A stretch of DNA of 63,800 nucleotides, filler included, from Welwitschia mirabilis (Eukaryota): assembly GCA_051453625.1 (NCBI GenBank). It is 8 parts of one record of this genome, joined end to end, with 100 filler letters (N's around TTAATTAATTAA, not from the genome) between each part and the next. Parts side by side here need not be neighbours in the genome. Positions count along the whole stretch, not along the records: positions 26,235 to 35,700 come from JBOZIK010000001.1; 7 more parts are not named here. One strand, given 5' to 3'. How positions within the stretch are numbered: position 1 is the first letter of the stretch; each line of letters opens with the position of its first letter. The notes below the pieces were generated by a model. That model saw only the letters and a program-made list of their open reading frames with translations, was not told the origin of the DNA and made no database searches. The position numbers were made by a program, and so were the translations under genes. Below are positions 1-63,800 of this stretch, piece after piece.

Positions 1-912
1 GTTTTATATGAGTCAATTCATTCCAGCTGGGTATAGTAGCTTGCCTTTTGAAGGTCTGATTACAGCTATTCTAGAGAATCATGATTTTGCAGTTCAGAAG
101 GATGAAGAGATGCTTAAGGTACCTAAACCTTTGGGATTGTATTCTCTAAAGAACATGAACATTCTTTCTGAAGTTGTTGGTCCTTCCCCTCCTCCCAAGA
201 AGAAACAGCGAACAGAAGAAGATTCTAGTTCAGTCTCAGACAGCAATGAGGATCTGATGAAGGAGATTTTGGATGTGAAAGAGATTGCTCTTCAGGCTTA
301 GGGGACGACAAACAAACTGTGCAAGCGCGTAGATCGGATAGTTTCTGGTTTGTCTGCGTATGGGTTGGAGATTCTTCTTGGTTCAGAGGAAGACGAGGAG
401 GAACGTGTTGCTTCTGAGCATGATGGTTCATCATCTTAGTCTTCTATCCTCTCCTCATTTTGCCTGTTATATCTCTCTTGTTCTTATCAGTTTTTTTATT
501 GTACATGCTTGACAAAATCGGTTGTAATCTTCAAGTTCAATGAATACAATTTGTTCCTTTTCCTCTTCGAATTGTCTATGTGTTTGTTTTTTGACTATTT
601 TTTTTAATAATGACAAAGTGGGAGAAAATATACCATATTTATCTAATGTCTTAACGAGCTATCTAGCATATGAAGCACTTATTTTTCAATTTTCTCAATA
701 TAGCGCTTATTTTTAATATCTCTGATACAATGCACAATTTTTTAGACTTTTGATAGAACTCTATTGTACTAAACCATCTGCAAGGACTTTTTGTGTGTTA
801 TCCATTCGTGGAGATTACAGGTTAATTGAGGAGCACAACTTCTGGGGGAGCATTCTTCTCTCTATCTTGCCAAATCTGGGTACAAAGTTGTCATCATTGA
901 AAAGGGGGAGAT
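1..912 (+). mobile_element. 3' internal region of a Sirevirus (Ty1/copia SIRE/Maximus): end of env-like ORF plus multiple PPT-like tracts
   Basis: ORF 8-301 (SSLPFEGLITAILENH...KPLGLYSLKNMN) is near-identical to the env-like ORF at 7852-8100. Purine tracts occur at ~612-628 and ~843-850, and AAAAGGGGGAGAT sits directly before TG at 913. Confidence 0.8.
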
Positions 913-1980
913 TGTGGAAGAGTCTGTCGAAGTGTCCAGTGTTTCAATGATGTTGAAGGGTAGGCAGTGGCTCCTCCAAAATTGTGCAAATCAGAAGTTG
1001 TGCCATCTGAGACGTCCGAGTTATGTCACTGCGCCGTCTGACCCTGTACATGGTTAAATGTATGGGGACGTTTGAAGTTTGCAATCAAGATGTTCGACCC
1101 TGTACGCAGTTAAATGTATGGGGACGTCTGAGGTCTGTTACTAGGACGTCTGACCTTGTACATGGGAAAAATATATGGGGATGTCCAAATTCTGCCACTG
1201 GGACGTCCGACCCTATTTTTTGGATTCTAGTATGGGGATGTCCGAGTTCTAAACCGGGACGTCCGAGACTCTTCTTAGTTTTGATAGGAATTTGATGTTA
1301 CAATCGAGACGTCTGGTCTAAAAAGTTGGGACGTCTGGCTCAGTGAAGTTGCAGCCGCCAAAGTGACACTATTCAATCTTCTAACGACTAGGGCTGTGGC
1401 ACAAATAGCTAGGGTTGCGCTTCAAATGGCTAGGGCTTCAATCTTGAGGCTCCAACAATAACCCTTAGGCTATAAAAAGCTAGAATCGCTTTCTATAATG
1501 GTTAATGCTCCATGATTGTACCGTTTTGAAACCTGAGATTTACTTACAATTTGTACTTCACTAGGCTATAGCTTGTAATTAGACATCTTGTGCTTACTTG
1601 TTCGTGTGCTGTGCTAAAGGCATCTACATCATCAGATTTCATTATTCCTATTCTTTTCAATGGCTCTTTGGAGTGAGCCTGTTCATCCTAAGAGAAGGGA
1701 TAGTTTGTAACCCTTGGAGAAGGGTGTTGTACTTTGCCTAAGCTGTTGGGTGTTGGTTAAGGGAACCAAGAGGCTGAAAGCATGTTGTTGCCCTTGTGAG
1801 TGGAGTAAGGCAAGGATTGCCGAACCACTATAAATCCGGTGCGTTAGTCATTTGATTTTCCATGTGCTATTTTTGTGTTATTTTCTTATTAGTGCAAAAT
1901 CTGATTTTGATTGTCTTTTAGCAATAGTTTTTTAATTTACCCTATTCACCCCCCTTCTAGGGTGCCTATTGATCCTAACA
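913..1980 (+). repeat. Sirevirus 3' LTR (~1.07 kb)
   Basis: Starts TGTGGAAGAG after the PPT and ends ...CCTATTCACCCCCCTTCTAGG...CCTAACA (Sirevirus U5 motif). GGACGTCC-type palindromes are repeated at ~1010-1340, with TATAAAA at 1471. Homologous to the LTR at 12445-13471. Confidence 0.88.
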
Positions 1981-2622
1981 CTAAATGTTATCAAAATATT
2001 TATGTCCAAACATTTTTGTAAATCTAGTCTTAACATTGTCCAAATACCTTTGTGATGTAATCAGTGCTCAATTTCATGCAATTTAACATGATTCAGTGAC
2101 TATCTTATGTTAAACATTTTTGTACCCATTATTTCTCATTTGAAATAGATTATGGGGAAGCCCTTCTATCTTATGATACTAGTTTTTGTTGGAAGTGAAG
2201 CCAAATCTCTTGATGTTACTTATTCCTTTATAGTGTGACTTCATATATTTATATATAGCCCCTTTTCTTGTTGTAATATTAAAAGGAAAAAGGGAAATTA
2301 AATGGGGTCATCTAGAAAGTTCNNNNNNNNNNNNNNNNNNNNNNNNNNNNNNNNNNNNNNNNNNNNNNNNNNNNNNNNNNNNNNNNNNNNNNNNNNNNNN
2401 NNNNNNNNNNNNNNNNNNNNNNNNNNNNNNNNNNNNNNNNNNNNNNNNNNNNNNNNNNNNNNNNNNNNNNNNNNNNNNNNNNNNNNNNNNNNNNNNNNNN
2501 NNNNNNNNNNNNNNNNNNNNNNNNNNNNNNNNNNNNNNNNNNNNNNNNNNNNNNNNNNNNNNNNNNNNNNNNNNNNNNNNNNNNNNNNNNNNNNNNNNNN
2601 NNNNNNNNNNNNNNNNNNNNNN

Positions 2623-2688
2623 NCTTTTAGCAATAGTTTTTAATTTACCCTAGTCACCCCTCCTCTAGGGTGCCTATCAATCCTAACA
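2623..2688 (+). repeat. 3' end of another LTR of the same Sirevirus family, abutting the RT of element B
   Basis: Near-identical to 1915-1980 and ends CCTAACA. Followed directly by minus-strand RT sequence (KARLVAQGY). The rest of the LTR lies in the N gap. Confidence 0.75.
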
Positions 2689-5034
2689 ATTCCTTCCTAT
2701 TAGCTGTATCCTTGAGCAACCAAGCGAGCTTTGTTTTGGACTATGTTGTGATTCTCATCTCTTTTGTTTATTTGGTTCCAATAATGTGCTTGCTTTTAGG
2801 AGAGGGAACTAGATCCCACACTTTGTTCCTTCAAATTGATTCAATTCTTGTTGCATGGCAATCATCCATGCATCATCTTTTTCAACTTCTTGAATGTTTT
2901 TGGGTTCTATACTAGATATAGAAAGCAGAGAAGACTATGACTAATGTGTTTGCTGGTTCTAGTTGTTGTTCCCTGATTAGGATTACTTACTATAACTTCT
3001 TGAGGGTGATCTTTTTTAGTTCGTTGATGAAGGGTATGACATATGTTGGTTTCTCCCTTATCGTGGTCATTTGCTTGAGGTGGATGGTTGATTTTTAGAT
3101 GAAGAAGGTTCTGCTAAGATTTCTATATGATTAGCACTGTTTGACGAAATATAATGACAAGAATCATCAATTCTTATATGAGCTGATTCTTCCGCTTTAC
3201 CTGTAGCTTTGTTAAAGATCGTGTAAACTTGCAAACTCAAGAATATTCTAGAACTATTCCATTGTTGGATTTTGATTCAAATTTACTTATATGATACTTG
3301 TCCTTGAGAAAAGCACATTTACTGCCACAAACTTTAAAGTAGCTAACATTTGGTTTCTTTCCATACCAAAGTGTATGGGCGGTTTTTCTGGTGTGAGAAC
3401 GAAGAAAGACTCTACTGGAGACATAACATGTTGTGTTAACAACTTCTAGCCAAAGATAATGAGGAAGGGAGGATTCAGTTCTTGCCATTTCAATCAAAAC
3501 ACGATTTTTTCTTTCGGCTACACCATTTTGTTGAGGTGTTGGGGGGGCTGAGAATTGATGTGAGATTCCATTGGCATTACAAAACTCATCAAATTTTTCA
3601 TTATCATATTCCCCTCCTTTATTAGATCGAATAACCTTAATCGTTTTATCTTGTTCCTTTTGAATTTTCTTACCAATTTTAATGAACATCTCATAGGCTT
3701 CATCCTTATGAGTTAAGAAACCTACCCAATAGANNNNNNNNNNNNNNNNNNNNNNNNNNNNNNNNNNNNNNNNNNNNNNNNNNNNNNNNNNNNNNNNNNN
3801 NNNNNNNNNNNNNNNNNNNNNNNNNNNNNNNNNNNNNNNNNNNNNNNNNNNNNNNNNNNNNNNNNNNNNNNNNNNNNNNNNNNNNNNNNNNNNNNNNNNN
3901 NNNNNNNNNNNNNNNNNNNNNNNNNNNNNNNNNNNNNNNNNNNNNNNNNNNNNNNNNNNNNNNNNNNNNNNNNNNNNNNNNNNNNNNNNNNNNNNNNNNN
4001 NNNNNNNNNNNNNNNNNNNNNNNNNNNNNNNNNNNNNNNNNNNNNNNNNNNNNNNNNNNNNNNNNNNNNNNNNNNNNNNNNNNNNNNNNNNNNNNNNNNN
4101 NNNNNNNNNNNNNNNNNNNNNNNNNNNNNNNNNNNNNNNNNNNNNNNNNNNNNNNNNNNNNNNNNNNNNNNNNNNNNNNNNNNNNNNNNNNNNNNNNNNN
4201 NNNNNNNNNNNNNNNNNNNNNNNNNNNNNNNNNNNNNNNNNNNNNNNNNNNNNNNNNNNNNNNNNNNNNNNNNNNNNNNNNNNNNNNNNNNNNNNNNNNN
4301 NNNNNNNNNNNNNNNNNNNNNNNNNNNNNNNNNNNNNNNNNNNNNNNNNNNNNNNNNNNNNNNNNNNNNNNNNNNNNNNNNNNNNNNNNNNNNNNNNNNN
4401 NNNNNNNNNNNNNNNNNNNNNNNNNNNNNNNNNNNNNNNNNNNNNNNNNNNNNNNNNNNNNNNNNNNNNNNNNNNNNNNNNNNNNNNNNNNNNNNNNNNN
4501 NNNNNNNNNGAATTTTCTTACCAATTTTAATGAACATCTCATAGGCTTCATCCTTATGAGTTAAGAAACCTACCCAATAGAATCTTAAAAAATCATCTAC
4601 CATGCCTAGAAAGTACCTCCTTCCTCTAATACTTCTAGTTTAAATGGGACCCACCAAATCTATGTGAACTAAATCTAAAGGTCTAGTGGAAGAGATATCC
4701 TTTTTTCTTGGAAAACTTGATTCAACCAATATTCCCTTTAGATAGGATTCACAAACTTTGGCGTGAGCAATATTTAACTTTGAGACACCTTTGACTATTT
4801 CTTTAAACGAGATTGTCTTTAAATCTTTTAGATTTATATGACTCAATCTATGATGCCACAAGCTAACTTCATTAGTTTGAGCTAGCTTCCATTGTTTGAT
4901 TGATCATTACTTCCTAGCACATACATACATTTTGACCCATGACTTGTGAGAATTTCTTAATTAGTGAAGACCCATGACTTGTGAGAATTTCTTAATTAGT
5001 GAAGCTATTGCGGATGATGCATTCATCTTCTTTA
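2689..5034 (-). pseudogene. Degenerate copia pol of element B: GAG-pre-integrase, integrase, start of RT
   Basis: KEDECIIRNS...LWHHRLSH...LDLVHIDLVGP; VDDFLRFYWVGFL; TPQQNGVAERKNR; KPNVSYFKVCGSKC; KARLVAQGY. Contains stops, frameshifts and an N gap. Confidence 0.88.
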
Positions 5035-5407
5035 GCGAGTAAATGTCACGAAAATACACAATAACTAAGCTAGTAAACAATGTAGAAAGAGAACACGGAG
5101 ACACAATGATTATGTGGAAAACCGCAATGAGGGGAAAAAATAATGGGCAACCAGTGTAGAGCTCTATTATCTTCTTAAAGAGTACAAGCCAAGAATAGGC
5201 TTCAAGCTAACAATAGGCTTTAGGCAAGGATGCCTTACAGAACTCTATCGACTCTCTATCTTACAAACAACCCTCACACCACCATTAAATAGGCCAAGGG
5301 TTACAACCAATTAGGGTTATAAGCGAAAACCCTAAACAGCGTATCATCCCTCTCTTGACACATGTTCCATCTCTACCCCGTGCCCCCAAGGATGGTTTAA
5401 AATAGGA

Positions 5408-5507
5408 NNNNNNNNNNNNNNNNNNNNNNNNNNNNNNNNNNNNNNNNNNNNTTAATTAATTAANNNNNNNNNNNNNNNNNNNNNNNNNNNNNNNNNNNNN
5501 NNNNNNN
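5408..5507. other. Artificial scaffold linker N44-TTAATTAATTAA-N44 (12-mer also at 19469, 26179, 35745, 41509, 56456, 62427)
   Basis: Identical 12-mer with stops in all six frames, centred in a ~100-nt N block, seven times. Confidence 0.96.
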
Positions 5508-6181
5508 AGGAGCGACATAGTATATGAGGCAGCCATCAGGGTAGGGCGAACAGTCTCCTAAGAATTAGGCAAGGAATTGAGAATCGCGGTTACCCTTATG
5601 TTTTCTTTAAACGTCATCCTCAGGTCGTTCAACTGTGTGAATAGGCCGTTCATCTTGTCCAGGTGTGCTTGAAATGATGCACCTTCTTTCATCTTCATTT
5701 TAAAGACATGGTTAACAGTATAAAATTGATTCATGCTAGTAGGTTAATCATACCTCTACATCAGAATCTGCCACAGTTTGGCTGTTGTAGAAATCTTGCT
5801 ATGGGATTGAAGAATCCCATTGCCAGGGCATGGACGTATCAACGAAAGTGCCCTTTTGTCAAGTTTCTTCCACTCTTAGTCAAGGTACTTTTTCAGTCAT
5901 TCTGCGTCAAAAAGTCCAGATGTTGCCTTTTCATCTGCTTCCATCTTTAGGATCATGTCACATTCCTTCTAGCAAAGGATGTCTTCCATCAGAATCTTCA
6001 ATACGCCCCAGTTCTCAGCTCTGATTAGTTGGTTGCTCGTTTGTAAAAAGTCTATCATCGTTTAACTGTACGGCTGTATGANNNNNNNNNNNNNNNNNNN
6101 NNNNNNNNNNNNNNNNNNNNNNNNNNNNNNNNNNNNNNNNNNNNNNNNNNNNNNNNNNNNNNNNNNNNNNNNNNNNNNNNN

Positions 6182-7160
6182 AGATACACGTACTTCTATG
6201 AAACTTTGTTATACGAGGAAAACATCGAAACATCTAGGCAGACATGCAAAGAAGCACCAGAATCCAAAATCCAAACATCAAGGCAAGAGTATTAAGAAAC
6301 ATTTACCTCTTGTGCATCTGCAATCAACATAATGTCAACATCTCCTTCTGTATTCAACCCTTGTCCTTCTTCCTAGTTTTGTTGGTTACCTCCTTCCTTC
6401 TGTTTACGCTTGTTTTTTAGGCTATGACCTTTCTTGTTGCAATGCCAACATTCAGTGCTTCTGTTGACGGATTTTCCTCTGCTCTTGCTTTGCCAACGTC
6501 CTCCTCCTCTAGTCTGAGAACATCCTCTATGAATAGTAAGGGCTTCTCCAACAGACTCAACAACCCTAGTCTTGTATGCATCTAGAAGCCTTGAAATTAT
6601 AGTATTTAGGTGCAACATAGTATCTGAGGCAGTCATCAGGGTAGTGCGAACAGTCTCCCAAGAACCAGGCAAGGAACTGAGAACTGCGATTATCCTTGAG
6701 TTTTCTTCAAACATCACCCTTAAGTCATCCAACTGTGTGAATAGACTGTTCATCTCATCCAGGTGTGCTTGCAACAACACACCTCCTTTCATCTTCATCT
6801 TGAAGACCTTGTTAACAGTATAAAATTAATTCATGTTAGTAGGCTGATCATACATCTGCATCAAAATCTGCTACAGTTCGACTGTTGTAGAAGTCTTGCC
6901 ATGGGATTCAAGAATCCCGTTGCCAAGGCATGGTCGTATCAACGAAAGCACCCTTCTGTCAAGTTTCTTCCACTCTTCATCAGGGTACTTCTTCAGCCAT
7001 TCTGCGTCAGAAAGTCCAGATGCTACCTTCGCATTTGCTTCTGTCTTTAGGAAAACATCACATTCCTTTTGGCAAATGATGTCTTCCATTAGAATCTTCC
7101 ATAATCCCTAGTTCTCAGCTCCGATTAGTCGGTCGCTTGTTTGCAAAAGCTCTATCGTCG
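6182..7160 (-). pseudogene. Tork-type gag plus protease start (a second gag copy lies at 5508-6080)
   Basis: GLWKILMEDIICQK...WKKLDRRVLSLIRPCL...LLQAHLDEMNSL...SSLPGSWE...CWHCNKKGH...WILDSGAS, with in-frame stops. Confidence 0.85.
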
Positions 7161-7857
7161 TTTAATTGTACGGCTGTATGAACAGATGCCAAATGCATTG
7201 TATGGACACCCAAAATTTCGAGCACACGCTTCACGCGTGTAAGCTCTCTCCGCTATGCTCCGCAACCTCCACTCTGCTACATTCACTTCGCTTCGCGGCC
7301 TATCTCTGCTACGTTCACGCTGCTTCACTCCATTCTTCTCGCAGGGTTTATGGACACAAAGCTTATCACCAAAGCGTGTAAGCCCCAAACCTAGTGCTCT
7401 GATATCAAGTGTTACGAAAATACACAACAACAAAGCTAGTAAACAATGTAGAAACAGAATACAGTGACACAAGTATTTACGTGAAAAACCCAAATAAGGG
7501 GACAAAACCATGGGAAAGCAGTGCAGAGCTCTGTTATCTTCTTAAAGAGTACAGGCCAAGAATAGGCTTTAAGCCAACAACAGGCTTCAGGCAAGGATGC
7601 CTTATAGAACTCTATCAACTCTCTATCTTACAAACAACCCTTACACCACCATGAAATAGGCCAAGGGTTACAATCAATTAAGGTTACAAGCCAAAACCCT
7701 AAAGAGGTATCATCCCTCTCGTGACACATGTTCCATCTCTACCCAGTGCCCCCAAGGGTGGTTTAAAATAGAAACCTCCTTTTACAATATTAAAGTGGGG
7801 CCGACGTAAAACATAACATTAAGGACAATATAATAAATTTGGCTTCACATATTAACA

Positions 7858-8632
7858 GTAAAGGCCAAGAGGTTTTGGGAGCTTTACCATTTCTTCATCC
7901 TTCTGAATTGCAAATTGATGATTTTCTAGAATAGCAGTAATAAGTTCGCCAAAAGGTAAGCTACTATAACCACCATTGATGAACTGACTCTTGTAGAACA
8001 TGGTGAATTTACACAAATTTATTTTAACACTCGTGCTAAGACAAAACAATATATATGCACATAATGGAGAAACTTCATCTTTGTGACTTAGTTTACGCAT
8101 AAGGTTGTGTGTAGAAATTTGAAATAAAACTCTATAAAAAGGAATTAACTTATTTGTGGGAATATTGGCTCTCCACTAACAAGTTGACCTACAAAGTTCA
8201 TTTGTTAACACTTCTAGAACCATAGCTTCTTTCACTGTACTTATTGAAGAAATTGCACGAACAAGCCTTCATTTGGAAAGCTGGTGACTAAAGAAATGGA
8301 TTAGAGATCTACATCTACTCGTCTACCACAAACTTTGGTAGTAATAACCCAATCTGTAGAATCAAAATGGGCATCACAATAGAAAGACGTGCCATACGAG
8401 TAGAAGCTCGAGAATCAAGATCTAAGGCATATAACCAACCTTGCTCTTCAAATTTATCTATTATCCTGACTTCTCGGTTGAAAGAGTCATAGTCTATCTT
8501 CCTTTCTGGAGCTAGGGGGCTCTTGTTGAAGCCACTGAACCAAGCTTTGCGGTGTTTTGGAGATAAGAACCATTTTGACTTTGACTTTGGTTCTTGTCCT
8601 TTTTTGGAAATGCCAGTGTTGCTTCTGACCAT
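7858..8632 (-). pseudogene. Sirevirus env-like ORF (degenerate)
   Basis: Lies downstream of RNase H. APERKIDY...FEEQGW...LPFGELITAIL motifs; homologous to ORF 8-301. Confidence 0.78.
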
Positions 8633-9050
8633 GATGATTCAAGATTAGGGGCTCAGAGGATTCAGAGGAACTTAAAGAAAGGAATGGAGTGTAAGAAATG
8701 AGAAAAAGAAACAAGAGTTTGATTTTTAAGCTCAAGAATAGCGTGGGTGTCTTGCTAGGGTTGCATTCGTGTTAAAGCGCAGACGTCTGGATTTCTAAGG
8801 GCGAACGTCATGGTTATAACAACAAGACATATGCAAAGTTGAAGAAGAGTGGATATCTGATTGAAAAAGAATGGGACGCTTGGGATATAACCAGACTTGG
8901 GACGTCTTGACATTAATCTGGGACATCCGGGTGCAGATAAAAAGCTAGGATAAGGAAGCACCCAGAAACCAACAATCACACAAACAACAATAATGACCAC
9001 ATTACTGATAGATTTTCTCAGGTAAGAGCATACAGATTTTTATTAACAAA

Positions 9051-11306
9051 TCATTGAGAAGGAGGGCAAGTCCCTATACTTAGATTCCTTCTGAGATAGC
9101 TAAATCTCTCTTCAGTTAAACTTTTACTCATTACATCAGCTATCTGATCATGAGTTAAAACATGTTCTCGTTCTATTATATTATTCTGAACTTGCTTTCT
9201 TATGAAATGGTGTCTAATATTAATGTGCTTTGTTCTTGAGTGTTTAACCAGATTTTTGGTGATGTTTATAACACTAGTGTTGTCACAAAATAGTTTTACT
9301 AATTCTGGTTTCACACCAAAATCCGATAGCATTTGTTTCATCTATAAGAGTTGGGCACAACATGCTCCTATAGCAATGTACTCAGCTTCAACTGTTGATA
9401 ATGATGTTGAATTCTGTTTTCTGCTTAACCATGAAACTAAGCAGTTACCCATGTCGAAACAAGCACCACTAGTACTCTTTTTGTCATCAATACATCCAGC
9501 CCAATCAGTGTCATTGTATCCTCTAAATCAATAGAGGTGTCATATGGTTACCAAAGCCTAAAATATTGAGTGTTTTTAAAATATCTCAAGATTCTTTTGA
9601 CACAAATCAAATGCGATTCCCTTGGATCGGACTGATACCTTGCACATATGCCTACATTATGTGCTATATACGGTCTATTAGCTGTTATATACAATAAGCT
9701 TCGAATTATTCATCTAAATAACTTTTGATCTATTTTCTTTCCTGTCTCATCTTTACTAATTTTTCACATTTGTGGAAACAGGAGTTGTTGCATCTTTGGA
9801 ATTTATCATATCATATTTCTTTAGAATATCTTGAATATACTTGGTTCGACTAATAAATATTCCATCATTTGTCTGTTTAATTTGCAGACCTAAGAACATG
9901 CTTGGTTCACCTACTATGCTCATCTCAAATTCACTTGCATTCTTTTGGCAAATTTGTTGGCAAGAGGTTTTGTGGATCCAAAGGCTATATCATCAGCATA
10001 GATCTATGCTAACAGCATCTCAGCTCCTTCACGTTTGATGAACAAGGTTGGATTAGCATGTCCCTTTTTAAAACCATTTGACACTAGAAAGGAATTTAGC
10101 CTTTTAAACCAAGCTCTAGGAGCTTGTTTCAATTCATGTAAAGCTTTATTTAATTTAAATACATGATTTAGAAACCTTGGATCTATGAAACCAGGAGGTT
10201 GAACTACGTAAATTTCTTCTTTGATATATCCATTTAAAAAGGCACTCTTAACATCCATTTGAAAAAGTTTGATCTTATGATAGCATGTAAAAGCAAGAAG
10301 CATTCAAATGGCTTTTAGGCGAGCAACAGGGGCAAAGGTTTCTCCATAATCTATCCCTTCCTATTGGCTATATCCTTAAGCAACCAGACGAGCTTTGTTC
10401 TGAATGATGTTGTGATTTTCATCTCTTGGTTTTGAACACCCATTTAGTTCCAATGATATGTTCATCTTTAGGAGGAGGAACTAAATTCCATACTTTGTTT
10501 CTCTCGAATTCGTTTAATTCTTGTTGCATTGCTATCATCCAACTAACATCCCTTTCTAGTTCTTGGAAATTCTTCAGTTCAAGGCAAGATAAGAAACAAA
10601 GGAGACTATGGCTAATGCTCTTTCCACTACTGGGGATTGTCCCTTGATCAAGATAACCTACAATAACTTCATGGGGGTGGTCTCTCTTAGTTCTTTGAGA
10701 AAGAGTGTGACAATGGTTGGTCTCTTCTTTTTCTTGACTTGTACCTAAGGTTGAGGGTTGATCTATGTGAGTGGAGGGTCCTGACAAGGTTTCTACTAGG
10801 TTAAAACTATCTGATAAAGTGGAAACACTAAAGTCATCAATTTTAACATGGGCTGATTCTTCTACTTTTCCAGATGCTTTATTCAAAATTTTGTAGGCCT
10901 TATTTACTGACGAGTATGCTAAAAATATACCAGTGTTGGATTTTGATTTAAACTTACTTGTGGATTACTTGTCTGTTAGTATTGCACATTTACTTTCAAA
11001 AATCTTGAAATAGCTTACATTGGGCTTCTTCTCACATAAAAGCTCATAAGCTGTTTTTGAGGTGCTTGACCTGAGAAAAACTCTATTTGAGACATAACAA
11101 GTTGTGTTTATTACTTCTGCCCATCGATTATGAGGAAGAGGGTATTCGTTAATCATAGTTCTAGCCATTTCAATTAAGACACTATTCTTTCTTTCTGCTA
11201 CACTGTTTTGTTGAGGTGCTTGGGAAGCTGAGTATTGATGAGATATACCATTGGTGCTACAAAACTCATCAAATTTTGCGTTGTCTAAATCTCCTCCTTT
11301 ATTGGA
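9051..11306 (-). pseudogene. Copia integrase-RT-RNase H (degenerate)
   Basis: PQQNSVAERKN; AMQQELNEFERNKVW; QMDVKSAFLNG; LKQAPRAW; STVEAEYIA; CDNTSVINI; HSRTKHINIRHHF; QIADV. Confidence 0.92.
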
Positions 11307-11406
11307 NNNNNNNNNNNNNNNNNNNNNNNNNNNNNNNNNNNNNNNNNNNNNNNNNNNNNNNNNNNNNNNNNNNNNNNNNNNNNNNNNNNNNNNNNNNNNN
11401 NNNNNN

Positions 11407-11480
11407 CTTCTGAATTTCTGCAGGTAACAAAGTGCTGAAACCAGTTTCTTCATTCATCATTGAAACTTATTATCTCTACA
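11407..11480 (-). repeat. Start of a further Sirevirus-like LTR inserted just after A's zinc knuckle (rest in gap)
   Basis: After CCECKDFEHVVVDCAN the minus strand reads TGTAGAGATAATAAGTTTCAATGATG, resembling A's LTR start TGTGGAAGAGTATAAGTTTCAACGATG. Confidence 0.55.
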
Positions 11481-12390
11481 GTTAGCACAATCTACAACAA
11501 CATGTTCAAAATCTTTGCACTCACAACATTGAATAGAACTGAAAGAATTTTTAACTTCGTCATTTTTCCCTTTGAAGGACCTTTTGGAATATTGGCCTTC
11601 TTTCCTCTTTGTAGGAAGTTTTTGAAGTTCTTAGTTAGAAGTGCTAGGTCTTCATTCATCTCGTCTTTGCTTGAATCATTGGCCTCCTCACATGCCTTGA
11701 GAGCAGTGCTCTTTCTTTTGGGCGGGTCTTCTTTAGGTAGGAGCATTACCTCATATGCCATTAAAGAACCTTTTGAGTTTTTCTACCTTCATCCTATCGA
11801 TGTCCTTGCTTTCTTCGATGGCTGTCACTTTGGGCCTAACCTTTATAGTGAGACTTCTGAGGATTTTGTAAACTACTCTGTTCTCCGAAACTTTCTCTTC
11901 TAAGCCCCACATGTTGTTGACAATATTGCTCACTTTTGTGGTGTAATCAACAATTGTTTCAAATCCCTCTATTCTGATGTCTCAAATTTTGTTGTGAGGA
12001 GTTGAAGCTTCGAGTTCTTCACCACCTTTGTTCCTTCATGAGCTACTTTGAGAGTATGCCACATTTCTGGGGCAGTGGAACATTAAACTACCTGATCATA
12101 CTATTCGTTTGACAGGGCGCAAATGATTGCATTCATGGCTCTTGCATTGTTCTAGAGTTTCTTTGTGTCATCATCCTTTCACTTCTCTCTGGGTTTCATC
12201 GATATAATTCTGTTCGCATCAACTTGCTTTAGAGGAGCATAGCCCTGTTCGACCATGTCCCATACTTTCGGATGAAGAGAGGTCAAAAATATTCTCATCT
12301 TGGACTTCTAATGAGGATAGTTGTTTCTATTGAAGAAGGGAGGCCTTGATACTGCGTGACCCTCTAAATAACTTGTGGATACCATCAAAC
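11481..12390 (-). pseudogene. Sirevirus gag of element A
   Basis: RPPFFNRNNY; NNARAMNAIICAL; VAHEGT; KILRSL; KVTAIEESKD; CxxC zinc knuckle. Multiple stops. Confidence 0.85.
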
Positions 12391-12444
12391 CTGTACCTAA
12401 AAGAGAGAGTATATAGATCTAGAACACCAGGCTCTAATACTACT

Positions 12445-13471
12445 TGTTAGGTTCATTAGGTACCCTTTGGAAGGGGGGGTGTGAATAGGGTGATTATGAA
12501 AACTATTTTCAATATCAGTTAATCTTGTTAAAGAACAACTTAAATCTGAGAAGCTTAATCACACAAGATTATGAGCGAAAACAAAATATAGGAAACAACA
12601 AAAGAGATAAGTGTACCAAATTTACAGTGGTTTGGTAAACCTTGCCTACTCCACTCTCAAGGGGCAGCAATATGCCTTCAGCCTCATGGTTCTCTTAAAA
12701 TACCCAATACAACGGGTGGCTTACAACACCTTTCACTCAGGATTAGATTCCACACCCTTCACCAAGGGACACAAAAGCTTACTCCAATGAGCAACTACAA
12801 AATTTGAATGGAAGAGGATCTGATGGTATGAATGCCTTTAGCATAGTACATCAGCAAGTATGAGTAAGATCTCCCAATGTGGTAGATATCTTAGCGCAAT
12901 ACAAATTTTATGATTACATCAGAGTTTAGCACAATGATCAAATTTAGGAGTAGGCGTATACAATAATACTCATTCATCCTTTTATAGAAAAGGGTTACAA
13001 AGCTAGCTCTTGGAGCCTCAAATTTGAAGCCCTAGCCGTTTAGCACACAACCTTGACCATTGGCTCTTAAGAAAATGTTTTTTGACAGCCACAACAGTTA
13101 TATTTCCGCTCGAACGTCCCCTTCTTTATAATTGGACATCCCGGTTGTAAAGCTTGATTTCTGTTAAAACTGCAAGGCATCCTAGATGTGTTGGTACAAG
13201 GTCTGGACGTCGCTATAATAAGGATCGAGTGCAGGGTTGGACGTCCTTATCACAAACTTCAAAGGTCCCCATACAAGGTTCCTACGAATAGGTCCTAACG
13301 TCTCAGATCAGAACTTTGATGTCCCCATACAAATTACTTCATAGAGGTCTGGACATTCTGTCATGTCTAACAGACGTCTTGATTGGCACGACTTCAGATT
13401 TTCTTAATTTTGACTTAGCTTTGTGAACTATGCAGAGACTCAGACATCGTTGAAACTTATACTCTTCCACA
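12445..13471 (-). repeat. 5' LTR of element A (~1.03 kb)
   Basis: Minus strand starts TGTGGAAGAG and ends CCTATTCAC(AC)CCCCCC...CCTAACA, followed by the PBS. Contains GGACGTCC-type repeats. Confidence 0.85.
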
Positions 13472-15300
13472 TTACCTCTATCACATATCTGAAAGATATT
13501 GAGCAAGTTATGTTTTAGACCTTCAACCAAGTAGACATCATTTATAGTTGGATGATATTTAGTAGTAGCAATAGATCCTTTTCCAATAGTATTTCCTTTG
13601 CTATTGTCCCCAAAAGTAACTTCTCTACCATCATAATCTTGAAATGAGGTTAGGAGATTCCTATTCCCTGTCATATGTCTAGAGCATCCANNNNNNNNNN
13701 ACCTTCTAGGAGGATCCTGATAAAAGGGAGTTTTTCTAATAAATCTATACTTGTTGCTAGAGTACCCAAATTACATTGATTTCTTATAGGGACAATGAAA
13801 TTGAATATGCCCATGATTGTTACATTAACAACATTTTAAACTAACTTCTTCAAAGGATTGATATTGAGTTCCAAGACCAAACGAATAGAAAGTAGGAGTT
13901 TTGCTAGGGAGACTACTCAAACCGGATTTATCAGAAGGAGATCTACCTGCTCCCAACAATTTATTTAGATTATCTCTTCCTTGAGTCAAATGATTTGTGA
14001 TATATCTTACATCTTTCAATTAGTCAAGGATTCTATTCTTAGATTAGCCCTTTTTAGGTTAGTTTTGTGTTCATCCACATATATTTTTTAAAAAAAAATT
14101 TCCTTCCTTAAGTCTAGACTAAGCACATAGAGTTTTTCATAAGCATCAACACGTTCATCGTGACCAAAGTCTAAATCGTCATAGTCATCAAAGATATTTC
14201 CATATATGCTTTGTCTAGTACTAGTAAGGCATTCATCAACTGAAAAACTAGAGGAGATAGGTGTACTTACCTCTTCTGTTACCGCAAGAAGTCCAAAGTG
14301 TAATGTTCCTTCTTCATCACTTGAGCTAGCACCTTCTGCTTCAGATTTATCCGATCTAGCTTTAAGCACTTTCTTTTCTTTTGCTTTAGCCTTCTTGTCC
14401 TGCTTCTTGTTTGCATAATCTGCATCCACATGTCTAAAGTCTTTGCATTCATAACATTGAATTGAATATGAGGAGTTTTTACTTTATTGCTTTTACCTTT
14501 GACAGGTCTCTTAGAGTACTATCCTTCTTTTTTTGTATAATGCATTTGAAGTTCTTTGTCAGTAGAGTTAAATCTTCATCCATTTCATCCTCACTTGAGT
14601 GACTTTCATGAATCTCTTCACTTGCTTTTAGAGCAATGCTCTTTCATTTTGGCATATCTTCTTCTAGAAGCAAGAGGTGCTTTGTATGCCACTAAAGATA
14701 CTTTCAATTCTTCCACCTTAACTCTATCTTTATCCTTGATTTCTTTGATAGCTGTTACCTTTGGTCTGAATTTCATGGTGAGACTCCTCAAGATTTTTCA
14801 CACCACTTAATTCTTAGGAACTATATCACCTAGCTCCCACATGTTATTAACAATGTTGCTTCCTTTGTTAGTATAATCTGCAACAGGCTCCGATTCTTCC
14901 ATTCTTATATTTTTGAATTTGGTAGTCAAGAGCTGGAGCTTTGAGTTCTTGACAGCACTTGTTCCTTCATGAGCTACTCTTAAGGCTTCCCGCATCTCCT
15001 TAGCTGTCATGCATTGCACCACCTGATTATATTCTTTATTAGATAGAGCACAAATGATTACATTCATGGCTCTAGCATTGTTTTGAAGCTTCTTTGTATT
15101 TTTTTTGTCGCACTTGTCTGTGGGGTTCAAGAGCACAACCCCATTTTGATCAACTTGCATTGGTGGTTGATAACCTTGCTCTACCACTTCCCATATTTCT
15201 GGATGAAGTGACATCAAAAAGCTACTTATTTTTGATTTCCAGTGGGCATAGTTGTTGCCATCCAAAAATGGAGGTATGGACATTGCATAACCCTCTGGGT
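13472..15300 (-). pseudogene. gag and protease of element B
   Basis: PPFLDGNNYAHWK; NNARAMNVIICAL; VAHEGT; two zinc-knuckle remnants; GCSRHMTGN...VYLVEGLKHNLL. Confidence 0.88.
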
Positions 15301-15380
15301 AACTGAAGGATGCTATAATGTTTGTATCTATACTAAAACAAATGAGGTACAAATCTAGAGCAATAGGCTCTGATACCAAT

Positions 15381-16412
15381 TGTTAGGCTCATATGGTACC
15401 CTGGGAGGTGAATAGGGTGATTCAAAATATTTCCTTGTTAAATCAATTGTTTTAACCCTTAACCAAAAAGATAACAAAATTATAGGCAAAACTAAAATAA
15501 ACCACAAGCATCAAGGGAACACCAAAGATTTATAGTGATTTGGCCCTTTGCCTACTTCACTCTTAGGGGGCAATAATAGTTGCTAGCCTCTTGGTTCCTT
15601 AAAACTTACAAGCCCCTTCGTACAGGGTTTACAGCTTCTTATAATGCCCTTTTGTCAAGGGACTCTTCATAAATGCTCTGCCTTGAGCATATAGTACAAA
15701 GAGATCTGAAGAGTCTGATGCGAGGAATGTGCCTTTGAGTGCACTAGTCATCAGATAGGTAGTACAATCACTTAGGAAGAAGATTTTCAGATTTAGGAAT
15801 GATAGTACCAAATGGAATTCTTCTAGAGATAGATATTACAAATGTGCATTAGGTAGTGGTGTTGTTCAAAAAAAAAATGTTCACGCCATTTATACAAGAC
15901 TTGGCAAGATATAGTTGTTATAGCCTAAAGCGATGAGTCTTCAGCCTTGGATAATGAGCTAGTAAAGTTTCATGATCGTTGGTGTCTTGTAATGTGCACT
16001 CAAACGTTCACAATGACTATTTTTTCACTCTAGCGTTTGCCTGCCTGGATGTCCCCTTTTGAAAATCTGGACATCCTTGTTAGAATACTTGGCACATGTC
16101 AAAACTGCATAGGATCGTGGACGTCCCACTCAAGAATCGGGATTTCCCCATAATGAGGACCAGGTACAAGGGTGGACAGCTTGCCATAAGATCCAGATGT
16201 CCTTGTGCATTTTGCCTACAAACAGGGGTGGATGCCCCAACTTAGTTTTCGGACGTCCCCATACATCTTTCCCACACACAGGACTAGACGTCCTGTTTTC
16301 AGCTTCGGACGTCTTTGTACAATAAGCCGCATACAAAGGTGGACGTCCCGGTTGCCACGAACACTAGATATCTCATTTTCCACTCTTTTCTGATGATGCC
16401 GATTGATCTACA
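15381..16412 (-). repeat. 5' LTR of element B (~1.03 kb; distal boundary less certain)
   Basis: Adjacent to the PBS. CCTATTCACC motif at its 3' end and a GGACGTCC palindrome cluster at 16040-16350. A TG start at 16412 gives a length like the sister LTRs. Confidence 0.7.
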
Positions 16413-16415
16413 TAA

Positions 16416-18620
16416 TGTTAGATATTGTTTTCTTTGTAGTCAACCCTCTCATCCTTGTTTCCTTTTTGAGTGGTGGTTAAAACTACTTCCTCTTATTTTT
16501 GTCCTATTACCTATCCTTTCCCCTTATTTCTCTCATAATTTTTCCTTAACATCTTTTAGATATGTATTTGCTTTGAATAAAATCGATGAGTAGGTTTCAA
16601 TGAAGATCCATCAAGCTCCCTATGGGCTCTTGCTACAGCTTCCTATTGCAATAAGGGTTGCTTAAAGCCTTGCAAATGGTATCAAAGCAAAACCTAGGGG
16701 AAGCAAATCAATTTTCATTTTAGAAGGATTGCTATAAAGAAATAAGAAGAGATGGAAAAGGCATTTGGCAATGGAGAATGAACAACAAAAAAACATATAG
16801 GGTGTTTCTGCAAAGGACACCCCCCAATCATTCTATCTATGATATCTGCAAGACATTCACAAGCTTCCATTCCTTGCTTGTTTATTTATGCTCTACCTAT
16901 TCGCGACATTTATTTTGTTAGAATAAGTTTTGGGAGGGTTCAAATCCAAAAATGAATTATTGTAGAAATTATGTCGAAGAGGAGGACTCGGGTTATGGGT
17001 GCGAGATGCTGAAAGGCGAGGATCATAAAATACGACTTATGATGATCTTGGCAATAACTCTGTCATCAAATTTATTGATACAATGAATAAAATCGGAGGC
17101 ACTTCTAGATGAATCACGCGGATTGCTTGTTCCTTTGTTTGCCTCTCATTTTTATCGTTTGTTTTCTCTTTTCTCCGTGGTGTTTTTCCTTCTAAGTTTT
17201 GTGATCCGAGATCTTCAAGGAGCTCTAAACGCTGTGACATGTGGGTTTATTTTTGTCTTACTGGTTCCTTATACATCACTAGATTGAGTCTTCTCTTTCC
17301 AAAAATCGGCTTCAAGGGTCTTGGAAATAGTGAGACTTGAAAGAATTCAAATCCAAATCGAAATTCCAAATCCAATGCATATAAGGGTGGTTATAGCAGT
17401 AAGGATATGAAGCCTGTGTTTCCTGATTTTATTCTTCCTCCATTATTGTTCGTCACAGGTGCCATTGCCATTCACATTGCTGCAGTCCGGAAAATAGTCG
17501 GATCTTATCAGTGTAAGGAAGCTGCTTTGAAAGAAACATNNNNNNNNNNATGGTTCCCCATGGAGATTTGGGAATGGCTGCACTGCGTAGAACAGCATTG
17601 GCCTGAGCTGGAAATCGTAGTGTGCATCGCGGTGTCAGCATCTGTCTTGCTTGCATGCTGGCACCACTGCTGTAATCCACCAGTGACCCCACTACTTGAA
17701 CTTGCATTGCATTCTTTTGGACGACGATTTCTGCAAGTCAAAAAAGAGAGATGGTGACGAGTGGATCAAGGATGCTTATGCAAGCCAAAAAAGAAAGATC
17801 ATTTGTCTCAAAGCTCTAGCACTGTTACATATTAATGATCAGGGCGAGGAGATATTCTAGCATGGCAGAACTTTGTGCTTCCTATTGCTTCCGATTTATG
17901 TATTGTTTTTTCCTCAGGTTTGGATCTGCATTGTTTAGGGAATAATGAAATGTTAATCTATCCTCTTAAAGTAAATTGACAACTAAGCATTATTTTTTAT
18001 TATGTTACATAATGTTTTAAAGTTGAGCAATTGAATGTTATTATAGAAGGTTGAATGAAGAACAATTAAATGAATTTTATAAGCTAGGTTGAGGGCTTGT
18101 CCCAACCAAAGTTTTTATGATGAGTTTCTTTAGTTTTCCATGTGAAACAAATGTCATTAAAGAGTGGTATGGAACACTCTTTTTCACATTGATTTTCATA
18201 TGAAATTTTTTTTGGGTGTCCCCCATTTTTCTTTGGGTGTGTCCCTTTTGAATGTTGGGCTTGTCCATTGTTGGTTTAGTCCCATGGTAGTGGTGAGTTC
18301 ATTTATGTGGTAAACTTTATCAAGTTCTATGTGAAGTTCTATGTGGTGAACTTTATCAAGTTCTATACGAAGTTCTATGTGGTGAACTCATGCTGAGTTC
18401 TTTTATGTGGTGAACTGTATTAAGTTCTGTATGCAGTTTTATGTGGTGAACTCATTTGAGTTCTATATGTAGTGATATCTTTGAGTTCCTTACGGTAAAC
18501 TTAAAGAGTTTCTTATGAAGAAATTTCTTATGTAGTAACCTTTTATGTGGTTTGTTAGATATTGTTTTCTTTGTAGTCAACCCTTTCGTCCCCATTTCCT
18601 TTTTGAGTGGTGGTTAAAAC
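16416..18620 (+). mobile_element. Small non-autonomous LTR element (TRIM/LARD-like), 259-bp LTR, 3' LTR interrupted by hAT
   Basis: TGTTAGATATTG...TTGCA at 16416-16674 and PBS TGGTATCAAAGC at 16677-16688. The first 68 bp of the LTR recur at 18553-18620. No gag/pol recognised inside. Confidence 0.78.
18290..18552. repeat. Degenerate minisatellite with ATGTGGTGAACT...AGTTCT units
   Basis: About 8 imperfect 24-36 bp units with GAACT-N(6-7)-AGTTC inverted cores. Confidence 0.8.
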
Positions 18621-19424
18621 CATGGTTGTGAAACTCGGACTCGACACCAAACTCCTTTCGCTACCGAGGACTTGAACTCGTTAGCCAAACTCGCCAAACT
18701 CGGCAATACTCAGTGTAAACTCGGGAAGGCCAAAAGAGTTTGGGTTTTCATATACTTTTTGAAAGAAAAAGGAATTTTTATGCATTTAGATAAGGCATGA
18801 AGCATTTCTAAATGTTAGACAAGTGTTGAAATACACCTTATTAAATATTAATGAAACATATAACTATGTTTGTTAAAAATTCTAACTTGTCATTACTCAT
18901 TACTTCATTAGTCAATACTCAGTAGTCATTAGTCATTAACTCTTTACTATGAACTTGTCATTATGAAACTATTAAGAAAGGCAAAGATGTTAATTAGTCA
19001 TGAAAACATTGTAGTATTGTATTCAATATCATTATCTGATGATCATCAGTATAACAAAACAAATTACAAAATGTCCATAAAATCAAAAAATAACAAGCCA
19101 TGAGAAAGATATCTAACTATTAACTAATCCCAATGGCATCCCAATCCTCATCAAGATGAGGGTCATTTCGCTCAACTAAATCATGCTCATGGCTACATAA
19201 TACACAAGATGGATTGACATTTGGTGGAGTCTCGAGAATGTCATCGTCGGATTCATCATGAAGGTGCTTTGGTATTGCTTCCATAGGTGGAGGATCAAGA
19301 CTTATATCTTCAAGATGAATGGCTTCTTTGTTCGTTTGTAAATGTTATCTCTCATGCAACAACATATTGAAGTTCACAAAGACCAGATCATTTAGCCTTT
19401 TCGAGCTCAACAAATGCCTTTTTC
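18621..19424 (-). mobile_element. hAT DNA transposon end with C-terminal transposase remnant
   Basis: Abrupt break in the LTR homology at CATGGTTGTGAAACTCGG; subterminal AAACTCG repeats. Minus-strand KRHLLSSKRLNDLVFVNFNMLL (~19350-19424) matches the hAT C-terminal dimerisation motif. Other end lost in the linker gap. Confidence 0.8.
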
Positions 19425-22012
19425 NNNNNNNNNNNNNNNNNNNNNNNNNNNNNNNNNNNNNNNNNNNNTTAATTAATTAANNNNNNNNNNNNNNNNNNNN
19501 NNNNNNNNNNNNNNNNNNNNNNNNGGCAATGTGAAAGCAGAAGTACAAGCGGATGTAGAAGTGAAAGGAAGGATGGAATCTGAAGTTGTATATGAAGGCA
19601 TAGGTGAAAAAGATGTAGAATTATGGGTAGAAAGAACAAGTCTATCCTTTATGAAATGTGAATAAATATCTTTGGGTTCTGCATTATGATTAGTTTCATT
19701 ACTATTTTCTTTATCATTATTTGGTTAATTATTTTGTGACTTTCCTTATTATTGGCTGTAACTAAATCTTCCTTTTCTTGTTGAATATTGCTTTCATTCT
19801 CTAAACTACTAGATTGATCAAAAATAGTATCAAGATAAATAAGAGCATCATCTTCATCTTTGATTAAATTTTTTTTAGATTTTTTATGAATGGATTCTGC
19901 ATCTTGATTATCTAACAGAAAATGGATAGTAGAAATATAATCTAAGACCTCAATATCCTCATCTAATAAATAGTCATCCTCATCTTGATTGTTGAAAGTT
20001 TGAGTTGAGTTATTATTATCTTCTCTTTGCTCATCTTCTTATGAGCAGGATGTGGAAGTTTGATTTGAAACTTCATCTTATTTGAAAGTAAACAACTTTA
20101 TCATGTGTTTCTAAGTTCTTCTCATTTTTCTCAAGGGAGGATGAAGTAGAATAGTTTTTAGAATGTTGTGTTGTAAAATAACTTTGAGTTTGCAGCAATG
20201 TTTATTACAAGAGTTCAACTAAATTTTCTAGGTTCTTGTTGGTATTTTCTTGGCTCTTCTCCATTTCATCAATCATTCCTTTTAATGAATCATTTTCTTC
20301 CTCAAAAGTAGTTTATGAGAAATGGATCTTCTTCATAGTAATGCATGGAAGATGGTTTGGGTTAATAAAAATGATTGTAAGAAGATTGTCTAAATGAGGT
20401 GGAATTCCTAAAATATAGAGAATCTTCATCGTCATATCTATATGAGGTTTGAAAAGAAAAAGGAAAAGAATAAGGAGGTTGAAAAGAGGAATGGACTCAA
20501 TTCCTACTCTCAATAGCATTTTGTGTTATTCTCCCTCTTGCAAAAACCTTATGAAGTATTTTGTCACTATAAACTTTAGAATTGTTTATGTTTCTCCTTC
20601 TTTATACAAAGATCACTTAAAGTGTTTTCTTACTATTATCCTCATAAGTTTCAAGTTTCATCTCCTTTTAGAAAGAAGTTCCTTGACGGTCCTTCTATCA
20701 CTATTCATTGAAGCAATTGAGAAGAAAGGAACAAGAGAATTTTATTTCAAGATGATAAGGAGGATACGTACACAAGAAAGATCAAGTTTTGTTCTCTTTG
20801 ATGTTTCATCGTTTTATCAAAATTGTTGATCCTCGATACTCAAAAGATGTGTAATGGCTATTTATTTTAACAATTGTGAAAAATAACTAGTATAATAACT
20901 ATACAAAAAAAGAAAAATTGGATTCTAAAATAATAAAAAATAGAGGAAAAAAATTCTTAGAACTTATGTACATGTGATGTGTGTACCTGGATTTTACTTA
21001 AAGTCAAATAATCCTTCCTTGATATTTTCTTTAATCAAGTTCCCCTCCCTTAGATATTTCATCTTTTTACCAGAATTCACTATGTCCTTGCATGCATAAA
21101 CAATAAATAGAAAACCAAAATAAAAAATAACAAACTGTCAATCACCTAGTCGTGGAGATGACAGGAGAGACAACAATCACACAAAAAACCAAACTTTGAA
21201 AAAAATTGCAAGAAATAAAAAACTAAACTATCATTTAGTTTATCATGGGAACAACTGCAAGGACAATGATCACACTACTACAAAACTGAAACTTAAAAAC
21301 TTAGGGAAAAAATTACTGAAACTCAACGAAACTAGAGTATTACCTGGGCTGTCATAGGGACGACATAGGAGACGATATTACTTTTATTATCAAACTAAAA
21401 ATAAAAGAAAAATTACGAAAACCAAAACTAATTTCAAAATTTTAGAACTATCATTCCCAGTGTTGTTGGGATGACAGAGAGGACAACAGGGATCTTGAAA
21501 ACTATGGAAAATAAAAATTGCAGAAATAATCGACTTTAAGCTAAGCTAAAAACACAATACTAATTTAAATAAATAACCTAAAGATAGTACTAGAAATATA
21601 AGAGTTTAAGGCATTTATTGAAATAAACGCCTTAAATATCAAGCTCAAGTAAATTCCTTAAACGTATCTATCAAGAACCTTTTTAAGGTGTTTGTTTGGG
21701 AAAACGCCTTAAAAGCCTTTTAAGGTGATTATTGAGATAAACGCGTTAAAGATTAAAAACCTACACCAAAAATAAAAAAAGAGAGAAGTTTTTAAGGCAT
21801 TGGTCTAATAAACGCCGTAGAAGATGACATGAAAACATAAAAAAAAAAGCTCAAACTAATCTTTGCGCTTTTCCATTTCATCTTCGCGCTTCACTGTGTT
21901 TCACTTCGCACATTGTCGAAAACACATTCCATGTTCATGATTTACTATCTTTCACTTTGCATTTATCATAGGAATGGAAGAAGAAGAGAAGCAGCAGATA
22001 TTTAGGGCCTAA

Positions 22013-22405
22013 TCATCTGCAATAGCATCATTCCTGATGAAATCATCAGAGCCATGGCAAGGCATGGTAATGAAACCCTTACTAGAATCAATCACCATAG
22101 TTCTCATTCTTTGGTTCATACCTATGCCTACGAGTGTTTCTTGGAATGCCTGACAACTTCTTATGATTTTCATGACAACCGTTATTGGAATCATAACATA
22201 GCCCCTTCCATTGGGTGACATAGCCATGATGGGTCTCGGTGCCTCTGTCCTCATCAAAATTCTAACATATGCTGTGACGTTTTCTGCATTCAGAAATGTA
22301 ATTTCATGGCTGATCACTCTTGCTGCCTTCTTCGCGCAAGGATTTATTAAGATTGGGCTTGGAAACCACATCGCGTACTAGTTTATTTCACTTTTCAGAT
22401 CATCA
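22013..22405 (+). pseudogene. DiT1: Captured fragment of plastid 2-oxoglutarate/malate translocator (dicarboxylate transporter 1)
   Basis: PWQGMVMKPLLESI...ILWFIPMP..VSWNA*QLLMIF...GIIT*PLPLG..AMMGLGASVL...FFAQGFIKIGLGNHIAY*FISLFRSS aligns, from memory, with DiT1 PWQGAAIKPLLASI...WQLLAIF...TQPLPLG...GFIKTGLGNRVAYQFV. Three in-frame stops. Confidence 0.9.
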
Positions 22406-24784
22406 CCTAAGTGGTAACACTCAAACTTAGTTCACGAAGCTCAGATTAATTATCAACTTTTTCTCCTGCAATCGTATTTTGAACTTTAAAAAGGTTCTGT
22501 GAATGTTAATTAAGTTCATCCTAGAATAAAATTGCACTTATAACATCTTCCTTCTTAAACTCATACTCTTTCTGCGCATTGTCTTTGAAGGTATTTAGTA
22601 TACTTCTCAACATTATTTCTTAGCATTTCACAGGTCTGTAAGTATTTCTTATGCAATTTCCATTTTGATTGATTTTCGTTATGAGTTCTTATTTCTTTGA
22701 TCTATCAAGTTTGTTTTTTATTCACCATCTATCTATTATAGAAATCGTACTGTATTTGAAATGTTTTGTTGTTATTCTTGTATTTTAAGTCCATGTATTC
22801 TGGTCATCAACGAAGATGAACATAGGAACTACTCTATTTTCTAAAATCAAAAATAAAATGAGATCTATGTATGGTGGGGAACCATGTATTTTATTTTTGT
22901 TCATGGTGTTTTTCAAGGAGTTAAAGATGTTAGAAGACTTGCTAGATGCTTACGTAGTCATTTCTATTTGACGATTAAGCGAAATACTTTCTGTTAATGT
23001 GTTATAAATAGAGTTGTGATGGCTGAATGCTTAACAATGGGTTTTTATTGGAATGTTCTCTTTCAAAGTTTGTTTCTTTCCTCCCTGTACTCCATTGCTA
23101 CTTTTAGGTAGTGGTCCATTCTAGACTGAGCTACATATTTACTTAGTTACCTACTACAAGTTAATAATAGTAGTGAAAAACAATACATCCCCTAGCTTCT
23201 ATTAAAATTATCATTATCTTTTCTTCTATAAATAAACTTTCCATAATGGTTTAAATTTTTCCTCACAATTTTGCTGTCTCAAGAGTTATTTTTACCATTT
23301 CAAAGTAGATGAAACTTCTTAATGACTTTATTTGTTTTAAACGCCATTTTCTAGATAGCTGTAATATGTTTCTTTGATTCAATAGAAAATCTAACAAAAT
23401 CAAAAACAAGTGAGAAAAGTATTCTTCTTTTGATCTTTTTGTTCCTTGAATTGAATTCAAATTCTCTTTCCTTAAATTGGATTCAAAGCCCCATTGTAGA
23501 TGTTAGAAAGATCATTAATTTTCTTGTTTTATGGTTTCATGAAATTAATTTATCACTGTCAATAGGAGTTGACCACCAGTATAGGGGATCACGTGCACTT
23601 GGATTGCTCCAATATATTAAATGTATGAGAATTGTAAAAAAAGCAATGCTAGCACCTAACAATTGATGACATTCAATTTGTCTATGACATTTGTAGAAAA
23701 GCATAGCCATGGAATCTGGTTTTGGTTATTCATACATTTCTTATTGTGCAAACTCAAAATTTTAGGTTACTATCTAGCGAAAAATCTCAGCTAAATTTTT
23801 GCAATGATTTTCATAGCTTCAAGATGTTAAGTACCTTGGTGAACCATAGTAATGATGTAAATGGGGTTTGATAGGTAGCACCACCTTAAAGTAAAGGTAC
23901 TTTTACCTATCGTTGCACCCATTCAATTCAATATTTTTAACTTCATTATTATCTTTTGCTTTTATGATAATACTATTATGATTCTGTCTAAATATGCTTT
24001 TCAATCTTCTGGGATTGCAATCTTCTTTGTTTTCACAGCTATCTTTCAAGCGTGACAATGATTAGTTAAAGTGAGGCAATTTCTTTAATTTCAAATTCTT
24101 ATTTGTCTGACTTAGTGTAATATGAATCAATTGTTGCCCCCCATTCTACTACTTTTCTATTTGTGGTAATCTTTGAGGGGACTAGAGTCTAAGTTTCACA
24201 CAAGATCCACATATTTAAAATTTTTAAAGTTAAAAAATTTTGAATTCAAAATTTTCAATTGTAAAATTAACATTGCTAAAAATTTCAAAGTCATAGTCTT
24301 GCAAAATTTGACATTTCAACAAGTGTGTAACATTTGAAGATTTTGTATAACTAACATAACATTTTAAGAGTGTGACTGGTATCTTATAGCCACAAACTAT
24401 CTCTTCATGTTTCTTATTTATTTGGAAACTATTCTGATATAATGTACATGAAGACATAAATATATGAAAAAAGCATCCAAAATATTTCATGGTAGTTTTT
24501 TTTAAACACCAAATAAGTTGATAAAAAAGCATATATTTAAGGTTTACTTGAACATCACTGATGTATTATTCTTATCATAAGCATGTTGATCAATTTGTCT
24601 CAAATTTGGATCTTAAAGACAAATTCAGTCTTATTGTTCTAGATGGAGAAAGAAAAAGAAGGGATTCTCAAGGCATCTAGTCCCTCCATGGTATGAAAGA
24701 GAATTGTATAAATCATTAACTTTTAATTCTTGGGTAAAGTATGAAGAAGAAGAAAAGCCTAAAGGTTTTGTGGAAAGAAACTCT

Positions 24785-25290
24785 TTTTAATCCCTGCAAA
24801 CAGACTTGTTAACTCATCCATGAGTTCCTGCAATAAGTTGCCTTCCTCTAGCTTTGTGTTAAATGCTTTATTTAGCATGTAAAACTTATCTAATCTTGTG
24901 GCTAATCAAATCAATTACACTGTGCTTTACACAAGCTTATTGTACATGCTCCATTAGATAAAACATTTACCAGTGTGCTAGACAAAGAAGGCAAAGCTAA
25001 GACAATGCCATGGAATCCTTTTTCTTCCATTGTTCATCTTTAATCTTATCTAGCTTCAATCCTGCTAGAGAAACTAGGAAAAGCCAAAACAATACCTGTG
25101 GATTTCTCTTCCTTCCATTTTTCATTTTTAACCTTCTCTGGATTCAAGCCTTTAATGCATTCTAGGAATCCTTTCTACCTAAGGATCACCTATGTCAAAG
25201 CCTTTCACATTCTCAAATTTTCAACGCCCACCAACTTATTAGTTTCTTGTATGCATTCCATCAGTCTAAAAAGCCTTGATGCACTAATGT
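24785..25290 (-). pseudogene. Highly decayed Tork-type gag fragment inside the CACTA
   Basis: KLVGVENLRM*K...KIKDEQWKKKD...FYMLNKAFNTKLEEGNLLQELMDELTSLF parallels the gag at 6700-7150. Confidence 0.65.
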
Positions 25291-26235
25291 TGCTCTATTA
25301 CTATATAGAAAAACATTATTGCATTACTATGATGTTATCAAAACTTTCAAAAGTATTACAATGTTCTAATTCATGATATGTCAAAGGTATTTCCCCCTCT
25401 ACTTATGTTATATTATACTTCAATCTTTAATTTAAAAGAAAGCTCTCACTTAAGAATAACCTTTTTAACATTTTCACCTTAAAGTTGTAGTGTGATTTAA
25501 ATTGATTAATAACACATATCTCACCTCTGCTACATAGTTAATCTCCTCTAAATTGAATCATTTTCATACAACACACAGTCAAATAAAAAAAATGTTCTTA
25601 TCCACAGTCTTGTCTCAACATGCAACTCATTTCTCTTAGCTTGGAGGACTATATATCCATGTTTAGGGAATTCTTTTACTACTTCTTGAATAAATGCCTC
25701 AAAAGGCATTTTAAGATGTTTATATTTAAATGCCTTAAAAGGCTACTGGCTTTTAAGGCAAGGTTTTTCGAAGTGTTTTGTTAAGAAACATCTTAAAAGC
25801 ATTTAAGGCATTTTTTTAAGACCTTTTAAAAGCCTATATCTCTTATAGTGATAGAAAATTTGAGGTACTTATCTCATTAGTAATAATTCTTCAGCTCTTT
25901 GTGGTCTTCCTTGGCAATGGTGTTAAAATGTTGTGATGTGAATTTATCCTAAAGTCCTTTAGGTAAATATCTAAATCAAATAACCTGCAAAAAAACACAA
26001 GCTAGTATAGACGAGAGTTTACCCAAATGTCATAATCCTAACAAAGGCACTAGGTTTAGAGTTAGAGAATTGATTTCCAAAGGTATTTTTAGTCTTTTAT
26101 CTTTTAATAACTAAAAGTAAATAATAAAGTAAATNNNNNNNNNNNNNNNNNNNNNNNNNNNNNNNNNNNNNNNNNNNNTTAATTAATTAANNNNNNNNNN
26201 NNNNNNNNNNNNNNNNNNNNNNNNNNNNNNNNNNT

Positions 26236-28742
26236 GTCTAAATGAGGTGGAATCCATAAAATATGGAGAATCTTCATCATCATATTTATATGAGTTTTAA
26301 AAAGAAGAGGGAGAAGAATAATAAGGTTAAAAAGAGGAAGGAGAAAAATTCCTATTCTCAACATTATTTTGTAATGGTCTTCCTCTTTCAGCAAAAATTT
26401 CTTGAAGTGTTTTCTTACCAATGTCATCAAAATTTTGTAAGTTTCTTCTCCTTTTGAAAATAAGTTCTACAATGGTTCTTTTATTACTATTCATTGAACA
26501 AAGTGAGAATAATGGAATAAGAGAATTTTAATTTAAGATGATAAGGAAGATAAATACATAATGAAGATCAAGTTTTTCTATTTTGGATGTTTCATTATTT
26601 GAAATTGTTGTTTCTTAATACTCAAAAGATGTGGAATCATTATTGCAAAATGAGTACCAAAAAAATCTAATTTTAAAATGGAAAAAAAAAAGAAATCCTA
26701 GAATTTGCATACCTGTGTTTTACATATCTGGATTTTTTTCAGGTTGAATAATTATTTTCTGTTGTTTTTATTAATCAAGTTCCTTGCTAGCTGATATTTT
26801 ATCTTTTTATCAAAATTCTTTGTATCCTTGCATGCAGAGATAGTAAACAAAAACAGGAATCAAATACAATATACCATCATCCACCTGGTTATGGGGAATG
26901 ATAATTACAAAAAAATTGAACTCGAAAAACTTTAGAAAAGAAAGATTATCAAAACTGGGACTGTTATCTAGTCTATCGTGTGGATGATAGATAGGACAAC
27001 AATACCTTTATTACTAAGCTATGGTCAGAAGAAAAATTGTGAAAAAATAAATTCAAAATTTCAGAACTATCATGTCCTTTATCATTGGAATGATAGAGAG
27101 AGCGACAGGGTGCCTAAAAAAATTATGGAAAATAAAATTTTGCTATAAAAAATCTACCTTAAACTACATTAGAAATATAATATTAATTCAAATAAATAAC
27201 TTGAATAAAAAGATTCAAGGTACTTATCTAGCTAAGGATAATCCTCTTAGCTTCTTATGGCCTTTCTCAGCAATGACATCAAAATGTTGCAGTGTGAATT
27301 TATGCAATCCTGAAGCTTTTAGGTAAACCTATAAATAAAATAACTTGAATAAAAACACACACTAATATAGATGGGAGTTCACCCAAATGTTGTAATCCCA
27401 ACAAAGGCACTAGGCTTAAAGTTAGAGAACTAATTTCCAAAAATATTTTTAGTCTTTTGTCTTTTAATAACTAAAAGTAAATAACAATGCAAAAGCAATG
27501 TAAGATGAATGGATATGAAGTGTAGTGAATGGAAAATGGAAATGGAATGAATTCTACCTATATCTTAGTCCCTTTATCAGAAGGACTGTCTTCTCTATAA
27601 CTTATATCAATTAAGAAGAGCATCTAATTAGTTCTTAATCAACATAAACTATGAGATCTATCCAACTAAGATAAGAAATGCAATATGAAATGGAATGAAA
27701 AAGTAATGCAAATCTACTACTAACTAAGGTAAACCTTAACAACGGTTGCCCTTATGATATAGATAAATCACAGAATTATCATAAGAAACTATGATTAATG
27801 TAAACCATAAGGGACATATAAAATTAAAATGAAATAACAATTGTATTGATTCAAGAGTGTCTAAGAATATTACATCCACTTACAAATAGAATAATAGCAC
27901 CTCAATGGAAGAGACTCAGCCTAACACTAGAGAGACTCCTTTATATAGCTCTAGATGAGCCTCTTGTCATTCAATCCTCTATCACAAGTATTAGGTACAA
28001 AAGATGGTTTGGAAGTAAAGGAGGAAAAGGGTATTGATAGTTTCACATTGAGGTTTTAGAAACCAAATCCTAGAGGCAGAAAATAAAACCCTAACAACCC
28101 ACATGGGTCACTTAACTTTATTTCCAAACATACAAAAATAGATGTCATCCCACCTATCATTGGGATGACATAGGGGATGTTATCATGCACCACATGTCTC
28201 TATGCCCTACTGTTAACTGTCAGCTCTATAGCTTCTATTCATGTTAACAGTGTCGTCATCCTGCCTGTCATGGGAACAATATAGGGGATGATGTCATGTG
28301 CCACATGTCTCCATGTGTTGTTGTCAGCCCTATAGCTTGTGTCGATGTCAGCAGTGTCATTGTCCTATATGTCATAGAAACGACATAAAAGATGATACCT
28401 CCTTAGAATCATTGGCTTCATTCTCGACTCTATCTAAGCTGTGTTGGTATTATGATAAGTAGCACTACTATCATCCCCTATGTCATGTGGATGACAGTGG
28501 GGATGATACCTCTCCCAAGCTTCTTAAGTAGAGTAAATCATCCTTCTCATCATTATTCTTCCTTCAATATGCTAAGTATCAGAACATGCCTAAAATGCCT
28601 TCAATTATGCCAAGAATTATGTGTTTCTGTGATTACCCTATCATCTCTCCATAATCAATAGAATTCCATCTAAACTTGTATAAATGTCCTACAAAATTAC
28701 TCTAAATACACCATCAAATTCCTATAAATTGACATTACAACA
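26236..28742 (-). mobile_element. Athila-like copy 2 (5' LTR 27285-28742, PBS, leader), apparently nested in copy 1's LTR
   Basis: LTR bounded by TGTTGCAGTG...CATTACAACA with a decayed PBS at ~27263-27284. Sequence from 28743 resumes mid-LTR (matches ~27595 onward). Confidence 0.72.
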
Positions 28743-31700
28743 CTATAATTCAAATCAATTAAGAAGAGTACTCTACTTATTCCTAATTAACATGAACTAT
28801 GAGATATATCAAGTAGAATAAGGAATGCAATAGAAGTAGAATAACAATACAACCTAATACTAACCAAAGTAAACCTTAACAAAGGTTGCCCTTATGATCT
28901 AAATAAATTACAGAGTTGTCACATAAACTATAATCAACTTAAACCATAAGGGACATACACAGAATTGGAATGAAATGAGTAATTGTATTAATTTAAAGAA
29001 CTTTACATCCACTTACAATAAAGTAGTAGCACCTCAATGGAAGAGACTCAGCATAACACTAAAGGAAATTCTCTTTGTAGCTAGAGGATGAACCTCTTAT
29101 TATTTAGTCTTTCATCATAAGAATATCGAGCTAAAAGATAAATTGAAAATGAGAATAAGGGAGGTATTTATAGTTTTACATTAAAAGTTCTAGAACCATA
29201 ACCCTTAAAGTCACAGAAGAAACCCTAGCATCCCAAGCGAAGTGTATGAACCCATTATAAGATAATTCAGTGTCAAGGTTATAGCACATTAGAGCTGCCA
29301 AAAGGGGGTTATATATAGGGGGTGTGTATGTTTTGAAAGTCATGAAGGGTGTAAGGACCGGCAAGGCATATTTAGATCAGCATGTTTCATAATTACCAAT
29401 TATCTATTACCCCCTTATCACCCATACATATATGCCTATGCCCACTAGGGTTCGGGGGATTGCATACATAGTTGTTGTTGCAGTTCACTTTTATAAAATA
29501 GTTATCGTTTTAACTATCATGGGGACAATAATGGGGATAAAACCACTTTATAATAGATAATTAATTAGCTTCTAGATTTATAATCAACCCTACAGTTTGA
29601 CTTCCAAATATGTCATCGTCCCTCATATTATGGGGACAACAATGGGGACAACACCTCCTTAGAAAAGGTACTTTGTTGACTTTAAGCTCTAGTCCAAATC
29701 ACTATTTGTAATAGGTAAATACAATTCTATCATCCCCTAGTCGTGGAAACAATAATTGAGATGACACTCTTTTAAAGCTCCTTAGGCAATGCAAATCATC
29801 CTTCTTCATCATTAATCTTCATCTAAAATACTAATACTAGAACATTCCTGAAATACCTTCAATTATGCCAAGAATTATGTGTTTCTGTGATCATCACATT
29901 GAATCTCCATACTCATCAAAATTACATCTAAACTTGTATAAATGTCCTACAAAAGCACTCCAAATACATCATCAAATTCCTACAAATTGGCATTACAACA
30001 CAAGCACATCAAAAAAATCTTTCTAATTCCCTGTTCAATTTTTTTTTTTAAATTTCTCTTCTACATTCATAATAAATGGGTTCAAGCATTTACATGTTAA
30101 GCATTCAGTTTTATGACATCTTCTTCTAATATATTTCACATGTTGTTCATAAAAAATAGTTCTGAATTACCATTGAGTGTTTATATCTATAATGCATTTG
30201 AATATACCATAAATAAATAATTAGAGATGCATTACTAGTAGGCATTCATAGCCCTGATGTAGTTCAATAATCCTAATAATAATTATTTAAAAATGTTTTG
30301 GACTTAAAAACTTTTACAATTTGTTTTTCACAAGGATAAAAGGATCATTGGCTCATTATTTCAATTGAGAGGTAATCTCATTTCATAGAAATGCATGAAG
30401 TAAAATCATAACATTAAAGGATAAAAACTATCCTTTTCCCTTAATATTTATAAAAAACTAAAAATAAAGATAACTTTTTCTTAAAAAGAAAGAATTTACA
30501 AATCTCCATCAAGACTTAGAAAAGAAAAATATCACTTTATTATTTATTTCTTAAAAAATGCCATTAATCAAGATCATTGCATCTCATAAACATATAAATA
30601 GATAAAAGGGATGAATGATTAATTAATCCTAGGAACTTATACAAAGGCGAAAGGAATGGATGAGTGTTTACATTAAATAGGTAATGGTCCTTGGGATGTT
30701 CTATTTGAAAGAAACTATTGAGCAGTTTATTTTTTATTGAATCTAGTCTTATTCATCTTGAAAAGAACTTATCATAAAATAAATACAATCTAATGTTATA
30801 TTACAAAACCAAATCTCTTTCATCACAAATACAATCTAAGGTTTTTCACTGTAATGGTCAAAATATATCTCATGCATAGAATAGTCATTCAAAATATTTT
30901 TACCATAAGAATTTAAAATTTAGAGTTCAAGAATAGGTTTGAAAATTTCATTAAGGTAAATATGATCATAAAAATACTAGGATATATACTTTTAATGTCA
31001 GAAAGAATTTAACCTATGAATTTCTTAGGCTTTTCAATAGATATATCAAGTTATTCTATTAAGATGGAAATGAGGATGAGTTAATAACTACTGAAGAAAA
31101 TAAATTCTTAACTAAAAAGGCATATGTAAGAGTGATAGGAAGTGATTTAACTTAATAGAATACAATTCAAGTTAAAGATTTAAGCATGCTCTAGAGCTGA
31201 ACCTGCTTTGCATTAGGAGATGGTTCAAGATTCAGAGATTTACTTTATATTAGTTAATGTATTTTAAAACATCATCAATCAAAGGATGGTTTATAATATT
31301 AAAGACATTCAGTTAAATAGTCATGTTTCCAAAAGATATTTTCATAAGATCATTTCTATAGCTGCATTTGAGATTATAAGAAAGGGTATACTTAAGATTA
31401 TAGAAACTATGTAATTGATTGTGTGTTTTAGCTCTAAAACTGAAAAATTCACAAAGAAAGTAGAAAAATCCACCTAAATTATGACATCTTTTATTAACCT
31501 CCAAAGGTGATTTCCCAGAGTTTTCTACTAGTTTTAGTTGGATTTTAGTATTTTAAGACCATCTAAGCCAAGTTTTTGTAAATATAATAAGATAAAAAAT
31601 AACACTAGCTCCAAAACCTAATAAGGCTTACTTAATGTATTTATCTATAATAATGATTAAAATTGTNNNNNNNNNNNNNNNNNNNNNNNNNNNNNNNNNN

Positions 31701-34700
31701 NNNNNNNNNNNNNNNNNNNNNNNNNNNNNNNNNNNNNNNNNNNNNNNNNNNNNNNNNNNNNNNNNNAGAAAGTCCATGAGTAATGAGCAACTATCTACCT
31801 AAATAATGATATTTTATATTACATCTAAAGGTGACTTCCTAGGATTTTCTTCTAGTTATAGTTAGAGTTTAGTACTTTCAAGATCATTAAATTCAACTTT
31901 CTTGTAGATGCAATAATGTAAAAGATAATACTACTTCCTAAATTTAACAAGGCTTACTTAATGTATTTATCTCTAATAATGATTAAAATTGTTAAAAATC
32001 CTGGATATTTATATTTTAAAGGGATTTGGTTTTAATAATGGCATTTTTTGTTGTGCTAGAAAGGATCTACTCTTTAGTTCATTCTTCTCTTAACTATATA
32101 TAAGTCCTTAAGAAATTTAGCATAAAAGGAATTTTTCTAATTTTTAAATGGGAAATGTTGATCTTTACTTCCTTTAAAATTTAAAGAAGTTCTTATTGCT
32201 TTTTTTCTATTTATTTTTTTCTAAAGTTTTAAGAAAAAGTTAAGGTTTTTTTTTTGGGAAAGGAACTCATTTTTCTTGTTCATTCTCAACTTTTAGGTAC
32301 TTCATATCATGTGTTTAAGTTTTCTCTAAGTTCTAGTTATTTTTTTTTTCAATCCTCAAGTGTATAACTTTGGTTTGTTGAATGTGTGTATCATCTATCC
32401 CTTTAATAATCTTGAAATTATGCAAATTGGATTTTAGATATGCAAGAAGCGTATCCTTCTCACATTACTTAAGAATAGATAGGATATCATTAGTAGTCTA
32501 GTTTAACTATTGGATGATTTGTTTAAGTTCTTATAACATGAAAGAGATTTATCATTTGAACTAATGTTAGTTATTATTAATCTATATTTGGACTTCTATG
32601 AGTCTCTTGAGAGTATTAGTTAAGAATGTGATTAAGATTATTGATTAATAAAAGATGAAGATTGATGATTATGAGATAATGATGGATATTAGTTTCTAGA
32701 TTGACTTGTGGAGTTTGGTTCTAGTTACCTTGTTTTCATGAAAAATTTGGATGATTTCTTCATCCAAGGTTATAAGTATTAAAGTAAGGATTAGTATCTC
32801 TTTGGGTTTTTCATTATTGGCCTACAACATTTAATTTCTCCTTTTCTACATCTTAAAACATTAGGATGAATGAACATTGTAAAGGTTTTTGAATATCTAC
32901 ACAAAAAATAAAACATTTGGTTTGAGAAATAATAGGATGAGAATGGGCTCCAAGAGATTCAATCTTCCTAGAAAGTTTATTTATTTAGTTGTTAACCTTA
33001 GTATTAGGAAGAATAATAAAGATACTAATAGCTTCAATGTTCATGGTGAAAATATAGCTATTCTCATGTCTTTTATTAATGTATGAAGAATTCAAGATTC
33101 TCCTAGTGATACAAATATTGCATGACCAAACCTAAACTTTTATCAGATAAAAACTAGGACTTTCATTTATAGTATAGTTTTAATGTCAATCATTCCTTAG
33201 GGATTAAAGAGAGAAACTATAATAAAGTAAGCATAAAACCAAATGTAAATAAAAAAAAATTTTAGGAAAATGAAAATAAAAATAGAATAAATATTTAAAA
33301 ATATAGAGATTAAAGTTAGAAATGAGAATAACTCTTAGAATTTAGCATGAACATAATAGTAATGATAGAGTTCTAAAATGAAAATAGATTTTCTCTATTC
33401 TTAAATTGTAAATATTAAGCTTTGTCAAAGATAGAGCATGATCATACAATCTCACTCACCATATAAGTGTTGGTGAAGAGCTAAAGTCATCTTAGCTCTC
33501 ATAGCATAACTGCATAAAGATGAAAAGTATGATCTAATTCTTAAATATCATCATACATTAGTATAAACTACATATTAAGATGTAAGCATGAAGAAATCAC
33601 TCATGAATAACATAAATCTCAACATATTTTAGTACAATAATAAGCATAATAATTATGTAAAAAATTCAAACTTTCTATCAAAAATATTGCACCAAAGATT
33701 AACTTTTGTTTCTTCAACTTATTAAAGCATTAAATGTAGGTTGCTAGCCATACTTAAAATTAGGAAATCTAAGAACAATAGTATTTCACTAATAAAATAG
33801 AGTAAGCTACAACAAATAAAGAGAAAATACTAAGCTATAATTGAAATGTAATGCTAGCCTTAAGGGCTAGAAAATCCTTAAAGAATTATCTAGAATATAG
33901 AATGCATAAAAGACATTAGTCTCATCATGAGGTATAATGGGATTAGTCCCTTCCTAAGCATGAATTATCCTCCACCAAAAATATCCTATCAAAGTGGGCT
34001 CTTAGTCCTTTTTATAAAAAAATTTAGTTTCTAGTGGTTGGAATTCTTTATATTCTACTATTTGATGGGATGTTTGAGATTCTATCTTTAGCATTTAATG
34101 AAGTAAGTTATTATAACAGGTCCAACACATGAACCTTGGATAGGATTCCTTCACCAATTGATGCCATTGCCACATGTCTTTAATTCTTTTGTCACTTGGT
34201 ATAGAATTGATCATGTTACACCTAAAGATAATGATATGTTTTTGTATATAGAATGATAAGGTTTGTAACCAGAAACAACTTTATTCTTCATGATAAATTG
34301 AGATTATAAGTCCAAAAGCAATTGTCGTTAAGTGACTAGCACCATCCTATACCTTACTAGTACCATAAATTTTTTATATAGTAATAAGTGCATCTTCTGA
34401 TATGTGCTCCATAATATAGCTAAAATCCTAAGAATGTCATGTAGAAAGCATAAAATTAAGTATGAAAACAAAAAGAATAGAAAACATATTTTTATGATTA
34501 AAATAGCTAAAGTAATATCTTTTCTTATAATAAATTAGCCCAAAATACTTGAGATAAATGTTACATATTAGCATATTCCCCAATGAAAATTTTTCTAGTT
34601 CCTTAGAAAAAAGCTGATAGATAATGACTAACACATAAAAGGTTATAAATAAAAACATTTAAGCATGATGTAAAAATGATAAAAGATTTAAAAAATTTGG

Positions 34701-35034
34701 ACAATGTTTTAAAAATGAGATATTAAAAACAATTTTAAAGTAAAAATTCCATATCCTCCAATCAAAGTTAAACTTTATCATCAAAGTTTAAAAAATAGAA
34801 AAATAAATATAAAGTTTGATAAAAAATTGATGTAAACATTAGGGAAAAGATGCTTTATTTCATGTCATTTTATTAAATCTAAGAAAAAGGAAAGCAAAAT
34901 AATATAAATAAATGCTAAAAGGAAATGTGTAATGTAACATTGCTAAAATGATGCATAAATTTAAAAGAAACTCCTAAGAAATTTTTCTAAGTAATAAGGC
35001 TCCACAAATGATTTTTGACATTCAAAAGTTCGAC

Positions 35035-35530
35035 AATTAAAAATCAAACTCGCTTGATGCTCTAATACGAAAATGTAAAAGCCTAAAATTATAAAGTTAA
35101 AAATCTTCAAACTTGACACTCTGATACCAAATGTGATGTCCTAAAAATCTACAGTTAAAAATCTTCAAACTCGATGCTTTGAATAACTTCACAATAACTA
35201 TGCCCAGTAGAATCATTAACCTAGGGCTTTGATACCAAAATGTAATACCCACAATTTGATACAGTTGAAAATCTTCAAACTTGATGCTCTGATACCAAAA
35301 TGAAAGGGTCTAAAATTTAAGTTGAAACTTTAAGACTTACTTTATTGCTCTGATATCAAAATGAAATGACCCAAACTTCTACCATTTTAAAACTTGCTTT
35401 GAAGCTTTGATATGAAAATATAAGGGCTTGAAAATTTTACCGTTAAAAAATCGGACTCGCTCTAATACCAAAATGTAATGCTCCAAAATCTAATAGTTGA
35501 AAAGAAATCGAACTTGCTTTGGTATTCAAA
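35035..35530 (-). repeat. Tandem array of ~9 units (50-61 bp), each containing a tRNA-iMet PBS plus an LTR-like terminus
   Basis: GCTCTGATACCA-like cores start at 35059, 35118, 35176 (partial), 35226, 35286, 35347, 35404, 35459 and 35516. Most are followed by AA(A)TG(T/A)AA. Confidence 0.88.
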
Positions 35531-35800
35531 ACATAAAACCTCTGTATATAATTAAATCAAAAGCTAGAAGTCTTAATCTTTGTCTTATATAATCATATAA
35601 GTCACATCTTAATTTAATCATTGAATAAAATTACTTAAGTTATTTAGACTATTAAATGTTATTCATTCATTAAATGGCACTAGTGATTTAAAACATTTGC
35701 NNNNNNNNNNNNNNNNNNNNNNNNNNNNNNNNNNNNNNNNNNNNTTAATTAATTAANNNNNNNNNNNNNNNNNNNNNNNNNNNNNNNNNNNNNNNNNNNN

Positions 35801-38800
35801 ACCAAGAATGAATGAGAGAGAGAAAGGATGTACTAATGCACAGATGTGATCTCTATGGTACATCAGTCTTCTATTTAAGAAAATTCTAAGAGTAAGTACA
35901 TCAAAAATCTAAACCTTATCAGAGTGTTCAGATGTGCGAATAAAAGGTATATCAGTGCTTGTTCAATCTCTGATTTTACAAAAATAGTATTAGTGTCTTC
36001 TAGTGTTTAGAGAAAAGATTTTATACTTGAGATGTACAATATGAATGTTTTCTCAAAGGTAAATGAACCATTATACTTTTTTGGAGAGCCATTGCACTTT
36101 TGCTAGAGAACCATTGTGTTGAAAATGGTTATATTTTCCCATCGTACAGTCAATATTTTGGAGTGTTTAGTTGACTGCAAAATGTGATTCTTGCTGCGTG
36201 TCGTGAGGTCGCCTGTTTGAATATCTACAATCACCCATATTTCTATCAGTTGGAGTTCACTGCATGTCATGCAGTCATCCACATGAATATCTATGGTCGC
36301 TCATATTTCTATCAGGTTGGAGTTCACTGCATGTTGTGTGGTCACTCATATGAATATCTGCAGTCACCGGTATTTCTATTAGATTGGATTTTACCGAATT
36401 TTGTGCGGTTACCTATATGAATATATTTAGTCACCCATAAGTATATCAGATTATATCAGTTTGAGTGAAATGCAGTCGCTCATTTTATTATGGCAGTCAC
36501 CCATGTGTTAACCAGTCTTCTTTATGTTATCAGTGTTCAGTCGATTAGAACATCATGTGCAACCACCCACTTTTGAAGCAGTATTATAGTTCTTAAACAT
36601 GCGGTCACTCGATTTTATAAATCGATCACATAGTTCTAGAAGTTACCTACACAAAAGACTAACTTACAAAAACTTGCTAACTTAATCAATGACAATGGAT
36701 TCTCAACAAACTTCCCCTTTGTCATTGATTGACGAAAAATAATAATTTGATAACTGGATTCTCCCCCTAACTCATTTAAATTTAAACACAATTAAGTTTA
36801 AACAAGTTTTGTATATAACAATCATAAAAATCAGAAGTACTTTGTAGAAAGATAAGTTTATTTATATTACTCAAAAAGTGTTATTACATGTGAACATTAT
36901 AATTTAACCCATTTATAATACAAAGAAGAGATAAAAATGTTACAAATTTTACTTCCCCTTTTTGACAAAATCAAGGATGAGAAGGATACAATAAAAAGAC
37001 ACGTAAGGACTTAGACAAACTCTAAAGATTTAGAAGATTGAGTACCCTCAGATTAAGATGTTTCAGCAACTAGAGTCCCACTGGCAATTAGAGCCTTTTT
37101 GATGTGACGAGTCCATGAGTCAATTCGATGAAGAAGATGGAGAATTTTTGGGGTTTAAGAGGCCTTAACCTTAGGCCTTGAAGGAGTAGTAGGTTCTTCA
37201 AAGATGTGCATCCTTGAAAGCATGCCATAATCTATAGGCCTCATGGGCTTTTGAATCTCCTATCTTACGAGATGAGAAATGTTGAAGTGATAACAAATCC
37301 AAGTAATGAGGAAAGGATAAGGCAGGGCACTCTGCTTGTGTGACTGAAGCTGGTTTATCATATGTTTAAGCATGATGGTAGGGACATCCAAATCTCTTTA
37401 CTAGTCTAGTGCATATATGAGATAGACCCAATAATTTGAAAGCTCATCTTGACGCCTGGCAATTGAGAGGAAGTTTTAGGATATTATTAAGTGCAGAAGA
37501 TGAAATTTTAAAAGAAGTTGAGAAGCTTTGAGAGTCTTCTTCCATGTAATGTGAGTGCCACACACATGGTGAGTGGCTACATCCTTCTCTTCAAAATACT
37601 TAGCCATGGGCCAGTATTCTCCTCAGTTTCCTCTTAGGAGGCTAGTAAGAGATGCAAAGATCTGAAGTGATATGCATTTCATAGCCAAACAGAGGTAATG
37701 GATGTAGACTGGGCTGCATCATACCTGGCATTGGAGTAGAATAACCTAGTAATTAAAGGGTAACACGTTCTAGAAATATGAAGGAAATATCCCCAATTTA
37801 CTTCTTCTAATAAGGTCTGGACTTCCTTGAGGCTGAGAAATTGCATGGGTTTACAAGTCCTTTCTAATGCAATAGGGCTTGTCTTAAAATATTTCTCATA
37901 ATGCCTCAGTTATTTCATGCTCATCCTAGAAAATACATAACTAGATGGTTTGACGACAACTTCCTTTCTTCTCTTTCTAGATCCTTCTCTTGGCTGAGAT
38001 AAAGCCATTTAAATCCCAGATCTGAGAGAAAGCACATAAAAAAAGTGGAAGAGGATCCCTTAGAATCTTAGAAAATGACAGAAAATGACACCAAAATAAT
38101 AAAACAAGAGAAAAGGAGGGGCGGATTTAAAAATCTGTGACACATCACCTTAAACGTGAGTGGCCAATTATAAGGTCAGTTAACCTATGTAAAATTTTAA
38201 AACCCTAATTGTAAGGAGGCAGGCAACCTAGATAATTTAGTGGTTGACTCTGCGAGAAGAAAATATTACAGCAAAAGGATCAAATAAAACTTGGTCGACC
38301 TAAGATAAATGCATAGTCGACCTGATATGACTGGAAGAGAACATTATAAGGTTGACCAAAGTGTATTGTTTGGTCAACCCAGATTTGACAGGATTTTACA
38401 GAAAACACTGGGACTAATGCGGTTGACCCAACACAACATGTGGTCTACCTAGTAAGAAGAAAATCTAACAGTGAGAAATTTGAGAAAAAAATAAATTCCC
38501 TAATTAAAAATTAGGTCGATTGGGGTTCAAATATATATGGTTTAAAAAGATTTAAACCCCTCATTAAATTTAATTATTGAGATGAGGCTGGGTAAGGAAA
38601 CTCCTTTTCAGACTTGATATCTAGAAAATACTGAAGGGTTAAAAAATGATCTAGAGATAGAGGTTTTGTAAAAATATTAGCTAATTAATCTTATATGCAA
38701 ACATATTCTAAAGATATGATTTTCTTTTGACTAATTCATGAATGAAGTGGTACCTGATATCTATGTGTTTGGTTTTAGTGTGTTGNNNNNNNNNNNNNNN

Positions 38801-41464
38801 NNNNNNNNNNNNNNNNNNNNNNNNNNNNNNNNNNNNNNNNNNNNNNNNNNNNNNNNNNNNNNNNNNNNNNNNNNNNNNNNNNNNNCAAAGACAGTGGTAA
38901 TGTATGTGGACTGGGAAGCATCATCCCTGGCATTCGAATAGAACACCCTCATAACCAAAGGATAGCATGTGCCAGATACATGAAGAAAATACCCCCAGTT
39001 CAATTCTTCTAGCAGAGTCTGGATCTCCCTGAGGCTCAAAAATTTTACAAAAAAATTCAACTAAAAGCTAGTCAACCTAAGGAGAAGACATGATTTACCT
39101 AATGTAACTAGATAAAAACATCAAAAGAATAAGATTTATTGAAACTAAGTATTTAGTCAACCCATATTCTTCAGGATTTTACAAGAAAAACTGGGTTCAA
39201 ATCGGTCGATCCAACCTAACATGTGGTTGACCTAGTAAAAATAAAATCTAACAGAGAGACATCTGAGAATAAAGCGGGGGTTTAAAAATATAAGATTTTA
39301 AAATATTTAAACCCCCCAATCTAAATTTAATTATTCAGATGAGGCTAGGCGAGCTAAGTCCTTTTCAGACTTGATACCCAGAAAATACTGAAGAGTAAAA
39401 AAATGATTTGAAGATAGAGGTTTTGTGAAAATATCAGCCAATTGATCTTCTATGCAAACATATTCTAAAGATATGATTTTCTTTTCAACTAATTCATAAG
39501 TGAAGTGGTACCTAATATTGATGTGTTTGGTTCAAGTGTATTAGACTGGGTTGTGAGCTATTTGAATAGCACTTAAGTTGTCACATAGGATTGGTACTTC
39601 CAAGATGGTCAGCCCATAGTCCTTCAAGGTCCTTTTCATCCACAAGGTCTGAGTGCACTAGGCTCCAGTAGCTATGTATTCAGCCTCAGTGATAGAAAGG
39701 GATATAAAGCATTGTTTATTAATATACCAAGTTGTAAGACAATTTCCAAAGAAGAAACATCTACCACTTGTGTTTTTGTGATCATCTTTACAGCCAACCA
39801 AATATGCATCGCTATATCTTGTTAAACTTAAAGTAGTATGATTTGAAAATCATAAACCAAAATTTATAGTACCTTTCACATAGTGTAGTATTCTCTTAGT
39901 AGCTATAAGATGTGATTCCTTAGGTTTGCTTTGGTACCTTGTAAACAAATCAATACTAAAAGCTATATCTGGGTGACTAGCCATTAGATATAATAGAATT
40001 TCAATAATACTACAATATACCTTTTAATCCACATCCTTACCATGTTCATCTAAAGAAAGTTTAATATTTATAGCCATTGAAGATCCATACACTTTGCATT
40101 TTATAGTTTAAATTTTTTAATCAAATGTAAAGAATATTTCTTTTGATTGATAAAGATTTCCTATTTGTGTTGCTAAATTTGTAAACCCAAAGACATATTT
40201 ATAGGACCAACCATGCTCATTTCAAATTCAGAACTCATGAGTTTAACAAAATCATTTGACAAGTTTTCATTTGTTGATCCAAAAATTATATCATTAACAT
40301 AGATTTGCACTAATATTAAATCATTTTTCAAAACTTTTCGAAATAAAGTTCTATCAATGGAGTCTTTAGAAAAATCATGTTGAAGCAAGAATGATGAAAG
40401 CTTTTCATACCAAGCTCTAGGAGCTTGTTTTAATCCATACAAGGCTTNNNNNNNNNNNNNNNNNNNNNNNNNNNNNNNNNNNNNNNNNNNNNNNNNNNNN
40501 NNNNNNNNNNNNNNNNNNNNNNNNNNNNNNNNNNNNNNNNNNNNNNNCTCTAGGAGCTTGTTTTAATCCATACAAGGCTTTATTAAGTTTATAGACATAT
40601 TCAGGATTGTAAGGATCAGAAAAACTTGAGGTTGCTTAACATAAACTTCTTTTTAATATTTCCATTTAGAAAGGCACTTTTTACATCCATTTTAATGACT
40701 TTCATTTTCTTAAAATGGGCAAAATATAGAAACATTCTGATTAATTTCAATCTAGCAATCGGAGTAAATGTATCTTCACAATCTACTTCTCCTATTTGGG
40801 AATACTCTTAAGCTACTAATCTAGCTTTATTCTTTGTAATTTCATTGTTCTCATTTACTTTGTTTCTAAAAATCCACTTTATGCCTATGACATTCTTTTT
40901 TGTTGGTTTTGGAATGAGAGTCTAAACCTTATTCCTAGTGAATTGTTTAAGTTCTTCTTACATGGCATTTATCTAACTTGGATTAAATTCAGCCTCTTCA
41001 AAAGATTTTGGTTCAATTTGGGATAAAAGAAAGACATGAAAACTAAAATTCTTAAGATAATTTCTAGTAATGGTACATTGCTGAACATTTCCAATAATAG
41101 AATCCAAAGGATGATCCTTGAGCTCCTTAATTTTTGGAGTTACTATATCTCTTGGGATTTCATCTATTTAATTAGTAGGACCAGAGAGAATAAAATCTTC
41201 ATCAAGGTTAATGGATTTTGTAGAATCTAAAATATCATGTATTTTAATATTAATTGATTCTTTCATATGAAGAGTTCTCTTATTAAAAACTCTATAGGCT
41301 CTACTGGATTGAGAGTATCCTAAAAAGATTTCTTCATCTGATTTTTCATCAAATTTTGCTAGATCCTCTCGATCTCTTAAGATGAAGCATTTACTTCCAA
41401 ATGTTTTAAAATAGGATATATTTGGTTTCTTACCTTTCCAAAGCTCATAAGGAGTTTTAGAAGT
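35801..41464 (-). mobile_element. Sirevirus (second family): integrase end, RT, RNase H, env-like ORF, multi-PPT, 3' LTR; pol-end/env segment present twice
   Basis: KPNISYFKTFG; MDVKSAFLNG; YGLKQAPRAWY; RNase H end at ~39335 and again at ~38580; env-like region 37050-38010; PPT-like tracts at 36709-36720, ~36760 and ~36952; LTR starts TGTTGAGA at 36708. Confidence 0.85.
36200..36450. repeat. ~66-bp tandem repeats in the Sirevirus LTR U3
   Basis: GAATATCT..(GG/AG)TCACCCATATTTCTATCAG(G)TTGGAGTTCACTGCATG occurs in 3-4 imperfect copies. Confidence 0.75.
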
Positions 41465-41564
41465 NNNNNNNNNNNNNNNNNNNNNNNNNNNNNNNNNNNN
41501 NNNNNNNNTTAATTAATTAANNNNNNNNNNNNNNNNNNNNNNNNNNNNNNNNNNNNNNNNNNNN

Positions 41565-42345
41565 ATTTATGTTGCATGACATAAAGTGAAATATTAACAT
41601 CTGATCAAACTCTATTTACCTTATTTGATTTAAAGGTGGAATTTATGATAAGTATGCTATTCCTTGCATACCTCACCATCATTCGTGACATCCATAGAGA
41701 TTGCATACCCAATATCAAAAGTTAATCTAATGAATAAGTATTGACAACATGTTTTCTTGCCACATCTCTCTTGCTTACAATCAAGCTTTTCTTGCACATT
41801 AACTGTTACTTCAAGGTCAAACTGACATAGGTACCTAATGAATGAGTATGTGGGAAATTTAATTTATAAAATGATGGATATAAACATCAAATTAACAATT
41901 ACTTTTGAGAACTTTATAGTTTTACCTTACTCTTTCAATTACATCATTACACTTCACAGGGGTGCCTTCTGTCCATGTTTGATAGCTCACGCTTCACACA
42001 TTGATTTTTGTAAGAACAATATGGTTCTCCTTCTTACCCTTCATAAAGTCAGCAAGGCGATCATAAATAAACAATGCAAAATGCAAACCCTCATGTATAC
42101 ACCATTTAATATCAGTTTGGATAAACTTCCTTCCATGCGGATATTTAGGGGAAACATCCCATGCATACTCCTAAGAGCCTTTCGATTTACGTATTCTTTT
42201 TTTATAAGAATGCCCTATACATTGAAAATCATATAATTACAGTTGCAATATGTGCAAATGTAGCTAATGCACCCGAAGTGCAAGTCAAATCTTTCGAAAA
42301 AACATCAAATATCAACCTAATCTTTAACTACACTAGAGAGCCTCC
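41565..42345 (-). pseudogene. Spliced, degenerate fragment resembling the N-terminus of At4g13970/At1g60560-type SWIM zinc-finger (MULE-related) proteins
   Basis: DIKWCIHEGLHFALFIYDRLADFMKG...VIERVR|YLCQFD...GKKTCCQYLFIRL. A GT-AG intron at 41925-41835 keeps the frame; stops are present. Similarity is from recall only. Confidence 0.5.
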
Positions 42346-43163
42346 TGTAAAAATTACACAATTTAAAATCAAATTATAGGATCCCTAAAATCAAAGTACA
42401 CAAGTGTTTGATGTCAATATAACAGTCAGGTGGTTGATAAGTATAGAATTTCATGTGCATGAGACATGAGATGGATGATTTATTTTATTTTATATGCTGA
42501 AGGCCTACTTCCTTACTAAAGAATTTCAGTTTAGAGTGTTTCTTAGAAATGGTACTTCTATTACGATGTACTTTTACTTTGGACTTCTTCCTTTGTCAAT
42601 AAGGAAGATTAAATATTTGATTGGTGTGTGATGTGCTTATGGTTGCAGTTTTTATATAGTCTATGAAACTACTTGGACATTGCAATAACAAATTGAATCA
42701 CCTTGGAAGTGACTTGATTTGGATAGTACAACATTTCAAGCCATTGAAGGCTAATAGTTTTGGCTTCAAGTTAGATATTATTTGAAAATGAAGGTAGTTT
42801 TTATTTCCTTAACTTATTTGTCCATTGTCTATTGTAAATGGGGACTACATTGTAGTCTTTATTCATGGTATTACCTTTTGTAAAACAAATACACAAAATT
42901 ACAATTAAATTGAAAAAATAAATGTAAACTAACAAGGCATTAAAAGTCACTTTAAGGTTCTATCCATTTAAATCCTTTATGTAGGGGTTTGGCAAGAATA
43001 AGCGATGGAAGTTGTTTGAATTTATCCTTATGTTGTTTAGTCTTGGATTGCTTGAATAGCACTTACAAATTTTCTTGCAGGTTGTTGTCAAACTATGTTA
43101 TACCTTTTATTTCTCTTTAGGTGCTTACTTTCCCTGCATTTTTTTCATGGTGGTTGTGTTCTA

Positions 43164-43850
43164 TTGTTATAACCCCATAATCCATTCCTATAGTTTATTG
43201 TTATAATTCTTACTACTGGCCCCATAATTTATTAAGTGGCCTCATAGTTATTATTTTATGTTATTTCCCTAAAATCCCACATTAATTAGGAGTTTTATTG
43301 TAGAGGGCCTGTGTCTTATAAATAAGTGGGTATTATAATGCTTTGACATCATCGAATAAAAGTAACATTATGTGTTTGAAGGCCAATCATCCTCAAAGTA
43401 ATTATTGGAGGCTTGAAAAAAAGGCGATCAGAGGGAGATATCAGCAGCATTTTAGAAAACATAGCATCGATAGATGCCTGCATAAAACAAAGTGAACAAC
43501 GGAGGCAAGAAAAAATCAAAAATCAGTAGAGGATGACAAAAAAGCCATCGATGTAGGATCAGGCAAAGAACGCCATAGCAGAAAGGAATGCTAAAAGAGA
43601 GAGGCGGAACGCATTCAGGGAATAAAACGCAATACCGGAACACTAGAGAAGGGAGCAGAGGAAATGACAGAATAGGGCGACCAGAACGATATTAGATAGG
43701 GGTAGACCCAGGAATGCACATCACAGAAATAGGCATCACACAAAGATCAGAAGGGGGCGCAGTAGACACAAAAGTGCATGCAGAAGGAGGAATATGCATC
43801 ATAGAGAAAGACAAGCACGACGTTGATGGAGCGGCGGACACCCAGGCAAA
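43164..43850 (+). repeat. Probable LTR remnant related to the CRM-type LTR at 58416-58819, followed by a purine-rich tract
   Basis: AATCCCACATT..TTAGG...CTTATAAATAAGT at ~43273-43327 matches 58658-58712. Boundaries are uncertain. Confidence 0.4.
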
Positions 43851-44899
43851 AAAAAAAAAAAAAAATCTCACACACTCTCTTTCTAGGTTTTTTTTTAATT
43901 TTATTTATTAATTTATTAAAAAAAAGAGAAAAGGTTTGCCAGTTGAATAGTCGTAAGAGCCAAAAAAAAAAAAAACTCTTTCTTAGATACATTTTTAAAT
44001 CTTTAAAATCATCCTTTTTTTAAAAAAAAAATGAAAGTATATTTATTAGAAAATCAATGAAATATTACTTTTTTTAAATTATTGAACCTCATTGAAAATC
44101 CACTCACATAGCTCATAAAATTGTTAGATCCATTTGTACCCCTTCATTTTCATGGTGAAAAGTTGTAGTGGATTTTAATGATTTATTATCATGACTATGC
44201 CAAACCATAATCATTTCTAAGTGTAGAATTTCCTTTTTTTTAATTTTATTTTTAATATATTTTTAATGCATGCTATTTTTTTGAGACGTTTAACTTTAAA
44301 TCACCATTAATATTTACATTTTGACAAAATGTCATTCAATTTTGGTTATAATAGCTTGATGTTAAAAGGAAGGTGCTAAAAAAAAATCACAATCACCCAA
44401 AATCATAATTAATATATGTTGTGAAAAATTTCACAACATATACCATGTCTCACATTAGGTGTATTCCTCTTAGGAAACTTAAAAAAAGGTAAACGAAGCA
44501 CCATTGACTTTTACCTTTCATTTGCATTGATCTTGATAGGTAACACTACATGTTAAGTATTACACTAAATAGAATAACTTTTAAAAAGTAAGAGTTCTTC
44601 AAGGGTAACATACATGATATTTTCATGTGAACACTATTCTAGAAAAATAAAAATGATAATAAAGAAAGAGATTCCTTTAGAGATATAAAACTTCTTACTT
44701 TGTTGGAGCTACAAACAAGCTCAAATAATGGAAATGATTTTAGTTCCAAAGGTTGAACAAAAAATGATGATAAGAAAATAGAGAATCTAAAAACTCTGGT
44801 AGAATGTTTTATTACAAAATAAAATTTCTGTCAAATCATACAAAACATTACCATGAGGAGGTCCTGTAGAAGATTACAAAGTTGAAAAAAATTGAGACC

Positions 44900-47550
44900 T
44901 CATCCAAGATTCATGAGCTACAAAAGGAGAGAAAAAATTGTTAAAGAAGTTTTTTAGATCTTAGTGTTGTGTTCTTGAAAAACCTAAAATAAGTAGGAAA
45001 AAACATGAAACAACATTAAAACTCTGATTGGCTAGAATTTTACAAATAGATAATGCATACCTTATAAATGAAATCTCAAATCTCTTAGAAGAAAAAGATG
45101 GATATCATAAAGTAGCCCATTCTTAAAGCATATATGATAGATGAGAAGGGGAACAAGCCTTGTCATATTATTATTGATTAAAGGATGAAAAGAAAGAGGA
45201 AAAAAATTGGAAAAATCAAAAGAATCTTAAAGAATAAAAGCTATTACTTAATGAATATCTCATGTGAAGCGAACTAGTAAAGAAGATAGAGGAATGAAAG
45301 AAGGTTAAAATAGAAATAAAAAAAAAAGATGTTGCATACTTAAATCCAAAATACATAGCAGTAATTAAAGAACTAATGAAATAGGAATCTTTCTCTTTAC
45401 ATTACAAATTTTTGAATGCTAATGGTTTTATAACAACTAAAGTTATCAGTCTTTATAGAATTTCATTTTTTAATAATTAAAATAATTTTATACATTTTAT
45501 ATAGCCTTTAAAAGCTAAAAAGTATCTATAAATTTCCGTTCTATCTTTTTCTATTTATAAAAGAAAACAAAAATCATGGAAAATTTTCATAGGCTTGGCT
45601 ATTTTAATTTATAATTCTCTTTGACCAAAAAATTAAATAGAAAAGATAGATGAATAAGTCAATATGTTTGGCTAAAAATAATGCAATATAAAACAGTTTT
45701 GTTCTTAGTTGTTTGTTATTTCATCCTAAGGGAAGCCACTTTATATGAATAAAGTCATCTATTACATGATTGTCATTTCCTTGTCATGAATATTTTTACT
45801 TTTACTCATGGAGAGATTTATATTTGCAGTGATCTCAATGCTAGAATTAGTTTTAAAAACTTTCTTATTATATGCTAAAATAATCAAGATTTTTTGGAAT
45901 ATGAGAAGAATATAAAATGGGATAGATCCATGAATATAAATAGCACAATCATAGGAATATAAGAATAATACAAAATGGGATATATCCTCTGAATATAAAT
46001 AACTAAATCATTGGGATAAGCATCTGTTAGAATGGGGACAAAATTAGACCTTCTTGTTCTAAGTGACATATATAAATATTTACAATGTAGTAGCTTTACT
46101 TTTGTAGGATCTTTAACAGTACTCCAACACTAATTTTCTAACAATCAGTCCTAAGAATGCTAATAAGATTTAAATGTTTTAAGGTATGTAAATAAGTAAT
46201 TAAATCCTAACCTTGTCCTTGTAGTTTATGATATAAATAGATAATCAATATATTAGACATTCTAGGAGATAAAAATGTTTTTAGAATAATAGAAAAAACA
46301 AAGTAAGATTTTCAAGATGAAATTTAAAAGAAGTAAAATTCAAATGGAAGTCTTACATAATCTTTACTTATAGCAAGTACTCATATTTCCAAATGACAAA
46401 ATGCAAAAGAGCAACAATGATTTGATGAAGAATGCAAGACAACTAGAATTTTATTAAAGACCTAAAAATCACCAAAAGTAATCAAATCATATAAAAATAT
46501 GACTTATATGAAAAATAGACAATTTATTAAGTGGTGAGAGTTTATTTGGATGATCAGAAAGAGCCAAGAAAGTTTTGGTACTTATTTCCAGAAAATAAGA
46601 GGATAGAATGTGTATTTTCTTGCAAAGACATTTATAACTTCTATTAATTTTTGTTTTAATGCAATGAAAAGATGAGATATTTTTACAGTAATGATAGTAC
46701 ATTTTTCATTTCCTTTGATGACATAATGTAGGGTATCTAAAGATTAGCATCAAGTAGATATGATGATGTAGAAAAACTTGTATGAAGAAATGCTTATATG
46801 GGATGAACCATTAATATAGGATGTAATCTAGAAGAAATTAAAATTTAGCTATGCAATCTAGATTAGAGAGTAAATGATGTATTAATAAGGTAGTTATGCT
46901 ATTAGAAAAGCAAACATAAATGATCCTAACTGATACAGGCTAATTGTGATTAGTAATATTTTTGCTAACCTTTTGGGCACTATTCTATAGTTTATTATTG
47001 GAGGGTGGGCTAAAAGTTGGGCTAAAGAAAAGATGGTACATGCAATGTCATTGGTAGGTTTTAAGTGATACCATTTTAGTAAAAACTACTTTATCATTCT
47101 AAAATATTTTATATATAAAGAGAAATGTCTAATAAATAAAACTTTTATCTAATTTATAGACTTTTATAACACATATGATTCTATAAGTGAAAGCAAGTTA
47201 TGGAGATCGACACTTGTGCAATTTACAAGCTTCAATAGAATTGCTATATACAGAGAGGTATTCATCCAACTCAAAGATGGTCAAGAGAATGTTTTATTTC
47301 ATAGTTTTATTAAGGATTCCCTCTTTCTTCAACTTTCTTTGTATTCTTTATTGATGATCTTAAAGATTATCAACTAAATATGCAATTATAATTGGAGATA
47401 ATCTTGTTAGATTCTTTGTATTCCAATGTTATTATTTTAATTTCAAACTCAAAAGACGGACTGCAACAAATGTTTGATACTTTTAATTGCTTTTGTTGGC
47501 ATTCAAGAATGAAAGTTAACATACAAAAGAATTAAGTCATGGTAAGCTGC
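44900..47550 (+). mobile_element. Highly decayed LINE (putative ORF1, APE endonuclease, RT)
   Basis: APE: YVWLKI (~45663), IYICSDLNARI (~45815), NHWDKHLLE (~46005). RT: NDPN*YRLIVISN (~46920), SWAKEK..VGFK, FIDFYNTYDSISESKLW (~47152), GFPLSSTFFVFFIDD (~47312), LYSNVIILISNSKDGLQQM..FC...KVN (~47415-47520). The ORF1 assignment (~44900-45370) is weaker. Confidence 0.78.
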
Positions 47551-48682
47551 ACACATAATAATGAATATGGTTTCACTATAAGTGCCTTGACATATGATGT
47601 CCATGCAATTATAAATAGGGCAAATGCATTTCTCAAAGAGTTAAAAATGAAATGAAAATGTTATTTGCCTTGAAAAGAAAAATGCAACAAGGAATTATAG
47701 TAGCTTTGGAAATTTAAAAGCAACTCTGTCTTGAAGTTATTTTAGCTAATTTGAAAGCAACTCTATCATGGTATTATTTAATAAACTATTCCTTATGGGT
47801 GTGTTGTTTAAGGTTGTGATCTAACAAAAGAATATTTGAGGGGAAAAAAGAATTCAGAAAGTATTGTTGTTAGGGGAATTCAAAGTGAAGAAACTAATAC
47901 AATATGATATTATGCTACTTAAAGTATATATGATGCCCTCAAATGTTGCGCTATTTGCTAGCTTATAGCATACCCTCATAATCTTTCTACAGTTAAGGTG
48001 AACAAATACTCAAAAAAGTAATGTTACTAACCTAAGACAGAGGAGGAGAGCATGTTTTCTATTGTGATCCTAAATAACTTATAAAGAGAGTAAAATAAAA
48101 GGTGTGTTAGAATCTCTAAGAGAACACAAAAGGGAAGAAGATATTTCTACCTAAATCGCATCAAAGAAGGTTTCAGTATAAAAACTATTTAACCACTACT
48201 ACTCCTTCACATTTTTGGCGCTTAATTAGTAGAGCAAGAATGTGATCTTATTATTTGAAAGATGTATTAGGTTCAAAATTCTTTGAGAACAATAAACTAA
48301 TCACTACACAATTAAAATATTATCCAAGATAAACCCATATTACATAATTGATTTCTAAGTTTTATGAACAAGACTAAAACTCATGATACATATCTTTCAA
48401 CGGTACTAAATTCTTAGGGATACAAATATGCTAAAATTTGAGTTTTCAATTTCAGCTCTTTGACTACATCAACACGATCGTCTTTAAAAGGTGACAAAAA
48501 TCACCAATGGCATGTATTTCCAGTTTTACACGTAATCTGCCATCAAGACTGCTTTGATAGCGATGGGTCGGACACCCTGCCAAACCGTGATAAGAACTTC
48601 CGGACACTTTTCTTCTGAGTCCGCTGTGTCCACGTCCGACCTTCAAATTCCCACAGTAACTCAGGGGAACAGTTCCTGTGAT

Positions 48683-50284
48683 TCAGGAAGTCAACAAAAG
48701 CACTCGCTTGAAAGGCCACCAGAATAACCAGGACATCCTGCAGAAAAGCCAACCCCACAATCCCAACAATACGAACGCCGCAATCACCGACGCTCCGTTC
48801 TCCACAGCCTCTGAATGAAATCCGGAGTCACGCTGCTCAACGCTTCTCCGCAACTCCTTTTGCTGTTGCGCAGCGTGCTTACTATTCACAGTCCTCCTAC
48901 GCTTCAGCGATGATGTGATTGCGCGGAATGCCGCAAGGCTGTCTCTTCCACTGAGGTGAACTTTGCCTCTTTCCAAATGCATTTTCGTCTCTTTCACCTC
49001 CATCTTCATCTTCATCGTCATTTCTTCGTCTCCAACGGATGACTCGTCCTCCATCACTCTGCAAACCACTTCTATCGCAGACTCCACACTCTTCTCCGAA
49101 TCCATCACAGCAATCACGTTTCTCCATATCACTCTGAATTGCTGCTCCGCCGCCTCCTCGTTACAAGAAGAGTACACAGACTGAACCTNNNNNNNNNNNN
49201 NNNNNNNNNNNNNNNNNNNNNNNNNNNNNNNNNNNNNNNNNNNNNNNNNNNNNNNNNNNNNNNNNNNNNNNNNNNNNNNNNNNNNNNNAATCACGTTTCT
49301 CCATATCACTCTGAATTGCTGCTCCGCCGCCTCCTCGTTACAAGAAGAGTACACAGACTGAACCTCCGATGGACTCCACGTGGGCGTTGAAAGATTGACG
49401 CCTTCGTTGGTGCGTCTGTTGATCAAGATCCAACTCACTTGCGTCTTTTCCATCAACTCTTTTCTCCGTCGCCACATCTCCGCCATTCTTGTGGCTGGTG
49501 TTCTACTTTCTGACGATGACCTTGGAGTTTTGGATTGAAGTCCTGTGGTGCTTTTGCCTTCATTTCGGTAAGAAGAAAGAGTGATGGCGAATGGGCTCTG
49601 CAACGCCCACGCGGCCATCGATTCGTCTCCGTCAAAACCCATGAGTCCCCACAGGACTTTGCTCAACACCACATCTTCTCTGAATCGCACGTCCACTGCC
49701 CACACCAAATCATCTGCTCTCCACTCTCCTTCCATCATCTCCTTTGGATGGCGTCGAGGTTCGTAAATAACGGAAGGAAAGCCGTGGGCGTACAACCTCC
49801 GGAAGCCACCAAAAGAGGAAGAGATGAAGGAATTGAAGAGAGCATCGGAAGTGGAATGCCAGAGACGCTTACATGAATTCTCCCAGAGATNNNNNNNNNN
49901 NNNNNNNNNNNNNNNNNNNNNNNNNNNNNNNNNNNNNNNNNNNNNNNNNNNNNNNNNNNNNNNNNNNNNNNNNNNNNNNNNNNNNNNNNNAGAGGAAGAG
50001 ATGAAGGAATTGAAGAGAGCATCGGAAGTGGAATGCCAGAGACGCTTACATGAATTCTCCCAGAGATACTCCTCTCTGCAGAGCTGTGACATTTCTCTGC
50101 AAGTGCATGCTGCCATCGCCAGAGTGCTTCCCTCCACTCTTCCAAATATCTCGCTCATAACATCTCTGTCCAACATGGTCATCTTGCTCCAGTTTCTCTT
50201 CTCATCTGCAAATATTACTTCATCAAAGTCAGAGAGCTCAATATACTCCCTCTGAGAGCCTCTATATAAAAGAAATCTGTGCAT
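48683..50284 (-). CDS. Single-exon F-box protein, At2g27310/At2g36090-like, with C-terminal hydrophobic segment (~415 aa after removing two assembly duplications)
   Basis: LDRDVMSEIFGRVEGSTLAMAACTCREMSQLCREEYLWENSCKRLWHST F-box; GGFRRLYAHGFP; DLVWAVDVRF; VSWILIN; LSGRDSL. Markedly GC-richer than the flanks, with no stops. Start codon uncertain (could be the later MTMLDRD). Confidence 0.88.
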   Translation of the reverse strand: MHRFLLYRGSQREYIELSDFDEVIFADEKRNWSKMTMLDRDVMSEIFGRVEGSTLAMAACTCREMSQLCREEYLWENSCKRLWHSTSDALFNSFISSSXXXXXXXXXXXXXXXXXXXXXXXXXXXXXXXXXXLWENSCKRLWHSTSDALFNSFISSSFGGFRRLYAHGFPSVIYEPRRHPKEMMEGEWRADDLVWAVDVRFREDVVLSKVLWGLMGFDGDESMAAWALQSPFAITLSSYRNEGKSTTGLQSKTPRSSSESRTPATRMAEMWRRRKELMEKTQVSWILINRRTNEGVNLSTPTWSPSEVQSVYSSCNEEAAEQQFRVIWRNVIXXXXXXXXXXXXXXXXXXXXXXXXXXXXXXXXXXVQSVYSSCNEEAAEQQFRVIWRNVIAVMDSEKSVESAIEVVCRVMEDESSVGDEEMTMKMKMEVKETKMHLERGKVHLSGRDSLAAFRAITSSLKRRRTVNSKHAAQQQKELRRSVEQRDSGFHSEAVENGASVIAAFVLLGLWGWLFCRMSWLFWWPFKRVLLLTS

Positions 50285-51293
50285 CGGACGACAAAGTAAT
50301 AGTTCGTCCTGAGATCCGATTTTTCACAAGAAACAGCGTGCGAACATGCAGAAGAGTTCAAGTCTACGTCATAAATGCGAAAACCCTTCATGACTTTAAG
50401 GTTTCGAGCATTGCATCTTTCTTCCAAGATAAAAACGACAGCGAAAGTGGACCTGATCTACAGAAGAAAGCCAATTTGACGAAAAAGGGTGTCTGCGTCA
50501 GCCGTTAACCAACTCCATTTCCAGAAATCCTTACTATATAAGAATTTGTAGGATATCAATCAACCAAGCAAGAGGGAAAGAGGGCTAGTATTTGTTGGAG
50601 ACGGCACAGACCTCAAACGTTTTAAATTTATTATGTTGTATAGATCCTGCTATTTCATTTCCAGAAAACATGGAAAGCTGGTCAACTTGTGCTGCGATTA
50701 TCTTGAAATTGAAACTTAATTTTTATTTGGTCCCAAGAAGATTAAAGGATCTGTTGGATAGAGGAAATGCGAGGAAATGACAATAGCATGGAATACAAAG
50801 ATAGATTCAATGAAACTGCCCACAATCATTAAAAAATTAAAATAAAAAATCACACAATTTAAAGCTCTATCAAGACTTTTTAACCCAAACGATGGCTGAC
50901 ATTTTAGGGTTTTGAAGTCTGCTACAAATCTGGCCGTTCAATATTAAGTAATTTGCCACAGTGACTACACATCTTCCCTTCCCTCACTTCTTTTCATCGA
51001 GTTCCAGACTTCTGATAAGGATAGAGCCCGCAATACTGCGCAAAATCCGGGTTCTAGAAAACTATGGCTGGACCAACCCTGTTGCTCTTGAAAAGCAAAC
51101 CATTATGACTTGCAATTTGAATTGCAATTTGTCAAGTTTAATGGGACCACGGGATTTAACTCGGAAGAAATTTCAAACCAAACACATCGTTATCTCCCTT
51201 CGTAATTGCATCAGCAAGAAAAGTGTGTTTTATGATTGGAGGTCCGTGCTAAAACTGAAATAGTAATCAAGGAGAAAAAGAAGGCATTGATTA

Positions 51294-51725
51294 TGTTTGT
51301 ATCCCTAAGACACCATTGTCTATGGATTTTTTGTCCTTATTATGTTAGTCTCTCCCTCCTGAATGCCATTAGCATGGAGGTAGCTACCTCGCCCATGCTA
51401 CTAAGGAAGTGGTGGATAAATCGACATATCTAGGTGAACCCTTCCTAACCACCTATGGCTCTACCCTCCCAGTAGTAGCTATATAAGTATCATTGTTTTT
51501 CAAAGGGAAAGTCAGTCAGCCTTGCATGCGAGTACAAGCAAGTGGCAATGATAGAAGTTACTAAGGCCGGCATGCATAAAAGTTCTGCATTCTTACATTA
51601 CATTGGGAAAAAATAAACATATCTCTATCTTTGCTCCAAAACATTTGTCTTTGGTGGTTGTCCAAGCTCCCTGGCTCCAATTTGTATCACTAACCCTAGA
51701 CAAGCTACACAATGTCATACAAAAA
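51294..51725 (+). repeat. Possible solo LTR
   Basis: TGTTTGTAT...ATACAAAAA imperfect inverted termini and an internal CTATATAAG. No TSD found. Confidence 0.3.
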
Positions 51726-53152
51726 TTGTCTCACTTAGTTGTCTCACATGACTAGATTTCTTGGGATACTTTTGAAAACTTATATAGGAATTCTCTAACA
51801 ATGTTGAATTATTTTAATTAGTTACATACCTTGTCTATTCAGTTAATCTCTTTGGACATTGCTTTTTAGTAATTCTTTGAAGATTTGCATTATTTCAATT
51901 GCTTGACATTTTTACCATATAAGGCTTAGATCCCATTTAGTCTCTTTCATGATCCTGCTACTACAATCGCTTGTTAAAATATAATGTGGAACAAGCAACA
52001 AACTATATTTGATAAATACATTCTATTTTAGCAAATGACTACTATTTTNNNNNNNNNNNNNNNNNNNNNNNNNNNNNNNNNNNNNNNNNNNNNNNNNNNN
52101 NNNNNNNNNNNNNNNNNNNNNNNNNNNNNNNNNNNNNNNNNNNNNNNNNNNNNNNNNNNNNNNNNNNNNNNNNNNNNNNNNNNNNNNNNNNNNNNNNNNN
52201 NNNNNNNNNNNNNNNNNNNNNNNNNNNNNNNNNNNNNNNNNNNNNNNNNNNNNNNNNNNNNNNNNNNNNNNNNNNNNNNNNNNNNNNNNNNNNNNNNNNN
52301 NNNNNNNNNNNNNNNNNNNNNNNNNNNNNNNNNNNNNNNNNNNNNNNNNNNNNNNNNNNNNNNNNNNNNNNNNNNNNNNNNNNNNNNNNNNNNNNNNNNN
52401 NNNNNNNNNNNNNNNNNNNNNNNNNNNNNNNNNNNNNNNNNNNNNNNNNNNNNNNNNNNNNNNNNNNNNNNNNNNNNNNNNNNNNNNNNNNNNNNNNNNN
52501 NNNNNNNNNNNNNNNNNNNNNNNNNNNNNNNNNNNNNNNNNNNNNNNNNNNNNNNNNNNNNNNNNNNNNNNNNNNNNNNNNNNNNNNNNNNNNNNNNNNN
52601 NNNNNNNNNNNNNNNNNNNNNNNNNNNNNNNNNNNNNNNNNNNNNNNNNNNNNNNNNNNNNNNNNNNNNNNNNNNNNNNNNNNNNNNNNNNNNNNNNNNN
52701 NNNNNNNNNNNNNNNNNNNNNNNNNNNNNNNNNNNNNNNNNNNNNNNNNNNNNNNNNNNNNNNNNNNNNNNNNNNNNNNNNNNNNNNNNNNNNNNNNNNN
52801 NNNNNNNNNNNNNNNNNNNNNNNNNNNNNNNNNNNNNNNNNNGCATAATTTTATAATATTTAACATAGTATTAGTTGTTAAGCCTAGTGAGATTTGATAT
52901 AAGTAATATATTCATTCTATATTATCAGGTTGTGTATTAAAGTAAAACACAAAATGATTGTAAACAAACAATTAAAGGAAAGAATATTTAAAATGTTAGA
53001 ATTGGGTAAAAAATAATTAAAAAATACAAGATGAAAGAACTAGAATAAAATAATATTGAAAACAATAAAACACAAAAGTAATTATATTTGCATTATGAAA
53101 AACTGAAAATATAAATTTGGACATTACATTTCAAATTTCCACTATCTATTGG

Positions 53153-54600
53153 TGTGATGGAAAATTTAGAAAAGAATGTCTTTGTAACTCCCACTTATTA
53201 ATTGTCATCGTAACACCCTTGTCTTAATAGCTATTGTTACGATCATGTATTGTAATCCCCTTTGGTTATAATGATCTTTGTAATAGTCATAATAAAATTA
53301 GTCATAAGGGAGTGTTCTAGAACTAGGATTAATGCTATATAAAGGTTCTTTGGTCCTTGGATGAGGGTGTGGTCTACTCAAGCAATGGCCAAAGGACATT
53401 AAAGGGAATTCTTCTCTTGAAGTATAAAGCCTTGTTATGACTATGCTACTATTTTATGAAGAATAATAGACTGCTTACTTTCCTATGGATGTTTTTCTTC
53501 AAATTGAAGAACTTTACCATGTAAATCCTATGAGTGTCCTTTCTAAATTGTTATCTATTTTATTCATTCTCATTCTGTTTCTTACTTCTACATTTGCACA
53601 AAAAATGGTAGCAGTGCTTTAGGGTTTTCCTCGTCTCTTGATAGGTAGGTCTAGTAGCTTCTTTTCGGCATAGTCCCTATTTCAAGTTCGTGCTATGGAC
53701 AAAATGGAAAAAGTGGAAATCTAGAAGTTAGCAGTTCATGCTTTGGACAAGATGAAGAAAGTGGAAATCTAGAAGTTAGTAGGTGCTAACTGACCTATCT
53801 AGAAAATCCTGATGGTGGAAATTTTACGCTAGAAGAAATGTGAGGCTTTAATTATAGAAGAACATACCAAATAGTCCTCAAGCATGAGTGCATAGGTTTG
53901 AACAAAGCTTAACAGAAAAGCATTATCTCTTATTAGGCCTTGTCTCTGGGATAAAGTTCTCTACAATGTGACAAATGTAAAATTTACTGAAGAATTGTAG
54001 AAGAATCTTACGTTCCTATATGAGAAACCCTCTAGAGCAAATAAAGTCTTTGTGATAAGAAGATTGCTGTCATGTTTTAATAGATACATCATGTACATAG
54101 ATAGTGGAGAACCAGAATCTTACAAAGAAGTTATGACGTCTAAAAACTCTAAGGAGTAGAAAGCTATCATGGAAGATGAATTGAAGTCCCTTTATTAAAA
54201 TCACACATGGAACTTGGTGCACTTACCAAAAGGTAAGAGACCTTTAAGTTCTAGATGGGTGTATGTATTAAAAATTGATCTTGATGACTAGAAGTGGTAT
54301 AAGACTAGCCTAGTGATTAAAGGATTCAACTAATGACCAGGTATTGATATCATTAAAATATTTTTACCTATTATAAAGAATTCCTCTATTTGTATCGTCA
54401 TAGAGATGGTATCTTGTATGAATCTGGGGTGGAACAATTGGATATAAAAACTACATTTTTGCATGGAGATTTAGAGGAGGAGATCTACATGTGGATACTT
54501 AAAGATTTGGATACCAAAAAGGATGTTGCATGCAGATTGAAAACAAAGTCTTTATGGATTGAAGTAAGCATCTCCATAATGGTATCAAAATTTTTATGAT
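53153..54600 (+). mobile_element. Internally deleted, decayed Tork-type copia: LTR, PBS, gag start fused to RT
   Basis: PBS-like TGGTAGCAGTGC at 53606; gag NRKALSLIRPCL...LYEKPSRANKVF; then directly GEPESYKEV...NHTWNLVHLPKGKR...EQLDIKTTFLHGDLEEEIYM. LTR start approximate. Confidence 0.8.
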
Positions 54601-54609
54601 TAATTCCAC

Positions 54610-55600
54610 TGATTAATTCTCAATCTTTTTGGATGATATTAGAAAAGCACATGAAATAATAAATGCCAAACTGAAAACTTGATAAATGTCCTTCAATAAA
54701 CAATGTTGGAAAACTAAAGACCTCAAGAAAAATTAGCAACAAAACCTTTACCCAACACAAATAAAATAAGAAAAGACTGTAGGGTTATGACAAGAAGTGA
54801 AGAAGAAACAAATGTTTCTCCATGTGAAGCATCAACCTTCTAAAATAATATTTAAGATGATAAGGAAGAAGAGGAAGACACTGAAATATTAGAATATTAC
54901 AACTTCCCTTCTCTTGATAAAAACAAAAAGAAAAATTCATCATAAAAGCAACTAACTACCCCTTGGCTTAATAGGATTAACAAAAATTTAACTTTTAATA
55001 GACATCTTAAAGACTTAATGAAAAATGTAAGCATAAACTTATCCTTTTACAAACTTGTGCAACAAAATACGGGGTACTCAAAACTATGGAAAGATTTTAT
55101 AAAAAGAAAAAAATGAATCATTCTTAGTAGAGTCTTTTTAGCTTAATCCCTCATAAATTTAGTGTTATAAAAATATTTAAAGTTTAGAGATCTAGGGGGA
55201 ATTAATAATAAATGTTACATTATAGAGAAACAAAAAATATTAAAAAAGCTTTAATTGACATTGAAGCAAGTGTTGATATTATTACACTTCACATTTGCAA
55301 GAGACTTGGTTTGAAGGGTAGAATATAGCCTACTCAGATTATCTTAGAATTAGCAAACACTTTAGTTAAGAAACCCTTAGGGGTAATAAAAGACTTAGTG
55401 ATCCAAATTAAAGAGGTCTGATACCTAATAGAGATAATTATTATAGAATTTGAATACAATAGAGGATCCTTATTACTTCTAAGATGAGCCTTCTATGCAA
55501 TAGCCCACTACATTATTGACACAAGAACTGGGATGATGAAGTGTCACTTTAAAAATAAAACATTTATAACTAGAGTCTTTGATGCAACTAAAAAATACCT
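54610..55600 (+). pseudogene. Decayed Athila-type gag-end/aspartic protease region
   Basis: KFRDLG; KALIDIEASVDII; PTQIILELAN..VKKPLGVIKDLVIQI. Confidence 0.72.
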
Positions 55601-56511
55601 AGGTGATGATGAAGTGGACATTAAAAGTAATATCAAATCGAATTTATCTTATAACAACACTACCTTAAAGAAAGAAAGATGACATTACACAAGCCTACAC
55701 TTTATGATAACCCACTTGAGATTAAGAATATAGAAGCCATTAATACGTCCAATTTTGAGCATGAATATTTAGATTGAAATAAAAAAGAAATGAAACCTTT
55801 AGATTTCAAGGAAGTTCAACTATTAAATAAAAACTCATATCTTGAGGGAGATTATCCACTACATAAGCTAAAAAATGAAAATTGTAATTTGAATTTGAAT
55901 AAAGAAAATCTTTCTAGTAGAGTAGAACATACTTTTCTTTATAATGATTAAAACATAACTCTTATAATCAATGAAAATGTTTTACCAAATTTAACATTAA
56001 TCTCCCATTTTGACTTTCAAAATTTCTACTTTTATGTGGTTTCATAGAGTTTTACCTACTATCCCTCTCTTCCTCTAATTGATTTTACTTGAACATAATC
56101 ATATAACTTTTATGTTTTATCAATTGATAAACATTTAATTTGGATCTTGTTTCTTTGAAAAAATGTAACATTTATAACCATTTAAATAGATCCTTTCTTT
56201 TTTCTTTCTTTTCAATGAAAGTGTTGATTAGATTTTATGATTTAAATTAAATTTACTGGCTTTATGCTTTTTTTTTTTGGTTTTGTTAATTTTGATTTTA
56301 ATTTTATATTTATCTTTCTATTTTAGTTTTTTTTGTGTGTCATTCCTTCTATTGTCTACATGACAGTTAACATGATAGTCTCTATTTTTCAATTTTTGCC
56401 TTTAATTTTTTNNNNNNNNNNNNNNNNNNNNNNNNNNNNNNNNNNNNNNNNNNNNTTAATTAATTAANNNNNNNNNNNNNNNNNNNNNNNNNNNNNNNNN
56501 NNNNNNNNNNN

Positions 56512-58819
56512 CTTGAAAAAAGGCAGATTCCATTGGGGAGAAGAAGCTGAAAGGAGTTTTGCTTTACTGAAAGAGAAGCTATGCACTGCTCTAGTCTTAG
56601 GCTTACCAAATTTTGATAAGCTATTTGAAGTTGATTGTGATGCTAGTGGAGTGGAAATAGGGGTTATTCTATCCCAAGAGTGCAGGCCAGTTTGCTACTT
56701 TAGTGAAAAGCTCAGTGATGCTAGGCAGAAGTGGAGTACCTATGATAAGGAGTTTTATTTGGTTGTGCGGTCTTTGAAGACATGCGAATACTATCTAATT
56801 AACAAGGAATTCATATTGTACTTAGACCATGAGGGACTAAAGTACCTGAATAGTTAAAAGCAAATTAGCAAAGACATGCATGCCTAATGATGCCAATTCT
56901 TACAAAAATTCCTTGTTAAGCTACATCATAAGTCAAGAGTAAATAATGAAGTGGCAGATGCACTAAGTTGGAAAGCGGGCTTATTTATTACCTTGAAGCA
57001 GGAAATCATTGGCTTTGAATAGTTGTAGGANNNNNNNNNNNNNNNNNNNNNNNNNNNNNNNNNNNNNNNNNNNNNNNNNNNNNNNNNNNNNNNNNNNNNN
57101 NNNNNNNNNNNNNNNNNNNNNNNNNNNNNNNNNNNNNNNNNNNNNNNNNNNNNNNNNNNNNNNNNNNNNNNNNNNNNNNNNNNNNNNNNNNNNNNNNNNN
57201 NNNNNNNNNNNNNNNNNNNNNNNNNNNNNNNNNNNNNNNNNNNNNNNNNNNNNNNNNNNNNNNNNNNNNNNNNNNNNNNNNNNNNNNNNNNNNNNNNNNN
57301 NNNNNNNNNNNNNNNNNNNNNNNNNNNNNNNNNNNNNNNNNNNNNNNNNNNNNNNNNNNNNNNNNNNNNNNNNNNNNNNNNNNNNNNNNNNNNNNNNNNN
57401 NNNNNNNNNNNNNNNNNNNNNNNNNNNNNNNNNNNNNNNNNNNNNNNNNNNNNNNNNNNNNNNNNNNNNNNNNNNNNNNNNNNNNNNNNNNNNNNNNNNN
57501 NNNNNNNNNNNNNNNNNNNNNNNNNNNNNNNNNNNNNNNNNNNNNNNNNNNNNNNNNNNNNNNNNNNNNNNNNNNNNNNNNNNNNNNNNNNNNNNNNNNN
57601 NNNNNNNNNNNNNNNNNNNNNNNNNNNNNNNNNNNNNNNNNNNNNNNNNNNNNNNNNNNNNNNNNNNNNNNNNNNNNNNNNNNNNNNNNNNNNNNNNNNN
57701 NNNNNNNNNNNNNNNNNNNNNNNNNNNNNNNNNNNNNNNNNNNNNNNNNNNNNNNNNNNNNNNNNNNNNNNNNNNNNNNNNNNNNNNNNNNNNNNNNNNN
57801 NNNNNNNNNNNNNNNNNNNNNNNNNNNNNNNNNNNNNNNNNNNNNNNNNNNNNNNNNNNNNNNNNNNNNNNNNNNNNNNNNNNNNNNNNNNNNNNNNNNN
57901 NNNNNNNNGGAGATGTATAAAAAAGCTAAGTAGAGACTAAAGGAGGCTAATAAAAGGTATAAGATAGCTTCTGACAAGCATGCGAGGAAATAGACTTTTG
58001 TAGTGGGTGACTCTGTCATGGTGTTTTTTTGGTAGGAGTGATTTCCAATTGATACATACGATAAGTTTCAACCGAGAAAATATGGATCATTTACAATTAG
58101 CAAGAAGATCAATGATTATGCTTATGTTGTTGACCTTCCAACGNNNNNNNNNNNNNNNNNNNNNNNNNNNNNNNNNNNNNNNNNNNNNNNNNNNNNNNNN
58201 NNNNNNNNNNNNNNNNNNNNNNNNNNNNNNNNNNNNNNNNNNNCAATCAGCAAGAAGATCAATGATAATGCTTATGTTGTTGACCTTCCAACGAACATGG
58301 GAATTTCTAATACCTTTAACATAGCTAATTTATCACCGCTTCACACATTTGATAAGCCGATGTATCCTAATCCAGAGCCTAACTCGAGAATGAGTTTCCT
58401 TCAAGTGGAGGGGACTGACGTGGAATGTACTGCTAGTGACTTCATGGATGGGGCCGAGCCTAGTTAAGAGGGACGAAGTGGTATAACCTTCNNNNNNNNN
58501 NNNNNNNNNNNNNNNNNNNNNNNNNNNNNNNNNNNNNNNNNNNNNNNNNNNNNNNNNNNNNNNNNNNNNNNNNNNNNNNNNNNNNNNNNNNNNNNNNNNN
58601 NNNNNNNNNNNNNNNNNNNNNNNNNNNNNNNNNNNNNNNNNNNNNNNNNNNNNNNCTAATCCCACATTGTTTAGGGATTTCTGTTGAAAGGACTTATGTC
58701 CTATAAATAAGTACATCATGTACTATTGTAGATAACAATTTTTGAAATAGAAGTTATAGAGATTTCTCTTTCCCTTTAAGTTTTTTTTTTTTTTTCCGAA
58801 TACTTTTCACGCTGCGTCA
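56512..58819 (+). mobile_element. CRM-clade Ty3/gypsy 3' half: RNase H, integrase end, PPT, 3' LTR (58416-58819)
   Basis: [40 protein letters not shown]...[22 protein letters not shown] running into an LTR with TGACG...CGTCA termini. Confidence 0.85.
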
Positions 58820-59886
58820 CAGACATAGAGTCAGAGCACAAGGGAAGAGGGGAGAGTAAAAGGAAGGTAGTCAAGAAATGGTGTCATAAAGAAAAAAGGA
58901 TCGAACACATGGTAGACACAGCGGCACAGTAGAGGCACCATCATCATCATAGTGTAGGGCACCGGAAGTGCTCAACGAAGGCTATATAGGAGAGAAAAGA
59001 GAGAGTTTAAAGCACAAAAGAGGACACCAAAAGGAATGCAGTATAGGCTAACTAATGAGAAAGGAGCTGACGAATAGTGTGGCATAAGGCAGATACTAGG
59101 ATGCAGTAGGAATAATTGATGCTAATGGTTGATGCTAAAAAACATATATAGCATCACAGCACTCGATAAAATCATCAAAGAATGGTGACGCAAGAAATTA
59201 TACGATGAGGCATAGTTCAAGAAGCTACATATCACATAGATGAGTAGGACCTACATAAAACTCAAATGTGTAGAAGAGACCGCAGCAGGAAGTAATAAAA
59301 GAAGGTAGCAACATATCACAGGGGTTAGAAGGTAATGATGGTGGTGGCACAGAAGGCAATGAGCACAGTGATGAAGGTAATAGCATTGGAAGTGGATCGA
59401 AGGTATTGAAGGAGGTCATCCTTCCAAGAAATGTCTAGCCTCCTAAACAACCATAGCCTTATAACATAATTTAAAGCTTTAATCATCGAAGAACGATCCA
59501 TAATTCTTGTGTCAACACCCCACTAATCATCTGCTGATAGCAGATTATTTTCTACTTGTCTGTCTCTGATTCCAAATGCGCAGTTGCCTAGCACATGCTA
59601 TTCTCTGTTGGAATTTAAAGACACATCACATGGATCAATTTTGCAATTGCTACTTGCATCTCACATGTGAATGTAAGCACGTCTTGGAATTAGGATTACT
59701 GAAGGTATATGTAAAAATGAGAGTGGGTCTACAAGTGGCGAAATATCTTTGAGAATTAAAAATAGTCCTAAGATAGATGTGCATTAGATGCACTCTACTA
59801 GAGGGAAAACCAACTCATAGAGAAAGATGAGAAGGCCCAGTGGCATCAAAACATAGTGAATAGCAAGAACGCGAGAATCAAGATGC

Positions 59887-62200
59887 TGTTAGGGTGAATA
59901 GGATAGCTGAGGAAAATTTTTATAATTTAAAAACTTAACAATTTATTAGCACAATCTGTATTAGCAATCAATTATTAACAATCTAAATTCTATTCAATTA
60001 AGATATCTATTTAAATAAATGACTATGTATATGATAATTAAGCTTACAAAATTAATATAAATAGATAAACAATAAGCATAACAAAATAGAAAACAAGCAC
60101 ATTTTCCTTTATTTTCAATGAAACCATCAACTGCATATCATTAAGGGTTTGTGATAGTCCTCAGCTAATACAATAGGATTTTGCAGCAATCCTTAGCCTT
60201 AATTACAAGCTAATTTCCTTCCTTCTAGTCACAATGCAATGCAAACTGATAGTATGAAAAGTAAAGTATAGAAGAGAGACAGTATGATCACAATTAAATC
60301 CAATCAGCAATTTGGGCAAAAGGTTTGAATTCATACAAAAGTCTAGTTATACATAGAATAATTTTTTGGCTTTTATAGGACACTAGGATACTAGGACCTT
60401 TGAAATGGCTGGTTTGCATCCCTAGTATAGTTTGCAATGTGTGTTAATAGTCCACAATGGATACTGACAATTAACTTAGTAGTTGACCCTTATGAGCTGG
60501 TAGTTGATCCCTCTTAATACAATGATGTTCTAAATATTAGGCAATCAACTTTAGATTTGGAGTTGGTCGACCCCTATTATTATATTTCTAGTTATTCCAT
60601 CAGGTAATTGATCCCTTGAATTCTTGATTAACCCAAGCAATTGACCCCTTGTTGACTTGAAGACTTTCATGAAAGTAATATGCAGTTGACCCTCTAGAGA
60701 ATGTTGGTTGATCATCTAGATAATTTATTCTTCAATTATTTGATAAGTTCTGATTCACCTAATGATTTAGTTAACTTCATCATGATTTACATGAAATCTG
60801 ATTTATACTCTAGATTAGCTCTAATTAACATCTAGGATTAATCTACAATCATTCTATTTTATTAGATCATAAGATATTATTTGATGTATCATAAATAGAC
60901 AATTGAGAGGTGTAACAATACCCTAGTTTTTTATTGAAAGCAACCAAATTAATGTTTTTTTAATTCTCTTAAGATGACACTCCTTTTAAGTGAGTACTTT
61001 CCCTAGTTACATAGATTATTCTAATGAAATCATTTTGTACATGTACTGGATGTTGAAAGATAAAAATGTAAGAAATTCTTACCTTGAAGTTGAGCTAATG
61101 TTATCAAATAACTATAAGCTGTAACAAAATCTATGAGACTAATAAATAGACATGTTATTATAATTAAAGCAGGTTTGTAACATATGTTATCATCACAACT
61201 CAAAATAAACTTTAACTATGAATCATCTCACAATATAATAGTATAATAAGTATAACATTAGTATAATAACATGTAACAACATTTTTTCTCTTTCCCTTTT
61301 TTATTAATGATATGGGAGCTACAAACTAAATAGGGATAATTAACTAAAATAAAAAGCACAAACTCCAATCAAAATTATATGATGATGATGTGCAATGATA
61401 GAAACCATGACTGACAATGCCTTGAGATAATCCTGTAGGGTATGGACAAGTAGACATGATAGTTGAAGAAGAAGCCGATAGAATGGAAATGGATCCTTGT
61501 GAAGTGGTGATGCCACTAAACCTAAATTAGCATTTTATGTACCAGAATGAAGCTCTAAGTCCACATCAGGATGAAGAAGCCTCCTATGGAGATGAAGGAT
61601 GAGATGGTATCAATGAAGCCTCTATCTGCTTAGGTGGTCGAGCAGGTGTCTCTTAGTTGTCTTTTCCTCCTCTTTCTCTAAATGATCTTCCTCCTCTTCC
61701 TCCTCAAAATCATCTTATTTCACTAACCCCTCTTCATCTTCTTACTTCTTGATTGATTCATCCTTTGAATCTACTACCGTTAGAGCCTTCTCTTCCTTAT
61801 CTTCTACTAGTTTCTTTTTCTCTTCCTCTTCCTCTTCCTCCCCACCTAGAAAGTCTAATGAAGAAGTGGGAGAGGATGTTGGAGCATAAGATGGTAAGGA
61901 TGATGGAATATAATAAGACTATAGAATCTATTTAGCCCTCCTTATCTCCTCTAAAAGGTATAGTATCTACTACTATGATTATTTTTGCTCTAGTATAGAG
62001 TGATGTAAGAAGGTCCATTATTAGATTTGTAGGCCCTCTAGAACATGTAGCATAAGAATGAGAAGCTAAAGAAGATGCATGAAAGGACTCTCTGCCTCTA
62101 TTGTGTAAGGTTTTATAAGTAGGAATTACCTCAAATAAATGCATGTGAGCTAATGTAGAATAGTTGAGAGGCTAGGAAGGTTCGAGTATGGTTATGTTGT
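59887..62200 (-). mobile_element. Decayed Sirevirus 3' end: env-like remnant, PPT-like tracts, 3' LTR (~59887-60917)
   Basis: GGTGAATAGG (rc of the U5 motif) at ~59893; repeated G(G/T)TCGACC/GTTGACC at 60480-60710; pyrimidine tract at ~61285-61310; acidic low-complexity coding remnant. Confidence 0.55.
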
Positions 62201-62482
62201 GGTGGCAAAACCCTATATTGAAGTATCCTCTTCTTAAATTAAATAGTGTGCACTAAAAATTTAAAGATAATAAGAGGTGCATCAATATTTTGCTAAGAAT
62301 ATAACTAGTAAAAAAAACCTAATTCTATAAAGTATGATGTCATCCCTGTGTCCGTTAAGAGGAAGAAGGATGTACCCAAAAANNNNNNNNNNNNNNNNNN
62401 NNNNNNNNNNNNNNNNNNNNNNNNNNTTAATTAATTAANNNNNNNNNNNNNNNNNNNNNNNNNNNNNNNNNNNNNNNNNNNN

Positions 62483-63695
62483 TAGGATTAGAATGTATGG
62501 CAATGAAAAATCATTCATAAGTGGAGGCATAATCTTTATTAAGTTGTTATTGGAAATTTGTTACCTATTTATTTTTTCCTTATGATTGTCTCACTCATAA
62601 ATCTTTTTATAAATGCTTCTTAAACTTGATTCCATACTTTTAATCTTTTATGTGGAATAGTTCTTAAGTATAATTTAGCTTTTTCTTTTAAAGTGCTGGA
62701 AAAAATAACCATATAAGTATGATCACTAATTCCTTTTTTACCATTTAGAAGTAAGCACTAACTATTCAATGTCGACTATATATTGAAGGGGATCTTCATT
62801 GTTTTTTGCATTAAAACTAGGATAGGTGTTTAAATTTCTTAACTTGACATCGTTACCAGGAGGTAGGTCAAAAGGGATTTGAATTTTACATTTCTTATTT
62901 GTAATTATTTCTTTAAGGGTAACATTAGCATTTGGGTCTATGAGGGTATTAAAGGTTCTGATCACAATAGGGGGATTAGGTGAAGCAACTTGTTTCTATT
63001 TTTGCAATGAATTTGACATTGTAATAAAACTTTTTTTCTAAACTATCTTTTGAAAAATTTTCTTTCAAAAAATCAGATTTAGAAACATTAAATGTAAAGA
63101 AATCTCCTTGCTCAATTCTTCAAATATTTTGTGTATCTGGGGTATGCATACCTAGGTTTATTTCATAGTCGATCAAATCTTTTTGCATGTTTTATTTGAT
63201 CAACACCCGATCTCTTTGATATTGCACCTTTTTACCAAAGTTTACCATGTCCTAGCATGCTTAGTTCTGTTTCTATAAGCATTGTCTCAATGGTTGTCTG
63301 GATGATGTAACTGGACAACAACAGACACAAAAACCCAAAAACAAAAAACACATAAAAAAAGAATCATGAAATAGCACAGAATGAAAATTACCATCGTCTA
63401 CTACATTGTTTGGACGATAGAAGGAATAATAAGAGAGAAACCCTAGTTCTTAAGAAAACAAACAACTCTAAGATTTAGCTATCATCGCCACAAGCCATCT
63501 AGATGATAAGGAGGACAATAAGACATTGTTTTCAGAACGCAAATGAAAAATGTGGAAAGGAATACCTACGTTTCTACTAAAAGAATACAATGGTACTGTA
63601 GACAAATACCTAGACCAAAATCCAAAACAATTATTAAAGTAATGACAATCCTTGTACTCCAAGTAGCCTTTCCTGGCAATAGTGCCACTATGTTG

Positions 63696-63755
<60 letters not shown>

Positions 63756-63800
63756 CTCAAAACAACACACTATTATATATTGAAGAGACCCAAAAGTCGT
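62483..63800 (-). mobile_element. Athila-like element 5' end: LTR end, PBS, leader, gag start
   Basis: Minus strand reads CACTACAACA-TAG-TGGCACTATTGCCAGGAA (PBS ~63670-63687). gag YPSFNAKNNEDPLQYI in ORF 62762-62965. Confidence 0.72.
63702..63753. repeat. (AT)26 microsatellite
   Basis: Perfect dinucleotide run. Confidence 0.97.

What the first reader, a model, noticed from the sequence alone, without database searches (positions are those of the whole stretch)
35035..35530. Repeat-spacer array built from tRNA-iMet primer-binding sites and LTR-like termini
Seen: about nine units at spacings of 59, 58, 50, 60, 61, 57, 55 and 57 bp. On the minus strand each reads ...(TTA)CA-TT(T)-TGGTATCAGAGC, an LTR-end dinucleotide plus the canonical Met-i PBS. 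The ~17-nt core is visibly better conserved than the ~40-nt spacers, which are related but divergent. No PPT, full LTR or gag is adjacent. Established: TGGTATCAGAGC is complementary to the tRNA-iMet 3' end and normally occurs once per element; tandem-array TRIMs have full LTRs and PPTs, which are absent here. Inference: this is either a minisatellite seeded from an LTR/PBS junction or the product of repeated template switching. If the core is selectively kept, the array could act as a multi-priming template or as a decoy/target array for tRNA-iMet or its 3' fragments.
Basis: partly seen in the sequence, partly recalled or inferred. Interest (0 to 1): 0.85.

Follow-up and report, generated by a model that had tools for sequence, protein, structure and literature searches.

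The report
Decayed minisatellite of retrotransposon primer sites
This is a worn-down tandem repeat of about nine 57-base units, each copied from the spot where a plant LTR retrotransposon's end meets its tRNA primer-binding site; it belongs to a high-copy repeat family and shows no sign of a function of its own at this locus.

Summary
On the minus strand each unit reads LTR-type CA, then 2-3 T, then a tRNA-iMet primer-binding site (PBS). The 12-mer is exact in 1 of 9 units and within one mismatch in 5 of 9. The 17-nt core is better conserved than the rest (mean pairwise identity 0.70 vs 0.47).

It is not a repeat-spacer array: the "spacers" are homologous, so this is a degenerate ~57-bp minisatellite. 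The tRNA match extends to about 19 nt, as expected for a real retrotransposon PBS.

Public DNA contigs of the same organism pile on the array at hundreds to thousands of times the single-copy depth. Their flanks again look like neighbouring units. Some join a unit directly to the high-copy segment 35609-35693.

Core changes are mostly C>T or G>A decay. No PPT, gag, hairpin, tRNA or Rfam hit is present. Two RNA-seq runs gave only 15 partial, unlike reads.

Twelve metagenome contigs carry similar tandem LTR-end/PBS modules. The closest published relatives are maize CRM1TR/CRM4TR. The decoy or multi-priming idea is unsupported. Interest is low to moderate.

The parts
35034..35551 (-). Array of nine degenerate ~57-bp head-to-tail units. 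On the minus strand each unit reads spacer, CA, TT(T), then the PBS-like core.
   Evidence: nhmmer profile hits, 9 of 9 units, E 6e-15 to 2e-5; MAFFT A1; blastn self-hits at 68-82% identity; direct-repeat families D1 and D2.
35059..35070 (-). Core of u1, 2 mismatches to TGGTATCAGAGC.
35118..35129 (-). Core of u2, 1 mismatch.
35176..35187 (-). Core of u3, degenerate. This unit is 50 bp and has a different spacer.
35226..35237 (-). Core of u4, 1 mismatch. It is followed on the minus strand by CCTAGGTT, the best-preserved extended tRNA match.
35286..35297 (-). Core of u5, the only exact 12-mer in the array.
35347..35358 (-). Core of u6, 1 mismatch.
35404..35415 (-). Core of u7, 3 mismatches.
35459..35470 (-). 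Core of u8, 1 mismatch.
35517..35529 (-). Core of u9, degenerate with a 1-nt insertion. The same variant is seen in the loose-end consensus of 46 other contigs.
   Evidence: table 7 (place 35503)
35263..35302 (-). A 40-nt segment (PBS core plus 23 nt on its + strand upstream side) that other genomic copies match at 85% or better before diverging.
   Evidence: table 7: loose ends before 35263 (61 records in X1, 81 in X3) and behind 35302 (125 in X1, 109 in X3).
34998..35033 (-). Partial, spacer-like terminal unit without a PBS.
   Evidence: Direct repeat D4, 35016-35045 vs 35134-35163, 73%; reading.
35552..35608 (-). Possible further degenerate unit remnant between the array and the high-copy segment (weak).
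   Evidence: By eye; not found by nhmmer.
35609..35693 (-). High-copy segment immediately upstream of the array on the minus strand. In other genomic copies it is joined directly to a unit. Candidate end of an LTR (inference).
   Evidence: bin 35596-35700 has summed depth 35707 (X1) and 81840 (X3); loose ends at 35609 and 35693; joints 35478>35609, 35478>35629 and 35252>35629.
35701..35800 (.). Assembly gap (44 N, TTAATTAATTAA, 44 N). The contig holding the array runs 31767-35700, and adjacency across the gap is uncertain.

Best explanation
The array is an inert, decaying minisatellite derived from a transposable element.

Anatomy (shown): read on the minus strand, each monomer of about 57 bp is the last ~36 nt of an LTR ending in CA, a 2-3 nt T spacer, and an extended (~19 nt) primer-binding site complementary to the 3' end of tRNA-iMet. 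This is the 5' LTR/PBS junction of an iMet-primed LTR retrotransposon, repeated head to tail.

Genomic setting (shown): the array is not unique to this locus. Units of this kind occur in the order of thousands per genome and are again tandem, with periods of 46-64 bp. Some copies abut the same high-copy flank.

Dispersal (inferred): the array is most likely carried in the leader of a retrotransposon-derived, probably non-autonomous or truncated, element family and was spread by it.

Origin of the duplication (inferred): reverse-transcriptase template switching or stutter at the tRNA-templated end of plus-strand strong-stop DNA, or DNA-level slippage. Unit number then varied through RT slippage or unequal exchange.

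Core conservation (inferred): the LTR tip and PBS are the cis elements the element needs for integration and priming, and the PBS can be re-copied from the tRNA at each cycle. The core therefore stayed uniform in the family while the A/T-rich remainder drifted.

State at this locus (shown): nothing keeps it intact. Cores carry deamination-type transitions and no transcript was seen.
For: Anatomy: nine units at 50-61 bp spacing. CA plus 2-3 nt plus core is present in 6 of 9 units. Three ordinary single junctions in the same window have the same geometry (7396, 15367, 16677), and two of them are followed by copia gag ORFs (Retrotran_gag_2, E 1.4e-17 and 5.4e-12).

Extended PBS: the 19-nt small RNA AAACCTGGCTCTGATACCA is listed as 'miR5139' in PMC4814767 (passage), and an 18-nt form in PMC5846777 (passage). 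It aligns to u5 at 18 of 19 positions with one 2-nt insertion, and similarly to u2. In u4, 17 of the 18 aligned positions match, with a different 2-nt insertion.

Family level: single-copy flanks have depth 2-3.4 in X1 and 4.5-7.7 in X3 with 0-2 differences. The array bins reach 1351-15852 (X1) and 2636-32535 (X3). Loose-end consensus on both sides of 35263-35302 resembles the adjoining units. Twelve listed 'letters between' cases give periods of 46-64 bp in other copies, and 388 more are not shown. Joints link units to 35609 and 35629.

Decay: 7 of 9 core substitutions are C>T or G>A.

No function-type features: 0 tRNAs; 0 Rfam hits; no purine run of 6 or more on the minus strand and no Cassandra 5S boxes; no inverted copy of the unit. 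RNA-seq gave 11 reads of 12.5 million read and 4 of 11.1 million, all only partly aligned and none 99% alike.

Precedent: 12 metagenome contigs, which I group by eye into 7 sequence families, carry 2-5 tandem LTR-end/PBS modules with periods of 30-69 bp. Maize CRM1TR and CRM4TR monomers span the LTR-UTR junction (PMC3648361, passages).
Against: No parent element was identified. No LTR pair, TSD, PPT or gag lies in the 3.9-kb contig, and the left flank falls to near single copy at 33984-34355. 'Carried by a retrotransposon' therefore rests only on contig joints and depth.

The tool warns that summed contig depth is not a copy number.

The conservation contrast between core and rest is real, and no neutral model was fitted to it, so selection on the core is not excluded.

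At this locus the array ends in spacer-like sequence on both sides. It does not end just after a PBS as in the metagenome cases, so the RT-stutter model is not directly supported here.

Organism B's flanks are identical to the window, so B provides no test of orthologous conservation.

RNA-seq covered only two poly(A)/cDNA libraries, about a quarter of each. Small RNAs were not examined.
Confidence: 0.72

Rival explanations
1. The array is a free-standing satellite or minisatellite. An LTR/PBS fragment was amplified purely at the DNA level by slippage or unequal crossing-over. It now exists as arrays that are not part of any mobile element, and this locus is a small dispersed outlier.
For: The family is tandem elsewhere and abundant. 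No LTR pair, PPT, gag or TSD is found around this array. Neighbouring units are most alike in their pre-core parts (u2/u3, u6/u7, u8/u9), as in local duplication.
Against: Other copies join units to the same flanking high-copy segment at 35609/35629, and share the odd terminal u9-type variant (46 loose ends at 35503). This suggests whole arrays with their flank were dispersed together. More than 100 distinct contig contexts surround one core, which argues against a homogenised block.
Confidence: 0.17
2. The array is a selected multi-PBS device. It would serve the element, as extra tRNA-iMet landing pads or as a sponge for PBS-targeting 3' tRNA fragments and miR845/miR1511-type RNAs. Alternatively it would serve the host as a decoy or target array.
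For: The core is better conserved than the rest within the array and across the family (40-nt segment). PBS-targeting small RNAs linked to tRNA-iMet exist in plants (PMC8215267, passages). Small RNAs with the tRNA-iMet 3' end are reported in several plants (search listing; passages read in 3 of the 6 papers). The minus-strand RNA folds better than shuffles (z -3.62, 0 of 100).
Against: Only 1 of 9 cores is intact, and the changes are deamination-type. There are no transcripts from this stretch in two RNA-seq runs and no hairpin or inverted unit. The fold signal has a trivial cause: the PBS motif pairs with itself through G-U, so direct repeats pair with each other (inference from the sequence). 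The plus strand has z +0.90, and no covariation could be tested.
Confidence: 0.07
3. The array is built from tRNA-derived (sense-strand) retro-sequences: SINE-like or tRNA-pseudogene units whose + strand carries the tRNA-iMet 3' end including CCA, followed by an A-rich tail.
For: The + strand reads GCTCTGATACCA followed by AAA(A), and matches the tRNA 3' end over about 19 nt.
Against: ARAGORN finds 0 tRNAs and Rfam 0 hits at gathering threshold. The CA dinucleotide at 2-3 nt from the core, as in the window's genuine LTR/PBS junctions, has no explanation in this model. I could not test similarity beyond 19 nt, because no tool-derived full tRNA-iMet sequence was at hand.
Confidence: 0.03
4. The array is an assembly artefact, with collapsed or mis-joined reads in a gap-rich draft.
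For: The window has 29 N runs, and the 100-N gaps are flanked by duplicated sequence. The contig ends 150 bp from the array.
Against: An independent contig of run X1 covers 34848-35130 with 2 differences. Hundreds of other contigs show the same unit organisation. The units differ from one another, which is unlike a collapse artefact.
Confidence: 0.01

Closest known systems
Canonical 5' LTR/PBS junction of tRNA-iMet-primed plant LTR retrotransposons (Ty1/copia and most chromoviruses)
   Same: LTR-type CA, a 2-3 nt gap, then TGGTATCAGAGC, with extended complementarity to about 19 nt. The geometry is the same as at 7396, 15367 and 16677 in this window. tRNA-Met is the commonest primer, and TGG lies 0-5 bp from the LTR end (PMC6317226, passages).
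   Different: The junction normally occurs once per element and is followed by gag. Here there are nine tandem copies, with no gag, PPT or second LTR in the contig.
CRM1TR / CRM4TR tandem repeats of maize (PMC3648361, passages read)
   Same: These are tandem repeats derived entirely from a retrotransposon, with monomers spanning the LTR-UTR junction. They arose independently from the same region of two subfamilies.
   Different: Per the passages read, their monomers take in several hundred nt on each side of the junction, lie at a few (peri)centromeric loci and are 97-98% like the parent. Here the monomer is ~57 bp, the units are 65-82% alike, the family is dispersed and the parent is unidentified. 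The passages read do not mention the PBS.
Tandemly arranged TRIMs, including Cassandra arrays (PMC7215508, PMC13570524; passages)
   Same: The PBS recurs periodically because a retroelement module is repeated head to tail.
   Different: Those arrays alternate full LTRs with internal domains holding PBS and PPT, and the search pattern used in PMC7215508 allows 200-1000 nt between successive modules. Here the period is 57 bp, with no PPT and no 5S boxes.
Satellites born from LTR-retrotransposon untranslated regions, such as PisTR-A from Ogre (review PMC9659126, passages and Table 1)
   Same: A tandem repeat inside or derived from a non-coding part of an LTR retrotransposon, amplified to high copy.
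   Different: The listed plant cases come from 3' UTRs, LTRs or UTRs in general. None in the passages read is built on the LTR-tip/PBS module.
PBS-targeting small-RNA loci linked to tRNA-iMet (miR845, miR1511; 3' CCA tRFs) (PMC8215267, passages)
   Same: They share the tRNA-iMet 3'-end/PBS sequence.
   Different: As recalled rather than seen in a call, such miRNA loci need a hairpin precursor; expression is also expected. Here there is no inverted repeat of the unit, and no reads were seen.

Membership tests
LTR retrotransposon 5' LTR/PBS junction (iMet-primed) | At least 12 nt complementary to the 3' end of tRNA-iMet | tested here: met
   Exact in 1 of 9 units, at most 1 mismatch in 5 of 9, at most 3 in 7 of 9. 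The match extends to about 19 nt with a 2-nt insertion in u2, u5 and u4.
LTR retrotransposon 5' LTR/PBS junction (iMet-primed) | LTR terminus ...CA lying 0-5 nt upstream of the PBS | tested here: met
   CA at 2-3 nt in 6 of 9 units. The three single junctions in the window have the same geometry.
LTR retrotransposon 5' LTR/PBS junction (iMet-primed) | A full LTR upstream and a matching 3' LTR | tested here: inconclusive
   The contig ends at 35700, about 150 bp upstream on the minus strand. The high-copy segment 35609-35693 may be an LTR end. No similar segment lies in 33900-35033 (best scores 27 and 26, below the shuffle maximum of 36).
LTR retrotransposon 5' LTR/PBS junction (iMet-primed) | One PBS per element, followed by gag-pol or by PPT plus 3' LTR | tested here: not met
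   There are nine tandem copies. The only minus-strand ORFs of 70 aa or more within contig 31767-35700 are 34437-34658, which looks like low-complexity junk (by eye, not scanned), and 35097-35309, which lies inside the array. No purine run of 6 or more on the minus strand.
Tandemly arranged TRIM / Cassandra | Alternating full LTRs and internal domains with PBS and PPT; for Cassandra, 5S box A and box C in the LTR | tested here: not met
   The period is 50-61 bp. No PPT, and neither 5S box pattern occurs anywhere in the window. No 5S Rfam hit.
TE-derived tandem repeat (CRM1TR/CRM4TR type) | Head-to-tail monomers homologous to a contiguous segment of a parent retrotransposon spanning the LTR/internal junction | tested here: inconclusive
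   Head-to-tail arrangement is shown. Homology to the junction is at motif level only (CA, spacer, extended PBS); no parent element was identified because no genome is held.
TE-derived tandem repeat (CRM1TR/CRM4TR type) | Present at more than one locus or amplified | tested here: met
   Array bins reach hundreds to thousands of times the single-copy depth in two DNA runs, with many distinct contig contexts.
PBS-targeting miRNA gene (MIR845 / MIR1511 type) | Hairpin precursor (inverted repeat) and expression | tested here: not met
   None of the 8 inverted-repeat pairs reported is a copy of the unit; arms are 14-31 nt at 71-87% complementarity. Plus-strand fold z +0.90. RNA-seq gave 15 partial reads only. 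Small-RNA libraries were not tested.
tRNA gene, tRNA-derived SINE | Cloverleaf or tRNA-related head detectable by tRNA models | tested here: not met
   ARAGORN 0 genes; Rfam 0 matches at gathering threshold.

The most novel reading that the evidence does not exclude
A retrotransposon lineage, or a non-autonomous parasite of one, carries a multi-PBS leader as an adaptation. Tandem LTR-tip/PBS modules would be generated by reverse-transcriptase stutter at the tRNA-templated end of plus-strand strong-stop DNA. They would then be kept because several tRNA-iMet landing pads raise priming efficiency, or because they soak up PBS-targeting 3' tRNA fragments and miR845/miR1511-type RNAs.

Two observations fit this reading. 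Across the family, a 40-nt core stays conserved while the rest of the unit drifts. In all 6 metagenome families that could be judged, the duplication boundary lies -2 to +4 nt from the 3' edge of the PBS.
Probability: 0.08. Interest if true: 0.65.

Novelty: new variant of a known kind. Interest (0 to 1): 0.3.

Why it matters
For this locus it matters little. The array is a decaying piece of repeat DNA in a transposon-rich, untranscribed stretch.

Two side points have some value. First, short tandem arrays of the LTR-tip/PBS module recur in unrelated eukaryote contigs. In the cases I could judge, they break at the edge of the tRNA-complementary stretch, which hints at a reverse-transcription error mode (stutter on the tRNA primer). 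I did not find this described. Second, such arrays are missed by Tandem Repeats Finder, and they would multiply PBS hits in PBS-based tools, inflating or confusing retrotransposon annotation and iPBS-type markers.

If the multi-PBS leader were adaptive, it would be a new counter-move in the contest between retrotransposons and tRNA-fragment or miRNA silencing. Nothing here shows that.

Tried and rejected
- Earlier findings of this scan, by sequence, place and words: nothing.
- Tandem Repeats Finder at minimum score 30 does not report the array.
- Cassandra: no 5S boxes, no Rfam 5S hit.
- tRNA gene or SINE: none found.
- LTR pair or terminal inverted repeat between the two flanks: local alignment is no better than shuffles.
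- Literature string searches for six 15-17-nt strings of the unit: 0 papers. A search for 'tandem PBS' and similar phrases returned only irrelevant papers, where PBS means buffered saline or PCR primer sites. A six-term search gave 0 papers. A five-term search gave 33 papers, 25 listed, none on multi-PBS arrays judging by title and abstract. The Vaccinium satellite paper was irrelevant, as its 'primer binding sites' are PCR primers.
- Viral contigs: 0 matches to the two-core pattern and 0 to a 27-nt stretch of the unit.
- Placing the organism through the only non-TE-like ORF (49289-49888, minus strand): no homologue at E <= 0.001 among near-length or longer proteins.
- No RNA holder was listed by the look-up of sequencing runs.
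- LTR pairs in the metagenome loci: none within the short contigs, so I cannot show that those arrays sit in complete elements.
- PMC5551035 (Schorn et al.) is not held. It is cited only through the review PMC8215267.
- Supplementary files of the papers were not opened. Those of PMC6317226 (PBS tables) and PMC3648361 (monomer alignments) may bear on whether PBS duplications were already recorded.

Full report
**1. What is there**

Window 35034-35551 holds nine head-to-tail units. On the + strand each carries a GCTCTGATACCA-like 12-mer, which is the reverse complement of TGGTATCAGAGC. The 12-mers start at 35059, 35118, 35176, 35226, 35286, 35347, 35404, 35459 and 35517, giving spacings of 59, 58, 50, 60, 61, 57, 55 and 58.

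With up to one mismatch the 12-mer occurs 8 times in the window, against 0.29 expected; 0 of 100 shuffles reached 8. Five of those 8 lie in the array. One of 9 units is exact, 5 of 9 have at most one mismatch and 7 of 9 at most three. Units u3 and u9 are visible only by alignment.

A profile built from the nine units recovers exactly these nine (E 6e-15 to 2e-5). The next hit, E 0.0047, is merely the PBS of a copia element at 7386-7408. Tandem Repeats Finder does not report the array.

**2. Core versus the rest**

On the MAFFT alignment A1, the 17 columns of CATTT plus the 12-mer have mean pairwise identity 0.70, and the other 43 kept columns have 0.47. Without u3 and u9 the values are 0.84 and 0.49. 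Shuffling columns gave a 17-column window at least as good in 87 of 5000 trials (nine units) and 3 of 5000 (seven units).

One caveat is that an aligner anchors on the best block. The "spacers" are homologous to each other (63% mean column identity over the whole unit; blastn pairs 68-82%). This is a degenerate minisatellite, not a repeat-spacer array.

**3. What the unit is**

On the minus strand the unit reads spacer, CA, TT(T), then the 12-mer. CA is present in 6 of 9 units. The three other PBS sites in the window (7396 and 15367 on the minus strand, 16677 on the plus strand) show the ordinary single form: CA, 2 nt, PBS. Two of them are followed by copia gag ORFs (Retrotran_gag_2, E 1.4e-17 and 5.4e-12).

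The match to the tRNA goes beyond 12 nt. The 19-nt small RNA AAACCTGGCTCTGATACCA is listed in a tomato paper as 'miR5139' (PMC4814767, passage), and an 18-nt form appears in Cryptomeria (PMC5846777, passage). I take this RNA to be the tRNA-iMet 3' end. It aligns to u5 at 18 of 19 positions with one 2-nt insertion, and similarly to u2. In u4, 17 of the 18 aligned positions match, with a different insertion.

An extended PBS of about 18 nt is what plus-strand strong-stop synthesis copies from the primer tRNA (established retroviral mechanism, from my own knowledge). This marks the unit as a real retrotransposon junction rather than a chance 12-mer.

**4. What it is not**

- There is no tRNA and no Rfam family at gathering threshold.
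- There are no Cassandra 5S boxes and no purine run of 6 or more on the minus strand, hence no PPT.
- No inverted copy of the unit exists.
- Within contig 31767-35700 the only minus-strand ORFs of 70 aa or more are one at 34437-34658 that looks like low-complexity junk (by eye, not scanned) and one inside the array.
- The two flanks show no LTR-like or inverted similarity above shuffles.
- A degenerate copia pol lies 4.6 kb away on the minus strand (RVT_2 and SH3_retrovirus), but several assembly gaps separate it from the array.
- The contig holding the array is only 31767-35700. It ends about 150 bp upstream of the array on the minus strand, so "no full LTR adjacent" cannot be judged.

**5. 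The family**

No genome is held for this window. I therefore laid contigs of two public DNA runs and raw reads of two RNA runs on 32000-35700.

Flanking pieces have depth 2-3.4 (X1) and 4.5-7.7 (X3) with 0-2 differences. The organism is therefore in both runs, and organism B is essentially identical there, which means B gives no test of conservation. By contrast the four array bins reach 1351-15852 (X1) and 2636-32535 (X3). Relative to the single-copy depths, the peak bin corresponds roughly to five or six thousand unit equivalents in either run. The tool warns that this is not a copy number, so I claim only the order of magnitude.

Many contigs match only 35263-35302 and then diverge: loose ends before 35263 number 61 (X1) and 81 (X3), and behind 35302 they number 125 and 109. 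The consensus of those loose parts resembles the neighbouring units. Twelve listed contigs bridge one unit to another through 1-39 other letters, giving periods of 46-64 bp, and 388 more are not shown.

Joints 35478>35609, 35478>35629 and 35252>35629 tie units directly to the still more abundant segment 35609-35693. The odd u9-type core is shared by 46 loose ends.

The array is thus one copy of an abundant, dispersed, tandemly organised family that travels with a particular flank. On the minus strand that flank lies upstream, where an LTR would be. This last step is inference.

**6. State at this locus**

Seven of nine core substitutions are C>T or G>A, the usual decay of methylated plant repeats.

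RNA-seq gave 11 reads of 12.5 million read (X13) and 4 of 11.1 million (X16). All were only partly aligned and none was 99% alike. Small RNAs were not examined.

The minus-strand RNA folds better than shuffles (z -3.62), and the plus strand does not (z +0.90). I attribute this to the PBS motif being self-complementary through G-U pairs, so that direct repeats pair with each other. That is inference from the sequence, with no covariation evidence.

**7. Related cases elsewhere**

A scan of metagenome contigs for two cores 35-55 nt apart gave 12 loci. By eye these fall into 7 sequence families with 2-5 tandem modules of LTR end, 2-3 nt, then PBS. The periods are 30, 40-50, 60-61 and 68-69 bp, and many units are nearly identical.

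The distal end of the array is visible in 6 families. In all 6, the duplicated segment ends -2 to +4 nt from the 3' edge of the 12-mer. If breakpoints were uniform over the unit, I estimate a probability of about 4e-6. This is a rough calculation of my own on a small sample, and the search required both copies to contain the PBS.

The pattern points to reverse-transcriptase switching at the end of the tRNA-templated stretch. The window's own array ends in spacer-like sequence on both sides, so it neither shows nor contradicts this. Viral contigs gave nothing.

**8. Comparison with the literature**

- Tandemly arranged TRIMs and Cassandra arrays alternate full LTRs and internal domains (PMC7215508, PMC13570524; passages). 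The array fails those defining features.
- Maize CRM1TR and CRM4TR are tandem repeats whose monomers span the LTR-UTR junction of their parent elements (PMC3648361, passages). They are the closest precedent, but their monomers are far longer.
- A review table of TE-derived satellites lists LTR and UTR origins, but no LTR-tip/PBS module in the passages I read (PMC9659126).
- PBS-targeting tRNA fragments, miR845 and miR1511 are linked to tRNA-iMet (PMC8215267, passages). This is why the decoy idea is worth stating, although nothing here supports it.
- I found no description of short multi-PBS arrays. Supplements were closed.

**9. Verdict**

I read the feature as a decayed minisatellite of LTR-tip/PBS modules belonging to a high-copy repeat family: a new variant of a known kind, of low to moderate interest.

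Noticed in passing
L001-L012 (metagenome contigs): There are tandem arrays of 2-5 LTR-end/PBS modules with periods of 30-69 bp. In 6 of the 6 families where the distal end is visible, the duplication boundary lies -2 to +4 nt from the PBS 3' edge. This suggests reverse-transcriptase stutter on the tRNA primer.
   Followed up: partly
window 35034-35551, minus strand: The minus-strand RNA folds with z -3.62 (0 of 100 shuffles), against +0.90 for the plus strand. The likely cause is that the PBS motif is self-complementary through G-U pairs, so tandem copies pair with each other.
   Followed up: partly
window 36218-36439: An unrelated 67-bp tandem repeat of 3.3 copies, 76% matches, TRF score 248. 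A 21-bp repeat lies at 36065-36116.
   Followed up: no
window 15367-15378 with 14807-15382, and 7396-7407 with 6373-6825 (all minus strand): Two ordinary copia 5' junctions, each a single PBS followed by a gag ORF (Retrotran_gag_2). They serve as internal controls for the canonical arrangement.
   Followed up: yes
window 40173-41512 (minus strand); 3237-4640 and 10419-11453 (minus strand); 56513-56857 (plus strand): Degenerate Ty1/copia pol fragments (RVT_2, rve, SH3_retrovirus) and an RT_RNaseH_2/RT_RNaseH fragment, which I take to be Ty3/gypsy-type. The window is a mosaic of decayed retrotransposons.
   Followed up: partly
window N runs, e.g. 35701-35800, 49189-49288, 49891-49990, 58144-58243: Seven gaps have the form 44 N, TTAATTAATTAA, 44 N (contig linkers). 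At least three 100-N gaps (49189-49288, 49891-49990, 58144-58243) and the 776-N gap at 3734-4509 are flanked by the same sequence on both sides, visible as duplicated peptide stretches. These look like unmerged overlapping contig ends.
   Followed up: no
window 48683-50323 (minus strand): A long open frame interrupted by gaps, the only ORF that does not look like a transposon. It has no Pfam hit in the part tested and no homologue in two protein searches.
   Followed up: partly
window 34480-34603: A short segment about 450 bp from the array with summed depth of about 5000 (X1) and 9900 (X3). It is another high-copy repeat of unknown kind.
   Followed up: no
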